A stretch of DNA of 64,000 nt from Limnochordales bacterium (lineage in GTDB: Bacteria > Bacillota > Limnochordia > Limnochordales > ZCTH02-B6), in assembly GCA_035304545.1 (NCBI GenBank), contig DATGPV010000054.1, positions 196,606-260,605 on the forward strand, given 5' to 3'. Shown piece by piece: positions 1 to 64,000 of the stretch (position 1 is its first letter; every line of letters starts with the position of its first letter). The translations under genes and the position numbers were made by a program. The notes under the pieces were generated by a model. It ran no database searches. It worked only from the letters and a program-made list of their open reading frames with translations, and was not told the DNA's origin.

Positions 1-157
1 GCGCAAAGAGCCCGGCTTCCGCGAAGATCTCCACCAGCTCCTCGGGAAACCGCTCTTCCGCGTCCCAGCGGGCCGCGTGGGGCGCGATCCTGGTTTTCGC
101 CAGCTCCCGCACCATGGCCACGATCTGCCGCTGTTCCTCGCTGAGCAGGAAATCCAC
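1..157 (-). CDS. acyl-CoA dehydrogenase, N-terminal fragment (gene runs off the window start)
   Basis: This is not in the ORF track because it is truncated by the window edge. The reverse strand reads GGGGGGAGtcaag-GTG(157) and then DFLLSEEQRQIVAMVRELAKTRIAPHAARWDAEERFPEELVEIFAEAGLFA, a typical acyl-CoA dehydrogenase N-terminus. It lies directly downstream of the etfBA and Fe-S oxidoreductase genes. Confidence 0.7.
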   Translation of the reverse strand, partial: MDFLLSEEQRQIVAMVRELAKTRIAPHAARWDAEERFPEELVEIFAEAGLFA

Positions 158-273
158 CTTGACTCCCCCCCTCGGCTGTCACTGGCCCGGCCGGCGGCCG
201 CCCATCGTCGCCGGCCGCCGGCCATCCCCTCCGCCGGGCGCGGCCCGGGCCGGTCCCGCTGGGCGTTGTGCCC

Positions 274-2343
274 TCAGCCGGCGGCGGTCCCCCGGCCGGC
301 GGTCCCGTCGCCCTGGGCCGCCCCGGTCTCCAAAGCCGCCGCGACCAGCTCGGCCAGGTCCCGGGTCGCGACGGGCCCGCTGGCCCCCTGCTCCGTCGCG
401 ACCGTGGCCAGCCCGTCCTCCAGCATCAGCATGCAGAAGGGACACGCCGTACAAACCGTTTGAGCGCCGGTGGCAGCCGCCTCCCGGGCCCGCTCCACGT
501 TGATCCGCTGCCCGGGCGCGTCGTCCATCCAATAGCGTCCGCCGCCAGCCCCGCAGCAAAAGCCCCGCTGGCGCGATCGGGCCATCTCCACCCGCTGGGC
601 CCCCAGCGCGTCCACCACCGCGCGGGGCGCGTCGTACTCCTTGTTATAGCGGCCCAGGTAGCACGGATCATGGTACGTGATCTTGTCAAAGGCCCCCGGT
701 GCCAGGGGCAGGCGGCCCTGGTCGATGAGCTCCTTGATCAGCTGGCTGTGGTGAATCACCTCATACTGGCCGCCAAAGTCCGGGTACTCGTGCTTCAGGG
801 TGTTGAAGCAGTGGGGGCAGGTGGTGACGATGCGCCGGACGCCGTAGCCGTTGAGGATTTCCACGTTCTGGCGGGCCTGCATCTCGTACAAGTACTCGTT
901 GCCGATGCGGCGGGCCGGGTCGCCGGTACACGTTTCCTCCTCGCCCAAGACCGCAAAGTCCAAGCCCGCGGTGTGCATGATCATGGCCATGGCCCGGGCG
1001 ATGTTTTGCGCCCGCTCGTTAAAGGCCACCGCGCAGCCGACCCAGAACAAGTACTCGGCCTGGCCCGCCTCGGCCAGCTCCCGCACGTAAGGCAAGTCCG
1101 CGTACCAGTCCCGCCGGGACGCCTGCGCCCCGCGAAAAGGATGACCCCGGTCCTCGATGCCCTGGATGGCGGCCGCGGCCGTCTCGGGCAGCTCCGACTC
1201 CTCCATCACCTGATAGCGGCGCAGGTCCACGATCTTGGCCACGTGCTCTATCTCCACCGGGCACGCCGCCACGCACGCGTTGCAGGTCGTGCACGACCAG
1301 ATGGTTTCCGGATCGATGGAGGTGCCGACGATGGGCTGGGGCTCCTGCTCCCGCCGTTCCCAAGGCACCCCGCCCACTTCCTGGGTCAGCTGCTGCTGCA
1401 TGTCCAGGATGAGCCTCTTAGGGTTCAAGGGCTTGCCCACCGCGAAGGCCGGGCACACCGCCTGGCAGCGGCCGCACTCGGTGCACGCGTCCAGGTCCAG
1501 GAGGTCTTTCCAGTCGAAGTCCCGCAGCGTCTTGACGCCCAGCACGTGGGCGCTTTCCATGTCGATGGGCTCCAGTCGCCCTGCCGGTTTCAGGTTGCGG
1601 GTGTAGATGGCCGCGGGCGAGGTGAACATGTGCATCATCTTGCTAAAGGGGATGTAGCCGATGAACACGTAGGACACGATCAGGTGGAACCACCAGAGAA
1701 ACCGGTGCACCGCGAGCTGGGTCCCGTACTCGCGGATCCCCAGCGCGACCAGCCCCCGCCCCACGGCCAAGCCCACTGGGCTCCAATTGGCCCACGGGTC
1801 ATTGGTGGCCACCAGGCGCAGCCCCTCCACCATGAAACCGGTCGCCATAATGACAAACAAGGAAACCAGGAAAAAGCCGTCCTGCCACAGGCCGTGGGTC
1901 AGGCGGGGCAGGCGCGCCACGTAGCGCCGGTACAGCGCGATGAGCAGGCCGACGATGGCCCCCAGGCCAAAGATGTCCAAGATGAGGGACTGGAAGATCA
2001 AGTAAAACCATCCCCGCATGATGGGGATGCGCAGGTCGGCTTGAAGGAAGACCACCGTGGTGCCGATGAAGAGGACGACGAAGCCCCAAGACAGGAGAAC
2101 GTGAAAGAGCCCGGCGCCGGGGTCGCCCTGCCGCAGCTGCTCCTGGGCCACCGCGTCGGCGAAAAACCCCCGCAGCCGCTCCCGCCAGTTGTCCGTCCGC
2201 TCGATGGGCTTGCCCGTGCGCCAGCGGCGCACGTGATTCCACACGCCGAAGGCAAAGGCCGCGGCCATGGGCAAGAGGAGCAGGTAGGTTCCCCAAATGA
2301 ACTTGATGTTCCAAAAAATTTCCCGAGTGGGCGTCTCCGGCAT
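274..2343 (-). CDS. membrane-anchored Fe-S oxidoreductase, FadF/YwjF-like (HdrD/GlpC-type CCG domains); candidate acceptor for EtfAB
   Basis: I trimmed ORF 274..2451 to the ATG at 2343, which has GGGGGGAGAG 9 nt upstream. The N-terminus has multiple hydrophobic helices ([34 protein letters not shown] and others). Two ferredoxin motifs follow ([24 protein letters not shown]), then Cys-rich C-terminal repeats ([23 protein letters not shown]). Confidence 0.8.
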
Positions 2344-2496
2344 GGTGTGCAACTCTCCCCCCGGCGTTCGGGCCCGTCTAAGTTTCGGGACAGCGCCCGG
2401 GCGGGCCGGCGGGGGCCAGCCCCGCGCCGCCCGCCTTGAGGCAGCGGCCAAAGGCGGGCACCTACCGCGTTGGCCCGCCCAGGGCTGCCCCGCGCC

Positions 2497-3474
2497 TTAC
2501 GCGCTGCCCTTGATGCGGCGCAGCTCCTCTAAGAAGGCCGGCAAGATCTCCTTGTAGTCCCCCACGGCGCCCACGTGGGCCACCCGGAAGATGGGCGCCT
2601 CGGGATCCTTGTTGATGGCCACGATGGTGCGGGAACCCGACATGCCCGCGACGTGCTGGCTGGCACCCGAGATGCCCACCGCGATGTAAAGGTCCGGGGC
2701 CACGGACTTGCCCGTCTGGCCCACCTGGTGGGCCGGCGAGATCCAGCCCGCGTCCACCGCAGCCAAGGACGCGCCCACCGCGCCGCCCAAAAGGCGGGCG
2801 ATCTCCTCCAGTTCCTTGAAGGGCTCGGGTCCGCCCAGGCCGCGGCCGCCAGCCACCACCACCGGCGCGTCCTCCAGCCGCACTTGGCCCGCGCTCTCTT
2901 CCGCCTTATGGGCCACCACCTTCACCCGGCCTGACGTGGGGCTCACCGTCAAGGGCTCCACCGTGCCGGTGCGGCCCGGGTCCGCGGCCAGCGCCTCCAT
3001 GGTCCGGTTCCGCACCAGGGCCACCTGCACGCCGGTGGTGGCCGCAAGGCGCGCCATGGCCTTGCCGCCGTATACCGGCTTGGTCATGACAAAGCGGCTG
3101 CCGTCCCAGTCGACGGCGACGCAATCGGTGACCAGCCCCGCCTGCAGCCGGTGGGCCAGCCGGGGCGCGATCTCCCAGCCCAGCCGGTCGCCGGGCAGCA
3201 GCACCAGGCCATCGCCCACCTGCCGGCACACCGCTTCCGCCGCGTCCACGTAGGCGTCGGCGTCGGCCTGGGCCAGGGCGTCATGCTCCACCGTCAACAC
3301 CCGGTCGGCGCCGTAGGTGATCATGGCCGGCGCGCCCTGGGCCGCCGGACCCAGCGCGCCCGCCACCACGGCGCGCCCGCTGGCATCCGCCAGCCGCCGG
3401 GCGCCGCCCAGCACTTCCTTGACCGCCGCCGCGGGTTCCGCTCCACCGCCCCAAGCCAGTACCACGATGCTCAT
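2497..3474 (-). CDS. etfA: electron transfer flavoprotein alpha subunit
   Basis: The 325-aa ORF has an FAD-binding C-terminal region ([36 protein letters not shown]). Its ATG lies 1 nt after the etfB stop. Confidence 0.9.
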
Positions 3475-3475
3475 C

Positions 3476-4276
3476 TCAGATCACCTTCCGCTCCACAAGC
3501 TTGCGGGCCAGGTTGACGCCCTTCTCCGCGCCGGAGTCCCCTTCGACGAACTCGCACTCGGACTTAACTTCCGGGATGAACAGCTCCAGCACTTCCAACC
3601 GGTTGGCGGCGTCACCGGCTTCGGCCTCGCCCAATCCCAGATCGGCCGCGGTGTAGGTGGTGATGGGCTTGCGATTGGCCATCATGATGTCCTTGACCTT
3701 GGGCAGGCGCGGCACGTTGTCGTTGGCGTTGGTGATGCTGGCTACGCACGGCCGGGGCGCCTCCACTACCGCCAGGCCCCCTTCGGCCTCCCGTTCCAGC
3801 CGCAGCACCTGGCCGTCCACCTCCAGGCGGGGCACAAAGGGCACAAAGGGCATGCCCAGCTCCTCGGCCAGCAGGGCGCCCACCTGGCCAAAGTCCCATT
3901 CGCCCGACTGGCGGCCGCACAGCACCAAGTCGACGCTGTCCAGCCGGCGGATGGCCGCGGCCAGGACCCGGGCCGTCACCGACGGCTCCTTGGCCGCCAC
4001 CTGCCCGTCGTCGATGAGCACCGCCGCGTCGGCCCCCATGGCCAGGGCCCGGCGCAGGGCCTCCTTGGCCTTTTCGGATCCCAGCGTCAGCACGGTCACC
4101 CGGCCCCCATACCGCTCCTTGAGCTGCACGGCCACTTCCAAGGCGTTGAGGTCAAAGGGGCCGATGACCAGCGATCCGCTCCCCGGCACCGCCTCCTTGC
4201 GCACCGGGTCGATCTTGAACGCCCGGGGGGAAATCTCGGGGTCCAAGATCTGCTTCACACAGACTGCGATGTGCAT
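3476..4276 (-). CDS. etfB: electron transfer flavoprotein beta subunit
   Basis: I trimmed ORF 3476..4393 to the ATG at 4276, preceded by GGAAGGAGGA. The N-terminus MHIAVCVKQILDPEISPRAFKIDP is typical of EtfB. Confidence 0.9.
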   Translation of the reverse strand: MHIAVCVKQILDPEISPRAFKIDPVRKEAVPGSGSLVIGPFDLNALEVAVQLKERYGGRVTVLTLGSEKAKEALRRALAMGADAAVLIDDGQVAAKEPSVTARVLAAAIRRLDSVDLVLCGRQSGEWDFGQVGALLAEELGMPFVPFVPRLEVDGQVLRLEREAEGGLAVVEAPRPCVASITNANDNVPRLPKVKDIMMANRKPITTYTAADLGLGEAEAGDAANRLEVLELFIPEVKSECEFVEGDSGAEKGVNLARKLVERKVI

Positions 4277-4389
4277 CCTCTCGTCCTCCTTCCCGCCGGG
4301 GCGCTCCCGCCTCCAGCTGTCCTCGGCGTGCCGCGTGGGTGGTGGGGCCGGCGCCGCCGCCCTGTCGGGGCGGCAGCGGCGCCCATGTC

Positions 4390-4968
4390 TCATTTCGACA
4401 ACCCATTCAATAATACTTCGAGAAAGAGCTCAGTTATCTCCTGCGGCGACATGCGGCCCGTGGCGGCGTACCACTGGGACAGCCAGTTGCACGCCCCCAG
4501 GATGAGCAGCGCGGCCACCGCGGGGTCTACGGCCTTGAACTCTCCGGCCTCCACCCCCTGGCGGATGAGGTCGGTCAAGCGCACCCGGTAGGCCCGGTTG
4601 GCGGCCCGCACCGCCTGGCGCAGGTGTTCGGGCAGCGATTCCACTTCCCTGAGATACAGGGCAAACAAGTCGGCATGCTGGATGATGGCGGCCAGGTGGC
4701 TGGCGATGGCCTGCCGGAGCCGCTCCCGCGCGCTCCCGGAGCCTTGGGCGATCTCCTCGAGGCGGCGCACGTGGGCGTCGATGGTGTATTGGTACGCGGG
4801 GACGAGGAGGTCTTCCTTCGACCTGATGTAGTGGTACAGGCTGGCTTTCCGGAGACCCAAGGCGTCCGCGATGTCCTGCATGGACGTGGTGCGGTAGCCC
4901 TTCTCCCGGAACAGGCGCAAGGCGGTTTCCAGCAGCTCTTCGTAGCGGCCTTGGCCGCGCCCGGCCAT
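4390..4968 (-). CDS. TetR/AcrR-family transcriptional regulator (likely fatty-acid degradation repressor)
   Basis: The HTH region is YEELLETALRLFREKGYRTTSMQDIADALGLRKASLYHYIRSKEDLL. I trimmed the start to the ATG at 4968 (GGGGAGG 9 nt upstream). It is the first gene of the etfBA operon and diverges from the acyl-CoA synthetase genes, as the FadR(YsiA)-type repressor does in Bacillus. Confidence 0.85.
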   Translation of the reverse strand: MAGRGQGRYEELLETALRLFREKGYRTTSMQDIADALGLRKASLYHYIRSKEDLLVPAYQYTIDAHVRRLEEIAQGSGSARERLRQAIASHLAAIIQHADLFALYLREVESLPEHLRQAVRAANRAYRVRLTDLIRQGVEAGEFKAVDPAVAALLILGACNWLSQWYAATGRMSPQEITELFLEVLLNGLSK

Positions 4969-5001
4969 GGGGTCAGGCCTCCCCAGCATCGCGGCGGTCG
5001 G

Positions 5002-5023
5002 ATCTACCGACCGATTGGTAGAT
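5002..5023. promoter_or_regulatory. inverted repeat ATCTACC-N8-GGTAGAT, candidate TetR operator
   Basis: Two perfect 7-bp arms are separated by gaccgatt. The repeat lies between the predicted -10 of the minus-strand promoter and the TetR start. The function is inferred, not shown. Confidence 0.4.
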
Positions 5024-5031
5024 GTGCGTTC

Positions 5032-5060
5032 AGTTTATGAGAACTCGAGAGGATTGTCAA
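5032..5060 (-). promoter_or_regulatory. sigma-A-type promoter for the TetR-etfBA operon
   Basis: The reverse strand reads TTGACA (5060-5055), a 17-nt spacer, then TAAACT (5037-5032). This sits in the only AT-richer patch of the divergent intergenic region. Confidence 0.5.
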
Positions 5061-5115
5061 TCGCCGCCAAGAATTATAGCTCACAACCGTGACGCGCCCG
5101 GGAAGGGGTGGAGCC

Positions 5116-7038
5116 ATGACCGCGCCCCGCTGGGAGACCACCGGACCGCGTCTCCTGTTCGAAGAAGCGGCCCGCCGGGCGTCCCGCGTCGCCATGCGCC
5201 ACAAAGTCCTGGGCCTGTGGCAGCCCATCACGTGGGCCGAGTACGCCCGCCGGGTGCGCCTGGTGGCCAACGGGCTGCTGGCCCTGGGCCTCAACCGCGG
5301 CGACCGGGTGGGCCTCATCGGCGAAAACCGGCCCGAGTGGCTGTTCGCGGATTTGGGCATCCAAGCCGCCGGGGGCGTCACCGCCGCCATTTACGCCACC
5401 AACAGCCCGGAGCAGTGCGCCTACGTCCTGTCCCACTCCGAATCCCGCTTTTGGTTTGTGGAGAACGAAGAACAGCTGGACAAGTACCTGGAAATCCGGG
5501 CTCAGCTGCCCGGCCTGGAGCGGGTCATCGTCATCGACACCGAGGGCCTGCGGGGCTTCAAAGACGAGCAAGTCATCAGCCTGGCGGAGCTGGAGGAGAT
5601 GGGCGCGGCCTACGCCGCCCGGCACCCCGGTGCGCTGGACGCGCGGGTGCGGCAGGGCAAGCCCGACGACCTGGCGCTGCTCATCTACACCTCCGGCACC
5701 ACCGGTCCGCCCAAGGGCGCCATGCTCACCCACCGCAACTGCCTGTGGACAGCCGACGCCCTGGGCCGGGCCAATCCAATCCGGGACGACGAGGAAACCT
5801 TGTCCTTCCTGCCCCTCTCCCACATCGCCCAGCGCATGGTGTCGGTCTACTTGCCCCTGTACTGGGGCTTGACCGTCAATTTCTGCGAAAACACCGACAC
5901 CGTGTTGGAAAACATGCGGGAGGTCTCGCCCACCCTCATCTTCGCGGTGCCCCGCATCTGGGAAAAGCTCCACTCCGGTGTGGAGCTGGCCATCCAGGAC
6001 GCCGACTGGTTCAAGCGGGGCGCCTACCGGCTGGCCACCGCCATCGGCCGGCGCCACGCCCGGGCCCGCCTGTACGAGGGCCGGGCGTCGCCGGGACTCA
6101 GCGCCTTGTACTGGTTGGCCCGGGTCCTGGTGCTGCGCCCCCTCACCCGGCGCCTGGGCCTGGACCGGGCCCGGCTGGTGCTGTCGGGGGCGGCGCCCAT
6201 CAGCCCCGACGTGCTGCTGTATTTCCACAGCCTCGGGGTGCCCATCCGGGAAGTGTACGGGCAGACGGAAGGCTCTGGGCCCACCACCATCCACCAGGGG
6301 GACCGGATCAAGCTGGGCACCGTGGGGCGGCCCTTGCCCGGCGTCCAGGTGCGCATCGCCGACGACGGCGAGATCTTGGTCAAGGGCCCCAACGTCTTCC
6401 CCGGCTACTTCAAGGACGAGGCGGCCACCCGCGCCGCCCTGGTGGACGGCTGGCTGCACTCGGGCGACGTAGGCCAGCTGGACGAGGAAGGATTCCTGCG
6501 CATCACCGACCGCAAGAAGGACCTGTTCATCACCGCCGGCGGCAAGAACATCGCGCCCCAGTACATCGAGAACAAGCTCAAGTTCAGCCCCTACATCAAC
6601 GACGCGGTGGTGGTGGGCGACGGCCGGCGCTACATCACCGCGCTCATCGTCATCGACGAGGAAAACGTCAGCAAGTGGGCCCAGGACAACAAGATTCCCT
6701 ACACCACCTACACCGATTTGTCGCAAAACCCGGCCGTCTACGAGCTGATCCAGCGGGAAGTCGCCGCGGTCAACCGCACGTTGTCCAGCCCGGAGCAGGT
6801 CAAGAAGTTCGCCATTTTGCCCAAGCGCCTGTACCAGGAAGACGGCGAGGTCACGCCGACCCTGAAGGTCAAGCGGAAGGCGATTATGGAAAAGTTTGCC
6901 GACATCGTGGCCCAATTGTACGACGACGGGAGCCCCGCCGCCGGGACCGCGGAGCTAGCGGCCGCCGCGGCCTCGCCGGGCAGCGGCCACCAGGAGGCCC
7001 TGAGCCGAGGCGCTGCGGGCCGGCGGGCCGCCGGCTGA
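5116..7038 (+). CDS. long-chain acyl-CoA synthetase (AMP-forming)
   Basis: I trimmed ORF 5089..7038 to the ATG at 5116, which follows GGAAGGGG. The AMP-binding signature is LIYTSGTTGPPKGAMLTHRN, followed by GYFKDEAATRAAL..DGWLHSGDVG..DEEGFLRITDRKKDLFITAGGKNIAPQ. A roughly 40-aa Ala/Gly-rich C-terminal tail follows. Confidence 0.85.
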   Translation: MTAPRWETTGPRLLFEEAARRASRVAMRHKVLGLWQPITWAEYARRVRLVANGLLALGLNRGDRVGLIGENRPEWLFADLGIQAAGGVTAAIYATNSPEQCAYVLSHSESRFWFVENEEQLDKYLEIRAQLPGLERVIVIDTEGLRGFKDEQVISLAELEEMGAAYAARHPGALDARVRQGKPDDLALLIYTSGTTGPPKGAMLTHRNCLWTADALGRANPIRDDEETLSFLPLSHIAQRMVSVYLPLYWGLTVNFCENTDTVLENMREVSPTLIFAVPRIWEKLHSGVELAIQDADWFKRGAYRLATAIGRRHARARLYEGRASPGLSALYWLARVLVLRPLTRRLGLDRARLVLSGAAPISPDVLLYFHSLGVPIREVYGQTEGSGPTTIHQGDRIKLGTVGRPLPGVQVRIADDGEILVKGPNVFPGYFKDEAATRAALVDGWLHSGDVGQLDEEGFLRITDRKKDLFITAGGKNIAPQYIENKLKFSPYINDAVVVGDGRRYITALIVIDEENVSKWAQDNKIPYTTYTDLSQNPAVYELIQREVAAVNRTLSSPEQVKKFAILPKRLYQEDGEVTPTLKVKRKAIMEKFADIVAQLYDDGSPAAGTAELAAAAASPGSGHQEALSRGAAGRRAAG

Positions 7039-7076
7039 GCCCCGGGCAACGCCCGCGCCAACGAGGTGATGCCGTT

Positions 7077-8771
7077 ATGACCACCTTGGATCGCCCCTGG
7101 TTTCAGCATTACCCTCCGGGCGTGCCGCCTTCCCTGGAGTACCGCGAGGAATCCTTGGTCCAGCCTCTGATCCGGGCCGCCCGGGCCCACCCCGACCGGC
7201 CGACCACGCTGTTTTTTGGCAAGACCACCACCTACCGCGATTTGCTGGATCAAGTGCGGCGGGCCGCGGCGGGCCTCGCGGCCATGGGGGTCCAGAAGGG
7301 CCACCGGGTGGCCATCATGCTGCCCAACTGCCCCCAGTGCGTCATCGCGTATTACGCCGTGCTGTGGCTGGGCGCGGTGGTGGTCATGGTCAACCCGCTG
7401 TACACGCCCCGGGAACTGCGCACCCAGCTCGCGGACAGCGGCGCGCGCTGGCTCATCGGGCTGGACATCCTGTACCCCAAGGTGGCCCAGGTCCTGCCGG
7501 ACACGGCCCTGGAGCGCATCATCGTCACGGGGCTGCAGGAGTACCTGCCCTTCCCCCTCAACCTCCTCTTCCCCCTGCAGGCCAAGCGCCAGGGGCAATC
7601 CACCAAGGTCCCGGCTGCGCCCCACGTCACCCGGTGGCGAGAGCTCCTCGACCACGAGCCCGCCGGGGAGCCGGCGCCGGTGACAGCCAAGGAAGACCTG
7701 GCGGCCCTGCAGTACACCGGCGGCACCACGGGCACGCCCAAGGGGGCCATGCTCACCCACTTCAACCTGTATGCCAACTGCATGCAGATCGCGGCCTGGC
7801 TCAGCGAGTTCCGGGAAGACCCTTTCCGGGTGCTGGCGGCCTTGCCCTTCTTCCACGTCTACGGCCTGACCACGGTGCTCAACTACACCGTCTTCGGCGG
7901 TGGGACCATGATCCTGGTGCCTCGCTTCGACGCGGACCAGCTGCTCAAGCTGATCGAGAAGCACCGGCCCCACATCTTCCCCGGGGCACCCACCATGTAC
8001 GTAGCCCTTCTCAACCACCCCCGGGCCCGGCAAGTGGACATGGGCTCCATCGCGGCCTGCATCAGCGGCGCCGCGCCCCTGCCGGCGGAGGTGCAGACGG
8101 CCTTTGAAGAACTGACGGGCGGCCGGCTGGTGGAAGGCTACGGGCTCACCGAGGCCTCTCCCGTCACCCATGCCAACCCCGTCTGGGGCCGGCGCAAGGT
8201 GGGCAGCGTCGGCCTGCCGTGGCCCGACACCGACTGCCGCATCGTCGACCCCGAAACCGGCGCGGACGTGCCCGTAGGCCAAGACGGCGAGCTGCTCGTC
8301 AAAGGGCCCCAGGTGATGAAGGGCTACTGGAACCGCCCCGACGAGACGGCCGCCGCCCTGCGGGACGGCTGGCTGTGGACGGGCGACATCGCCCGCATGG
8401 ACGAAGAAGGATACTTCTACATCGTCGACCGCAAGAAGGACCTCATCATCGCCGGCGGGTTCAACATCTACCCGCGGGAAGTGGAGGAAGTCCTCTTCAT
8501 GCATCCCGCGGTAAAGGAAGCCGCGGTGGTGGGCGTGCCCGATCCCTACAGGGGCGAAACCGTTAAAGCCTTTGTCGTCCTCAAGGAGGGCCAGGAAGCG
8601 ACCGCGGCGGAGCTCATCGCCCACTGCCGGCAGCACCTGGCCCCGTACAAGGTGCCCCGGCTGCTGGAGTTCCGCTCCGATTTGCCCAAGTCGCTGGTGG
8701 GCAAAGTCCTGCGGCGGGTGCTGGTGGAAGAGGAAACCCGCCGGCAGCAACAACGTCAGGAGGCCGGCTAG
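7077..8771 (+). CDS. fadD: long-chain-fatty-acid--CoA ligase (FadD/LcfA type)
   Basis: This is the C-terminal 564 codons of the 1249-aa ORF 5022..8771. The true ATG is at 7077, after GAGGTGAT. The sequence reads MTTLDRPWFQHYPPGVP..., with LQYTGGTTGTPKGAMLTHFN, GYGLTEASP and GDIARMDEEGYFYIVDRKKDLIIAGGFNIYPREVEE. Confidence 0.9.
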   Translation: MTTLDRPWFQHYPPGVPPSLEYREESLVQPLIRAARAHPDRPTTLFFGKTTTYRDLLDQVRRAAAGLAAMGVQKGHRVAIMLPNCPQCVIAYYAVLWLGAVVVMVNPLYTPRELRTQLADSGARWLIGLDILYPKVAQVLPDTALERIIVTGLQEYLPFPLNLLFPLQAKRQGQSTKVPAAPHVTRWRELLDHEPAGEPAPVTAKEDLAALQYTGGTTGTPKGAMLTHFNLYANCMQIAAWLSEFREDPFRVLAALPFFHVYGLTTVLNYTVFGGGTMILVPRFDADQLLKLIEKHRPHIFPGAPTMYVALLNHPRARQVDMGSIAACISGAAPLPAEVQTAFEELTGGRLVEGYGLTEASPVTHANPVWGRRKVGSVGLPWPDTDCRIVDPETGADVPVGQDGELLVKGPQVMKGYWNRPDETAAALRDGWLWTGDIARMDEEGYFYIVDRKKDLIIAGGFNIYPREVEEVLFMHPAVKEAAVVGVPDPYRGETVKAFVVLKEGQEATAAELIAHCRQHLAPYKVPRLLEFRSDLPKSLVGKVLRRVLVEEETRRQQQRQEAG

Positions 8772-8868
8772 GCCGCTGCACCCTGGCCTGCCGCCTTGAG
8801 AATCCCTTCCGATGCCGTGGGCCGAGGAGTCGGTTCAGGCGCGTTGTCATTCTGAAGGAGGAAACGCC

Positions 8869-11274
8869 ATGCCCGCACCCATTCGCTCCGCCGCGGTGCT
8901 GGGCGCCGGCACCATGGGCGCCCAGATCGCGGCCCACCTGGCCAACCAGGGCATCCCTTGCCTGCTGTTGGATATGGTACCCGCCGACGGGGCCGACGGC
9001 GACCGCAGCGGCCTGGCCAAGGCCGCCCTGGAGCGGCTGCCCAAGATCAAGCCGGCGCCGCTGTACACCCCCGACAAGCTGGCCCTGATCACGCCCGGCA
9101 ACTTTGAGGACGATCTGCACCGCCTCGGGGAAGTGGATTGGGTCATCGAGGCGGTGGTGGAAGACTTGGACATCAAGCGCCAGCTCTGGCAAAGGGCGGC
9201 GCCCCACCTCAAGCCCGGCGCCATCGCCAGCACCAATACGTCCGGGATCCCGATCCACCAGATCGCGGCGGGCATGACCGACGACTTCCGCCGCCGATTT
9301 CTGGGCACCCACTTCTTTAACCCGCCCCGCTACCTTTACCTCCTGGAGGTGATCCCCACCGCCGACACGGACCCGGCGGTGGTGGCGGCCATCACCGAGT
9401 TCGGCGAGCGGGTGCTGGGCAAGGGGGTCGTCATCGCCAAGGACACCCCCAACTTCATCGCCAACCGCATCGGCACCTACGGGCTCATGGAAAGCATCCG
9501 CACCATGCTCGAGATGGGACTGCGGCCCGACGACGTGGACGCCATCACGGGCCCCGTCATGGGCCGGCCCAAGAGCGCCACCTTCCGCACCCTGGACCTG
9601 GTGGGCCTGGACGTGGTGGCCTTTGTGGCCGGCAACCTGCGGCACGCGGCGGCCGAAGACTGGGAGCGGGAAGCCTTCGTGCTGCCCGGCGTGCTCCAGG
9701 AGCTCCTGGAGCGCCGGTGGCTGGGGGAAAAGAGCGGCCAAGGCTTTTACAAGCGCATCAAAAAGGACGGCCAGACGGAGATCTTGGTGCTGGACGTCGA
9801 GACCTTCGAGTACGTCCCCCGCCGGCGGCTGGGGGCACCCTCCCTGGCCGCGGTGCGCGGCATCGACGACGTCCGGGAACGGCTGCGGCGGCTGGTGCAG
9901 GCCGACGACGAGGCCGGCCGCTTTGCCTGGACGGTGCTCAAGAAGACCCTCCTCTATGCCGCCCGCAAGGTGGATGAGATCGCGGACGACATCGTCAGCG
10001 TCGACCGGGCCATGCGCTGGGGCTTCGGTTGGGAGTTGGGCCCCTTTGAGGCCTGGGACGCCATCGGCCTTAAGGAATCCGTCGCCCGCATGGAAAAGGA
10101 GGGCGAATCCATTCCCGCGTGGGTCGCGGCCTTGGCCCAGAGCGCCACGCCCGCGTTTTACCCCGTGGTGGACGGGCACCTGCACCAGGCTACCCCCCGC
10201 GGCCCGTTCCGCCCGGTGCCGGTTCGGCCCCGCACCATCACCGTGGCCCAGCTCCAGGCGGGCCAGCGGGTGATCCAGGCCACTCCCGGCGCGACTTTGT
10301 ACGATATGGGCGACGAGGTGGCCCTGGTGGATTTCCACTCGCCCAAACAGGCCATCGGCGAAGACTTTGTGCGGCTGCTGTGGGCCGCTATGGAGCGGGT
10401 GCGCCAGGATTTCCGGGGCCTGGTCATCGGCAGCCACGTGCAGCCCCACTTCTCCGTGGGCGCCAACCTGGCGCTCATCTTGATGGCGGCCCAGGACGGC
10501 GAGTGGGACGACATCGACCTGATGGTGCGCCAGTTCCAGCAGGTCAACATGGCCTTAAAATACTTGGAGCGGCCGGTGGTGGTGGCCCCTTACGGCATGA
10601 CCTTGGGCGGCGGCGCGGAAGTCACCTTCGCGGCCGACCATGTGGTCGCGGCCGCGGAGACGTACATGGGCCTGGTGGAGGTGGGGGCGGGGGTCATCCC
10701 CGGCGGCGGCGGCTGCAAGGAGATGCTCATCCGCTTTTTGGAAGGCCAGCCGGGCGTCCTGGAAACGCCCCCGGCCGGTGGGGCGGGGATGCAGACGCCC
10801 ATCGACCTGCAGCCTCTGGTCAACCGGGCCTTTGAAGTCATCGGCACCGCCAAGGTGTCCACCAGCGGGCCCGAAGCCCAGCAGCTGCGCTACCTGCGGC
10901 CCCGGGACACCATCGTGGCCAACCGGGACCACCTATGGCACGAAGCCAAGCAAGCCGTGCTGGCCCTGGACGCGGCCGGCTACCGGCCGCCGGTGCCGCC
11001 CCAGATCCCGGTGCTGGGTCCCGACGGGCGCGCGGTGCTGGAGCTGGCCGCCCAGCAGTTGTATTGGTCGGGCTACGCGACGGAGCACGACCTCACCATC
11101 GCCCGGAAGCTGGCCTACGTGCTGACCGGCGGGCCGCTGCCCGCGGGCACCCGGGTCAGCGAGCAATACTTGTTGGACCTGGAACGGGAAGCCTTCTTGA
11201 GCCTGTGCGGCCACCCCAAGAGCGTGGCCCGGATGCAGCACATCCTGGCCACGGGCAAACCGCTGCGCAACTAG
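8869..11274 (+). CDS. fadN: bifunctional 3-hydroxyacyl-CoA dehydrogenase / enoyl-CoA hydratase (FadN type)
   Basis: The ATG at 8869 follows GAAGGAGGAAAC. The N-terminal Rossmann motif is AAVLGAGTMGAQIAAHLA, and the C-terminal half is crotonase-like. At about 800 aa it matches B. subtilis FadN in length. Confidence 0.9.
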   Translation: MPAPIRSAAVLGAGTMGAQIAAHLANQGIPCLLLDMVPADGADGDRSGLAKAALERLPKIKPAPLYTPDKLALITPGNFEDDLHRLGEVDWVIEAVVEDLDIKRQLWQRAAPHLKPGAIASTNTSGIPIHQIAAGMTDDFRRRFLGTHFFNPPRYLYLLEVIPTADTDPAVVAAITEFGERVLGKGVVIAKDTPNFIANRIGTYGLMESIRTMLEMGLRPDDVDAITGPVMGRPKSATFRTLDLVGLDVVAFVAGNLRHAAAEDWEREAFVLPGVLQELLERRWLGEKSGQGFYKRIKKDGQTEILVLDVETFEYVPRRRLGAPSLAAVRGIDDVRERLRRLVQADDEAGRFAWTVLKKTLLYAARKVDEIADDIVSVDRAMRWGFGWELGPFEAWDAIGLKESVARMEKEGESIPAWVAALAQSATPAFYPVVDGHLHQATPRGPFRPVPVRPRTITVAQLQAGQRVIQATPGATLYDMGDEVALVDFHSPKQAIGEDFVRLLWAAMERVRQDFRGLVIGSHVQPHFSVGANLALILMAAQDGEWDDIDLMVRQFQQVNMALKYLERPVVVAPYGMTLGGGAEVTFAADHVVAAAETYMGLVEVGAGVIPGGGGCKEMLIRFLEGQPGVLETPPAGGAGMQTPIDLQPLVNRAFEVIGTAKVSTSGPEAQQLRYLRPRDTIVANRDHLWHEAKQAVLALDAAGYRPPVPPQIPVLGPDGRAVLELAAQQLYWSGYATEHDLTIARKLAYVLTGGPLPAGTRVSEQYLLDLEREAFLSLCGHPKSVARMQHILATGKPLRN

Positions 11275-11292
11275 CGGAAGGAGTGATCCACG

Positions 11293-12486
11293 GTGCGCGA
11301 GGCCGTGATCGTGGCGGGCGTGCGGACACCCATCGGCAAAGCCCACAGAGGAACGTTAAAAGACGTGCGGCCCGACGACCTGGCCGCCCTGGTGATCCGG
11401 GAAGCTTTGCGCCGCGCTCCCGGGGTGGCGCCCGACATGGTGGACGACGTCATCCTGGGCTGCGCCATGCCGGAGGGCGAGCAAGGGCTCAACATCGCCC
11501 GCATTGCGTCGGTGCTGGCGGGGCTGCCCACGTCGGTGCCCGGGTTTACCGTCAACCGCTTCTGCTCGTCGGGCCTGCAGGCCATCGCCCTGGCTGCGGA
11601 GCGCATCATGGTGGGGCAAGCCGACGTCATCATCGCCGGCGGCGTGGAGAGCATGAGCCGGGTGCCCATGACCGGCTTTAAGCTGGCGCCCAATCCCGGG
11701 CTGATGCAGACGGCGCCCGAAGTCTATATGGGCATGGGCCTCACGGCCGAAAGGGTGGCGGAAAAGTACAACGTGAGCCGGGAAGAGCAGGACGCCTTTG
11801 CCCTGGCGAGCCACCGGCGGGCCGCCGCGGCCATCGACGGGGGCAAGTTTATCGACGAGATCGTGCCGGTGCCGGTCCAGCGCGTCACCTTTGACGGGAA
11901 GCGGGCCGTGACCGAGACCGTCACCTTTGACACCGACGAAGGTGTCCGTCGGGACACGTCCATGGAAGCCCTCGCGAACTTGCGGCCCGCCTTCAAGCAG
12001 GGCGGCACCGTCACCGCCGGCAATGCGTCGCAGACCAGCGACGGCGCGGCTGCGGTGGTGGTCATGGCCGCGGATCAGGCCGAGGCGCTGGGCCTTTCGC
12101 CCATGGCCGTCTACCGCTCCTTTGCCGTGGGAGGCGTCGACCCGGACATCATGGGCATCGGACCCGTAGAGGCGGTGCCCAAGGCACTGAAGCTCGCGGG
12201 CATCACTTTGGACGATGTGGACCTTATTGAGCTTAACGAGGCCTTCGCCGCCCAGGCCTTGCCGGTCATGCGGCAGCTGGGCATGGACCACGCCAAAGTC
12301 AACGTCAACGGCGGCGCCATCGCCCTGGGACATCCGCTGGGCTGCACCGGTGCCCGCCAGACGGTGACGCTGATGTACGAGGCGGCCCGGCGCGGCGCCC
12401 GCTACGGCCTCGTCACCATGTGCATCGGCGGCGGCATGGGCGCGGCCGGGGTATTCGAATTCGTCAACGGAAAGGCGGATGCATGA
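11293..12486 (+). CDS. fadA: acetyl-CoA C-acyltransferase (3-ketoacyl-CoA thiolase)
   Basis: The GTG start follows GGAAGGAGTG. Thiolase motifs are present: [11 protein letters not shown] (active-site Cys), [17 protein letters not shown] and CIGGGMG. Confidence 0.9.
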
Positions 12487-14270
12487 TGGCCCAGGAGACG
12501 ACCCTTTACCAGCGGGGCGGCGGGTTTTTGTTGGGCTTGCCTGCCGCGGCCGAGGTGTTCACGCCGGAGGATCTGGACGCGCAACAGCGCCTCATCGGGG
12601 AGACGGCCGCCGGTTTCGGCAAGGAACAGGTGGCGCCCCTCTTGGAAAAGATCGAAAACAGGGAACACGAGCACTCGGTGGCCCTTATGCGCCAAGCGGG
12701 CGAACTGGGCCTGCTGGGCATCGACATTCCCACCGCGTACGGCGGGCTGGGCCTGAGCACCACCACCTCCACCCTGGTCACCGAGGTGCTGGGCCGCTAC
12801 GCGGGGGCCTTCAGCTTGACCTTCGGCGCCCACACGGGCATCGGCACCCTCCCCATCGTGTACTTCGGCAACGAAGACCAGAAGCGGCGCTATTTGCCCA
12901 AGCTGGCCAGCGGCCAGTGGATCGCCGCCTACGCCCTGACGGAGCCCGATGCCGGCTCCGATGCCCTGGCGGCCAAGACCACCGCGACGCTGTCCGAGGA
13001 CGGCCAGCACTACATCCTCAACGGCCAGAAGCAGTGGATCACCAACGGCAGCTTCGCCGACGTCTTCATCGTCTATGCCCGGGTCAACCGGCGGTTGACC
13101 GCCTTCATCGTGCCCCGCACCCTGGAAGGCGTCAGCGTGGGCCCGGAAGTGGACAAGATGGGCATCAAGGGCTCCTCCACGGTGATGGTGTACTTGGACA
13201 ACGTCAAGGTGCCCGTGGCCGACGTCCTGGGCCAAGTGGACCGGGGCCACGTCATCGCCTTCAACGTCCTGAACCTGGGCCGGTGGAAGCTGGCCGCGGG
13301 GGCGTTGGGCGCCTGCAAGGCCCTGCTGGAAGTGTCCGCCAAGTACGCCCTCGAGCGGCGGCAGTTCAACGCGCCCATCGCGTCCTTCCCCCTCATCCAG
13401 CAAAAGCTGGCCGCCATGGCCGCCCGCACCTTCGCGCTGGAGAGCATGGTCTACCGCACCGCCGGGCAGCTGACCGACGCCTTGCACGGTCTGGACCTGG
13501 ACCAGGACGTCAGCCAGCCAGCCGGCGCCGCCATCAGCCAGTTTGCCGTCGAAGCCTCCATCAATAAAGTGTTCGGGTCGGAAGTGCTGGACTTTGTGGC
13601 CGACGAGGCAGTGCAGATCCACGGCGGCTACGGGTACATGCAGGGGTACGTGGTGGAGCGGGCCTACCGGGACGCCCGCATCAACCGCATCTTTGAAGGC
13701 ACCAATGAGATCAACCGGCTGCTCATCCCCGGCACCTTGCTGCGGCGCACCCTCAAGGGCGAGCTGCCCCTCATGGAAGCCCTGCAGGAGCTGCAGCGGG
13801 AGCTGAGCCAGTTCATTCCCAGCCTGGGCGAGGCGGCCGCGGCCAGCGACGATCCCTTGGCCGAGGAGAGGCGCCTACTGGAGGGCCTGCGCAAGTTGAC
13901 CTTGATGGTCGCGGGCCTGGCCGTGCAAAAGCACATGGAAAAGCTGGAGCAGGAGCAGGAGCTCTTGGCGGCCGCAGCCGACTTGGGGATCGGGCTCTAC
14001 GCGGCCCAGAGCACCCTTTTGCGCACTGAAAAGGCCGGGTACCCCCCGCTCATGACGGACATGACCCGGCTCTTTGTCCACGCCGTGCTGGACGAGGCCG
14101 ACGTCATCGCCCGCCGGGCCTTGGCCGCGCTGGAAGAGGGCGACGGGCTGCGAGTGCAGCTGGGCATCGCCCGGCGCCTGACCCGCCGGGATCCCATCAA
14201 CAGTGTAGCCCTTGGTCGAGCCGTGGCCGCCCGGGTGCTGGAAGCCGAAGGCTACCCTGTGCCGGCCTAA
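12483..14270 (+). CDS. fadE: acyl-CoA dehydrogenase (long FadE type)
   Basis: The ATG at 12483 overlaps the fadA stop (ATGA). Motifs include [18 protein letters not shown], and [33 protein letters not shown], plus a C-terminal extension typical of about 590-aa FadE proteins. Confidence 0.9.
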
Positions 14271-14343
14271 AGGGACCAGGCCCTCTTCCCCTGCCCGGTC
14301 TTGCGGAACCTGCCCCCCAACCCCGCGGCGTCCGTCGCCCCTG

Positions 14344-14366
14344 GGCGGCGGGCGCCGCCTTTCCTT
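14344..14366 (+). terminator. candidate intrinsic terminator after fadE
   Basis: GGCGGC-GGGC-GCCGCC forms a hairpin (6-bp stem, 4-nt loop) followed by TTTCCTT. It lies in the convergent gap between fadE and mrpG. Confidence 0.4.
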
Positions 14367-14383
14367 GGCTGCCGCCCGTCGGG

Positions 14384-14746
14384 CTACTCCACCGCTTCCT
14401 TGTGCTCCATGTGCCGGGCTTCCGCGTCGTCCCGCACGTAGTTGACCGCCGGCTTCACGTTGGTGATGTAGGCGGCCCGGGCCAGCATTTCGGTGCTCAA
14501 GGGCACCGTCAGGAAGAGCACGATCAAGGCGATGACGGGTTTCAGGAACACCTGCCCCAGTTCGACCGATAGGTACAACGCGCTCCCCAAAAGGACCGTG
14601 GCCACACCCACGGTAGACGGCACGCTGGCGGTGTGGACCCGGCTGAAGTAGTCGGAGACCCGGGCCACCCCGATGGCGCCGGCCAAAATGAGAAAGGCCC
14701 CCAAAAGCAGCAGCAGGCTAGTGAGAATCTCGATCAATGATGTCAC
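14384..14746 (-). CDS. mrpG: Na+/H+ antiporter subunit G
   Basis: The 120-aa product is a three-helix membrane protein (LLLLLGAFLILAGAIGVARVSDYFSRVHTAS). It is the last gene of the mrp operon. Confidence 0.85.
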   Translation of the reverse strand: MTSLIEILTSLLLLLGAFLILAGAIGVARVSDYFSRVHTASVPSTVGVATVLLGSALYLSVELGQVFLKPVIALIVLFLTVPLSTEMLARAAYITNVKPAVNYVRDDAEARHMEHKEAVE

Positions 14747-15002
14747 CCTTTACGATGAACTTGGCCACCACTACGCTGACCACAAAGGGCACCAGAGAGA
14801 TCATGATAGCCAGATCAAAGTGAACGGGCGTCTTGTCCTGGACGGCCAGCACCGCGATCAGCGCGATAAGGAAGGCGGAAAAGGTGTCAAAGGCCACTGT
14901 CCGGTCCAGCACCGTGGGCCCGATGAACACCCGCAGGGCGCTCAGCAGGAGGGCCGCCGCCACCATGGCCTGGGCCACGGCCACCGACCACGCCAGCATC
15001 AT
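14718..15002 (-). CDS. mrpF: Na+/H+ antiporter subunit F
   Basis: The 94-aa membrane protein (LRVFIGPTVLDRTVAFDTFSAFLIALIAVLAV) has a start overlapping the mrpE stop (ATGA). Confidence 0.85.
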   Translation of the reverse strand: MMLAWSVAVAQAMVAAALLLSALRVFIGPTVLDRTVAFDTFSAFLIALIAVLAVQDKTPVHFDLAIMISLVPFVVSVVVAKFIVKGDIIDRDSH

Positions 15003-15472
15003 TGAGTCACCTCCAGGAGCAAGTCTTCAAATAGCTCCTTGGACGCCCGCACCGACTCCATGTCGTTGAGGTCCAAGCAGTGGATGAAAATTTCGCTGCG
15101 GTCGGCACTGATGTCGATGGGCACCGCGCCCGGCGTCAAGGTCAGCATGTGGGTCAGGGCTGTGATGGCGGCGTCGGTTTCGAGGCGCAGGGGCAGCGCG
15201 ATGATGCCCGGCCGGTGTTGGAGCCGGGGCGCCAGGGAGATGCGGACCACAAACGCGCCCGACACCACCACCACCCAGAGAAAGACCAGGACGAAGCGGA
15301 TCAGGGCCACCACCCGCTTGAGGTAAAAGGGCTGGTGGGTCCCCTTGGTCAGCGCGTACAAAATCGCGCCGCCGATGATGAGCCCCGCGACAAAATGAAA
15401 CCCGGAAAAGTCCCCCCACATGGCCATCCACGCGAGGGCGAGCCCGATATGGATAGGCAGCTGGTGCCACAT
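14999..15472 (-). CDS. mrpE: Na+/H+ antiporter subunit E
   Basis: I trimmed the ORF to the ATG at 15472 (AAGGGGGAAGGG upstream). The start MWHQLPIHIGLALAWMAMWGDFS is MnhE-like, and its operon position fits. Confidence 0.8.
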   Translation of the reverse strand: MWHQLPIHIGLALAWMAMWGDFSGFHFVAGLIIGGAILYALTKGTHQPFYLKRVVALIRFVLVFLWVVVVSGAFVVRISLAPRLQHRPGIIALPLRLETDAAITALTHMLTLTPGAVPIDISADRSEIFIHCLDLNDMESVRASKELFEDLLLEVTQ

Positions 15473-15562
15473 GGACCCTTCCCCCTTTCGGCGGGGCACC
15501 TCAGGCCGGGGCCCGCCGCCCGGCGGGTTCCGGCCGTGCCCACGGGCCTCCGGTCCCCCGGC

Positions 15563-17116
15563 CTACGGTTCCAACGCGAAGGGCGGGACGAGGGCTGCCG
15601 TGGCCGCCCGCGTGTCGCCGCCCGGCGGGAATTGCCCCAGCACCGCTTGGATGTAAGCTTGGCCGTCCAGCAGCTGCTGGGCCGCCTCCAGGGCATAACC
15701 CAACACGTAGTGGGCACCGGCGCCCATGGCGGCGGAAAAGACTACCAAGACGACGATGGGCACCAACAGCGCTTGAAACTCCTGGCTGTCTTTATTGATG
15801 CGCCGGTCCCCCAGCACATCGCCCCAGAAGCTGAGCCGGAAGATCTTGATCATGGAGAACAGGGTGCCCAGTCCCACCGCCAGCGCGGTGGCCCCGCTGC
15901 CAAAGCGCCCGGCTTCCAGGGCCGCCTGCACCAGGGTCAGCTTGCCGAAAAAGCCCGACAAGGGAGGCACGCCCACCAGCGCCAAGGCCGCGACCAAAAA
16001 GAGCGCGCCCAACGCCCCGTGGGTGGTGAGCAGCCCCCCCATCCGCTTGAGGTTGGTCGTGCCCGTGACCCGCTCCGCGGCTCCGGCGCAGAGAAAGAGC
16101 ACGGTCTTGACGGCCATTTGGTGGGCCACAAAGACGATGGTGCCGGCGATGGCCAAGGGCGTGTACAGCGCGATGCCCAGGAGCATGTACCCGATCTGGC
16201 TGACGATGTGGTAGGACAAGATCCGCTTGAAATCGGTCTGGGCCACCGCCCCAATGATGCCCACCACCATGGTGATCAGGGCCAGGGGCAACAGCAGCCG
16301 ATGGTGGGTAAAGCCCACATCCTCCACAAACAGCAAAGTAAAGGTGCGCAACAGGGCGTATACGCCCACCTTGGACAAGACGCCGCCGAAAAAGCCCACG
16401 ATGGCCGTGGGGCCTGCGGTGTAGGCTTCGGGCAGCCACACGTGCAGGGGCACCATGGCCGCCTTGACGCCAAAGACCACCAGAAAGATGACGCCCAGGA
16501 CCGTCAGCCACCCGCCGGAATCCGACAGGCTGATGCGCACCGCGAGATCCGCCATGTTGAGGGTCCCGTAGGTGCGGTACAGCCCGGCCACGCCCAGGAG
16601 AAAGAACCCCGAGGACACATTGTTGATCAACGCGTACTTGAGGGTCTCCCGCAGCTGCATGGGCCGGCCCCCCAGGCTGATCAGGAGGTAGCTGGCCATG
16701 AGCATCAGCTCGAAGAAGACGAACAGGTTGAAGATGTCCCCGGTGAGAAAGGAGCCGTTGACGCCCACCAACAGGAACTGAAACGCAGCGTAGTAGAAGT
16801 GCTCTTCCTGCCGCCGTTCCAGGCTGTGAAAGGAAAAGAGCAGCACCGCCAGGGCCGCCACCGCGGTCACGGCAACGAAGGCCGCGCTGGTCAAGTCGGC
16901 CACCAAGGTGATGCCGAAGGGCGCCGGCCAGTTGCCGGCATAGAAGGTCTGGATGCCGCCGCTCCACACCCGGGCGGTAAGGACGCCAGCCGCCAGCAAA
17001 CCCGCGGCCACGGACACCAGGCTGATGGTGCGCTGCCATGTCCGCCGCCGGAAAAACAAGAGCAGCGCGCCCGTGATGAGGGGGAGCACCACCGGAGCCG
17101 CCACCAGGTTACTCAT
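15563..17116 (-). CDS. mrpD: Na+/H+ antiporter subunit D (NuoN/NuoM-like)
   Basis: I trimmed the ORF to the ATG at 17116, which overlaps the mrpC end by 8 nt. It is a polytopic proton-pumping subunit fold (LMLMASYLLISLGG, VPLHVWLPEAY). Confidence 0.9.
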   Translation of the reverse strand: MSNLVAAPVVLPLITGALLLFFRRRTWQRTISLVSVAAGLLAAGVLTARVWSGGIQTFYAGNWPAPFGITLVADLTSAAFVAVTAVAALAVLLFSFHSLERRQEEHFYYAAFQFLLVGVNGSFLTGDIFNLFVFFELMLMASYLLISLGGRPMQLRETLKYALINNVSSGFFLLGVAGLYRTYGTLNMADLAVRISLSDSGGWLTVLGVIFLVVFGVKAAMVPLHVWLPEAYTAGPTAIVGFFGGVLSKVGVYALLRTFTLLFVEDVGFTHHRLLLPLALITMVVGIIGAVAQTDFKRILSYHIVSQIGYMLLGIALYTPLAIAGTIVFVAHQMAVKTVLFLCAGAAERVTGTTNLKRMGGLLTTHGALGALFLVAALALVGVPPLSGFFGKLTLVQAALEAGRFGSGATALAVGLGTLFSMIKIFRLSFWGDVLGDRRINKDSQEFQALLVPIVVLVVFSAAMGAGAHYVLGYALEAAQQLLDGQAYIQAVLGQFPPGGDTRAATAALVPPFALEP

Positions 17117-17456
17117 GCTCCACCCCCGACAAGGACGCGACGTCCGTGGTCCTGTGCTCCTCAAAGGTCCGATACCCCAAGGCCAGGAGCAGCGCGAACA
17201 CGCCCAGGCCGATGACGATGGCCGTGAGAATCAGCGCCTGGGGAACCGGATCCATCATTGCCTGGGCCGGCACCCCGTCGCTGTTGAGGATGGGCGGTGC
17301 AGCCTTCTCCACGCCGCCCGCCATAAACAAGGCCAGATTGATGCCGTAGCTCAGCAGGACGCCCCCGAGGATGACCCGCAACAGTTCCCGGGTCAGCATC
17401 AAGTAGACAGCGGCGCCCACCACCACCGCCACCGTTGTGGCCAAGAGCAGCTCCAC
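17109..17456 (-). CDS. mrpC: Na+/H+ antiporter subunit C (NuoK-like)
   Basis: The 115-aa product has a GTG start and begins MELLLATTVAVVVGAAVYLMLTRELLRVILGGVLLSYGINLALF. Confidence 0.9.
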   Translation of the reverse strand: MELLLATTVAVVVGAAVYLMLTRELLRVILGGVLLSYGINLALFMAGGVEKAAPPILNSDGVPAQAMMDPVPQALILTAIVIGLGVFALLLALGYRTFEEHRTTDVASLSGVEHE

Positions 17457-17462
17457 CGGGCC

Positions 17463-20300
17463 TCACTCCCCTCCTTGGTGCTCCGGCCGGGACCGGGCGT
17501 AGGCTTGAATGTGCTCCTGCTCCAGCGGGATCCCGTCGGACATGGCGGCCACCAGCCAGTGAATCGCGCCCGCGACCGCGAAGGCCACGCCCAGGTCAAA
17601 CAAGGTGGCCGTGGCCCATTCCACGGGCCCCAGTCCCGGCACCGTCACGTGTCCGAACCCGTGGGTCAAGAAGGGGTAGCCCAGGGCCACGGCCCCCAGC
17701 CCCACCGCGCCGATGAGGGTCAACCCCGTGGCGATGAGATGACGGGGATGGACCGGCACCATGGCCAGCGCGGCCGTGCGCTCAAAGGCCAGGGCCCAAA
17801 GGACCACCGCAGACGCGGCCATGACGCCCGCGGCAAAACCGCCACCCGGGTGGTGGTGGCCCCTGAAGAACAAGTACAGGGCAAACACCAGCACCAAGTA
17901 AAAGAGGACCCGGGTGACGGCGGGCAAGATGATGGGATTGATCATCAGCGGGCTGCGGGGCCGCACCACCCCGCCCCGCTCCCGCCGGGACGCCACCAAG
18001 GCGTAAACGGCCATGGCCGCGAGGCCAAACACGGTCGTTTCGAACACGGTGTCCAACCCCCGAAAATCCACCAGCATGACGTTGACCACGTTGCGGCCGC
18101 CGCCCAGGAGGTAGCTGTTCTCCAAGAAGAAGGTACCGATGGAATCAAAGAGGCGGTTGCCCTGGGCCAAGAAGGTGACCGCGCCCACCACCAGGCCCAC
18201 CGCCGCCGCCGCCAGCCCGTTCCCCAGGTGCACCCGGGGCCCGGTCCAGCGGTGGCGCAGGGCCGGCATAAAGCCAAAGGCCAAAAACAGGGGGATGATG
18301 GACACCGTCTCCACGATGGTCTGGGTCAAGGCCAGGTCCGGCGCGTCCCGCAAGAACCACAGCACGGCCATCGCGAACCCCACCGTGGCCACCCCCAGCG
18401 CGACGGCGATGCGCTGGACCGCGGCCGCGGCCAAGAACGCCCCGCCCATCATGACCAGGCATGTCACCAGCTCCACCCAGCCCAAGGGCGACAAGGACCC
18501 CAGCGCCTGGTGCAGCCCCGGCAGGCCGGCCCGTCCCAGGCCAACACCGATGAGCACCGCCGAAAAGCCGACGACATAGAGCACGTAGTCCCGAATCCGG
18601 CCCGTCATCAGCCGCCGGGTCCAGCGCTGGGCGCCTTCCTCCGCCGCCCGCAGCAGCCCCTGGTAGACGGCGTTGGCATTCCATGGAAAGGCACTGAGCC
18701 GCTCCAAGATCGGCAGCACGCGGGGCAGCCGCCAGTACAAGAGCGCGCCCAAGGCCAGCGCCGCCCCGCTCATCCCCAGGGCAGGCGTAACGCCGTGCCA
18801 GAGGGCCACGTGCACCCTGTCGGCCGCGGCCCCCAGGGCCCGCAGGGCCGGGACCACCACGGCGCCTTCCGCCAGCTGGGGCGCTGCGCCCAAAAGCACG
18901 ATGCCGGTGGCCAGCAGCGCCGGCGGCACCCACAGGCGGGCCGGGGCCTCGTGGGGCGGCTTGGGCGTGGCCGCGGCGGGCGGTCCGAGGAAGATCTTGA
19001 CGGTGAGGATCAGGCAATAGGCGGTGGTGAACACGCTGCCCAGCACCGCCAGCACCGGCAGCGCCCGGGTAAACCCGTTAGGCGCCACCGGCGGGTGCAG
19101 CAGCGCGTCCAGGATCATCTCCTTGCTGACGAAACCGTTGAGCGGGGGCACCCCGGCCATGGACAGCGCGCCCAGAAACGTGAGGGCCGCCGTGATGGGC
19201 ATGGCCCGCCCCAGCCCCGACAGCCGCCCCACGTCCCGGGTGCCCGTCGCGTGATCGATGATGCCGACAGCCATAAACAAGGTGCCCTTGAAGATGCCGT
19301 GGTTGAGCAGGTGCAGCACCCCGGCGGCCAGGGCCGCGTCGGTGGAGAAGCCGAACATGGCCATGATGAAGCCCAGCTGGCTCACGGTGCTGAAGGCCAA
19401 TAGCGCCTTCAAGTCCCGCTGCTGGACCGCGAGGAAGCCGCCCAGGACCATGGTGGCCAAACCGGCGGCGGTGATGGTGTAAAACCACAGCTCCGTCCCG
19501 CCCAGCACCGCGCCCATGCGGGCCGCCAGGAAAATCCCCGCTTTGACCATGGTGGCCGAATGCAGATAGGCGCTGACGGGCGTGGGCGCGGCCATGGCTC
19601 CCGGCAGCCACAGGTGAAAGGGGACCTGGGCCGACTTGGTAAAGGCCCCCAGCAGGATCAGCACCACGATGGCCGGGTAATAGCGATGGGCCACGACGGC
19701 CGGCGCCCGGTCCGCCAGCTCTCGCAGGGACATGGTGCCCGCCGCCAGCCCCAAGAGCAGGAAACCCGCCAAAAGGGCGAGGCCCCCCAGCACCGTGATG
19801 AGCAGGGCTTTTAGCGCGCCTTCCCGGGCTTCGGTCCGGGTGTGCCAAAAGCCGATGAGGAGGAAGGAGCTGATGGACGTGATTTCCCAAAACATGTACA
19901 ACGTCAGCAAGTTTTCGGCCAGGACCACGCCCAGCATGGCCCCCATAAAAAGCAGCAGCGCAAGATAAAACCGGCTGCGGTCCTCATCGGGGCCGAGATA
20001 GCTCTGCGCGTAGGCCACCACCAAGGTGCCGATGCCGGCGATGAGCAGGCCAAACAAAAGCCCAAAGCCATCCAAAGCCAGGGAAAACTCGAAGCCGAAG
20101 GCGGGAACCCACGCCCACGCCGCGGCCGGGGTCTCGCCGGCCGCGACGCGCGGCAGCCAGACCAGCAAGGACGCAAAGATGGCCGCCGGCAGGGGCAGCA
20201 ACAGCCAGCCCGCGGATCGAGGAAACCGGCGGGCGACGGCGGGCACCGCGGCGGCCGCGGCAAAGGGCAACAACACGATGAGGTGCAGGCTCAGCGTCAT
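17463..20300 (-). CDS. mrpA: Na+/H+ antiporter subunit A fused to subunit B
   Basis: I trimmed the ORF to the ATG at 20300 (AGGGGG 6 nt upstream), giving about 945 aa. The NuoL-like core includes WLPGAMAAPTPVSAYLHSATMVKAG. The C-terminal roughly 140 aa (MINPIILPAVTRVLFYLVLVFALYLFFRGHHHPGGGF...) is MrpB-like, so A and B are fused. Confidence 0.9.
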   Translation of the reverse strand: MTLSLHLIVLLPFAAAAAVPAVARRFPRSAGWLLLPLPAAIFASLLVWLPRVAAGETPAAAWAWVPAFGFEFSLALDGFGLLFGLLIAGIGTLVVAYAQSYLGPDEDRSRFYLALLLFMGAMLGVVLAENLLTLYMFWEITSISSFLLIGFWHTRTEAREGALKALLITVLGGLALLAGFLLLGLAAGTMSLRELADRAPAVVAHRYYPAIVVLILLGAFTKSAQVPFHLWLPGAMAAPTPVSAYLHSATMVKAGIFLAARMGAVLGGTELWFYTITAAGLATMVLGGFLAVQQRDLKALLAFSTVSQLGFIMAMFGFSTDAALAAGVLHLLNHGIFKGTLFMAVGIIDHATGTRDVGRLSGLGRAMPITAALTFLGALSMAGVPPLNGFVSKEMILDALLHPPVAPNGFTRALPVLAVLGSVFTTAYCLILTVKIFLGPPAAATPKPPHEAPARLWVPPALLATGIVLLGAAPQLAEGAVVVPALRALGAAADRVHVALWHGVTPALGMSGAALALGALLYWRLPRVLPILERLSAFPWNANAVYQGLLRAAEEGAQRWTRRLMTGRIRDYVLYVVGFSAVLIGVGLGRAGLPGLHQALGSLSPLGWVELVTCLVMMGGAFLAAAAVQRIAVALGVATVGFAMAVLWFLRDAPDLALTQTIVETVSIIPLFLAFGFMPALRHRWTGPRVHLGNGLAAAAVGLVVGAVTFLAQGNRLFDSIGTFFLENSYLLGGGRNVVNVMLVDFRGLDTVFETTVFGLAAMAVYALVASRRERGGVVRPRSPLMINPIILPAVTRVLFYLVLVFALYLFFRGHHHPGGGFAAGVMAASAVVLWALAFERTAALAMVPVHPRHLIATGLTLIGAVGLGAVALGYPFLTHGFGHVTVPGLGPVEWATATLFDLGVAFAVAGAIHWLVAAMSDGIPLEQEHIQAYARSRPEHQGGE

Positions 20301-20459
20301 GGCTCGCCCCCTGGGTGACAGGATAAGCCGGGCAGGCCCGCGCGCCGCCCCGGGCAACGGCCCGGCCCGCGGTTCCGCCGGGCACGGGCTGCACGGGACG
20401 ACACCGGAACGGATGGAAAGATGGTCAGGCTTGGCTGGGCGGCACCGCGCCCTGCCAAG

Positions 20460-20488
20460 ATTTTACCGGCCGGGGGGACATGACGCAA
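20460..20488 (-). promoter_or_regulatory. candidate promoter for the mrp operon
   Basis: The reverse strand reads TTGCGT (20488-20483), a 17-nt spacer, then TAAAAT (20465-20460). It lies about 160 nt upstream of mrpA. Confidence 0.35.
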
Positions 20489-20493
20489 CCGGG

Positions 20494-21255
20494 CTAGGCC
20501 CAGCGCCGCTTGGGCTTCCAGCGCCGGTAGCCCTTGACCGCCGTCTCCTTGGGCACGCCCAAGTACATTTCCTGCACGTTTTCGTTGGCCTTCAGCTGGT
20601 CCGCGGTGCCTTCCAGCACGATGCGGCCGGTTTCCAGGACAAAGCCGTAATGGGCCACTTCCAGAGCAGCCCGGGCGTTTTGCTCCACCATCAGTATGGT
20701 GGTCCCCTGGCGGTTGATCTCTTTAAGCACCTGGAAAATTTCCGCCACCAGCTTGGGGGCCAAGCCCACCGACGGTTCGTCCAACAGGAGCAGGCGGGGG
20801 CGCCCCAGCAGCGCGCGGCCGATGGCCAGCATCTGCTGTTCGCCGCCGGACAAGGTGCCCGCCAGTTGGTGCAGACGCTCGTTGAGGCGCGGAAAGAGCG
20901 AGAAAACCCACTCCATGTCCGCCCGGACGGCCGCGGGATCCCGCCGCCGGTAGGCGCCCAACTGCAGATTCTCCCATACCGTCAGTTCCGGAAACACGCC
21001 GCGGCCTTCCAGCACATGGGCAATGCCCAAGGCGGCGATGTCCTCGGGCTCCCGGCCGTTGATGCGCTGTCCCTCAAACTCGATGTACCCCTTCTCGGGC
21101 TGGTCGGGGATGAGGCCGCTGATGGTGCGCAGGAGGGTAGTTTTGCCGGCGCCGTTGGAGCCCAGCACCACAGCCAGCTGGCCCTCCTCCACTGTCAAGG
21201 ACAAGCCCCGCAGCACCGTCACCCGGCCGGCGTAGCGGGTCTCCACGTTACGCAC
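20494..21255 (-). CDS. livF: branched-chain amino-acid ABC transporter ATP-binding protein
   Basis: Walker A is GSNGAGKTT, the signature is LSGGEQQMLAIGRAL, and Walker B is LLLLDEPS. A short basic C-terminal tail reads KGYRRWKPKRRWA. Confidence 0.9.
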   Translation of the reverse strand: MRNVETRYAGRVTVLRGLSLTVEEGQLAVVLGSNGAGKTTLLRTISGLIPDQPEKGYIEFEGQRINGREPEDIAALGIAHVLEGRGVFPELTVWENLQLGAYRRRDPAAVRADMEWVFSLFPRLNERLHQLAGTLSGGEQQMLAIGRALLGRPRLLLLDEPSVGLAPKLVAEIFQVLKEINRQGTTILMVEQNARAALEVAHYGFVLETGRIVLEGTADQLKANENVQEMYLGVPKETAVKGYRRWKPKRRWA

Positions 21256-22063
21256 CGCGAGCAGGGTGCATCGCCTCCTCGCCCAGGTACGCCTCGATGA
21301 CCCGCGGGTCCCGCTGCACCGCGGCGGGCGGCCCGTCGGCGATGACCGTGCCCCGGTCCAAGACCACGATCCGCTGGGAGATCTCCATCACCATGCGCAG
21401 GTCGTGCTCAACCAAGACGACGGCGATGCCCAGCATAGCCTGGATGTCCCGGATGGTGAACACCAGGTCCGCCTTCTCCTCGGCCGTCATTCCCGCCGAC
21501 GGCTCGTCCAGCAGCAAGAGCCGGGGCTCGGTGGCCAGGGCCCGCCCCACCTCCACCAGCTTTTGCTGGCCGTAGGGGAGGGAGGCCACCGGCCGGTGGC
21601 GCACCGACTGCAGATCCAGCATATCCAGGATTTCTTCCACCCTGCGGCGCTGGGCCACCTCATCCCGCCACCAGCGGGGCAGCGCAAGGGCCGCGGCAAA
21701 AAAGCCGCTGCGCACGTGCAGATGCCGGCCCAGCAGCAGGTTGTCCAGGACCGTCATGTGGCGAAACAGCTCGATGTTCTGGAAGGTGCGCGCGATGCCC
21801 AGGGCGGCGATCCGGTCGGGCCTGAGGCCCACGATGTCCCGGCCGGCAAAACGGATGGCACCCGCGGAGGGGCGGTAGAGCCCCGTCACGCAGTTGAACA
21901 AGCTGGTCTTGCCTGCTCCGTTGGGCCCGATGACCGACAACAGCTCGCCCGGCTGCACTGTGAGGTCCACATCGTGCAGGGCGTGAATGCCGCCGAAGCG
22001 CAGGTGGAGGCGCCGGACCTCCAGGAGAGGTCCGGCGCCGGTCTGCCCGAGGGTCTTGTCCAC
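21248..22063 (-). CDS. livG: branched-chain amino-acid ABC transporter ATP-binding protein
   Basis: Walker A is GPNGAGKTS, the signature-like motif is LPYGQQKLVEVGRAL, and Walker B is LLLLDEPSAGM. The gene overlaps the livF start by 8 nt. Confidence 0.9.
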   Translation of the reverse strand: MDKTLGQTGAGPLLEVRRLHLRFGGIHALHDVDLTVQPGELLSVIGPNGAGKTSLFNCVTGLYRPSAGAIRFAGRDIVGLRPDRIAALGIARTFQNIELFRHMTVLDNLLLGRHLHVRSGFFAAALALPRWWRDEVAQRRRVEEILDMLDLQSVRHRPVASLPYGQQKLVEVGRALATEPRLLLLDEPSAGMTAEEKADLVFTIRDIQAMLGIAVVLVEHDLRMVMEISQRIVVLDRGTVIADGPPAAVQRDPRVIEAYLGEEAMHPARGA

Positions 22064-22076
22064 GGCCGTCCCCCGC

Positions 22077-23351
22077 TCAGTACTCCACCGGATACTCGAT
22101 CCAGTCCGTCAAGGGCTGGGGCACGCCGTTCTCCATGCGGGCCAGGAAGATGCTGTTGATGCCCTGCCGCCGGCCAGGACCAAAGGTGACGCCCCGCAGC
22201 AGTTCCCCATCCCAGTCTTGAATGGACTCCATGGCCGCCACGAAGGATTCCTTGGTCAGATTGGGGCCGGCCCGGCGGAACCCCTCCAGCATGGGCTCGA
22301 TAAAGGTCACCCCGGCCAGGGCGTTGAAGGCCATCTGGGCCAGATCCGGATTGCGCTCCACCAGAATCTGCAGGACGCGGTCCACCTTGGCATCGGTGCC
22401 CGGGTACGGGAAATAGGCGGGCACGATGACCCCGTTCCACGCCTCGCCGGCCAAGTGGGCCATAATGGGATCCGCCAAGGTGAAGGAGGACAAGATCTGC
22501 GGCCGCGGGTTCAGCTGGTACAAGGCCGCCGCGGCCAGGGCGCCGTGGTTGGGCGTAGCGTAAAGGATGACCGCATCGGCCTGGGCTTCCGCGATGCGCA
22601 GCGCGTGGACGCTCAAGTCCGAGTCGGTCAGCTCGTAGGACACGGTGGCCGCCGGGGCCATCCCCAGCTCGCCCAAGGCTTCCAGCACGCCGTTGAGGCC
22701 CGCCATGCCGTACTGGTCATTCTGGTAGATGACCGCGACGCGCTGCTTGCCCAGCTCCTCCACCGCGAAGCGGGTAAGGATCTTGGCTTCCTGGAAGTAG
22801 TTGGGGTAGGTCACGAACAAGTAATGGATGTTGGGGTTGCCGATCCACTGATCCTGCTCTACCGCGGGCGTCATCCAGATGACCTGGTTGCGGAACATGT
22901 AGTCCTTGACGGCGGCGGCGTTGGCCGAGCCGATCATGCCCACAATGCCGAAAACGCCGACCCGCTCCACTAGCTCCCGCACGTTGGCCACAGCCCGGGG
23001 CGGCTGGTAGCCGTCATCGCGGATGACAAAACGAATGGTGCGGCCGTGGATGCCGCCCTGTTCATTGATGTAGTCCAAGTACGCCTCGACGCCCCGGGCC
23101 GTCGCACCCCACGGGGCCGCCGGACCCGACAGGGGGGCCGACGTGCCCAAGATGATCTCCGTCGGCGTAATGCCCCGCTCTTGCGCCCCCGCCGGCAGCA
23201 CCGCGGCCGCCGCCATCACCCAAGCCAGCAGAAAGCCCACGGGTGCTCCAACAGCTCGACGCAACTGGTCTACCCCCTTCTTTGGCCTTTCCCGCAACCT
23301 TGCCGCCCTTTCCCTCTCCGCTTCTGGACGCGCGATGCTGGACATTGCCAC
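22077..23351 (-). CDS. branched-chain amino-acid ABC transporter substrate-binding protein
   Basis: A signal-like segment (FLLAWVMAAAAVLPAGAQE) is followed by a LivJ/K-type periplasmic binding fold (ILGTSAPLSGPAAPWG, YINEQGGIHGRTIRFVIRDDGYQP). The start is uncertain: GTG at 23351 or ATG at 23345. Confidence 0.85.
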   Translation of the reverse strand: MAMSSIARPEAERERAARLRERPKKGVDQLRRAVGAPVGFLLAWVMAAAAVLPAGAQERGITPTEIILGTSAPLSGPAAPWGATARGVEAYLDYINEQGGIHGRTIRFVIRDDGYQPPRAVANVRELVERVGVFGIVGMIGSANAAAVKDYMFRNQVIWMTPAVEQDQWIGNPNIHYLFVTYPNYFQEAKILTRFAVEELGKQRVAVIYQNDQYGMAGLNGVLEALGELGMAPAATVSYELTDSDLSVHALRIAEAQADAVILYATPNHGALAAAALYQLNPRPQILSSFTLADPIMAHLAGEAWNGVIVPAYFPYPGTDAKVDRVLQILVERNPDLAQMAFNALAGVTFIEPMLEGFRRAGPNLTKESFVAAMESIQDWDGELLRGVTFGPGRRQGINSIFLARMENGVPQPLTDWIEYPVEY

Positions 23352-23403
23352 CCCCCGTCCGCCCTGGGCCGGGGCCGGCGGCCCTGCGGCCGCGGACTGA
23401 CCG

Positions 23404-24279
23404 CTACACCCGCCGCATAAACTTCCGGCCCAGCAGCCCCTCGGGCCGCACCAAGAGCACGGCGATGATGATCAAGAAGGCCACCGTCGTCCGCAGGGAC
23501 GTGGACACGTACCCGCCAAACAAGTTTTCCACCACACCCAGGATCAGGGCACCCAGAATGGCCCCCGGCAGGCTGTCCAGACCGCCGAGCACGGCGCCGG
23601 CAAATCCCTTCAGGAAAGGATCGAACATCATAAAGGGGCTCAACAACGTCGCCGGCGCCAGCAGCATGCCGGCCACCGCGCCCAAGGTGGCCGACACGCC
23701 CCATGCGACCGCGAACACCCGCCGCACCGGAATGCCCAGCACCCGGGCTGCCACGTCGTTTTGGGACACGGCCCGCATGGCCAGGCCAAAGCGGGTCTTC
23801 TGCACCAGCAGGTACAGCCCGGCAACCGCCACCACCGCGATCACGAAGCTGCCCACAGCCAGCTGGCTGACGGCGACCCCGCCCACGTGGTAGACCACGG
23901 ACCGGGACAAGGGAAAAGGCAGCACCTTGGTGTCCGCACCCCACAGGACGACACCAGCCCCGCTCAGCACCAGGGCAAAGCCGGCCGTGGTGATGATCTG
24001 GCCCAATAGGGTGGCCTCTTTCACCGGCCGCAGGACCAGAAAGTAAAAGCCGGCGCCCGCGGCAAAGGCCACCAGCAGCGTCAGCACCGCGGCGGTCCCA
24101 AAGGCCGCCCCCGCCGCCGTCATGAGGCTGTAGGTCACCATGGTGGTGATCATGGCCATGTCGCCGTGGGCGAAGTTGAGCACCCGGGACGTGCGGTACA
24201 ACAGCACGATCCCCAAGGCCACCAGGGCGTACAGGCTGCCGATGGACAGCCCGCTGACCACCAACTGCCAAAAGAGCAC
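23404..24279 (-). CDS. livH: branched-chain amino-acid ABC transporter permease
   Basis: The 291-aa polytopic permease begins MLFWQLVVSGLSIGSLYALVALGIVLLYRTSRVLNFAHGD. Confidence 0.9.
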   Translation of the reverse strand: MLFWQLVVSGLSIGSLYALVALGIVLLYRTSRVLNFAHGDMAMITTMVTYSLMTAAGAAFGTAAVLTLLVAFAAGAGFYFLVLRPVKEATLLGQIITTAGFALVLSGAGVVLWGADTKVLPFPLSRSVVYHVGGVAVSQLAVGSFVIAVVAVAGLYLLVQKTRFGLAMRAVSQNDVAARVLGIPVRRVFAVAWGVSATLGAVAGMLLAPATLLSPFMMFDPFLKGFAGAVLGGLDSLPGAILGALILGVVENLFGGYVSTSLRTTVAFLIIIAVLLVRPEGLLGRKFMRRV

Positions 24280-24301
24280 CGGCCGCCGCCTCCATCGCCG
24301 T

Positions 24302-25312
24302 CTACAACGGCCACGTCTGCCCCCACCGCTTGATCTTGAGCCAGCGCCCGTACAGTCCCATGGGCTCCAAGGCCATCACCAGGATGACGGTCCCGCCGTA
24401 GACGATGGGCAAGTACTCCTGAAACTGCGACAGCCCAAACTCCATCAAGGTCAGCAGCATGGCGCCGAACATAGATCCCGGGACAGTCCCCAGCCCCCCG
24501 ACCACCACCATGGCCAAGTAGTAGATGGATTCGTACAGGTTGAACATGGTGGGTTCGAGATACATGATGACGTAGGCCAGCAGCCCCCCGGCCAGCCCGG
24601 CGTAAAAGGCGCTGACGGCGAAGGCCAAGGTCTTGTAAAGCCGCAGATTGACGCCGGTAACCTCGGCCGCAATGTCGCTGTCCCGCAGGGCCACGAAGGC
24701 CCGGCCCACGTGGGAGCGGGATAGGTTGAAGGCCGCCAGGCTCAGGAGGACGACGCAGGTCCAGACCAGGTAATACAGGCTGCGGTCGGAATCCAGCCAC
24801 CATGGGCCGATGCGGGGCGTCGGCACAAACAGCCCCATGCGGCCCCCCGACACCGCAGGCCAGTTGATGAGGATTTGCTGCACCGCCAAGCCAAAGCCCA
24901 AGGTCACGATGGCCAGGTAGGGCCCCTCCAGGCGCAGGGCCGGCAACCCCACCAGCACGCCAAACAGGGCCGCGGCCGCGCCGGCCACCAGCAGGGCCAG
25001 CCAAAAGGGCCCGCCCAGCCACTGGATGAAGGGCCATTGCTGCGCGGCGGTGACAAAGTGGGTCGCGGCGTACGCGCCCACGGCGACAAAGCCAACGTGG
25101 CCTAAAGAGATCTGCCCCGTGTACCCCACCAACAGGTTCAGCCCGATGGCCACGATGATCTTGATGCCGATGACGTTGGCGATGTACAGCTGGTACCCTT
25201 GCAGCACCCGCGGAGCGCCTACCAGCGCCGCGGCCAGCAGGGCCACGCCGCCCCAGCCGGTCCATCCCCGCACCAAGGCCATTTCTTCTTCGTATCTTTG
25301 GATAAGTTGCAT
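24302..25312 (-). CDS. livM: branched-chain amino-acid ABC transporter permease
   Basis: The 336-aa polytopic permease (GLNLLVGYTGQISLGHVGFVAVGAY) is the first gene of the liv operon. Confidence 0.9.
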   Translation of the reverse strand: MQLIQRYEEEMALVRGWTGWGGVALLAAALVGAPRVLQGYQLYIANVIGIKIIVAIGLNLLVGYTGQISLGHVGFVAVGAYAATHFVTAAQQWPFIQWLGGPFWLALLVAGAAAALFGVLVGLPALRLEGPYLAIVTLGFGLAVQQILINWPAVSGGRMGLFVPTPRIGPWWLDSDRSLYYLVWTCVVLLSLAAFNLSRSHVGRAFVALRDSDIAAEVTGVNLRLYKTLAFAVSAFYAGLAGGLLAYVIMYLEPTMFNLYESIYYLAMVVVGGLGTVPGSMFGAMLLTLMEFGLSQFQEYLPIVYGGTVILVMALEPMGLYGRWLKIKRWGQTWPL

Positions 25313-25550
25313 GGACTGCCCCTCGTCGGATGGTTTGAGGGAACTACGGACATTTCAGACGTCTCTGGCCGCTATATTCCACACGGGGCTACTGCTTCCT
25401 GCTTTAGGCACGCCCTTGGCCAGCGCGCTCCCACGGTCCTGGAGCAGCCCGCCCGACGCGCCGGCCGTCCGGTTGCCTGCGGCCAGCTCCGGCAAGGCCT
25501 GCTCCAGGAGGAGCGCCACCTGCGGCACGTCCGCCCATGGGCCGTGGGCG

Positions 25551-26522
25551 TCAGCGGGCTAGGACCCGGGCCAGTTCGTACAGCTCCCGGTCCGCGTAGC
25601 GGGTCCGGCCCGCGACGTCTTCCAGCGGCGTCAGATGGGGCCGATGGTTGACCCAGCCCACCAGCACACCGTGGTGGCCGCCCAAGAGGGCCTGCACCGC
25701 CGCCGCGCCCAAGCGGGTGCCCAAGAGCCGATCAAAAGCCGTGGGCGTGCCTCCCCGCTGGACGTGGCCCAGCACCGTCAAGCGCAGTTCGAATCCGGTT
25801 TCCGCCCGATGCTCCTGGAAGTACTGGATAAGGTCTGTGGCACTGGGCTTGGCGCCCTCGGCCACCACCAGGATGGCGTGGGACTTGCCCCGCGCGTAGG
25901 CGTCCAGCAGCTCTTGGGCCACGTCATCCGGCTCGATGGGCACCTCCGGGATAATGACGGCCTCCGCCCCGCCGGTGATGCCGGCCATGAGGGCGATGTA
26001 GCCGCTGTCCCGGCCCATGACCTCCACTAGGAAGGCGCGGCTGTGGGACGAAGCGGTGGCCTTGATGCGGTCGATGGCCTCCAGAACGGTGTTGAGGGCC
26101 GTGTCCGCGCCGATGCTGATGTCGGTGCCGTAGAGGTCGTTGTCGATGGTAGAGGCCACCCCGACCACGGGAAAGCCCATCTTGAACAGTTCAAAGGCGC
26201 CGGTTTGAGTGCCGTTGCCGCCGATGATGACCAGGCCGTCGATGCGCCGCTCCGCCAGTTTGCGGATGGCCTGCCGCCGGCCCGCCTCCTCCCGGAACTC
26301 CTTGGAGCGGGCGCTGCGCAGCACGGTGCCCGCCTGCTGCATGATGCCCCCCACGTCCCGGGCGGTCAGCCGCTCCATCTCGCCGTTGATGAGACCGGCG
26401 TACCCGTTGCGTACGCCGTACACTTCCAGCCCCGCGGCGATGCCAGTCCGCACCACGGCGCGGATGGCCGCGTTCATGCCCGGCGCGTCGCCGCCGCTGG
26501 TCAACACTGCGATCCGCTTCAC
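25551..26522 (-). CDS. pfkA: ATP-dependent 6-phosphofructokinase
   Basis: I trimmed the ORF to the GTG at 26522 (AAGGAGGTGG 6 nt upstream). Motifs include KRIAVLTSGGDAPGMNAAIRAVVR, GIPGTIDND-like VGVASTIDNDL, and MGRDSGYIAL. Confidence 0.9.
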   Translation of the reverse strand: MKRIAVLTSGGDAPGMNAAIRAVVRTGIAAGLEVYGVRNGYAGLINGEMERLTARDVGGIMQQAGTVLRSARSKEFREEAGRRQAIRKLAERRIDGLVIIGGNGTQTGAFELFKMGFPVVGVASTIDNDLYGTDISIGADTALNTVLEAIDRIKATASSHSRAFLVEVMGRDSGYIALMAGITGGAEAVIIPEVPIEPDDVAQELLDAYARGKSHAILVVAEGAKPSATDLIQYFQEHRAETGFELRLTVLGHVQRGGTPTAFDRLLGTRLGAAAVQALLGGHHGVLVGWVNHRPHLTPLEDVAGRTRYADRELYELARVLAR

Positions 26523-26673
26523 CCGCGACCACCTCCTTGTCCCCTGGCCCGACAATACGGGGCCCGTCCCCCTCGGCACGGCGGACGCGGTGAACGTTCG
26601 CCGTCCGCGGGTTCCATCCTGCACCAGGATATCCCCCCGGGCCCCTTTTCTGCGCCGTCCAAAGCCGTGAGGG

Positions 26674-27516
26674 TCAGGCGCGCGGGCCGGGCCCCTGCGG
26701 CGACAGCACCCACGCCTCCAGCGCGTCGGCCACGGTTTCGCCTTCTTTCAGGACGACGTCAGCCACCAGGTGCAGCAGAGGCTCGCTATGGCCCATGGCT
26801 ACCCCGGTGCCCGCAAAGCTCAGCAGGCTGAAGTCGTTGAGGGAATCGCCCACGGCCAGCACCTGCCGGCGGTCGATGCCCCGCTCGCGGCAGTAATCGG
26901 CCAAGGCCTGACCTTTGGTGGCCTGGGGATGCAGGATGTGCACCACCCGGGGCGCGTCGAAGCTGGGCAGCACCAGCAGCTGGACCTGGCCTTCCAAGTA
27001 GGCAAAGTGCCGGATCACCCACCGGCAGGCGTCCTCGCCCCACACCACCAGTTGATCGGGAGGCGCCGGCAGGCGGTCGGCCACGTCGGGCACGACGATG
27101 CCCGGAGGAGCGTACCGGGTGTCGGCCGGCTGTTCGGTGTAGTAGATGGTGTCGGCCGCGTCGGCCCGCACCCGCACCCCCGACGCGCGCATCTCCTGCA
27201 GCATGAACCGGGCCAAGTCCAGCGGCAGGGTCAGGCGCCGCAGCACCCGCCCCGTCCCGTCGTAGGTCACGCCGCCGGTCGTGCAGATCATGGGCAGGTC
27301 GTCGGCGATCTGCCGGGCTACCGGCATGGTGGTCAGGCGGGTCCGGCCCGTGGCCAGAATCACTTCAATGCCCGCCGCACGGCAGCGGCGCACCGCCTCC
27401 ACGTCCCGGGGCGCCAGCCGCTTATCCAATCCCAGCAGGGTATCGTCGATGTCCAGGGCGATCAGCCGAAACCCTTCCGCGGCCGCGCCCGGCCCGTTGT
27501 CGGTTCTGCTCACCAC
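26674..27516 (-). CDS. Cof-type HAD-IIB sugar phosphatase
   Basis: HAD motif I is LIALDIDDTLL. A Cof-like cap is present, and motif IV is AVGDSLNDFSLLSFAGTGVAMGHS. Confidence 0.8.
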   Translation of the reverse strand: MVSRTDNGPGAAAEGFRLIALDIDDTLLGLDKRLAPRDVEAVRRCRAAGIEVILATGRTRLTTMPVARQIADDLPMICTTGGVTYDGTGRVLRRLTLPLDLARFMLQEMRASGVRVRADAADTIYYTEQPADTRYAPPGIVVPDVADRLPAPPDQLVVWGEDACRWVIRHFAYLEGQVQLLVLPSFDAPRVVHILHPQATKGQALADYCRERGIDRRQVLAVGDSLNDFSLLSFAGTGVAMGHSEPLLHLVADVVLKEGETVADALEAWVLSPQGPGPRA

Positions 27517-27576
27517 GCCGCCTCCTGTCGTCGTGCTGGTGGGGTGCCGGGCGGCAGGCGGTGGCGCCGGCGGCCC

Positions 27577-28266
27577 TCACCCCAAGAGCGGGAGCCCGTG
27601 GATGGTCTCCAGCACGGCCGCCGCGTCGGCCAAGTCCGGCAAGACCGCCTGGGCCCCCGAGCGCCGGAGGAGCGCGGCATCGTATGGGCCCGTGGCCACC
27701 AGTACGCACGGATAGCCATTGGCCCGGGCGCAAGCCGCGTCCCGCGGCGTGTCGCCGATGACGACCACCCGGTCAAAATCGGTGCCGTAATAGTCCCGGG
27801 CCCGCTGGACGCCGATGCGGACCAGCTCGGCCCGGTCTACGGTGTCGCTGCCGAAACCGCCCACCGGAAAGGGATCGTTGATGCCGTGGGGCGCGAGCTT
27901 GATGCGGGCTCCCCGCTCCAGGTTACCCGTACCCAAAGCGGGGTACAAACCGTCCTCCGGCCGGCAGCGGTCCAGCAGTTCCCGCACCCCCGGTGCGACG
28001 CGGCCGGGGCGCCGCCGCACTTCTTCCATAAGACAGTCGCAATAAGTATCCCACAGGCTGGGGCTCCACGCTTCCGCCGGATCCCGCCCCACCTGCCGCA
28101 GCATGTCCTGGAAGATGGCCGTATCGGTGCGGCCGGCGGTGTCCAAAGACTCCCATTGTTCCCCGGTGCCGTACAGGACAGAGAAGGCCCGGACGATGGC
28201 GCGCCGGCCCGCCCCCTCGCCCAGCACCAGCGTGCCGTCAAGATCAAAGAGGAGCAAAGTCTTCAT
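27577..28266 (-). CDS. HAD-IA family phosphatase (phosphoglycolate-phosphatase-like)
   Basis: Only the last 229 codons of ORF 27577..29025 are credible. The ATG at 28266 overlaps the upstream gene's stop (ATGA). The sequence reads MKTLLLFDLDGTLV (motif I) and ends with VVVIGDTPRDAACARANG (motif IV). Confidence 0.75.
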   Translation of the reverse strand: MKTLLLFDLDGTLVLGEGAGRRAIVRAFSVLYGTGEQWESLDTAGRTDTAIFQDMLRQVGRDPAEAWSPSLWDTYCDCLMEEVRRRPGRVAPGVRELLDRCRPEDGLYPALGTGNLERGARIKLAPHGINDPFPVGGFGSDTVDRAELVRIGVQRARDYYGTDFDRVVVIGDTPRDAACARANGYPCVLVATGPYDAALLRRSGAQAVLPDLADAAAVLETIHGLPLLG

Positions 28267-29687
28267 GTCGCTGCTGGATTCGCCTCGGGCCCGCCCGATT
28301 CCTTGCCGGCGAAACCGGCCAGCCACCGGGCGTAGTCCATGGGCAGCGTGTACACCGCGGCCCGGGCCCCCCGGCCGGACCGCCCAGGCTTGGGGTTGAC
28401 CTCGAGGATCCACAGGCGGCCCCCACGGTCCACACCGATGTCGATGCCCACGTCGCCGGCCTGGGGCGAGCGGGCGTCCAGCGCCGGCAAGAGGTCTTCC
28501 ACCAGCCGGCGGAGGCGTTCCCGGAGGGGCGGGGAGGCCGGCGGCCGGGGCACCCGCCGGGCCAGAACCCAAAAGGGGATGGGCCGGCCGCCTTGGTGGA
28601 GGTTGGAGACGGGCTGCCCGGGGCGGGCCCGGCGCACCGTCACGGCGACCATGCGCCAGCGGCCGCGGCCGTCTTTGAGGGCCAGAATCCGCACGTCGCA
28701 CACTCCCCCGCCGACCCGCACCAAGTCCAGTCCCTGCTGCACCAGAAAACCGCCCGCCTCGATCCACGGGGCAACGGCCTGATCCAGGGCCGCCCTCGGT
28801 ACCCGCGCCGGCCTGGGCCCGCGGGCCGGGGACCACAGGCATTCTCCGCCCGCGGCCTCCACCCGCACGATGCCCCGCCCCATGCACCCGTCGGCCGGCT
28901 TTACGTAGACGGTGCCCCACCGGGCCAGCATGGCGCGCAGCGTGGCCGCGGCATCCAGTGGGCGGGTCTCCGGCAGGTAGGAGCGCAGCCGGGGAAAGGC
29001 CAGCAGGTGTTGGTGCATGGCCCACTTGTCCCCCAGGTCGCCGTTGAACACGATGCTGCCCGCCCCGGCCAGCCGGGCCAAGAAGGCCTGGAGCTCGGCC
29101 CGGGGCAGGACGCCCACGGCCCGGTCAAAAACCACGTGGGGAAAGGGAAAAGGCCGGCGCAGCCAGCCGCGGCCCCGGGGCCGGGGAACCCGGCCCCAAA
29201 CGGCCGGCGCCCCCCACGCCACATCCTGGGGCCCAAACAGAAAGGCCAGCACCCCCCGAGCCCGGGCAAGGCGCACAAACAGGCGGTTCGTGTCATGGTA
29301 TTGCCGGGCCAGGATGCCCACGACGGGGCCCAGGTCCAGAACGGCCGCGGCACCGGCGCCGGGGAGGCTCGACCCGGTGGCGATGCCGCCGGACCCGGTG
29401 GCAGCGCCAGGCCCGGTCATTGGGAGGGACCCGGCGGCCCCCCGGCGGGCCCACAAGGTGATGGGCGCGGGCACGTGCAAGGCCCGGGCCGCGGCCGGCG
29501 GCAGCCACAGGCCAAGGCCCGGCGCCGGGAACACCCGCACCCGCGCCGGCCACACCCCCCGGCCCACCCGCACCGCGACCGGCGCGCCCCCGGGCACGCC
29601 CAGCCACCGGGCCAAGCCCAGCGACACGCCTGCCTGATGAGGCGCGAGCCGTTGGGCCACTCGGATCCCCACGGGCACCGCGGCCAC
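28263..29687 (-). CDS. YheC/YheD-family ATP-grasp protein (endospore-coat-associated family)
   Basis: The 474-aa product has a GTG start 3 nt after the upstream GT stop. The N-terminal segment is of the kind seen at the start of YheC proteins (VGIRVAQRL...LGLARWLGVPGGAPVAVRVGRGVWPARVRV). It is followed by ILARQYHD...FNGDLGDKWAMHQHL...VYVKPADGCMGRGIVRV...DVRILALKD...NLHQGGR...DVGIDIGVDRGGRLWILEVNPKPG, a typical ATP-grasp core. Confidence 0.75.
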   Translation of the reverse strand: MAAVPVGIRVAQRLAPHQAGVSLGLARWLGVPGGAPVAVRVGRGVWPARVRVFPAPGLGLWLPPAAARALHVPAPITLWARRGAAGSLPMTGPGAATGSGGIATGSSLPGAGAAAVLDLGPVVGILARQYHDTNRLFVRLARARGVLAFLFGPQDVAWGAPAVWGRVPRPRGRGWLRRPFPFPHVVFDRAVGVLPRAELQAFLARLAGAGSIVFNGDLGDKWAMHQHLLAFPRLRSYLPETRPLDAAATLRAMLARWGTVYVKPADGCMGRGIVRVEAAGGECLWSPARGPRPARVPRAALDQAVAPWIEAGGFLVQQGLDLVRVGGGVCDVRILALKDGRGRWRMVAVTVRRARPGQPVSNLHQGGRPIPFWVLARRVPRPPASPPLRERLRRLVEDLLPALDARSPQAGDVGIDIGVDRGGRLWILEVNPKPGRSGRGARAAVYTLPMDYARWLAGFAGKESGGPEANPAAT

Positions 29688-29690
29688 GGC

Positions 29691-30695
29691 TCACGCCCCA
29701 CCCCGCGCACCCACGGCCTCGGCATAGACCTGCACGGTTTGGGCCGCCACCTGGCGCAAGTCAAAGCGGGCCTGCACAAACCCCCGCCCCCAGCGGGCCA
29801 GCTGTCGGCGAAGGGCCCCGTCCTGGGCCAGCTGCACCAGGGTTTCCCGGATCGCACGCGGCGTGGGCGCCACGCCGCTGACCCGGCCGATGAAGTTGTC
29901 CCGGGCCAGCCGGTGGGCATTGTCCGGGGTCAGCAGCCCATCCCAGCCTTCGCCCAGCACCAGGGCGGCGCAGCCCGTGGCCAAGCCCTCCAGCACCGCC
30001 CGTCCTGTGCCGGCCACCACGTCGCTTTGCAGCAGCCACGGCACCGGGTCCCGGAGCCAGCCCACATGGCGCACCCAAGGCGCCGTCCGGCGGTCAGTGG
30101 CCATCACCAGCTCGACCCCGGGCAGCCCCTGCACCGCCCGGCACAGGGCGTCGGCGCCGGCCCGCCGCCGGTGGTCGATGCGCCCCAGGTACAGCACCCG
30201 CAGCCCGTCCCGCACCGGCCGCTCCCGGAAGGGAAACTGGTCCAGGTCGATCCCGTTAGGGATCACCCGGGTACGCCCGCCCCGGTCGCCCATTGCCTCA
30301 GCCAGCGCTTCCCAAGGGCAGATGATGCGGCGGGCCTGCGCGAAGGCGGGCTCATGGACGGGCCGGATGAGGGTGCGGGCATGGCACGTGATCACCAAGG
30401 GCAGCCCCGTGCACCGGGCCAGCCGGGCCCCGGCGGCAAAGGTCCGCCGGGAGTGGGCGTGGATCACGTGGGGCCGCAGCCGCCGCACCAGCTGCCGGAG
30501 CGCGGCCATGTCCAGCCGGATGGAGCAGGGCACGCCGCCCGCGAGAAACCGGGTGTAGCGCCACTGCCGGGCCGTATGGACGCGGGCGTTGACCACATGC
30601 ACGGCATGTCCTTGACGCGCCAGTTCCCGGGCCAGGGCGAAAACGTGAGTCATCTGGCCGCTGGGGAAATAGTGGGACAGCATCAGAATCCGCAC
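29691..30695 (-). CDS. glycosyltransferase, GT4-like (GT-B fold)
   Basis: I trimmed the ORF to the GTG at 30695 (GGGAGGTGGG 7 nt upstream). The sequence reads VRILMLSHYFPSGQMTHVFALARELARQGHAVHVV... with a C-terminal GT1-type region (AGTGRAVLEGLATGCAALV). Confidence 0.8.
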   Translation of the reverse strand: MRILMLSHYFPSGQMTHVFALARELARQGHAVHVVNARVHTARQWRYTRFLAGGVPCSIRLDMAALRQLVRRLRPHVIHAHSRRTFAAGARLARCTGLPLVITCHARTLIRPVHEPAFAQARRIICPWEALAEAMGDRGGRTRVIPNGIDLDQFPFRERPVRDGLRVLYLGRIDHRRRAGADALCRAVQGLPGVELVMATDRRTAPWVRHVGWLRDPVPWLLQSDVVAGTGRAVLEGLATGCAALVLGEGWDGLLTPDNAHRLARDNFIGRVSGVAPTPRAIRETLVQLAQDGALRRQLARWGRGFVQARFDLRQVAAQTVQVYAEAVGARGGA

Positions 30696-30838
30696 GGGCT
30701 TGCCCACCTCCCGCCCGCCGCCCGGCGCCGGCCCGCAGCCGCACCGGCCCGCCGGCGGGCACGGGCCTTCGGGTGCGGCTGCCGGCACCACGCCTCCCTT
30801 TGCTCGCCATCCTTATGTCCCCCCGTGCCCAACGGGCG

Positions 30839-30854
30839 CGGGAACCGGTTCCCG
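30839..30854. promoter_or_regulatory. perfect 16-bp palindrome CGGGAACCGGTTCCCG in the divergent GT promoter region
   Basis: The palindrome is read directly from the sequence. It sits about 90 nt upstream of the ATG at 30946 and about 145 nt upstream of the GTG at 30695. The function is unknown; it may be an operator. Confidence 0.3.
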
Positions 30855-30945
30855 TTTGCAAGACCCCGAGCGGGCGTCGCCGGCCAGGAGCGCGGACCTG
30901 ACCGGTTTCATAGGATGGACAGCCAAAACCCCGGAGGGATCCGCC

Positions 30946-32232
30946 ATGGCCTTGACGCAGCCGGCCCGCGGGCGGCCCGTCACCGCCCCGGTTCCCGACC
31001 GCCAACCCTGGGACGCGGTACTCCAGGCCCGCTGGGCCGCCCACATGGCCCAGCGGCCCGGCATGCCCGCCCGCTCCCCGTATGTGCTCTACCGCGGTCC
31101 CTTTTACAGCCCCGGCGGGTACACCTACGAGGCCCGCACCTTGCTCCGGCATCTCCTGGACGCGGGCTTCACGGTGCGCGCCCTACCGCCTACCCTGCGC
31201 CTGTTGCACAAGCCCGCCGTCCTGCACCGCCTCGCGCCGGATCTCTACGATCTGCACGCCCCTGCCCCAGGGCGCCGGCCTACAGTGGAGCTGACCCACT
31301 TGCCCGCCTGCTGGTTCAGGGCCCTGGCCCCGGGGGCGGCACGCCTTGGCCGCACCATGTTCGAAACGGACCGCCTGCCGCCCGACTGGGTGCGGACGTG
31401 CCGGCGCATGGACGAGGTCTGGGTCCCGTCCACCTTCAACGCGGAGACCTTCGCCGACAGCGGCGTGCCCGCCCGCAAAATCCGCGTCTTGCCTCTGGGC
31501 GTGGACACCCGGCGCTTTCACCCCGGGGTGCCGCCCCTCACCATCCCCGGCGCCCGGGGGTTCGTTTTCCTGGCCAACTTCGCCTGGCAGCAGCGCAAGG
31601 GCTGGCCCATCCTGGTGGAGGCCTTTTTGCGGGAGTTTCACCCTAAAGAGGACGTCACCCTGGTGCTGAAGACGCTGCCCGTTTTTCACCGGCCCTCCGC
31701 GGTGCGTCAGCAGCTGTACCGCTACATCCGCCGGCTCGGTTTCACCCCGGGAAACACCGCTCCCATCATCCTGGACCAGCGGGTGTTGCCCCGGGAGATG
31801 TTGCCCCGCCTGTATGCCGCCAGCGACGCCTTTGTGCTGCCTACCCGGGGCGAAGGCTGGGGCTTTCCGTTTCTGGAGGCCATGGCCTGCGGGAAACCGG
31901 TCATCGGCACCGCCTGGAGCAGCCTGCTGGACTTTTTGCACCCGGACTACGCCTATCTCCTCGAGATAGAGGGCCTGGAGCCCGTGCGGGGTCCGGTGGA
32001 GCTACACCGGTTTTACCGGGGCCACCGGTGGGCCAAGCCGAGCGTGGACCACTTGCGCCAGCTCCTGCGGCACGTCTTTGAGCACCCCGGGGAAGCCCGG
32101 GCCAAGGGAGCGCGCGCTCGCGCGGCCGTGGAGCAGCGCTGGGACGTGGGGCCCACGGCGGCCCGCTTGGTGGATGCCCTCGCTCGCTGGGTCGGCGACG
32201 CGCCGGGGACGGCCGCCCGGGCCCCAGGCTGA
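30946..32232 (+). CDS. glycosyltransferase (GT4/GT1-type C-terminal domain); paralog of 35248..36663
   Basis: The ATG at 30946 follows GGAGGG. Motifs include LQARWAAHMAQRPGMPARSPYVLYRGPFYSPGGYTYEARTLLRHLLDAGFTV, MDEVWVPSTFNAETF, and LPTRGEGWGFPFLEAMACGKPVIGT. Confidence 0.75.
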   Translation: MALTQPARGRPVTAPVPDRQPWDAVLQARWAAHMAQRPGMPARSPYVLYRGPFYSPGGYTYEARTLLRHLLDAGFTVRALPPTLRLLHKPAVLHRLAPDLYDLHAPAPGRRPTVELTHLPACWFRALAPGAARLGRTMFETDRLPPDWVRTCRRMDEVWVPSTFNAETFADSGVPARKIRVLPLGVDTRRFHPGVPPLTIPGARGFVFLANFAWQQRKGWPILVEAFLREFHPKEDVTLVLKTLPVFHRPSAVRQQLYRYIRRLGFTPGNTAPIILDQRVLPREMLPRLYAASDAFVLPTRGEGWGFPFLEAMACGKPVIGTAWSSLLDFLHPDYAYLLEIEGLEPVRGPVELHRFYRGHRWAKPSVDHLRQLLRHVFEHPGEARAKGARARAAVEQRWDVGPTAARLVDALARWVGDAPGTAARAPG

Positions 32233-32235
32233 CCC

Positions 32236-33426
32236 TCACAGCCGCCGACGCCGGGCCCGCCGGCGCCGCCGGCGGAGCCCGCGCCCGCTCCGCCGGCGGG
32301 GCAACCTCCGCCGCCAGCCTCGGCCCCACCGGCGCCGCCAGCCCCAACGCCGCTGCCGGCCGCGTTGCCCCCGGCCCAGGGCTCGCCGGGCCCTCCCCCG
32401 CCGCCCCCGCCGGCGGGGCAGCCGCGCTCCCCTGTGGGGCCGGTGGAGGAACGCCGCCCACTGGGCCATGATCCTATCCCTGCCGAACAGCTCTATAGCC
32501 CGTACGCGGCCCTGGTGGCCGATGCGAGCCGCCAGTTCCGGATCGTCCAGCAGGCGCTGGATGGCCTGCTTCAGATAGGCCAGGTCATCGCTGACGAATC
32601 CGTCGACCCCGTCGCGGATGATCTCATGCACCTCGTAGGTGCCCCAACCCGCATCGCCCCACACGGGCCCCAAAGCCACCACGGGGACGCCCGTCATGAG
32701 CGCTTCTACCAGCCCCAGCGTATAGCAGGCGGGCTTGGTGCCGGTGTACACATAGGCCCGGGCTTCCCGAAGCTTCTGTTTCATCTCTTCGTAGCCCAGC
32801 GGCCCGCCGTCCAAGGCTCCCGCAGCTTCGTTGCCGTGGCCATATACGTGCGCGTGAAACCCGTAGGCCAAGGTGGCGAAGGCGGCGAAGTTGCAGGCGG
32901 CCGCCCGGGCGGGCATGCTGCGGTTCAGGGTGATGACCTCGTCGGTGTGGCCCTGCCAGCCGCCGAATTCGGCGGGGTCTTTGTAGAAGCGGATGACGGC
33001 ATCCGCCCCGATGTGACCAGGCAGGAGCAGCTCCTTGGGCGAGTGGCGCACCACTTCTAGGCCCAAGCGCCGGTAAGGCCGCAAGCTCTCCTCCACGGCG
33101 GGGGTCGACTGGCCGATGCTGCGCCACACCACCCGCTTGCCCCGGAACAGATGCCAGTTGTTGCTGATCCACTGGGGGATGTGCATGACCAGCACCAGGT
33201 CGGCCCACGCAACCAGGCGCCGGTCCAGCCGGGCCTGGGAGCAGCGGCGGGCGATGGCCTCTAGGACAGGATACCGGGGCAGCGGCAAAGGCGGGCGCAT
33301 GGCATCGGTTGGAGCATGGGGGTTGAGGTACGCGCCCAGCGCGAAGACCTGGTGCCCCAGTTCCGACAGAAGCCGCAGTTCATCGTATTCCAGCGCCGCG
33401 TGACAGGACAAGTACAGGATCCGCAT
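32236..33426 (-). CDS. GT-B-fold glycosyltransferase-like protein with a 67-aa Arg-rich C-terminal tail
   Basis: The sequence MRILYLSCHAALEYDELRLLSELGHQVF... continues to YTLGLVEALMTGVPVVA...EIIRDGVDGFVSDD...LLDDPELAARIG, a GT1-like C-terminal half. The tail is PHRGARLPRRRGRRGRARRALGRGQRGRQRRWGWRRRWGRGWRRRLPRRRSGRGLRRRRRRARRRRL. Whether the tail is translated is unproven. Confidence 0.65.
   Translation of the reverse strand: MRILYLSCHAALEYDELRLLSELGHQVFALGAYLNPHAPTDAMRPPLPLPRYPVLEAIARRCSQARLDRRLVAWADLVLVMHIPQWISNNWHLFRGKRVVWRSIGQSTPAVEESLRPYRRLGLEVVRHSPKELLLPGHIGADAVIRFYKDPAEFGGWQGHTDEVITLNRSMPARAAACNFAAFATLAYGFHAHVYGHGNEAAGALDGGPLGYEEMKQKLREARAYVYTGTKPACYTLGLVEALMTGVPVVALGPVWGDAGWGTYEVHEIIRDGVDGFVSDDLAYLKQAIQRLLDDPELAARIGHQGRVRAIELFGRDRIMAQWAAFLHRPHRGARLPRRRGRRGRARRALGRGQRGRQRRWGWRRRWGRGWRRRLPRRRSGRGLRRRRRRARRRRL
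32239..32439 (-). repeat. CGG/CCG-rich low-complexity segment (Arg-rich tail of 32236..33426)
   Basis: I decoded 67 codons by hand: 36 are Arg (mostly CGG) and 4 are Trp. The co-phased plus frame reads as a Pro/Ala-rich peptide. Confidence 0.6.
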
Positions 33427-33444
33427 GGGGCTCAGCCCCTTTCC

Positions 33445-34185
33445 CTAAAGACGGGTCGTTCGGCGGCGTGGGAAAACCCGCCGCTGACCTCGGGAGCGTC
33501 GGCCACCGTAAGACCGGCGCCGCCCCCGGGCGCGCGAAAAGCCCCACCGCCGGCGCTGACCCCGGAATCCTCCGCGACCCCGCCTGCGCCCCCCAAAGCC
33601 CGGCGGTGGCGGTGCATCGGCCAGTACCACCACGCCGGGACGGGCGGGCACACCCCGCTGGGGTTCCATGTAGTCGGGCCCGTAGCGGGCCGTCAGCCAG
33701 CGGTGGGCATCCGCGGGCGCCGCGAGCTCCAACTGGTCCAACCGGACCCGGGAAAAGGGGAGCAGCCATTTCCGGGGCACACGGCCCTTGAAGGGGTGGC
33801 AGAGATAATCCCCGTCTTCGGCCCATGGGTATAAGTCGACGCCCATGTCGTTGACGGGGCTGTACGTGATCCGCAGCAGCGCTCCCCCGCAGTGGCGCTG
33901 CACCTCGAACCCCAGGGCCTCCCACGCGTGGGCCAGCCCCAGCACCCGGGGCACGTCCGCGGCCATGACGCCCAGGTCCGCGTCGGTGTCCCACGGGATC
34001 ACCGCTTGGTCCCGGACCGCGCCCAGCAAGGTACCGCCATCGGCCCAGTACGGAATCCCATGGCTTTCCAAGATCCGCACCGTCTCCCGGAGAACGGTGT
34101 GCAAGTGATGGAGACAGCAGGCCGGCGTGTCCACGTGCTGGCTGCGCCCTGCGGCACAGCGAACGGAATCCCGACCGCAGGTCAT
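33445..34185 (-). CDS. LicD-family phosphotransferase with an Arg/Gly-rich C-terminal tail
   Basis: The LicD core is LESHGIPYWADGGTLLGAVRDQAVIPWDTDADLGV (DxD). The tail is GFGGRRRGRGGFRGQRRRWGFSRARGRRRSYGGRRSRGQRRVFPRRRTTRL. The start is an ATG 18 nt after the upstream stop, with GGGGGTG between them. Confidence 0.75.
   Translation of the reverse strand: MTCGRDSVRCAAGRSQHVDTPACCLHHLHTVLRETVRILESHGIPYWADGGTLLGAVRDQAVIPWDTDADLGVMAADVPRVLGLAHAWEALGFEVQRHCGGALLRITYSPVNDMGVDLYPWAEDGDYLCHPFKGRVPRKWLLPFSRVRLDQLELAAPADAHRWLTARYGPDYMEPQRGVPARPGVVVLADAPPPPGFGGRRRGRGGFRGQRRRWGFSRARGRRRSYGGRRSRGQRRVFPRRRTTRL
33448..33600 (-). repeat. Arg/Gly-rich low-complexity segment (tail of LicD)
   Basis: 22 of 51 codons are Arg. 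The RGG/RRR pattern was read directly from the sequence. Confidence 0.55.
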
Positions 34186-34203
34186 CGGTTCTGCACCCCC
34201 TCG

Positions 34204-35145
34204 TCAGCGCCGCCGGAAGCGCCGGGCAGCCCTGGTTGAGCCCACCGCTTGGCCCCCACGCCGACCCTCAGTCACCCGCAGCCCCTGGCCCGAGCGGATG
34301 GTTCCCCGGATCCGGCTCCGCCCGGGACCCATCCGTGCGGTTCGAGGCGCCCGCCGCCGGCGAAGCAACCGCCGTGTCGGCCGGGGCCGGGACGTTGGCG
34401 GTGGCGGCAAGGGCGGCGTGGGCGGGGCCGGTGGCGGGGCCGGTGGCGGCGGCAGCCCCAGCTCGATCCCCCACGGGGCTCCCCGGGGCCGGCGTTGAAG
34501 GACACCGATGCCGCCCCAGCCTTGGGCGGGATTCTCGATGAATTCCTGGAAATGGTAATGGCTTCGGATACGCTGCCAATAGGTGTGCACATCAACGCCC
34601 ACGGCGATGTGGGGCGGCACCACGACGATGTCGTGGAAGGCCACTAACCCCTCCCGGCGCACCAGCGGACTGTACATCTCAAAGTCCGCCTGTACGCCGC
34701 TGTACGTGTGATCGCCGTCGATGAACAGAAAGTCCAAGGGCTTCCCTTGCAGCAGCGCGGCCGCCTGCCGACGGGTGGCCGGCTGGTGGGAATCGGCCCG
34801 GATAAGGTGCAGCTCTTGCCCGGGCAAAGCGAAGGCCCGGTACAACGGCTCCCGGGACTCGTCATAGCCGCCGCCGAAGGCGCCGCCGGGCAAATCGATG
34901 CTGATGATGCGGGCCCCTGGCGGCAGCACCCGGCAAAAGAGAAAGAGGCTGCCGCCGTTGGCCGTGCCGATCTCCAGCATCGCGCGGGGCTGGCGCTGCG
35001 CCAACAGCTCCAATAGGGCCCGGATCTCGCTGCGCACCTGCCATGGCCCGATGAGGCCGTTGGCAAATCCCCAAGCGAAGTCCAGCAGTTCGTCCAGGGT
35101 GCGGTGCCGGAAGGACCGCAGCTCATTGATGAGTTCCTGGGACAT
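34204..35145 (-). CDS. class I SAM-dependent methyltransferase (Methyltransf_24/CmcI-like) with a Pro-rich then Arg-rich C-terminal tail
   Basis: Motif I is MLEIGTANGGSLFLF, followed by IISIDL and FLFIDGDHTYSGVQADFEMY. The tail is PRGAPWGIELGLPPPPAPPPAPPTPPLPPPPTSRPRPTRRLLRRRRAPRTARMGPGRSRIRG...RAARRFRRR. Confidence 0.75.
   Translation of the reverse strand: MSQELINELRSFRHRTLDELLDFAWGFANGLIGPWQVRSEIRALLELLAQRQPRAMLEIGTANGGSLFLFCRVLPPGARIISIDLPGGAFGGGYDESREPLYRAFALPGQELHLIRADSHQPATRRQAAALLQGKPLDFLFIDGDHTYSGVQADFEMYSPLVRREGLVAFHDIVVVPPHIAVGVDVHTYWQRIRSHYHFQEFIENPAQGWGGIGVLQRRPRGAPWGIELGLPPPPAPPPAPPTPPLPPPPTSRPRPTRRLLRRRRAPRTARMGPGRSRIRGTIRSGQGLRVTEGRRGGQAVGSTRAARRFRRR
34207..34491 (-). repeat. 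Pro-rich/Arg-rich low-complexity segment (tail of the methyltransferase)
   Basis: This was read directly from the minus-strand frame that is contiguous with the MTase domain. Confidence 0.55.
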
Positions 35146-35247
35146 GTCGTCACCGCCCCTTCCGGGGAATGCCGGCGGAAGGCCGGCCCGTCCGTTGACC
35201 AGCCCGCCGCGCCGTCCACCGGGTCTGCATGGTGCCGGTCTTGGGCC

Positions 35248-36663
35248 CTACCCCCGGACCCAGCGGGCCAACTCGTGGGCAAAGGCGGGGCCGGTCAGCC
35301 GCACGTCCCAGCGGTGGACCGCGTCGTGGCGGGCCTGCAAACCCTTGGCCCGCGCTTCCTCCCGGTGGGTGAAAACGTGGCGCAGGAGCGCCCGCAAATG
35401 CTCCACGCTGGGTTTGGCCCAGCGCAACCCGCCGTACAGATGGCCCAGCTCCACGTGGGGCGGCGCGGGCTCCAGCCCTTCCAGGTCGATGAGGTACGCG
35501 TTCTGATCGTTGAGAAAGTCCGTTTGGGCGCTCCAGCGGGTCGCGATGACGGGCAGGCCCGCCGCCATGGCCTCCTGCAGGGGAAGCCCCCACCCTTCGC
35601 CCCGGGTAGGCAGCACGAAGGCGTGGCACGCGGTGTACAATCCCGCCATCTGGCTGGCGGCCAGGGCCCGCTGATCCACGATGATGGGCGCCGTCCCGTT
35701 CCACGGCAGCCGCAGACTATCGATGAATCCTTGGATGATAGGCGCGACCCCCGGGTTCGTCTTGAGGATCAGGGTCACATCTTCGTCGGGATGAAACTCC
35801 AGGGCGTAGGCCTCGATGAGCAGGGGCCAGCCTTTCCGCTGCAGCCAGCTGAAGACCGACAGGAACCGGAAGCCGCGGGCTCCCGGCAGCGGCAGCGGCG
35901 GAGCCCCCGGGTGGAAAAGCCGCGTATCGACGCCCACGGGCAGGATGCGCAATTTGCCCGGGTCCACACCGCTCGCGGCAAAGGTGTGGTAGTTGAAATG
36001 CGACGGCACCCAGATGGCGTGCATGCGGCGGCAAGCCGCGACCCAACCGGCCGGCAGCCGATCCGCCTCGAACATGGTCCGCCCGATGCGGATCGTGCCG
36101 GGGACGGCCGCGCCGAAGGCGTCGGGCGGCGCGTGCACCAGGGACACCTGCGGGTAGCGGCCCCGCACCGGCCGGTGCAGCAGGGGAAACAAATGCCCCA
36201 GGTGGTCATCGATCTCCAGCCCTGCCCACCAGCGGCCCGGAGGGGGCGGCGGCACAACCCGCACGGTGAACCCCGCGTCCAGAAGCTGCCTGAGCACCGC
36301 CCGGGCCTCGTAGTTGTACCCGCCGGCGCCGTAGAATGGGCCGACATAGTAAATGTAGGGGGACCGCCGGGGCATGCCCGGCAGCCGGCCCAGGCCCGCG
36401 GCCCAGCGGGCTTGCAGCCACCTATCGAGGCCCGCGCGGGACGGCGGAGCCCACCGGCGCCAACCGCGCACCCGCCCGCGGCGCCACCAGACCGGCCGCG
36501 CCCGCCCGCGACGGCCCATGGCCGACCTGCGGCGTCCTCGCCAACCGAATCGTCTCCTGCGGCGCCCGGTGCGTCTCCTGCCCCGGACGGCCGCGGGCCC
36601 AGCGTGGATGAAGGGCACGACTGTGTTCCTCCCCTCGCGCCGGCCAAACGCCTGGCCTGGCAT
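35248..36663 (-). CDS. glycosyltransferase (paralog of 30946..32232) with an Arg/Trp-rich N-terminal extension
   Basis: From LDRWLQARWAAGLGRLPGMPRRSPYIYYVGPFYGAGGYNYEARAVLRQLLDAGFTV onward it is collinear with the plus-strand paralog through LPTRGEGWGLPLQEAMAAGLPVIAT and WAKPSVEHLRALLRHVF. The ATG at 36663 lies 15 nt after the upstream stop. An alternative ATG at 36519 still leaves an Arg-rich leader. Confidence 0.75.
   Translation of the reverse strand: MPGQAFGRREGRNTVVPFIHAGPAAVRGRRRTGRRRRRFGWRGRRRSAMGRRGRARPVWWRRGRVRGWRRWAPPSRAGLDRWLQARWAAGLGRLPGMPRRSPYIYYVGPFYGAGGYNYEARAVLRQLLDAGFTVRVVPPPPPGRWWAGLEIDDHLGHLFPLLHRPVRGRYPQVSLVHAPPDAFGAAVPGTIRIGRTMFEADRLPAGWVAACRRMHAIWVPSHFNYHTFAASGVDPGKLRILPVGVDTRLFHPGAPPLPLPGARGFRFLSVFSWLQRKGWPLLIEAYALEFHPDEDVTLILKTNPGVAPIIQGFIDSLRLPWNGTAPIIVDQRALAASQMAGLYTACHAFVLPTRGEGWGLPLQEAMAAGLPVIATRWSAQTDFLNDQNAYLIDLEGLEPAPPHVELGHLYGGLRWAKPSVEHLRALLRHVFTHREEARAKGLQARHDAVHRWDVRLTGPAFAHELARWVRG
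36433..36663 (-). repeat. Arg/Trp-rich low-complexity segment (N-terminal extension of the GT)
   Basis: The segment reads ...RGRRRTGRRRRRFGWRGRRRSAMGRRGRARPVWWRRGRVRGWRRW. It precedes the first residue that aligns with the paralog. Confidence 0.5.
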
Positions 36664-36678
36664 CGCCGGAGCGCTCCG

Positions 36679-37638
36679 TCAAGCCGCCACTGTCTGCCGC
36701 CAGTAGTTCAGCGTGTCCCGCAACGTCTGCTCGAGGGGGATTTCCGGTTTCCAGCCGGTGCACGCCCGGAAGCGGCTGGCATCGCCGAGAAGGATCGGCA
36801 CGTCCGACGGCCGCAGGCGGGCCGGATCGACCCGTACCTCTACCCGCACCCGGCTCAAGGCCACCAGACGCTCCAGCACCGACCGAATGGTGTGGGTTTC
36901 CCCGCTGGCGATGTTGTACACCGCGCCGGGCGCGCCGTGCTCCAGCGCAAGCCGGTACGCCCGGACGATGTCCCGCACGTCGGTGAAGTCCCGCCGGGCA
37001 TCCAGGTTGCCCACATGCAGCACCGGCGGGCGCACGCCCCGCTCCATCTCGGCGATCTGCTTGGCAAAATTGCTGATGACAAAAGGTTCTGCCTGCCGGG
37101 GTCCAGCGTGGTTGAAGGCCCGGGTACGGACCACGTCCAGCCCGTAGCTCTGGTGGTACTGGTAGGCCAGGAAATCCTGGGTGATCTTGCTGACCGCGTA
37201 CGGACTCAAGGGGCGCAGCGGCTGCTCTTCGCGAATGGGCACTTCGTGGGCGTAGACCAAGCCGTATTCCTCCGAAGAGCACGCCACCTGCACCCGGCAA
37301 TCCAAGCGGTGCTTGCGGATGGCTTCAAACAAGTTGAGCTGGCCCAGGACGTTGGTGTCCATGGTTTCGTAGGGCGCCGTCCAGGAACTGGGCACAAAGC
37401 TTTGGGCCGCCAGGTGAAACACCCAGTGGGGCCGCACCTCCCCCACCACCCGTTCCACCGATGACGGGTCCCGCAGGTCGCACTCCAGCAGGTGCAGCCG
37501 GGGGACTAGGTGCCGGATGTTGTGCATCCCGCTGCGGGTGCGGTGAAGGCCGTACACTTGAAACCGGCCGTCCGCCACCAAGAGCTCCGCCAAGTGGCTC
37601 CCCGCGAAACCAGTGATGCCGGTGATGAGCACACGCAC
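36679..37638 (-). CDS. SDR-family NDP-sugar dehydratase/reductase (GDP-mannose 4,6-dehydratase / GDP-6-deoxyhexose reductase-like)
   Basis: I trimmed the ORF to the GTG at 37638 (GGGAGGGAGG 8 nt upstream). Motifs include VRVLITGITGFAGSHLAELL, the catalytic YAVSK, and RDFTDVRDIV. The product is about 319 aa. Confidence 0.85.
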   Translation of the reverse strand: MRVLITGITGFAGSHLAELLVADGRFQVYGLHRTRSGMHNIRHLVPRLHLLECDLRDPSSVERVVGEVRPHWVFHLAAQSFVPSSWTAPYETMDTNVLGQLNLFEAIRKHRLDCRVQVACSSEEYGLVYAHEVPIREEQPLRPLSPYAVSKITQDFLAYQYHQSYGLDVVRTRAFNHAGPRQAEPFVISNFAKQIAEMERGVRPPVLHVGNLDARRDFTDVRDIVRAYRLALEHGAPGAVYNIASGETHTIRSVLERLVALSRVRVEVRVDPARLRPSDVPILLGDASRFRACTGWKPEIPLEQTLRDTLNYWRQTVAA

Positions 37639-37841
37639 GGGGCCTGCCTCCCTCCCTGTGTTTGGAAACCAATGCAACTCAGACCCAACGTATGGCCGCG
37701 CGGGCATGCCGGTCACCGGATCCCACCCAATGGGGAATCCCATCATGCGAAAGGCATCCTATTGTGAGTCAATTAGGAATTCCATCCTGCCCTTGCCGCT
37801 GGTCCCGGTCATACCGTGGCGCGAAAGGAGGTGCCGCCAGG

Positions 37842-38747
37842 GTGCAAGTCGCCATCGTGACCCACGACGGGCACGCCCGGTCGTACCGCACCCGGGCGCT
37901 CTTGGACCGGTTGACCCGGCGGGGTGTCCACTGGGTGTTGCTGAGTCCGCAACAGATCACGCTGCAAGTACAAGGCAAACACGTCCGGTTTCTGGACGGA
38001 GCCGCCCGGCCCGTGGAGCCCGGGGTAGTGCTCAACGCGCTCTACTTGCCTTCGGGGCACGGGTTGGAGATCATCGAAGGGTTTGAAGCCGTCGGGGTGC
38101 CCGTGGTCAACCGGGCCGCCGCCTGGCGCAAGGCCAAGACCAAAGCCCTGGCCAGCGTAGCCTTGGGCGTGCACGGCGTGCCGCACCCCGACACCGTCTG
38201 GTCGCCGGGGGCGCCGGCGGCCATCGGCCATGTGGCCCGTGCCGTCATCGGACCGCACGTAGTCTACAAGCCGTGGCGGGGCACCATGGGCACCGGCGTC
38301 ACGCTCCTCACCCGGCCCCGGTCCGTGCACCGTGTAGTAGCCCGCCTGGCTCGCCGGGGCGCCCCCGTCTACCTGCAGCGTTTCGTGCCCAACCCGGGCC
38401 GGGACATCCGCGTCATGGTGGTGGGCGAGGAAGCCATCGGGGCCACCTACCGCGTCGCCCGGCGGGGACGGTGGAAGACCAACGTCACCGCGGGCGGCAT
38501 TCCTGCCCCCTGCCCCGTGACCGAAGATCTCGCGGCCGTCTCCGTGGCCGCGGCCAAGAGCCTCGGCCTGGACATCGCGGGCGTGGATGTCATCGAGGGA
38601 GCCCACGGGTACGAAATCTTGGAGGTCAACGCCTGGCCCAACTACCATCGATTTGACCAGGTGGCGGGCGTCGACGTGGCCGACCGCATCGCGGCCCTGC
38701 TCATGGCCCGGGCGGTGCCGCCCAGGCGTCCCCCCAAAGACCGGTAG
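37842..38747 (+). CDS. RimK-family ATP-grasp ligase (alpha-L-glutamate-ligase-like)
   Basis: The GTG at 37842 follows AAAGGAGGTG. Motifs include VVYKPWRGTMGTGV, QRFVPNPGRDIRVMVVGEEAIGATYRV...WKTNVTAGG, and GVDVIEGAHGYEILEVNAWP. Confidence 0.8.
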   Translation: MQVAIVTHDGHARSYRTRALLDRLTRRGVHWVLLSPQQITLQVQGKHVRFLDGAARPVEPGVVLNALYLPSGHGLEIIEGFEAVGVPVVNRAAAWRKAKTKALASVALGVHGVPHPDTVWSPGAPAAIGHVARAVIGPHVVYKPWRGTMGTGVTLLTRPRSVHRVVARLARRGAPVYLQRFVPNPGRDIRVMVVGEEAIGATYRVARRGRWKTNVTAGGIPAPCPVTEDLAAVSVAAAKSLGLDIAGVDVIEGAHGYEILEVNAWPNYHRFDQVAGVDVADRIAALLMARAVPPRRPPKDR

Positions 38748-38810
38748 GAGAGGCTCCAGGTGCTAGGCGCCGGTGGCGGCTCCGACCGTAGGCTTTCGTT
38801 GCGGACTCGG

Positions 38811-40295
38811 TCACAGGTCCCGGCGGCGCAGGCGGGCCACGGCCTCGATGTGGGTCGTCATCGGGAACATGTCCACGGGCTGGACCTGCTCGGTGTCGTA
38901 GCCCAGCGAAGCAAGGCGGGCCAGATCCCGGGCCAGGCTTTCGGGGTGGCAAGATACGTACACAAGGCGGGGCACCCCGGCCCGGGCCAGCGCCTCCAGC
39001 ACCGCGGGATCGCACCCGCGGCGGGGCGGGTCCAGCACCGCCACATCAAACCGCTGGCCCGCCTGCACCAAGCCCGGCAGCACGTCCTCCACCCGGCCCA
39101 CGAGAAACCGGGCGTTGTGGATGCCGTTGTGCCGGGCGTTGCGCTGGGCGTCGGCCACCGCGTCGGGCACGGCTTCGATGCCCACCACTTCCCGGGCGCC
39201 CGCGGCCAAGTAGAGGGCGATGGTGCCCACCCCGCAGTAGGCGTCCAAGACCCGCTCCCCGCCGGTGAGGCCCGCGTCCCGGCGCGCCTGCTCGTACAGG
39301 ACTTCCACCTGCTGGCCGTTGACCTGGAAAAAGGACCGCGGCGAGATGAGAAAACGCACCGGGCCGATGCGGTCCTCCAGGTGGGACGCGCCCCACAGGA
39401 TACGGGTTTCGTCGCCGAAAATGACGTTGGTGCGGCGGGGGTTGATGTTTTGCACCACCGACACCACCGCCGGGTGCGCGGCCAGGCCGCGTACCACCGC
39501 CTCCCGAGCCGGCAAGTGGGGGCCGTTGGTCACCAGGATGACCATGGCCGTCCGGTGGGCGCGGCTTGACCGCACCACCACGTGCCGGACGACGCCCTGG
39601 CCAGTGCCCTCGTCATAGATGGGCACCCGGTGCTCGTCCAGGAGGGAGCGGGCCAGGTTGGCCACCTCGACGTTGAGGGGATCCTGGATCAAGCAGTCGT
39701 TGGCGTCGACGATGTCGTGGGTGCCCCGGGCATAAAAGCCCATGGCCACATGCCCGTCGACCGCGGCCACCGGATACTGGGCTTTGTTGCGGTAGCGCCA
39801 CGGATCCGCCATGCCCAACACCGGCATCACGGGTACGGAGGCCAGCCCTCCGATGCGGCGCAAGGCCTCCCGCACCCGCCGCTCCTTCCAGCGCAGCTGG
39901 GCCTGGTAGTCCAGGGCTTGCAGTTGGCAGCCGCCGCACCGGTCCGCCACCGGGCAAGGCGGCGCCACCCGGTCGGGGGATGGCCTAAGGAGGCGCAAGA
40001 GCCGCCCGCGGCCGTGGCGCCGGGCCACGGACTCCATCTCCACCAGCCCGTAGTCGCCAGGCACCGCTCCGGGCACGAACACCACCAGCCCGTGCACCCG
40101 CCCGACGCCGTCCCCCGCGGCGTCCAGGTCCTCAATGGCCATGGGGTACTGTAGGCCCACCCGGATGGCCTCGCCCTTGGCCGGCGGTTCCGCCGTGGCC
40201 GCCCGCCGGGGCGCCCGTTCCCGGCGCCCCATCCGCGCCCGCCTGGGCCCTCGGCCCTGTCCCATGGTCGCCCTCCTCCTACTTGCCTCCCCCAT
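38811..40295 (-). CDS. 23S rRNA (uracil-C5)-methyltransferase, RumA/RlmD (TrmA) family
   Basis: A TRAM-like N-terminus (IEDLDAAGDGVGRVHGLVVFVPGAVPGD) is followed by the Fe-S cysteines PPCPVADRCGGCQLQ. The SAM domain includes VLDAYCGVGTIAL, DPPRRGC and YVSCHPESLARD. The start is uncertain; ATG codons at 40295, 40265 and 40232 are all possible. Confidence 0.85.
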   Translation of the reverse strand: MGEASRRRATMGQGRGPRRARMGRRERAPRRAATAEPPAKGEAIRVGLQYPMAIEDLDAAGDGVGRVHGLVVFVPGAVPGDYGLVEMESVARRHGRGRLLRLLRPSPDRVAPPCPVADRCGGCQLQALDYQAQLRWKERRVREALRRIGGLASVPVMPVLGMADPWRYRNKAQYPVAAVDGHVAMGFYARGTHDIVDANDCLIQDPLNVEVANLARSLLDEHRVPIYDEGTGQGVVRHVVVRSSRAHRTAMVILVTNGPHLPAREAVVRGLAAHPAVVSVVQNINPRRTNVIFGDETRILWGASHLEDRIGPVRFLISPRSFFQVNGQQVEVLYEQARRDAGLTGGERVLDAYCGVGTIALYLAAGAREVVGIEAVPDAVADAQRNARHNGIHNARFLVGRVEDVLPGLVQAGQRFDVAVLDPPRRGCDPAVLEALARAGVPRLVYVSCHPESLARDLARLASLGYDTEQVQPVDMFPMTTHIEAVARLRRRDL

Positions 40296-40396
40296 TGTAG
40301 CCCAAGGGCCCGCCCCCGTCAGCCGCGCCCAGTCATGGGCTTCCCCAAAGGCCCGTATACATCTACGGGGCCGGTGGGAAATCCCGCCGCCATCCG

Positions 40397-41368
40397 TTGG
40401 AGGGGGCGTGTCCTTTGACGGAAAGCCGCTGGCTGACTCGCATGCCCGTGTACGACCTGGAAACCGGGCGCGTCGTGGGCCGCGTCCGCCGGTTGATCGT
40501 GGATCCCGACGAGCGCCGGGTGGTGGGGCTGCTGCTGGCCGGGCGCCTGGGCAAGGAACCCCAGTGCCTGCCCTTTCGGGACGTGCACGCGGTGGGCGAG
40601 CATGCAGTGACGGTGCGGGGTACCGACGCCATCGTCCCCGTATCCGAGCTGCCGGAAATGCAGGAGGCGCTGCGCTCCCGGCGGCGCCTGTACCACGCCC
40701 CCATCCTGACCGAAGGCGGCCGGTTCTTGGGGGACGTGGACGAGTACACCGTCAATCCCCGCAGCGGGCGCATCGAAGCGCTGCTGCTGTCGGGCGGCCT
40801 CATCCGGGACCTGTTTCGCGGCCAGGCGGTATTGCCGGCTCACCTGGTGCTGACCATCGGCGAAGACGCTCTCATTGTGCGGGATCAGGCCGTGGGGCTG
40901 CTGGAACCCCGTGCGCGGGAAGGCGCCGAGGGGCCCGGGGCGCGCTCCCTGCCCCACGGCAGCGCTGGAGGCGCCGCCCAGCCCCATGCCGCGGCCGCAT
41001 CCCCGCCTCGGGCCAGGACGGCCGCCCAGCGGCTGCGGGCGGTGTTCAGCGGCTGGCGCCGCCGGTCCAGCGCCGCGGGCGAGGACCCGCCGGCCCCTAA
41101 GGAAACTGCGCCGTCCCCGCCCGCCGCGTCCGGGCGCTCCGCCGCCCCAGGGCCGTCGCCCGCCCTGGGGGGAGCCGCACCGGGCGGCCCGCCGGCCCCA
41201 GGTCCCGGCGGGCCGGTGCCGGCGGGCCGGACCGCCGACGGGAAAGCCGCTCCGGAAAACGCCGCGGCCAGCGGCCCTGCGCCGCCCCAGGCGGCAGCCA
41301 GCCCGGCTGGGTCCACCGGGGCGCCGGCAAGTCGCCCGGCCGGTGCCGACGGGACGGCCGCGCCTTAG
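40397..41368 (+). CDS. PRC-barrel domain protein (tandem PRC, YlmC/YmxH-like) with a long Ala/Pro/Gly-rich C-terminal region
   Basis: Two PRC-like units are present: VYDLETGRVVGRVRRLIVDPDERRVVGLLL and ILTEGGRFLGDVDEYTVNPRSGRIEALLLSGG. About 170 aa of low-complexity sequence follow. The start is uncertain (TTG at 40397 or 40415, or ATG at 40442). The stop overlaps the engB stop. Confidence 0.6.
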   Translation: MEGACPLTESRWLTRMPVYDLETGRVVGRVRRLIVDPDERRVVGLLLAGRLGKEPQCLPFRDVHAVGEHAVTVRGTDAIVPVSELPEMQEALRSRRRLYHAPILTEGGRFLGDVDEYTVNPRSGRIEALLLSGGLIRDLFRGQAVLPAHLVLTIGEDALIVRDQAVGLLEPRAREGAEGPGARSLPHGSAGGAAQPHAAAASPPRARTAAQRLRAVFSGWRRRSSAAGEDPPAPKETAPSPPAASGRSAAPGPSPALGGAAPGGPPAPGPGGPVPAGRTADGKAAPENAAASGPAPPQAAASPAGSTGAPASRPAGADGTAAP

Positions 41369-42102
41369 GGCGCGGGCGGCGCATCGGGACGCTGGACCGT
41401 GGCGGGGCCGGTATCGGGATCGGACGCAGGGGGATGGCCGGCGTCAGACAGCTCCGGGTCAGGACCGTCACCGCGGGCGGATCCGGCAGGAAGCTGGGCC
41501 GCCAAGCGGGCCTCCAGGAGAAATCCCCGGAGCACCTGCATCAAGTCCGCGCGCCCCGCGCCGCTGACGGCCGAAAACGCGATGGTGGGCAACCCCAATT
41601 CCCGGGCCATGGCTTCGACGCGCCCCCGCCAGTGGCCCCGGGCGATCTTGTCCGCCTTGGTAGCCACCGCCACCGCGGGCAAGCCCCGGTGCCGCAGCCA
41701 TTGGGCCATGGCCCGGTCGTCGGCCGTGGGCGGATGGCGCATATCCACCACTTGCAGAATGCCGATGAGATTTTCCCGCCGGTTCAGGTACCCCTCGATC
41801 ATGGGTCCCCATTGCCGCTTGATGCGCTGGGGGACCCGGGCGTACCCGTAGCCCGGCAAGTCCACCAGGCAGAGGCGGTCGTCGATGACGTAAAAGTTGA
41901 TGGTCTGGGTGCGCCCGGGCGTATTGCTGGTGCGGGCGATGGCCGCATGGACCAGGTGGTTGATGAGGGACGACTTGCCCACGTTGGAGCGGCCGACCAA
42001 GGCCACCTCCGGCAGCGAATGCCGGGGCCACTGTTCCGGCTTCACCGCCACGGCCGCGAGGCGGGCCCGCCGCCAGTTGATCACAGGCAGACCCCGGGAC
42101 AC
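41365..42102 (-). CDS. engB: ribosome-biogenesis GTPase EngB/YsxC
   Basis: G1 is VALVGRSNVGKSSLIN, with DLPGYGYA and TKADK also present. It lies directly downstream of lonA, as in Bacillus. An acidic/Pro-rich tail of about 45 aa follows. Confidence 0.9.
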   Translation of the reverse strand: MSRGLPVINWRRARLAAVAVKPEQWPRHSLPEVALVGRSNVGKSSLINHLVHAAIARTSNTPGRTQTINFYVIDDRLCLVDLPGYGYARVPQRIKRQWGPMIEGYLNRRENLIGILQVVDMRHPPTADDRAMAQWLRHRGLPAVAVATKADKIARGHWRGRVEAMARELGLPTIAFSAVSGAGRADLMQVLRGFLLEARLAAQLPAGSARGDGPDPELSDAGHPPASDPDTGPATVQRPDAPPAP

Positions 42103-42103
42103 G

Positions 42104-44608
42104 TCACGGACTGTCCTCCCACCACGGCGCCTCCGGAGACGGCGGCTCGGGAGGCACGTAGGGCACGGGCCCCTCCGGCCCGGGCTCCGGCTCCAGGGCG
42201 GGCACCTGGCCGCCCACGGCCTCAGGCCCCTCCTGGGGCCTGTCCTGGCGCGCTTTGCCCTGCGCGGGCGCGCCCGCCAGGGCCGCCGCCAGCACTTCGT
42301 CCATGTGCTCCACCAGCCGGATGTCCAGCCGGCGCCGGATAGGCGCGGGGATGTCCTCCAGGTCCTTCTCGTTGTCGGCGGGCAATAGCACCGTCCGGAT
42401 CCCAGCCCGGTGGGCGGCCAGCACCTTTTCCTTCACGCCGCCGATGGCCAGCACCCGGCCCCGCAAGGTGATCTCCCCGGTCATGGCCACGTCGTGGCGC
42501 ACGGGCCGCCCGGAAAGGGCTGAGGCCACCGCAACGGCGATGGCGATGCCCGCGGACGGGCCGTCCTTGGGGATCGCGCCTTCGGGGATGTGAATGTGGA
42601 TGTCCGTGGTCTCGTGGAAATCTTCCGGGATGTCCAAATAGGCCGCCCGGGAACGGATGTAGCTGAAGCCCGCCTGGGCCGATTCCCGCATCACCTCGCC
42701 CAGTTGGCCCGTGAGGGTCAGCTTGCCCTTGCCCTTGTTGACGGTGACCTCGATGGCCAGGATGTCCCCGCCGTACTCGGTGTACGCGAGCCCGTGGGCC
42801 AGGCCCACCCGATCTTGATGTTCCTTGCGGGTGCGGGCAAAAGGCGGCTGGCCGAGATAACGGGACAAGTTGCCCGCGGTGACGCGGATGGGCGTCTTGG
42901 CCCCCTCCACCACCTCCCGGGCGGCCTTGCGGCAGATGGCCGCCAGGGCCCGCTCCAGCCCCCGCACCCCCGCTTCCCGGGTGTAGCCGTCGATGATGCG
43001 GGCCAGGGTGTTGTCGGACACCGTGAGCTGCTCGGCCTTGAGCCCGTGATCGCGGATCTGCTTGGGCAGCAGGTGCCGGCGGGCGATCTGCAGCTTCTCC
43101 TCGTCGGTGTAGCCCGCGATGGTGATGACCTCCATCCTGTCCCGCAGCGGGCGCGGGATGGCCCACAGCACGTTGGCCGTGGTGATGAACAGCACCTCGG
43201 ACAGGTCGTAGGGCACTTCCAGGTAATGGTCCGAGAAGCTGTGGTTTTGCTCGGGGTCCAATACCTCCAAGAGCGCCGCCGCGGGGTCCCCCCGGAAATC
43301 GCTGGTCATCTTGTCGATCTCGTCCAGCAGCAGCACCGGATTGCGGGTGCCCGCCTGGCGCATGGCCTGCAGGATCTTGCCGGGCATCGCGCCCACGTAG
43401 GTCCGGCGGTGACCCCGGATCTCGGCCTCATCCCGCACCCCGCCCAGGGAGATGCGGACGAATTTGCGGTTCAGTGCCCGGGCCACCGATCGGCCCAGGG
43501 ATGTCTTGCCCACCCCCGGCGGGCCCACCAGGCACAAGATGGGCCCCTTCATGCCCCGGGTCAACTTGCGCACGGCCAAGAACTCCAGGATGCGTTCCTT
43601 GACCTTTTCGAGGCCGTAATGGTCCTCGTCCAGGATGCGCTGGGCCACGGCCAAATCCAGCCGGTCCTGGGTCTTGGCCTTCCAGGGCAAGGCCACCAGC
43701 CAGTCCAGGTAATTGCGCACCACCACGGCTTCCGCCACCATGGGCGGCATCTTTTCCAGCCGCTTGACCTCATGGAGGGCCTTCTCCTTGACCGCCGGCG
43801 GCATCCCGGCGGCCTCGATGCGCCGGCGGTAGTCCTCCACCTCGGCCTGGCGCTCGTCGCGATCGCCCAGCTCCTTTTGGATGGCCTTCATCTGCTCCCG
43901 CAGGTAGTACTCCTTCTGGGACTTCTCCATCTGCCGGCGCACCCGCATGTGGATGCGCTTCTCCAGCTCCAGGATCTCCATTTCCCGGGTCAACAGCAGG
44001 CACACGTGCTCCAGCTGCTGGGGCAGGGCGGGCAGCTCCAGCACCGCCTGCTTGTCTTCCAAGCCCACGGGCAGCTGGGAGGCAAGGGTATTGAGCAGCC
44101 GCTCGGGATCCTCGATGCCCAGCACCGACCGCACCACTTCTTCGGGCAGCTGCTTGCTCAACTGCGCGTACTGCTCAAAGAGGCGGCGGGCGGTGCGCAT
44201 CAAGGCCGCCAGCTGGGCCGGCGATTCGGGCGGCGGCGCCTCCAGCGGCTGGATCCGCGCCTGGTAGAAGGGCTCTTCCTGCTCGATCGCCTCAATGCGG
44301 ACCCGGGACAAACCCTCGATGAGCACCCGCAGCTGTCCCTCGGGCAACTTGAGCACCTGCTTGATCTCGCACAGGGTGCCCACCGTGTAGATGTCGTCGG
44401 GCGCCGGCTCCTGGATGCGGTCGTCCTTTTGGGCGGCCAGCACCAGCCGCCGCTGGTTCAGCATGGCCGCTTCCAGCGCCTGGATGCTGCGGGGCCGCCC
44501 CACCTCCAGGGGCGTCACAGTATAGGGAAACACGATCATCCCCCGCAGCGGCAAGAGGGGCACCGCGGGCGCCGGGGATGTGCTCTGGCTTTGGGACTGT
44601 GCGTGCAT
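42104..44608 (-). CDS. lon: ATP-dependent Lon protease (LonA)
   Basis: The LON N-domain begins [15 protein letters not shown]. Walker A is [11 protein letters not shown], and the protease site is [20 protein letters not shown] chose the ATG at 44608; the ORF track begins at a TTG at 44629. A Pro/Glu-rich tail of about 70 aa follows. Confidence 0.95.
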
Positions 44609-44692
44609 GGGCAGGATGGGTCCCCCCAAAGGCCCTGTTGTCGCTATCTTATGGGTCTTCGGGAGGACCGATGTGATTCCTTGTGGAAAAAG

Positions 44693-46378
44693 CTAGGACG
44701 CGCCCGGCGGGACAAGGCCGCGGCCGGCGCCGGCGGCCGGCGCGAGGGCCGGCGCGGGCCCCAGGACCGCGTGGGCGATGACCTCCTCGATGCGCTCGGC
44801 CGCGATCACTTCGACCCCCACCGCGTCCCGGTCGCCAAACATCGCGTGCCAGTTGTCCTTGGGGATGATGACCCGGGCCGCGCCCGCCAGGCGGGCCGCT
44901 GCAATTTTGGCCACCACGCCGCCCACGGGTTTTACGAAACCACGGATGGAGACCTCCCCCGTCAGGGCCACCCGGTTGTCCACGGGCCGGCCGGTAATGG
45001 CCGAGTAGATGGCCGTCACCATGGTGACGCCCGCCGATGGACCGTCAATGGGCACGCCGCCGGGAAAGTTGACGTGGATGTCGTAGTCGTCGGGCCGCAC
45101 CCCCAGGAACTTGCGCAGCACCGTCAGCACGTTGTCCAGGGAGCTGCGGGCCATGCTGCGGCGGCGCATGGTGACGCCCGGCCCGCCCATCTCCTCTTCC
45201 TCCATGATCCCGGTGACGATGAGGCGCCCCCGGCCCGGTTCCGCGGGGGTGGCGCAGGCTTCCACTTCGATGAGCAGCCCTTGGTTGGGTCCGGCCACCG
45301 CCAGGCCGTTGACGCAGCCCACCTGGGGCTCGTCGGGCACCCGCCGGTCGGGCCGCGGCGCGTACTGGCCGCTGTTGACCACCCACTCGATGTCCTGGCG
45401 GGTGATGCGCTGCCGCCCTTCGGTCTGCACGACGCCCGCGGCGATCTGCACCATATTGACGGCTTCCCGGCCGTTGTGGGCGTAGCGCTTGAGCACTTCC
45501 AGGGCGTCCTCGTCCAGGGGAAAGTTGATCTTGGCCGCCGCGTTGGCCGCGATGACGCCGATCTCCTCAGGCGTCAGGGCGCGGAAAAAGATTTCCAGGC
45601 AGCGGGACCGGATGGCCGGCGGGATTTCGTGGGGCATGCGGGTGGTGGCGCCCACCAGGCGAAAGTCCGCCGGCAGCCCCTTTTGGAAGATCTCGTGGAT
45701 GTGGGGCGGAATGTTGGTGTCCTCGGAGCTGTAATAGGCGCTTTCCAAGAAGACCCGCCGGTCCTCCAGCACCTTGAGGAGCTTGTTCATCTGAATGGGG
45801 TGCAGCTCGCCGATCTCGTCGATAAAGAGAATGCCGCCGTGGGCTTTGGTGACAGCCCCGGGCTTGGGCTGGGGGATGCCGGCCTGGCCCAAGGGGCCCG
45901 CCCCTTGATAGATGGGGTCGTGGACCGATCCCAGGAGGGGGTCCGCGATGCCCCGGTCGTCAAAGCGGGCCGTGGTGGCGTCCACTTCTACAAACTGCGC
46001 ATCGGCTTTGAAGGGGGACAGCGGGTTGCGCTTGGCTTCCTCCAGCACCACCCGGGCCGCGGCGGTCTTGCCGATGCCCGGCGGGCCATAGATGATGACG
46101 TGCTGGGGATTGGGACCGCACAAGGCTGCCCGCAGCGCCTTGAGGCCCTCCTCCTGGCCGATGATGTCCGACAGCGACGCCGGCCGCGTCTTTTCCGCCA
46201 AAGGCTCCGTCAAGGAAATCTGCTTGAGCCGGTTGAGCTTCTCCAGTTCCTTGCGGGACTCCCGGTCCACCGCGGCCCGGCTGGTCTGCTGCGCCCGCAG
46301 CAGGTTGAAGAAGTACAGGCCGATGACGACCGCAAAAAAGAAGTTGACCATGCCAAACAGGCCCATCAGGTCCATCAT
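44693..46378 (-). CDS. lonB: LonB-type ATP-dependent protease (sporulation-associated in Bacilli)
   Basis: The ATG-ATG at 46378 follows GGGGAGGGA at 9 nt. An N-terminal membrane anchor (FGMVNFFFAVVIGLYFFNLL) is followed by the AAA+ motif GPPGIGKTAAA and the Lon protease domain GPSAGVTMVTAIYSAITG. Confidence 0.85.
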   Translation of the reverse strand: MMDLMGLFGMVNFFFAVVIGLYFFNLLRAQQTSRAAVDRESRKELEKLNRLKQISLTEPLAEKTRPASLSDIIGQEEGLKALRAALCGPNPQHVIIYGPPGIGKTAAARVVLEEAKRNPLSPFKADAQFVEVDATTARFDDRGIADPLLGSVHDPIYQGAGPLGQAGIPQPKPGAVTKAHGGILFIDEIGELHPIQMNKLLKVLEDRRVFLESAYYSSEDTNIPPHIHEIFQKGLPADFRLVGATTRMPHEIPPAIRSRCLEIFFRALTPEEIGVIAANAAAKINFPLDEDALEVLKRYAHNGREAVNMVQIAAGVVQTEGRQRITRQDIEWVVNSGQYAPRPDRRVPDEPQVGCVNGLAVAGPNQGLLIEVEACATPAEPGRGRLIVTGIMEEEEMGGPGVTMRRRSMARSSLDNVLTVLRKFLGVRPDDYDIHVNFPGGVPIDGPSAGVTMVTAIYSAITGRPVDNRVALTGEVSIRGFVKPVGGVVAKIAAARLAGAARVIIPKDNWHAMFGDRDAVGVEVIAAERIEEVIAHAVLGPAPALAPAAGAGRGLVPPGAS

Positions 46379-46438
46379 CGGTGCGCGTCCCTCCCCCGCG
46401 GCCATGGCTAGTATGCCCGCCGCGGAAGGACGGCAATC

Positions 46439-46476
46439 AAAAAGAGCCGGAAACCCGGAGGTTGCCGGCTCTTTTT
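46439..46476 (-). terminator. intrinsic terminator after clpX (symmetric, A-tract/T-tract flanked)
   Basis: AAAAAGAGCCGG...CCGGCTCTTTTT has perfect 12-bp arms with an inner AACC/GGTT pairing. A T-run follows on both strands. It lies 48 nt downstream of the clpX stop. Confidence 0.8.
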
Positions 46477-46523
46477 GGCAACTGGCCCGACGCCCGCCGC
46501 AGGGACGTGGAAAAGGCGCCCCG

Positions 46524-47786
46524 TCAGGCGGTTTCTTCCTTCTTCTTGGGCTTGCGCTCCACCCGCAACAGCCGCGGCGGCGCGCCCTCCAGTACGCAAG
46601 CCTCGTCGACGATGCACTTGTGGACGTCGTCCCGGGACGGGATCTCGTACATCACGTCCAAGAGCAGGCCCTCCACGATGGAGCGCAAGCCCCGGGCGCC
46701 CGTCTTGCGCTCCATGGCCTTGCGGGCGATGGCCCGCAACGCGTCCTCGGTGAATTCCAGCTCTACCCCGTCCATTTCAAAGAACTTCTGGAACTGCTTC
46801 ACCAGGGCGTTGCGGGGCTCCACCAAGATGCGCACCAGGGCGTCTTCGTCCAGGGCATCCAAGGCGACCACCACCGGCAGGCGCCCGATGAACTCGGGGA
46901 TGAGCCCGTACTTGAGCAGGTCTTCGGGCATGATCTGCCGCAGCAGCTCGCCGATGGGCTTCTCCTCCCGGGTCTTGACGTCGGCGCCGAACCCGATGCC
47001 CTTTTGCCCGATGCGGCGCTCGATGATCTTCTCCAGCCCGTCAAAGGCGCCGCCGCAGATAAAGAGGATGTTGCTGGTGTCGATCTGGATGAACTCCTGG
47101 TGCGGGTGCTTGCGGCCCCCTTGCGGCGGCACGCTGGCCACCGTGCCCTCCAGGATTTTCAGCAGCGCCTGCTGAACGCCTTCGCCCGACACGTCCCGGG
47201 TGATGGACGGGTTTTCGGACTTGCGGGCGATCTTGTCCACCTCGTCGATGTAGATGATGCCCCGCTCGGCCTTTTCCACATCGTAGTCGGCCGCCTGGAT
47301 CAGCTTGAGCAGGATGTTTTCCACATCCTCGCCCACGTAGCCCGCTTCGGTCAATGACGTGGCGTCTGCGATGGCGAAGGGCACGTTAAGGATGCGGGCC
47401 AGGGTGTGGGCCAGAAGCGTCTTGCCGGAACCCGTGGGCCCCAAGAGCAGGATGTTGCTCTTCTGCAGCTCCACATCATCGGACCGCACCCCGGAATTGA
47501 TGCGCTTGTAGTGGTTGTAGACGGCCACCGACAAGGCCTTCTTGGCGGCCTCCTGGCCCACCACGTACTGATCCAGGATCTCCTTGATCTCCTTGGGCCG
47601 GGGCACGTTGCCCAGTTCCACGTCGACGTCTTCGTGGAGCTCTTCCTCGATGATCTCGTTGCAGAGCTCAATGCACTCGTCGCAGATGTAGACCCCGGGT
47701 CCGGCGATCAGCTTCTTGACCTGTTCCTGGGCCTTGCCGCAGAAGGAACACTTCAGCTGGCCCTTCTCGTCGCCGAATTTGAACAT
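46524..47786 (-). CDS. clpX: ATP-dependent Clp protease ATP-binding subunit ClpX
   Basis: The zinc ribbon is [30 protein letters not shown]. Walker A is [11 protein letters not shown], and IYIDEVDKI is present. Confidence 0.95.
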
Positions 47787-47790
47787 CGTA

Positions 47791-48399
47791 TCACCTCGTA
47801 CCGTCGCCCGGCTTGGCTCGCTCCCGCAGCACGCCGTCGATGATGCCGTACTCCAGGGCCTCCTCCGACGACATGTAGAAGTTGCGATCCGTATCCCGCT
47901 CGATCCGCTCCAGGGGCTGCCCGGTGTGCTGGGCCAAGATCTGGTTGAGGGTGTTCTTGATGCGCAGGATTTCCCGCGCCTCGATCTCGATCTCGCTGGC
48001 CTGCCCCCGGGCTCCGCCCAGCGGCTGGTGGATCATGATGCGGGAGTACGGCAGGGCAAACCGCTTGCCCTTGGTTCCGGCCGACAGCAGCAACGCGGCC
48101 ATGCTGGCCGCCATGCCCACGCAGATGGTGGACACGTCGGGCCGGATGTACTGCATCGTATCGTAAATGGCCAACCCCGAGTAGACGATGCCGCCCGGAC
48201 TGTTGATATACAGGTGGATGTCCTTGTCCGGATCCTCCGATTCCAGGAACAGCAGCTGCGCGATGACGAGATTGGCCACGTGGTCATCGATGGGCCCGCC
48301 GATGAAGACGATCCGGTCCTTGAGCAGGCGCGAGTAGATGTCGTAGGCCCGCTCCCCCCGGTTGGTCTGCTCGACGACCATCGGCACCAGCACGCTCAT
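47791..48399 (-). CDS. clpP: ATP-dependent Clp protease proteolytic subunit
   Basis: I trimmed the ORF to the ATG at 48399 (GGAAGGTGGAGG upstream). Motifs include [31 protein letters not shown], the active-site region [11 protein letters not shown], and IMIHQP. Confidence 0.95.
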
Positions 48400-48437
48400 G
48401 GACGACCTCCACCTTCCCTGGCCCCAATATATGCTTG

Positions 48438-48500
48438 GGGACACGGCCCACTGTACGGCGGCTGCGCCTTGCAGTGTTCCCCGGCCACCCGCCGTGTCCC
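48438..48500. repeat. long inverted repeat between tig and clpP
   Basis: The perfect 10-bp arms are GGGACACGGC and GCCGTGTCCC. They enclose a second imperfect pair, CACTG...CAGTG. No U-tract follows. The role is unknown; it may be an attenuator or a processing site. Confidence 0.35.
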
Positions 48501-48524
48501 TTGGTAAAATTTCGTGCTGCGGGG

Positions 48525-50006
48525 CTACTCCGGCCGGGGTGCCGTTTCCTGCTGCCCGCCGCCGGTATCGCCGGGGACCATCGCGTCACGGTCTCCCGGC
48601 GCTCCGCCCGCCGCGGCTTCCCGGGCAGGGACCGCCCCGCTGCCCACGTCCCCCGCGCCCTGGTCCGCGGCGCCTTCGCCTTCGTCCCCGCTGGCCTCGC
48701 CGGGCTCGAACTCGGTGACGGTCACCTGGGCGTGCTCCACCAAAAAGTCCATGGCCTTGGCCCGCCGGAGGCTGTTGCGGACGGCGAGGCGGTGATCCTC
48801 ATCCCGAACCCGCTCTTCCCGCTCCTTGGGGTCCTGCACCCCGCGGAACAACTCCTGCAAGCGCTGGTCGATTTCCTCCTCGGTGGGCTCCAGCTGCTCG
48901 GCCTTGGCGATGGCCTCCAGCACCAGCTCCGCCTTGACCCTCTGCTCGGCGCTGGGGCGCATGCGCTCCTCCAGCTCCGCCTCGGTCTGTTCGCTCACCT
49001 CAAGGTAGCGTTCCAAAGTGAGGCCCCTCTGCCAGAGGCTGAACACGAACTCATCCCGCATGCGGGCCAGCTCCTGCTCCACCATAACCGGCGGCACGTC
49101 CACCTCGGCGCCCTTCACCGCCAGCTCCAACAGCGCGTCCCGCATGTCGGCTTCGGCGGCCCGTTCCGCCGCTTCCTCCAGCATGCGGCGCCGGTCCGCG
49201 CGCAAGTCGGCGATGGTTTCGAAATCGCCCACGTCCTTGGCGAACTCGTCGTCGGCTTCGGGCACCCGGCGCTGCTTGATCTCGTGGAGCTTCACCCGAA
49301 ACCGGGCCGTCTTGCCGGCCAGATCGTCCCGGGCCTGGTCGGGAAAGGTCAGCTCGAACTCCTTCTCCTCGCCGGGCGCCATGCCCACCAGCTGCTCACT
49401 GAAGGCGGGGAGCACCCCTTCGCCGCCCACGTGGACGACTTCGCCTTTGCCCGCGCCGCCGCGAAAGGGCTGGCCGTCGATGAAGCCTTCAAAGTCTAAG
49501 ATGGCGTAGTCTCCGGGCTCCAGCCGCTCCTTGTCCACATGGACCAGCTCGGCAAACTGTTCCCGCAAGCCGTCGATGAGCTCATCCACGTCCTTGTCGG
49601 TCACCTTGCGGATGCGCTTCTCCACGGCCAGACCCCGGTACTGGCCCAGCTTGACCTCGGGCTTGACGTCGACTTCCGCCTTGAACTTGAGCGGCTTGCC
49701 GGCGCCGTAGTCGATGATGTCGATCTTGGCTTGGGCCACCGGTTCGATGTTGGAGGAGCGCACCGCCTCGCGGTACGCCTGGGGGATCAGTTCATCCACG
49801 GCTTCCTGGTAAAGGGCGTCCTTGCCCACATGCATCTCCACAATGGGGCGCGGCGCCCTTCCCGGCCGGAAACCCGGGATGCGCAGGTGGCGGGCCAGGC
49901 GGCGGTACACGCTGTCCACGGTGCGCTCTACCCGCTCCGGATCCACCTCCACCTCCAGCACAACCCGGGCTGGGTGGCCCGGCAAGCGCTCCACACGGGT
50001 GTTCAT
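48525..50006 (-). CDS. tig: trigger factor
   Basis: The N-terminal ribosome-binding region includes [15 protein letters not shown], and the FKBP domain includes [16 protein letters not shown]. An acidic/Gly-rich C-terminal extension of about 60 aa follows. Confidence 0.95.
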
Positions 50007-50085
50007 GCGACGTCCTCCCTGGCAGTGACCTCACGGCGCGTATTCTATCCCAATGCAGGGGAAAGCTGGTGTTCCCGCTCCTGAA

Positions 50086-50114
50086 ATTATCCCTTAGGCG
50101 GATCCCGCTGTCAA
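50086..50114 (-). promoter_or_regulatory. sigma-A-type promoter for tig
   Basis: The reverse strand reads TTGACA (50114-50109), a 17-nt spacer, then GATAAT (50091-50086). It lies about 80 nt upstream of the tig ATG. Confidence 0.5.
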
Positions 50115-50163
50115 CAAACAAAAGAAAAACAGGCGCGGAGCGTGCGCGCACGCCGCTGCCTGT
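50111..50163 (-). terminator. intrinsic terminator after tRNA-Leu
   Basis: An imperfect GC-rich hairpin has ACAGGC...GCCTGT outer arms and a GCGTG-CGCG-CACGC core. On the minus strand it is followed by TTTTTCTTTTGTTTGTTG. It starts 6 nt after the tRNA 3' end. Confidence 0.75.
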
Positions 50164-50168
50164 CGCGC

Positions 50169-50253
50169 TGGTGCGAGAGGGGGGACTCGAACCCCCATGC
50201 CATAGGGCACCAGATCCTAAGTCTGGCGCGTCTGCCAGTTCCGCCACTCTCGC
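50169..50253 (-). tRNA. tRNA-Leu (anticodon TAG), CCA encoded
   Basis: I folded this by hand. The acceptor is GCGAGAG/CTCTCGC, the anticodon loop is CTTAGGA, and the long variable arm is TGCCCTATGGCAT. The T-arm is GGGGG-TTCGAGT-CCCCC, and the 3' end is ACCA. Confidence 0.9.
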
Positions 50254-50264
50254 CGGCTGCCTCC

Positions 50265-50293
50265 AGTATAATCCGCCGGGGCCAGCCGATCAA
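50265..50293 (-). promoter_or_regulatory. candidate promoter for tRNA-Leu
   Basis: The reverse strand reads TTGATC (50293-50288), a 17-nt spacer, then TATACT (50270-50265). It lies 11 nt upstream of the mature tRNA 5' end. Confidence 0.45.
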
Positions 50294-50302
50294 CCGGCGC
50301 CG

Positions 50303-50337
50303 CCAAAAACGAGCAGCCCCGCAAGGCCGCGGGGCTG
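50303..50337 (-). terminator. intrinsic terminator after tRNA-Lys
   Basis: CAGCCCCGC-GGCCTT-GCGGGGCTG has a perfect 9-bp stem. On the minus strand it is followed by CTCGTTTTTGG. Confidence 0.7.
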
Positions 50338-50342
50338 GCGTG

Positions 50343-50417
50343 TGGTGTGCCCGGTGGGATTCGAACCCACAACCCAGGGATTAAAAGTCCCTTGCGCTAC
50401 CGTTGCGCCACGGGCAC
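50343..50417 (-). tRNA. tRNA-Lys (anticodon TTT), CCA encoded
   Basis: The acceptor is GTGCCCG/CGGGCAC and the anticodon stem-loop is AGGGA-CTTTTAA-TCCCT. The T-arm is GTGGG-TTCGAAT-CCCAC. Confidence 0.9.
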
Positions 50418-50450
50418 GTGCATTATTGTACCGTAGCCTGGGGCATTCCG

Positions 50451-51203
50451 TCAAACCCGCGCGCGGTGCCCGCCGGACCGCCCGGGCGCCGCCTGCCGCC
50501 GGTAGGCCAGACCCGCCGCGACCAGGGCCGCCAGGACATTCCCAAAGGCACACCGGGCTTGCACCGCGCCCCGCACCACCATCCCCGGCCCGGCAAACAC
50601 GGGCACCAGGTCGATACGGGCCCGCTGGACCAAGGTTCCTTGCCGGTGCAGCCACGCGAAACCCCACGCCAAAACCGCCCACGCGCCACCGCAGGTTCGA
50701 GCCGTGGCCGCGGCATCCCCCAATCCAAGCCGGACCCTGAGGCGCAGCTCGTCCACCCGCACCTGGGGCGCCAGCCACCGTCCCCCGGCCCGGGCCGCGG
50801 CCCACAGGGCCCGCCGGTCAAGGCCACCCCCAGCGGCCTGGTCTCCCCGGACACCGCCCCGCGGGGCGTCTCCCCCGCTGCCGCCGGGGCGCGGCCCTGC
50901 GCGCCCCGCACCAGCGCCCGCTACGGCCTGCAGCCCGGCCTGCACCAGCTCGGCCGCGGGCAGCCCTCGACGCACGGGAACCAGGTGCAGCGGCCGCAGC
51001 TCCACCGTAACCCACGCGCCTCCGGGCGCGGGCGTGAGCGCGGCCCACAACCGGCCCGCCCAACTCCACACATGCACTTCCAACTGGCCCGTCCCGGCAT
51101 CCCAATGCCCCGACACGCGCAGCACCAGCGGCCACGCGTACGCAACGGCCAGGGCCGTCGCGGCCAGCGCCCACGCGACCCATGACAAGGGCGTTTCCCC
51201 CAC
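50451..51203 (-). CDS. hypothetical membrane protein, possibly DUF2953/YtfI-like (sporulation-associated family)
   Basis: The 250-aa ORF has an N-terminal TM segment (WVAWALAATALAVAYAWPLVL). A C-terminal segment, LGLGDAAATARTCGGAWAVLAWGF...VPVF...RCAFGNVLAALVAAGLAY, is reminiscent of DUF2953 from memory. The RBS is weak and the GTG start is uncertain. The family call is tentative. Confidence 0.4.
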   Translation of the reverse strand: MGETPLSWVAWALAATALAVAYAWPLVLRVSGHWDAGTGQLEVHVWSWAGRLWAALTPAPGGAWVTVELRPLHLVPVRRGLPAAELVQAGLQAVAGAGAGRAGPRPGGSGGDAPRGGVRGDQAAGGGLDRRALWAAARAGGRWLAPQVRVDELRLRVRLGLGDAAATARTCGGAWAVLAWGFAWLHRQGTLVQRARIDLVPVFAGPGMVVRGAVQARCAFGNVLAALVAAGLAYRRQAAPGRSGGHRARV

Positions 51204-51310
51204 TGCCAGCGTTGCCTGGCCCGTGGGTTCCTATGCGATCCGCGGGATCCTATGCAGCCCGCGGGGACCTGTCCGCCCGCGGGCGCGGCGACTTTTGGCC
51301 CAGACGCGGC

Positions 51311-51343
51311 AAGTCCCCGGAAGCCTCACGGCTCCGGGGACTT
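51311..51343 (-). terminator. strong hairpin downstream of the tRNA cluster (terminator or processing signal, no U-tract)
   Basis: AAGTCCCCGG-a-AGCC-TCAC-GGCT-CCGGGGACTT pairs 14 bp with one bulge and a tetraloop. It lies 10 nt after the tRNA-His 3' end. Confidence 0.45.
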
Positions 51344-51353
51344 GCAGAACTGG

Positions 51354-51431
51354 TGGGGTGAGTGATGGGACTTGAACCCACGACCTCCAGGGCCACAACC
51401 TGGCGCTCTAACCGACTGAGCTACACCCACC
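51354..51431 (-). tRNA. tRNA-His (anticodon GTG) with genomically encoded G-1 and CCA
   Basis: The acceptor is GTGGGTG/CACTCAC. An extra 5' G lies opposite the discriminator C. The anticodon loop is TTGTGGC and the T-loop is TTCAAGT. Confidence 0.9.
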
Positions 51432-51446
51432 ACGCGCAGTGGTCAC

Positions 51447-51523
51447 TGGCGCGCCCGGCAGGATTCGAACCCGCGACCCGCTGCTTAGAAGGCAGCTGCT
51501 CTATCCAGCTGAGCTACGGGCGC
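51447..51523 (-). tRNA. tRNA-Arg (anticodon TCT), CCA encoded
   Basis: The acceptor is GCGCCCG/CGGGCGC and the anticodon stem-loop is GCTGC-CTTCTAA-GCAGC. The T-arm is GCGGG-TTCGAAT-CCTGC. Confidence 0.9.
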
Positions 51524-51528
51524 AATTA

Positions 51529-51605
51529 TGGAGCGGGCGACGGGACTCCAACCCGCGACCCCCGGCTTGGAAGGCCGGTGCTCTAGGCGACTGAGCTACG
51601 CCCGC
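51529..51605 (-). tRNA. tRNA-Gly (anticodon TCC), CCA encoded, non-canonical D-loop/T-loop
   Basis: The acceptor is GCGGGCG/CGCCCGC and the anticodon stem-loop is CCGGC-CTTCCAA-GCCGG. The D-loop is AGTCGCCTA, lacking the usual GG. The T-loop is TTGGAGT, with G where C56 is expected. Confidence 0.85.
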
Positions 51606-51652
51606 TCGGCATCGACCATTATACCGCACTGACGCGGCGGTGCGCAAGGGAT

Positions 51653-51730
51653 TGGTCGGGGAGAGCGGATTTGAACCGCCGACCTCGTGCTCCCAAGGCA
51701 CGCGCGCTGACCAAGCTGCGCCACTCCCCG
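51653..51730 (-). tRNA. tRNA-Pro (anticodon TGG), CCA encoded
   Basis: The acceptor is CGGGGAG/CTCCCCG and the anticodon stem-loop is CGTGC-CTTGGGA-GCACG. The T-arm is GGCGG-TTCAAAT-CCGCT. Confidence 0.9.
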
Positions 51731-51741
51731 ACGCGCTTCCC

Positions 51742-51769
51742 ATTATAACACACTCTCGCCGGCAGGCAA
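51742..51769 (-). promoter_or_regulatory. candidate promoter for the tRNA-Pro-Gly-Arg-His cluster, overlapping the rdgB 3' end
   Basis: The reverse strand reads TTGCCT (51769-51764), a 16-nt spacer, then a perfect TATAAT (51747-51742). It lies 11 nt upstream of the tRNA-Pro 5' end. Confidence 0.4.
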
Positions 51770-52363
51770 TTGCCACAGGCGCACCAAGCGTGCCCGCGCC
51801 AAGGCCAAGGCCCGGGCACGGTGGCTGCGGCGGTTCTTTTCTTCCGGATCCAGTTCGGCAAAGGTGCGGCCCAACTCGGGCACAATGAACAGAGGATCGT
51901 ATCCGAACCCGCCGTCGCCCCGGGGGCGGTCGGCGATGAGCCCTTCGCACACGCCCTCGTCCACCCACGTCTCCCCCGAGGGACTCGCGATGGCGATGGC
52001 GCAGCGAAACCGGGCCCGCCGCTCCTCAGGGGGCACGTCCTTCAGCAGCGCCAAGAGCAGCCGGTTGTTGTCCGCGTCGGTGGCGCCGGGACCGCCAAAC
52101 CGGGCCGAAAACACCCCCGGCCGGCCGTCCAGGGCGTCCACTTCCAACCCCGAATCGTCGGCCATGGCCCACTCCCCGGTATGCCGCGCGGCGGCCAGGG
52201 CCTTAAGCCGGGCGTTGTCGGCAAAGGTCGCGCCGGTTTCCTCCACCTCGGGCGCGCCGGGAAAGGCGTCCAAGCCCATCACCCGGACGGGCAGGTCCGC
52301 CAGCAGCGCCCGGATCTCCGCCAGCTTGTTCCTGTTGCGGGTCGCGACCACCAGCTTACGCAC
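51743..52363 (-). CDS. rdgB: dITP/XTP pyrophosphatase (RdgB/HAM1 family)
   Basis: Motifs include [33 protein letters not shown] and [21 protein letters not shown]. The gene overlaps the rph end by 8 nt. Confidence 0.9.
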
Positions 52364-53111
52364 GACGCCGCCCGCCCAGCCGCGCCAACAGTTCCGGCCC
52401 CAAGGCTTCCCGCTGCAGCTGCACCAGCTGCTGGATGCCCGCCGCGGCCAAGTCCAGCATGGTCAGCAAGGTCGCCCGCTCAAAGGGCGCCCCCTCCGCG
52501 GTGCCCTGCACCTCCACCAGCCGGCCCGTGCCGGTCATGACCACGTTCATGTCCACCTCGGCCCGCACGTCTTCATCGTAGCAAAGATCCAGCAGGCACT
52601 GCCCGTCCACCACGCCCACGCTCACGGCCGCGACAAAGCCGTTCACCGGCAGGGGCAGTCCAGGGTGATCGGAAAACAAATGCGCCAAACTTTCCACCAG
52701 CGCCACGTAGGCCCCAGTGATGGCCGCGGTGCGGGTGCCCCCGTCGGCCTGCAGCACGTCGCAGTCCAGGGTGATGGTGCGCTCGCCCAGGCGCGTCAGG
52801 TCCACCACCGAACGCAGGGCCCGCCCGATGAGGCGCTGGATCTCCAGGGTCCGGCCGCCCTGCCGGCCCTGGGCCGCTTCCCGGGGCGTGCGCTCCAGCG
52901 TCGCGCGCGGGAGCATCCCGTACTCGGCCGTCACCCATCCGGCGCCGCTGCCCCGGCGCCACGGCGGCACCCGGTCCTCCACCGTGGCGGTGCACAAGAC
53001 CCGGGTGTCCCCCATTTCGATGAGGACCGCCCCTTCCGCGTACTTATTGACCTGGCGATGAATGGTGACCGGCCGCAGCTGATCCGGCCGGCGCCCGTCC
53101 CGCCGTTCCAC
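52356..53111 (-). CDS. rph: ribonuclease PH
   Basis: The GTG at 53111 follows AAGGAGGGGG. Motifs include [27 protein letters not shown], and [23 protein letters not shown]. Confidence 0.95.
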
Positions 53112-53140
53112 CCGTTCCCCCTCCTTGTCAGTTGCCCCCG

Positions 53141-54598
53141 TCAGCGGGCCGCCCGCGGGAGGCCTGCCACGGAGCGGGCCAGCTCGGCGAAGCGCCGGCC
53201 CCGGGCTTCAAAGTTGGGAAACATGTCGTAGCTGGCACAAGCCGGCGACAGGAGCACGATTTCCCCCGGACGCGCGCGGGCCGCCGCCTCCTCCACCGCC
53301 CTCTCCAGCGAATCCACATGGACCAGCTCCGGCAAGGGCGCGCCGGTGCGCTGGGCGTAGGCCCGCACCGCCGCTTCGATCTTGGGAGCAGTGTGGCCCA
53401 AGAGGATCATCACCCGCACCCGGCCGGCGGCCGCCGCGGCCAGCTCGTCAAAGGGCAGCTGCTTGTCGTAGCCGCCCGCGATGAGCACCACGGGCCCGTC
53501 CATGGCCCGGATGCCCGCCGCCGCCCGGGCGGGGCTGGTGGCGATGGAGTCGTTGTAGTACCGGACGCCGTTGCCCTCAGCCACCAGCTCCAGGCGGTGG
53601 GGTACCCCCCGGAAACCGGTGGCCACGGCCCGCACCGCCGCCAAGTCGATGCCGCAGGCCACCGCGGTGGCCGCCGCGGCCAGCACGTTTTCCACGTTGT
53701 GGTCGCCCAAGAGCTGGATCTCCCGGCGCCGGCAAAGGACGACGGGTGCCGCCCTCCGGATGCCGCCCACCATCAGCTGATCCCCGTCCAGCCATGCGCC
53801 GGCGGGCACCGGCCGCTGCCGGCTAAACAACAGCGTCTGGCCGGGTGCTTGGCCGGCCAGGCGGGCCGTAACGGGGTCGTCCCCGTTCAGTACCGCGATT
53901 CCATCGGATCCTTGAAAGCGCACGATGCGCTCCTTGGCCGCCACGTAGGCGGCCATAGTGCCGTGGACGTCCAGATGGTTAGGGCTCACGTTGGTGAGCA
54001 CGGCCACCGCCGGACTGCGGTCCAGCATCTCCAGCTGGAAACTGGACAGCTCCAGCACCACCCACGCGTCGGCGGGGATCTCCTCGACCACCTCCAAAAG
54101 GGGCTGGCCGATGTTGCCGCCCACATACACCGGATGCGGGCCCGCCTTGAGCATCTCACCGATGAGGGTGGTGGTGGTGGTCTTGCCGCTGCTGCCCGTG
54201 ACGCCGATGATGCGCCCCCGGCACAGGGCAAAGACCAGGCCGATCTCGCTGAAAAAGGGGACGCCCCGCCGGCGCAGTTCCGCCAACACCGGCAGATCTT
54301 TGCGCATGCCGGGGGTGAGAAACACTGCGTCCCAGCTGCCCTGCAGATGCTCCAGGTAATCGGGGCCCAGGACAAGCCGGGCCCCCAGCGCCGCCATTTC
54401 GTCGTAGGCCGGGCCCAGCTCCGCGGCCGGCTTTTGATCGAAACCGACCAAATGCGCACCGTGCCGGGCCAAATACCGCATGACGGCCCGGTTGCTGACC
54501 CCAAGCCCCACCACGGCCACTCTCCGGCCGCGCCAATCCACCCCGTGCCACGCTCCCTTGCGGGCTTCGCCTATGTATATGCCCGCCTGCGGTTCCAT
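53141..54598 (-). CDS. murD: MurD-family Mur ligase (UDP-N-acetylmuramoyl-L-alanine--D-glutamate ligase-like)
   Basis: The Rossmann-like N-terminus is [18 protein letters not shown]. The P-loop is [16 protein letters not shown], followed by [27 protein letters not shown], and a C-terminal [19 protein letters not shown]. Here the sequence reads NDSIATSP where E. coli MurD has NDSKATN (from memory). The start is uncertain. Confidence 0.85.
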
Positions 54599-54659
54599 TC
54601 GTATCGCGTAGTGTAACCGGCCTGGCGGGCCTCACCCGTGGCGCGGCAGGCGCCGCGGC

Positions 54660-55184
54660 TCAAGGGGCGGCGATGAACCGCGGATCGGGCAAGAGCGGGC
54701 GGGACAGATCCAAATGGCCCACGAGGCTGTCCATCGCCTCGCCTTCCAGGAGCAGCTGCACCGCGTCGATGCCGGGCAGTTGGGTGAGGGTGGCTACGAT
54801 GGAGTACACCGTCAGGATCTCGCCCGTGCTCCCGCCGGGATGGCGGGTGCGCAGTTCCGCGCTGTAGTCCACGAAGGCGATCCCGTCGGCCACCACCACC
54901 GCCCGGGGCCGCGCGCCCCGGGGGATGGTGGGCCGCAGCCCGGGATCCTGCGGTCCCCGGCCCAGCTCTTCCAGCAGCCGCAAGGGATTCAACGCCGCGG
55001 CCGGCAAGGTCCGCGCCTCGGGCACCAGGTACTGGGCGTCCGCGTCGCTGAAATACAGCTGCACCGTGGCGCGGGGCGTCAGCACCGCGTCAAAGGCGGG
55101 TTGGCGATCCATGCCCCAGCGCGCCACGGCCACCAGGCCCAAAAGCAGCAACAACACGACGCCCCGGCGCCACAGCCCGGTCAA
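54660..55184 (-). CDS. GerMN-domain lipoprotein-like protein (GerM-like)
   Basis: The TTG start follows AGGGGG. A signal/anchor segment (VVLLLLLGLVAVA) precedes a single GerMN-type domain: VQLYFSDADAQYLVPEARTL...LLEELGRGPQDPGLRPTIP...AFVDYSAEL...GSTGEILTVYSIVATLTQLPGIDAVQLLLEGE. Confidence 0.7.
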   Translation of the reverse strand: MTGLWRRGVVLLLLLGLVAVARWGMDRQPAFDAVLTPRATVQLYFSDADAQYLVPEARTLPAAALNPLRLLEELGRGPQDPGLRPTIPRGARPRAVVVADGIAFVDYSAELRTRHPGGSTGEILTVYSIVATLTQLPGIDAVQLLLEGEAMDSLVGHLDLSRPLLPDPRFIAAP

Positions 55185-55226
55185 CCTGCTCGCCCCCTAG
55201 CCTTCCCCGTACCCTGTATCCCCTGG

Positions 55227-57947
55227 CTACAACTCCGGCGTCTGGGCCACCGTCTCGGACACCGTCTCCAGGGCCGCCGCCGGCGCCACCAGCAGGACAC
55301 CGGCCGGTAAATCCCCGTTCTCCAAGAAGTCAGCCGCCACCTGCTGGACCGCGCTGTCCCACTCGGCGAGGGTGCGGAGCCGGGGCTCGCTGCGCCCTTC
55401 GGCGAAGTAGCGCAGTACTCCCTGGGCGATGCCAAAGGCTGCCCGCCGCTGAAACTCCGGATCCGCCAGCAGCCGCTCCTCGGCGGGGTTGTCGATAAAG
55501 GCCACTTCCACCAGCACCGCGGGCATGTCCGTATGGACCAGCACGTGGAAGGCACGCTGGCGCAGGCCCCGATCCGGCAAGCCGATGGCCTGCAGCAGCT
55601 CCCGGTGCACGGCTTGGCCCAAGCGGAGGTCGGCCGACGCGCCCAGCTGCTCGTCGGGGCCCGGGTGATAAAAGGTACCCGTGCCCGAGGCGGTGCGGCC
55701 GGGTCCGATGGCGTCCGCGTGGATGCTCACGAAGGCGTCGGCCCCCAGGGCGTTGGCCATGCGGCTGCGGGTGGCCAGGTCCACAAACACGTCCCGGTCC
55801 CGGGTCAACACTACCCTGGCGCCTGCTTGTTCCAAAAAACGCGCCACCTGCAACGCAATGGCCAGATTGACGTCCTTTTCCTGGGTCCCGCCCGGGCCGA
55901 TAGCTCCGGGATCCCGTCCGCCGTGGCCGGCATCCACCACCACCGTCCGCCCGCCCAGCTGCGAGGGGCGCACGCTGAGCACCGCCCGGGTCCGATCCTC
56001 GGAAAAGAGCACCTGGTGTTCCGCGACTTGCCGGGTCTCCACCACCACGCGGCCCGTAGTGGGCGCGGCCTGTCCCGCCCGCACCGCGGTCACCACCTGG
56101 CTGCCCGGCGGGGACAGGGGGCCCAGGGATCGCTCCAGAAGCACGCCGGGCAAATCCAAGACGATGCGCTCGGGATCCCGCAGCCGCCGCACCTCCGCTT
56201 CCAAGGGGCCCCGGCCTTGCAAGAGGATGAGCTCCGCGTCATCGTCCCGCACAAAGCCGACCAAGTCCAGGCCGTTGGCGGCAACGCCCGGCCCCGGCAC
56301 ATCCAGGGCCACCGACCCATTGGGGTTAAGGATCAGAGTGATCCGACCGTCGGGACCCGGGTGCGCCTGTCCCGACAACCCGCCGGGGGGCCAGTCCACA
56401 GGCCCGTCCAGCTCCAGCACCGCCCGGACCACGTCCTGCTGGAACTGGCTCACCCGTACTGTGCGCACCCCGGAGGAATCCAGCTGCAGATCCCAGGGAC
56501 CCGCCACCGTCACGTCCCACAGATCCACCACCAGCCGCCACGGCTCCCGCAGGGCGAAGGCCTGATAGGCCACGGGCCCCCCGCTCACTTCCGCGTGCAA
56601 GGCGATGCCCCCGCCCTCCAGAGGCGTGGCGCCCACCGCCCGCAGCTGGTGGTTGAGGCGGACGACGAAGCCCGGATGTTCCTCCGCGGGCGCCAGCGCG
56701 TAGCCGGTGGGGCCGGTCAAGTCCACCACCAGCCGCACGCCCTCCTCCTCGCCGCTTAGACGCAGCTGGTGCATGACGGGGCTGTCCACGGGCATAGCCC
56801 GCCAGCCGGTGGCCAGGGCCGCGCCCGGCAAGTCGATGACCAGCCGGTCGGGTCCGGGCAAGTACATGGCCCGCACCTCCACCGGCCCGTCGGTGATGGC
56901 CACCACCTCCGCGCGGCCATCCACCTCCCGCACCCGCACGTCCAATAGCGCTCCCGCCGCGGTCCCCGCGGGTTGGGGCAACCGCACGGCGCCTTGGGCC
57001 GGGAACGACGGCAGCGAGGGCGCGGGCGGCGCGGCCGGCGGCAGCGGCTCCGGTTTGGGCATCGGCTGCGGCGTCGACCCCGTCTCCGCCCCGGACAACA
57101 GCCGCAACAGTTCCACCAGTTCCGACCGGGTGCGGGGCCGTTGGGTGGGCCACCCTCCGCCCGCCGCGGGCACCGCCGGGATTGCGGGCGGGCTGTCTGT
57201 GCTGCCCGGTGGGGACCCGGACCCGGCCGCCGGCAGCGCCGGCCCAGGCGCCAGGGGCGATGGGTCCTGCGCCGGCGACGCCCACGTTTCCCCGGGCTCC
57301 CGGGATTCCCGGGGCGCGGCGGCCGCAACCTCCCACCGGGACGGTTCGGGCTCGGGCGGAAGCGACGACGACAGCGCCGCCGGCGGCCCCGCCGCTCCCG
57401 ATGGCCCCGGCGGCACCAGGGACGACGGCGGCGGCGTTGCCCGACGGCCCGTAAGGCCCGCGCCCACGCCGGGGCGGGACCCGTCCCCCGCACCGTCGCC
57501 GCTGGGCCCGCCGGCGGCGGCCGGCCGGCGCTCCAGGGTCAGGACGCCGGCCAGCAAACTCCAGTCCACCCGCAGGCCCGCCAAGTCGGCCACCAGGTGA
57601 AGGGGCAAGTACAGCATGCCGTCGCGCACCGTGGGCGCGGCCTGCAGTTGGACGGTCCGGCCATCCAAGCGGGCCGACAGCTGCCCGGCCTCGAGGCGGG
57701 CGGTGCGGGGGCCTGCCCGCAACTGCACCACCGGCCACCCGGTGTCATCCACCTCGATCCCCAACTCCTCGGCGGCGACGGCCGCGGAGATGCCTAGGCC
57801 CGTGCCGATCAGCATCAAGGCGCCACTGGTGGAGATGGGGCGTCCGTCGACGACCAACTGGATCGCGGCTGATCCCGGCCAGGCCGCCAGCAGGACGGCC
57901 AGGCAACCCAGAAGCCACGGCGCACACCGGCGCCAGCCCCGCGCCAT
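55227..57947 (-). CDS. N-acetylmuramoyl-L-alanine amidase with N-terminal stalk domain, Pro-rich linker and three AMIN-like domains
   Basis: I trimmed the ORF to the ATG at 57947 (AGGAGG 8 nt upstream). The signal peptide is WLLGCLAVLLAAWPGSAA, followed by a copper-amine-oxidase-N-like domain (GMLYLPLHLVADLAGLRVDW) and a Pro/Ala/Ser/Gly linker of about 180 aa. Three AMIN-like repeats follow (each with ...RLVIDLPG / RLVVDLWD / RIVLDLPG). The C-terminal Amidase_3 domain reads VVVDAGHGGRDPGAIGPGGTQEKDVNL...FVSIHADA. Confidence 0.85.
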   Translation of the reverse strand: MARGWRRCAPWLLGCLAVLLAAWPGSAAIQLVVDGRPISTSGALMLIGTGLGISAAVAAEELGIEVDDTGWPVVQLRAGPRTARLEAGQLSARLDGRTVQLQAAPTVRDGMLYLPLHLVADLAGLRVDWSLLAGVLTLERRPAAAGGPSGDGAGDGSRPGVGAGLTGRRATPPPSSLVPPGPSGAAGPPAALSSSLPPEPEPSRWEVAAAAPRESREPGETWASPAQDPSPLAPGPALPAAGSGSPPGSTDSPPAIPAVPAAGGGWPTQRPRTRSELVELLRLLSGAETGSTPQPMPKPEPLPPAAPPAPSLPSFPAQGAVRLPQPAGTAAGALLDVRVREVDGRAEVVAITDGPVEVRAMYLPGPDRLVIDLPGAALATGWRAMPVDSPVMHQLRLSGEEEGVRLVVDLTGPTGYALAPAEEHPGFVVRLNHQLRAVGATPLEGGGIALHAEVSGGPVAYQAFALREPWRLVVDLWDVTVAGPWDLQLDSSGVRTVRVSQFQQDVVRAVLELDGPVDWPPGGLSGQAHPGPDGRITLILNPNGSVALDVPGPGVAANGLDLVGFVRDDDAELILLQGRGPLEAEVRRLRDPERIVLDLPGVLLERSLGPLSPPGSQVVTAVRAGQAAPTTGRVVVETRQVAEHQVLFSEDRTRAVLSVRPSQLGGRTVVVDAGHGGRDPGAIGPGGTQEKDVNLAIALQVARFLEQAGARVVLTRDRDVFVDLATRSRMANALGADAFVSIHADAIGPGRTASGTGTFYHPGPDEQLGASADLRLGQAVHRELLQAIGLPDRGLRQRAFHVLVHTDMPAVLVEVAFIDNPAEERLLADPEFQRRAAFGIAQGVLRYFAEGRSEPRLRTLAEWDSAVQQVAADFLENGDLPAGVLLVAPAAALETVSETVAQTPEL

Positions 57948-58071
57948 GAGATCCGCCTCCTGCTCTCCCATTCGGCACGGGCGTCGAAATTCCTCACCAC
58001 AGTAACCCCGAAATTTCCATTGCAAGCGCTATTTTCCTGCTGCGGACACCAAGAGGCCCAAGACGCGCCAC

Positions 58072-58102
58072 GGCCACCGCCTGATGTTCCCAGGCGGTGG
58101 CC
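58072..58102 (-). terminator. hairpin immediately downstream of ssrA (candidate terminator, weak U-tract)
   Basis: GGCCACCGCCTG-atgttcc-CAGGCGGTGGCC has a perfect 12-bp stem. It begins 9 nt after the tmRNA CCA end. Confidence 0.5.
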
Positions 58103-58111
58103 GCTGTCTGC

Positions 58112-58474
58112 TGGTGGAGGCGCCGGCGAGTCGCACGCCGGGTCCGCAACGGCAGTGACAGGAGTTTCTACGGGCGTAGCCTGTGTTTGCCCTTCGCCCG
58201 CCGGCTTTCCCACAGGCAGGAATACCGGCAGGCTAGCCTTCTTAAGGTGTCCCCCTTCCCTGAAGGCGACGGTCAGGGGCAAGCCCGCAATGTATGACGC
58301 CGACGGCCGCCTTGCAGGCGGAGCGGCCGCGACGTGCGGCTGTTACTTACGCAGCAGCCGCGAGAGCAGGTTCGTTGTTGGCGTTTATTTGCCGTCCACC
58401 GTTTTTACGAGCTGGTGGGACCTCGGCCCGCTTATCTCCTGACCCCGCTCGCCACGTCGAGCCTACTCGCCCCC
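58112..58474 (-). ncRNA. ssrA: tmRNA (SsrA), 363 nt, tag ORF at 58347..58382
   Basis: The reverse strand begins GGGGGCGAGTAGGCTCGACGTGG and ends GGACCCGGCGTGCGACTCGCCGGCGCCTCCACCA. The acceptor is GGGGGCG/CGCCTCC with a G3:U70 wobble, and there is a T-arm-like hairpin. An internal AAATAAAC is followed by GCC AAC AAC GAA CCT GCT CTC GCG GCT GCT GCG TAA, giving the tag ANNEPALAAAA. The RNA starts 14 nt after the smpB stop. Confidence 0.85.
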
Positions 58475-58488
58475 GTGGTGCGTGGCGT

Positions 58489-58962
58489 CTACCGCCGAAC
58501 CTGCTCCTTGACCGCCCGCTGGGCCTGGCGCTGGGCCTCCCGGCGGGCGATGTCTTCCCGTTTGTCCCACTTCTTCTTGCCCCGGGCCAAGGCCAGCTCC
58601 ACCTTGGCCCAGCCCCGGTCGCTGAAGTAGATCCGCAGCGGGATCAACGTCAGCCCCTGTTCCCGCGTCTTGCCCACCAGACGCCGGATTTCGTCCTTGT
58701 GCAGCATCAGCTTGCGCACCCGGGTCGGCTCGTGGTTAAACCGGTTGCCGTGGGTGTAGGGGCTGATGTGCATGTTGTACAGGTATACTTCGCCGTTTTC
58801 CACCCGGGCGAAGGCGTCGTTGAGGTTGACCCTGCCCGCCCGCACGGACTTGACTTCGGTACCTGTCAGCACGAGGCCAGCTTCCAGGGTCTCCAGGATG
58901 TGATACTCATGCCGGGCCTTCCGGTTGGTGGCCACGGTCTTTTCCTGCGCCACCCCTACCAC
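58489..58962 (-). CDS. smpB: SsrA-binding protein SmpB
   Basis: Motifs include [51 protein letters not shown] and [11 protein letters not shown]. The start is the GTG at 58962 or, more likely, the GTG at 58953, which follows GAGGTGG. Confidence 0.95.
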
Positions 58963-58976
58963 CTCGTGCCATTGCC

Positions 58977-59006
58977 ATTGTACAGCACCTCCCGAAGACG
59001 TGTCAA
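58977..59006 (-). promoter_or_regulatory. sigma-A-type promoter for smpB(-ssrA)
   Basis: The reverse strand reads TTGACA (59006-59001), an 18-nt spacer, then TACAAT (58982-58977). Confidence 0.5.
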
Positions 59007-59036
59007 CGAAAGGGGGCCGCGTGCGCCGCGGCCCCC
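59005..59036 (-). terminator. intrinsic terminator after hppA
   Basis: GGGGGCCGCG-gcgca-CGCGGCCCCC has a perfect 10-bp stem. On the minus strand it is followed by TTTCGTT. It lies 68 nt after the hppA stop. Confidence 0.65.
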
Positions 59037-59103
59037 ATGGGTCGCTCCCCGGTCTCTACCCTGCGGCGTCCGCCGGCCTCAGGCCCGCCCGCCGCGCGGC
59101 CCG

Positions 59104-61173
59104 TCAGCCAAACAGGCCGCTGCCGAACCAGGGCGCGAAGACCAGCGAGACGATGGCCATCAGCTTGATCAAGATGTTGAGAGAAGGCCCGGCGGTGTCC
59201 TTGAAGGGGTCGCCCACGGTGTCGCCCACCACCGCGGCCGCGTGGGCTTCGCTGCCCTTGCCGCCGTACTGCCCGCTCTCGATGTACTTCTTCGCGTTGT
59301 CCCACGCGCCGCCCGCGTTGGCCATCATGATGGCCAGGAGCACACCGCTGATCAAGGACCCGGCCAACAGCCCGCCCAGGGCCAGCTTGCCCAAGACGAG
59401 GCCCACCACCACGGGCACCACCACGGCCATGAGCCCAGGCACGATCATCTCCCGCAAGGCCGCGCCGGTGCTGATGTCCACGGCCCGGGAGTAGTCGGGG
59501 CGCGCCTTGCCCTCCATGAGCCCCTTGATCTCCCGGAACTGGCGCCGCACTTCCTCGATCATCTGGAAGGCAGCCCGGCCCACCGCGTTCATGGCCATGG
59601 AGGCAAACAGGAAAGGCAGCATGCCGCCGATGAACAAGCCGATGATGACGGTGGGCTGCAGCATGTCAATGGCCGTAATGCCGGCGGCCTGGGAGTAGGC
59701 CGAGAACAGCGCCAAGGCCGTCAACGCCGCCGAGCCCACGGCAAACCCTTTGGCCACCGCGGCGGTGGTGTTGCCCACCGAGTCCAGGCTGTCGGTGACC
59801 TCCCGGACCTTGGGATCCAGGTGGGCCATCTCGGCGATGCCGCCCGCATTGTCAGCGATGGGCCCGTAGGCGTCCACGGACACCGTCATGCCCGTGGTGG
59901 CCAGCATGCCCACCGCGGACAGGGCAATGCCGTACAGGCCCAGACCCGGCAGGGCGGCCTCGGAAACGAAGTACGCCAAGCCGATGCCAATGACGATCAT
60001 TAGAATAGGCAACGCCGTGCTCATCATGCCGACGCCCATGCCGGAGATGATGTTGGTCGCGGTCCCCGTCACCGAAGCTTCGGCGATGGCCTGGGTCGGC
60101 TTGTAGTCCGCAGAGGTGTAATACTCGGTTAACAGGCCGATCATGATGCCCACCACCAAGCCCGCGGCCACCGCCACGAAGACCGCGAAACCGCCCACGG
60201 GCAGGAAGGTGGTGGCGGCGAAGTAGATGCCGATCAGGCACAGGATGGCGGCGGAAAAGGTGCCGGTGCGCAGCGACTTGGCCGGATCGCCCCCGCCCCG
60301 CACAAAAAAGGTGGCGATGATGGAGGCCACGATCCCCACCGCCGCCACGATCATGGGCAGGACCACCACCGCCGGCGACGCCACCACACCGCTCGCGTAC
60401 AGCGAAGCGCCTACCACCATGGCGGCGATGATGGAGCCCACGTAAGACTCAAACAGGTCGGCGCCCATCCCCGCGACGTCGCCCACGTTGTCACCCACAT
60501 TGTCCGCGATGACCGCTGGGTTGCGGGGGTCGTCTTCGGGGATGCCGGCTTCCACCTTGCCCACCAGGTCGGCGCCCACGTCGGCCGCCTTGGTGTAGAT
60601 GCCGCCCCCCACGCGGGCGAAGAGCGCGATGGAGCTGGCGCCCAGCGCGAAACCATTCACGATGCTGAAGCTGTGAGGATCCGAAGTGTCCGCAAACATA
60701 AGCACAACCAGCGACAGACCGGCCAGCCCCAGGCCCACCACGGACATGCCCATGATGGCGCCGCCCGAAAAGGCCACCTGCAGGGCCGAGTTCATGCCGC
60801 CGGTGCGGGCCGCGTTGGCGGTGCGCACGTTGGCTTGGGTGGCTGCCCGCATGCCGATGTAGCCGGCCAGCCCCGAGCAGAGGGCGCCCACCAAGAAGGC
60901 CAACGCGGTAGCCGGCTGCATGGAGCCCGGCTCGCGGCTCAACGTGCCTGCGAAGAAAATGACGGCGGCCAGGGCGATGACGAACACCACCAGCGTGCGG
61001 TATTCCCGGCGCAGGAAGGCCAGGGCCCCTTCCTGGATCGCTGCCGCGATCTCCCGCATGCGCTCGGTGCCCGCGTCCATGCCGCTGACGCGGCTGAACA
61101 GCCAAAAGGCCACCAGCAGCGCCAGCGCCCCGGCGCCCAGGCCCAAGTACGCGCCGGAAGCCGTCACATCCAT
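59104..61173 (-). CDS. hppA: membrane-bound proton/sodium-translocating pyrophosphatase
   Basis: The 689-aa polytopic protein has the motifs [72 protein letters not shown], and [23 protein letters not shown]. Confidence 0.95.
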
Positions 61174-61192
61174 TGGCGTCTCCTCCCCAAGC

Positions 61193-61444
61193 TCACACCC
61201 AGAAGCTGATCACGATGGAAAGCAGCATAAAGAGCACAGCCAAAACTGTGGTGGATTTCTCCAGAACCCGGTCGATGCCCCTCGCCTGATCGAAAAACAT
61301 CTGTGCGCTGCCGCCGATGGCCCCCAGGCCCTCCCCTTTGCTGCGCTGCATGAGCACCACGGCAATGAGCGCGATGGCCACGAGCACCTGGAGGATCATC
61401 AGGAAGACGCCCAAGCCGCCACCTCCCCGCTGCAAGCTGTACAC
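61193..61444 (-). CDS. secG: preprotein translocase subunit SecG
   Basis: The core reads [29 protein letters not shown]...[15 protein letters not shown]. The true start is probably the TTG at 61414, 4 nt after GGGGAGGTGG, giving about 73 aa rather than starting at the GTG at 61444. Confidence 0.8.
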
Positions 61445-61451
61445 ACAGCGT

Positions 61452-63580
<2,129 letters not shown>

Positions 63581-63652
63581 GCCGTTCCCTCCGTCCGTGG
63601 CGCCGGCGGCCCGCCGCCCCGTCAGGTGAGGCCGCGGGCCGCCGGCTCGGCA

Positions 63653-64000
63653 CTACTCGCCGTCCCCGGCGGGCTTGTCCCACAAGGCTGCGACCCCTGG
63701 CAGCTCCTTGCCTTCCAGAAACTCCAGGGACGCGCCGCCGCCCGTGGAGATGTGGGTGATACGATGGGCCACGCCGGCCTGCTCCACGGCCGCCGCGGAA
63801 TCGCCGCCGCCCACGATGGTGGTGGCATCGGTTTCCGCCAGGGCCCGGGCGATGGCCATGGTCCCTTGGGCAAAGGGTTCCCACTCAAAGACGCCCATGG
63901 GGCCGTTCCAGACGATGGTGCGGGCCCGGCGCACCGCGGCCGCGAACAGTTCCCGGGTGGCGGGGCCGATGTCCAGGCCTTGCCAGTCGGGCGGGATCTG
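63653..64000 (-). CDS. pgk: phosphoglycerate kinase, C-terminal part (gene continues beyond window end)
   Basis: The frame is open to the window edge. The reverse strand reads [47 protein letters not shown]...[12 protein letters not shown]...[23 protein letters not shown]. Confidence 0.9.

Follow-up and report, generated by a model that had tools for sequence, protein, structure and literature searches.

The genes described here lie in a metagenome-assembled Limnochordales genome, within a 64,000-nucleotide stretch of DNA referred to as the window, in which a lonB equivalog of the spore type and a GerM-like gene also occur. The type species of Limnochordia, a class of the Bacillota, forms spores. 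The cluster comprises eleven genes in four transcription units: operons A and C on the minus strand, and GT5 and a rimK-type gene, each alone, on the plus strand. Their coordinates and domains, as given in a preliminary description, all agreed with the ORF list and with Pfam/TIGRFAM profile matches.

Gene content of the cluster

Operon A starts with a GT4 glycosyltransferase (29691..30695 or 30788), in which PF13439 (82 bits) matches the N-terminal half only. The gene caller places its start at 30788; orthologues favour 30695. Similarity to PimA is weak. Apart from one homologue at 55% and one at 37% in L171, a distant locus rich in amidoligase genes, all homologues found lie on Limnochordales-type contigs. 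The YheC/D-family ATP-grasp amidoligase gene (28263..29687; PF14398, 200.8 bits against a cut-off of 26.8) starts 3 nt past the GT4 stop, and its own stop is overlapped (ATGA) by the start of a HAD-IA-type phosphatase gene (27577..28266; PF00702, PF13242, PF12710), both junctions being as previously claimed. The amidoligase has no solved relative by sequence and shares an additional domain, about 110 aa at the N-terminus, with one L171 paralogue; its orthologues are 55–60% identical, and the orthologous locus L007 holds a second paralogue. Orthologues of the HAD-IA-type phosphatase are 77–80% identical. The last gene of the operon, encoding a Cof-type HAD-IIB phosphatase (26674..27516; PF08282, 122.5 bits; TIGR01484 above cut-off), is conserved 3’ of the HAD-IA-type phosphatase gene in all orthologous loci. 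A RimK-family ATP-grasp of the alpha-L-glutamate-ligase type (37842..38747, plus strand; TIGR00768, 168.3 bits against a cut-off of 143.4) is encoded divergently from operon C. It scores below the cut-offs of the specific RimK, LysX, MptN and CofF models, and its gene keeps this position in all orthologous loci.

Operon C opens with an SDR gene (36679..37638; PF16363, 290 bits), for which the start at 37638 was rightly chosen, given a strong ribosome-binding site and agreement with the starts of its orthologues (87–89% identity). Among solved structures the SDR is closest to 2pk3, the Rmd of Aneurinibacillus thermoaerophilus (full-length match of 296.7 bits; GDP-mannose dehydratases reach 165 bits), and on sequence grounds this dehydratase/reductase is assigned as an Rmd-type GDP-D-rhamnose synthase, i.e. 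a GDP-6-deoxy-D-lyxo-4-hexulose reductase. The next gene encodes GT9 (35248..36663; PF13692, PF00534), a GT4-family glycosyltransferase and, by alignment, a paralogue (56% identity) of GT5 (30946..32232; the same two domains), whose family is widespread in many phyla and phages. Two further genes form a variable cassette: a Methyltransf_24/CmcI-like SAM methyltransferase of rhamnosyl-O-methyltransferase-like type (34204..35145; PF13578, 63.6 bits; PF04989, 31.9 bits), weakly similar to O-methyltransferases in the PDB, and a LicD-family phosphotransferase (33445..34185; PF04991, 55.6 bits), whose best solved relative is the ribitol-phosphate transferase fukutin-related protein (3e-20). The earlier prediction of a methylated, phospho-substituted glycan is weakened by the lack of the encoding cassette in three of five related species (L012, L013, L015). 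Operon C ends with a GT-B-fold glycosyltransferase of a 333-aa family (32236..33426; PF13524, CgeB/YkvP-type domain); its AlphaFold model (pLDDT 97) shows a GT-B fold with GT4 enzymes as the nearest solved structures.

The absence of membrane, export and priming proteins was borne out for all eleven cluster proteins. A Kyte-Doolittle scan detected no convincing membrane segment in them, the highest 19-residue mean (1.74) lying inside Rossmann cores, and the LivH/LivM controls from the same window scored 2.5 with 6–7 segments. Pfam searches revealed no Wzx/Wzy, Wzm/Wzt or phosphoglycosyl transferase in the rest of the 64 kb, and no exporter and no candidate acceptor protein were identified anywhere in the window. 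As an argument against an exported polysaccharide, however, the missing exporter has lost weight, since it is not specific: in GT5-family loci of 78 genomes from many non-sporulating phyla (the cultured spore-former L. pilosa is not among them), multi-TM or ABC genes almost never occur within 10 kb.

Shared promoters and arginine-rich tails

An invariant -10 box of CATA type, in the style of the mother-cell factors sigma-E/K, precedes each of the four transcription units. In the divergent GT4/GT5 region (30789..30945) the boxes are CATAAGGATGG (30817 to 30807, minus strand) and CATAGGATGG (30909–30918, plus strand). Their CATA columns are invariant in five orthologues while the flanks diverge, and no sigma-70-like site was found in this region. 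A perfect dyad, GGGAACCGGTTCCC, lies at 30840–30853 and is the sole exact match in 64 kb. The divergent SDR/rimK region (37639..37841) carries AC-N17-CATACGTT (37713 to 37687, minus strand) and CATACCGTGG (37810–37819, plus strand), with CATA columns invariant in six orthologues. Here we observed an imperfect dyad, AGGAATTCCATCCT, at about 37775–37788 and conserved blocks of no assigned role; no Rfam family matched. AC-N17-CATAnnnT occurs a single time in 64 kb, 5’ of the SDR gene, and three of the five matches to CATANNNTGG in 64 kb fall inside the two cluster promoter regions. The rimK promoter layout, GGGAAC at -36 plus CATA, is common to operon A. Unlike the cluster, the rlmD gene next to it has a conserved promoter of the sigma-A type, TGACG-17-TACAAT, and the -10 box of lonB is sigma-F/G-like, in line with B. 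subtilis.

Recognition determinants of sigma-E and sigma-K are conserved among spore-formers. The resemblance of the four promoters to the sigma-E/K type lies in the conserved -10 boxes and does not extend to the -35 elements, which in most orthologues fit neither consensus: the sigma-K ‘AC’ is matched only in this species and one relative, and sigma-E is not matched. Moreover, CATAnnnT includes the TAnnnT core of the high-GC sigma-A -10 box. The cluster shares promoters distinct from the local sigma-A type, and its expression in the mother cell is a plausible reading of the boxes.

The four highest arginine densities among about 46 ORFs scanned in the window belong to four consecutive operon C genes. 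The GT-B enzyme ends in a 65-aa Arg/Gly/Trp tail (32239–32433; 55% Arg, net charge +36), LicD in a 51-aa Arg/Gly tail (33448–33600) and the methyltransferase in a Pro-rich linker with an Arg-rich tail (34207–34470). GT9 has an Arg/Trp-rich N-terminal extension (36424–36663); of its alternative starts, 36663 and 36519 (gene caller), the shorter version still begins inside the Arg-rich stretch, and its orthologues in L007, L012, L013, L014 and L015 are Arg-rich at the N-terminus as well. The tails contain no acidic residues and several Trp, carry net charges of +21 to +36 and have a GC3 of 0.69–0.91. They had been noted before and are real, gene lengths being identical across six independent metagenome assemblies. 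Tails occur on every glycan-building operon C enzyme in all species, non-orthologous enzymes included, and span six enzyme families. The composition of the GT-B enzyme tail is conserved in all Limnochordales orthologues; homologues at about 50% identity are without it.

Conservation and related loci

Sequence comparison shows the cluster, at a conserved chromosomal position, in at least five Limnochordales-type species; relatives have other glycosyltransferases and methyltransferases as their variable cassette. The association of GT4, YheC/D and RimK recurs in L171, where the operon A GT4 subfamily is found among five YheC/D, one RimK-like and two COOH-NH2 ligase genes, the RimK-like gene coming after the GT4 homologue.

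In hundreds of uncultivated phages, a core trio of two GT4s and the 333-aa GT-B enzyme is encoded immediately 3’ of the major capsid gene; cultured-phage genomes gave no match. The phage GT-B enzymes are 41–51% identical to the one described here and the gene order is alike. GT5-family genes lie upstream in 74 of 80 phage loci, and a capsid homologue 2–4.9 kb upstream in 46 of 80. Judged from gene position, the trio would act on cytoplasmic protein shells. A homologous Cytobacillus cluster combines the trio with a YkvP/CgeB-like gene and has a sigma-K-like promoter; its genes comprise ManC, an SDR, a CmcI-like methyltransferase, a GT-B-like gene and three GT5-family genes besides the YkvP/CgeB-like gene.

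Candidate function and comparison with known systems

Most likely the cluster decorates a protein surface that is put together in the cytoplasm, and does not make an exported polysaccharide. The best explanation, though not a proven one, is a co-regulated, export-independent system acting from the mother cell on outer forespore layers; we hold it tentatively and give it a little less than an even chance. The Rmd-type reductase would supply GDP-D-rhamnose, with the upstream GDP-mannose dehydratase encoded elsewhere. The 333-aa GT-B enzyme and the paralogues GT9 and GT5 may assemble a short deoxyhexose chain directly on a protein, following the model of CgeB on CgeA and of the capsid-adjacent phage trio, and the variable cassette (methyltransferase and LicD here, other glycosyltransferases or methyltransferases in relatives) would tailor it. 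Arg-rich tails, present on the glycan-building enzymes and not on the sugar-nucleotide enzyme, possibly tether them to an anionic target surface. Operon A, with its GT4, YheC/D ATP-grasp and two HAD phosphatases, could, together with RimK, decorate the same structure with amino acids or a peptide-glycoside.

The spore-surface proposal of the preliminary description stood in part. It gains from the Limnochordales host, the spore-type lonB and GerM-like genes of the window, the CATA boxes, the crust, Cytobacillus and phage parallels, and the coat link of YheC/YheD, confirmed by the literature in that both are sigma-E/SpoIIID-controlled and coat-associated in B. subtilis. It loses from the unspecific lack of an exporter, the existence of envelope targets, the -35 misfit and the variability of the cassette. 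The closest characterised Rmd, from the A. thermoaerophilus slg cluster, serves an exported S-layer glycan, which also counts against it.

The main alternative, which we consider unlikely but a serious contender, is an envelope glycan (D-rhamnan-type O-antigen, outer-membrane polysaccharide or S-layer glycan), with priming and export encoded at other loci. On this view an undecaprenyl-linked intermediate would be the substrate of the soluble glycosyltransferases, which would act on it at the cytoplasmic membrane's inner face. Envelope targets are available, since Limnochordia are diderms that possess an outer membrane and an S-layer; the SDR is nearest to an Rmd of an S-layer-glycan pathway, and many diderm phyla have members of the GT5 family. 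The set of Rmd, GT4s and a terminal methyltransferase is reminiscent of ABC-transporter-dependent D-rhamnan systems such as P. aeruginosa CPA and E. coli O9a. The tails, with several Trp and no acidic residue, would then anchor the enzymes peripherally to the membrane by binding anionic lipids, much as amphipathic anchors do in WbdD, PimA or MurG-type enzymes; R/W-rich peptides bind anionic membranes. Yet Wzm/Wzt, Wzx/Wzy, phosphoglycosyl transferase and ligase are absent from the 64 kb and from at least five syntenic orthologous loci, the promoters are unlike the local sigma-A one, the ligases YheC/D and RimK are closely linked and share their regulation, and no lipid carrier is expected beside phage capsid genes.

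The cluster might instead glycosylate some other protein in the cytoplasm before its secretion or assembly (flagellin, pilin, a prophage or encapsulin-like shell), with no link to sporulation; this would also account for soluble glycosyltransferases, the lack of an exporter and the capsid-adjacent phage homologues. Cultured Limnochordia encode flagella, and flagellin glycosylation islands combine glycosyltransferases, methyltransferases, phosphotransferases and amino-acid-adding enzymes, as for the type A/B flagellin glycans of C. difficile. We regard this as improbable, because flagellar, pilus, phage and shell genes are absent from the window and the orthologous loci, the promoters carry CATA boxes and not the sigma-D type (TAAA-N15-GCCGATAT), and YheC/D is a spore-former-associated family.

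An intracellular product, either a polymethylated (deoxy)hexose oligo- or polysaccharide akin to the methylmannose polysaccharide of mycobacteria or a compatible solute or thiol in which GT4, phosphatase and ligase join a glycoside and an amino acid into a small conjugate, would need no export and finds echoes in the methylmannose polysaccharide mannosyltransferase 7qsg among the best glycosyltransferase neighbours by structure and sequence, in weak MshA, BshA and SPS matches, in a weak match of the methyltransferase to 6g7d (‘Methyltransferase domain protein’; we take it to belong to the methylmannose polysaccharide pathway) and in the resemblance of GT4, HAD phosphatases and ligase to mycothiol/glucosylglycerate logic, but it is very improbable, as these similarities are at family level only (E 1e-4 to 1e-6; structure matches at 15–19% identity), a soluble-metabolite pathway leaves highly cationic tails on six enzyme families unexplained, and the capsid-adjacent phage homologues and CATA promoters speak against it.

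Among known systems, those for GDP-D-rhamnose/D-rhamnan (A. thermoaerophilus S-layer glycan, P. aeruginosa common polysaccharide antigen) share the Rmd-type reductase, multiple GT4s and a rhamnosyl-methyltransferase-type O-methyltransferase, but they have gmd and wzm/wzt and need an initiating transferase, none of which occurs in the 64 kb or the orthologous loci. Phage capsid glycosylation is known from the mycobacteriophages Che8 and Rita, where cytoplasmic glycosyltransferases encoded beside the major capsid gene act on the assembled shell. The phage trio is homologous to GT9, GT5 and the GT-B-like enzyme, but comes without arginine tails, ATP-grasp ligases and HADs. Iyer et al. (2009) predicted that YheC/D, RimK and COOH-NH2-ligase neighbourhoods modify spore-wall or capsular polymers. 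As there, a YheC/D ATP-grasp adjoins a glycosyltransferase in company with a RimK-type ligase, the ligase products being putative throughout; unlike there, the ligase module is joined to a deoxyhexose glycan operon and shares its promoter architecture.

In B. subtilis the crust glycan is made by soluble glycosyltransferases, CgeB glycosylating the crust protein CgeA directly, and YheC, YheD, the HAD protein YhaX and the glycosyltransferase CotSA are conserved coat enzymes. The crust and coat glycan genes (sps, cgeAB/cgeCDE, yfnH-D, ytcABC, cotSA), together with YheC/YheD and YhaX, encode soluble proteins throughout and include no lipid-carrier or export genes, as here. Likeness, which is by gene kind and claims no one-to-one orthology, extends to a 6-deoxyhexose pathway, several GT4/GT-B enzymes including the PF13524 CgeB/YkvP-type domain, a YheC/D ATP-grasp, Cof/HAD phosphatases and mother-cell sigma-style -10 boxes. 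The RimK-type ligase, the arginine-rich tails and the diderm Limnochordales host set the present cluster apart, as does its predicted sugar, GDP-D-rhamnose, in place of the dTDP-L-rhamnose or legionaminic acid of the B. subtilis crust. Finally, the B. subtilis genes are scattered over at least six loci, whereas here they form one contiguous, co-regulated cluster.

Gene content, enzyme assignments and conservation

Placement and junctions of all eleven genes of the cluster (26674-38747) agreed with the preliminary description, and each of the domains assigned there was confirmed by Pfam and NCBIfam. Operon A encodes a GT4 enzyme, a YheC/D ATP-grasp protein, a HAD-IA-type phosphatase and a Cof-type HAD. 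Operon C on the minus strand encodes an SDR of the GDP_Man_Dehyd type, the glycosyltransferase GT9 (35248-36663), a Methyltransf_24/CmcI-like methyltransferase, a LicD protein and a GT-B-like enzyme with PF13524 as the sole family above threshold; the gene for a RimK-family ligase diverges from it. GT5 (30946-32232), the lone plus-strand glycosyltransferase between the operons, and GT9 are paralogous GT4/GT1 enzymes, which are 56% identical in a pairwise alignment.

The cluster had also been described as devoid of membrane and export components. A hydropathy scan of the eleven proteins detected zero credible membrane segments, with the Liv permeases of the window as positive control scoring as expected. 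According to Pfam, Wzx/Wzy, Wzm/Wzt and phosphoglycosyl transferase are absent from the 64 kb, and no families for lipid-carrier priming, flippase, polymerase or exporter were found in the 64 kb or in the orthologous loci. The remainder of the window, which has a G+C content of about 70%, contains nothing but housekeeping genes (tig-clpP-clpX-lonB-lonA-engB, rlmD, pfk, liv, mrp, beta-oxidation and glycolysis genes). The absence itself stands, but it lost weight as an argument for a spore-related function: the GT5/GT9 family occurs in many phyla including non-sporulating ones, usually as tandem paralogues, and multi-TM or ABC genes are also rare within 10 kb of its loci elsewhere (78 loci), so that missing exporters alone have little weight.

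The SDR is closest to 2pk3, the Rmd of Aneurinibacillus thermoaerophilus, over its full length (296.7 bits vs about 165 bits for GDP-mannose dehydratases). As 2pk3 is a GDP-6-deoxy-D-lyxo-4-hexulose reductase, GDP-D-rhamnose is the predicted product; the dehydratase required before the Rmd step was not found in the window. LicD passes the threshold of PF04991 (55.6 vs 22.6 bits) in an alignment limited to the N-terminal 42 profile positions, and its residues 20-180 match the catalytic domain of the fukutin-related protein FKRP, a ribitol-phosphate transferase (3e-20). A model of the GT-B-like enzyme built from an alignment of 47 homologues has a GT-B fold with a pLDDT of 97, and fold comparison with solved structures places it nearest to the retaining GT4 enzymes ManT, BshA, PglA and PimA.

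The YheC/D protein passes the Pfam gathering threshold for PF14398 (200.8 vs 26.8 bits) over profile positions 4-255 of 255, and a search for a solved relative by sequence yielded none. Matches to it and to the operon A GT4 were almost exclusively of Limnochordales type, the GT4 being confined to this lineage and one distant locus. At this locus (L171:2517-13768, 64% G+C) a GT4 of the operon A type (37% identical) is found among five YheC/D ATP-grasp, one RimK-like and two COOH-NH2 ligase (PF14395) genes. Because the same association exists there, the link between GT4, YheC/D and RimK is older than the cluster. The RimK-like ligase passes only the RimK-family subfamily model of NCBIfam (168.3 vs a cut-off of 143.4). 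It falls below the cut-offs for RimK proper, the ribosomal protein S6 glutamate ligase (91 vs an equivalog cut-off of 331), and for LysX (142 vs 276), MptN (163 vs 350) and CofF (45 vs 300).

The host is a Limnochordales MAG of an uncultured lineage, which encodes a spore_lonB equivalog (904 bits vs a cut-off of 723) and a GerM-like gene. L. pilosa has been reported to form spores; it was not among the related loci recovered by sequence search. The same cluster is present in identical form in six independent metagenome contigs, and the closest database proteins bear the name Limnochordales bacterium. At least five species-level relatives with 55–90% protein identity keep the whole arrangement (loci L007/L008/L011; L012; L013; L014 and L010; L015 and L009; L172), with the conserved order engB - PRC-barrel - rlmD - rimK / SDR - GT9 - ... 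- GT-B-like / GT5 / GT4 - YheC/D - HAD - Cof-HAD - pfk. The position between engB and pfk is thus conserved on the chromosome. Although Limnochordia are deeply divergent and have a diderm envelope, the order tig-clpP-clpX-lonB-lonA-engB at 41365-50030 is largely that of Bacillus subtilis; the glycan cluster forms an insertion with engB/rlmD on one side and pfk on the other.

L007 carries a second YheC/D gene in front of GT4. The methyltransferase-LicD pair is missing from L012, L013 and L015, which have another GT1 instead; L013 additionally encodes Methyltransf_11 and FkbM-like methyltransferases. The methyl and phospho decorations predicted in the preliminary description are therefore encoded here, but as a variable tailoring cassette and not as a core feature.

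Arginine-rich tails and a glycosyltransferase trio in phages

Among about 46 ORFs scanned in the window, the four highest Arg densities belong to four consecutive genes of operon C. The GT-B-like enzyme has a C-terminal tail of 65 aa with 55% Arg, 4 Trp and a net charge of +36, LicD has an Arg-rich tail of 51 aa, the methyltransferase a Pro-linker followed by an Arg tail and GT9 an Arg/Trp-rich N-terminal extension. All contain zero Lys and either no or at most two acidic residues. Tail sequences cannot be aligned among orthologues, yet composition and reading frame are preserved, and the extra GT1 and Methyltransf_11 enzymes of L012 and L013 are likewise Arg-tailed. GT-B-like homologues outside the Limnochordales lineage measure 330–340 aa and lack the tail.

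Since the glycosyltransferases, LicD and methyltransferases of operon C are tailed and the SDR, GT5, the operon A proteins and RimK are tail-free, we infer that the tails mark enzymes acting on the growing product. Their occurrence in at least six enzyme families points to a common tethering function on an anionic surface. In a far more speculative scheme, which we consider improbable, the tails would be a shared address tag docking these families on a polyanionic scaffold, e.g. poly-acidic peptide tails that the co-regulated ligases (RimK-like and YheC/D) would put on a spore-surface protein. Both halves of the cluster would then be one machine, in which the tailed enzymes, domesticated kin of a capsid-glycosylation trio of phages, attach sugars to the shell at a docking site made by the ligases.

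About 500 proteins are homologous to the GT-B-like enzyme at around 50% identity, many of them on contigs of about 40 kb, and such a gene occurs on 200 IMG/VR viral contigs. Of 80 viral loci examined, 74 have one or two GT5-family genes immediately upstream in the same orientation, and in 46 of the 80 a major-capsid homologue ends 2.0–4.9 kb upstream. PHROGs resolved the order on one viral contig (L091) as minor head - scaffold - major head - GT - GT - GT-B-like; the same capsid-GT order was seen by Pfam on another (L090). No GT-B-like homologue was detected in cultured-phage genomes (50,697 records). This capsid-adjacent trio of two GT5-family GT4 enzymes and a 333-aa GT-B glycosyltransferase is probably a capsid-glycosylation module, and capsid glycosylation by phage-encoded glycosyltransferases has been established for mycobacteriophages. 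Methyltransferase, aminotransferase or SDR genes often follow 3' of the trio on the IMG/VR and ENA viral contigs (L090, L091-L170).

In the window the trio reads GT9-(methyltransferase-LicD)-GT-B-like on the minus strand with GT5 abutting, matching the order of GT5-family and GT-B-like genes in phages; the window itself is free of phage genes. As the phage trio adjoins capsid genes, the operon C core is homologous to a module that acts, judged by its position, on a cytoplasmic protein shell.

A Cytobacillus sp. contig (L089) carries a GT-B-like gene whose product is 45% identical to that of the window, in the order PMI - GT4 - ManC - SDR - CmcI-like methyltransferase - LamG - x - GT-B-like - three GT5-family GTs - DUF4214 GTs - GT2s - YkvP/CgeB-like. 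No membrane proteins were found in this cluster, and AC-N17-CATATAATA precedes its first gene. Within it (L089:9900-10600, minus strand) a collagen-like GXY frame (GSPGPQGQPGSPGP...) is followed by a beta-rich C-terminal region. With several stop codons breaking the frame, it resembles the decayed gene of a BclA-like spore-surface glycoprotein, unless the assembly is in error. SDRs 60–62% identical to the Rmd-like enzyme of the window occur in other GT5-family clusters of two spore-forming Firmicutes, Paenibacillus vini (L081:3800-15196) and a Peptococcaceae MAG (L017:5290-16383), and no membrane proteins were seen near them. In P. vini the neighbors encode ManC, a DegT aminotransferase, a PglD-like acetyltransferase and TPR/DUF4214 GTs; the Peptococcaceae cluster adjoins rph.

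Promoters and intergenic elements

In B. subtilis, CATA characterizes the -10 elements of sigma-E and sigma-K promoters. When both divergent intergenic regions were compared by phylogenetic footprinting in 5–6 orthologues, each of the four transcription units proved to have a single invariant CATA box in front of it, in the form CATAnnnTGG or CATAnnnnTGG, while the flanks diverge. Within the 64 kb, three of five matches to CATANNNTGG fall into the 360 nt of these two regions. The SDR is preceded by AC-N17-CATACGTT, and AC-N17-CATAnnnT has a single match in the window, about 50 nt upstream of the SDR start. The neighboring rlmD has a conserved sigma-A promoter, TGACG-17-TACAAT, without CA in front of the -10 box; the cluster promoters share a non-sigma-A form, although CATAnnnT includes the TAnnnT core of a high-GC sigma-A -10 box.

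Of the sigma-E/sigma-K-type promoters for which a search had been suggested, the four units show the CATA -10 box, but the -35 elements misfit in most orthologues: the -35 regions do not match sigma-E, and the sigma-K AC is limited to the host species and L011. Endospore formers reportedly retain the recognition determinants of both factors. Sigma-H, sigma-D, sigma-B, ECF (GGAAC-N17-CGT), sigma-F and sigma-G showed no conserved fit to consensus. Promoters of the homologous loci in P. vini and the Peptococcaceae MAG were too ambiguous for comparison in AT-rich DNA, and CATACATT at 58296 was rejected as a control sigma-E box because it is part of the tmRNA gene. This gene (58112-58474, minus strand; Rfam RF00023, 149 bits) is located between smpB and the amidase-gerM operon and was not reported by ARAGORN.

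In the promoters of both rimK and GT4, the CATA box is preceded at a distance of 36-31 nt by a GGGAAC half-site or dyad; the dyad at GT4 is a perfect GGGAACCGGTTCCC in the host species. The shared element suggests a common regulator and argues that rimK is part of the system. As a regulon marker the GGGAAC-N2-GTTCCC dyad failed, since relaxed matches in the window occur at chance level (47 observed, 48.8 expected); the exact site at 30840 is the sole meaningful one. Strongly conserved blocks upstream of the SDR promoter (37715-37790; AATTGAGTCCAAATAGGAAGCC, TCGCAYGAYGGGATTCCCC), aligned in L011-L015, include an inverted repeat with partial compensation (CCGGTCG-CA-CGACCGG in L012). They have no Rfam match and may be an RNA element or a regulator site that rimK shares. 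A search of 26000-40500 for known RNA elements in conserved leader blocks returned nothing in Rfam at E<=1.

Outside the cluster, the gene of a PRC-barrel protein with a long Pro/Ala/Gly-rich tail (40397-41368) is preceded (40330-40396) by a CGTATACATCTA box that is invariant in five species and may be a promoter of the sporulation type. The spore-type lonB is preceded (46401-46523) by TGATTG-N15-GGGCATACTA. This -10 box resembles the sigma-F/G consensus GGnnAnAHTR and would agree with expression in the forespore, as for lonB of B. subtilis, which depends on sigma-F.

Interpretation and comparison with known systems

Our preferred reading, held tentatively and at somewhat less than even confidence, is that the cluster serves the co-regulated, export-independent decoration of a cytoplasmically assembled protein surface, most probably that of the forespore from the mother-cell side. 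The glycan module (Rmd, GT-B-like, GT9, GT5 and the variable tailoring cassette) would build a D-rhamnose-based glycan directly on protein, with the Arg tails keeping the tailed enzymes on their anionic target, and the ligase module (GT4, YheC/D, two HADs and RimK) would add amino-acid or peptide-glycoside decorations. Such a mechanism would fit the crust and coat enzymes of B. subtilis, where CgeB transfers sugar directly onto CgeA and the conserved coat enzymes include YheC/YheD, the HAD YhaX and CotSA. The sole hint at a coat, crust or exosporium protein as acceptor is the decayed collagen-like gene in the homologous Cytobacillus cluster.

It is unlikely, in our judgement, that the product is an envelope glycan (O-antigen, outer-membrane polysaccharide or S-layer glycan) with priming and export genes elsewhere and Arg/Trp tails as membrane anchors. 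Limnochordia are diderm with S-layers, and the closest Rmd, that of A. thermoaerophilus, belongs to an S-layer glycan pathway; the lack of priming and export families in the 64 kb and at the orthologous loci counts against this reading. Cytoplasmic glycosylation of another protein, for example flagellin, appears improbable. Least probable is an intracellular methylated polysaccharide or glycoside-amino-acid metabolite: its one point of support is similarity, confined to the family level, to enzymes of the mycobacterial methylmannose polysaccharide pathway, which comprises ManT, MeT1, MeT3 and MmpH. The matches are 7qsg (1.5e-6 by sequence; 4e-14 and 19% identity by fold) and 6g7d (4.5e-5), and no hydrolase was found.

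Surface glycans determine how spores adhere and disperse and how hydrophobic they are, and we know of no function for the widely conserved coat enzymes YheC and YheD. The cluster would be a tractable handle on ligase function, as it combines ligases of the YheC/D and RimK types with a deoxyhexose glycan module in a diderm, deep-branching Firmicute lineage. The Arg tails suggest a simple electrostatic recruitment of a whole pathway to its substrate, and the trio found beside capsid genes in hundreds of uncultivated phages suggests that capsid glycosylation is widespread outside mycobacteriophages as well.

Spore-surface glycan genes and YheC/D neighborhoods are known kinds. Their fusion into one compact co-regulated Limnochordales cluster appears undescribed, as do its Rmd-based chemistry, the Arg-tail tag on all glycan-building enzymes of operon C and the kinship with the capsid-adjacent phage trio. 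ABC-transporter-dependent D-rhamnan clusters have rmd in common with the cluster but also contain gmd, wzm/wzt and an initiating transferase, none of which is present in the 64-kb window or in at least five orthologous loci. The crust glycans of B. subtilis are built by nine soluble glycosyltransferases, and here too only soluble enzymes are encoded. To our knowledge spore-surface glycan synthesis is understood in a few Bacilli only, where the genes are scattered.
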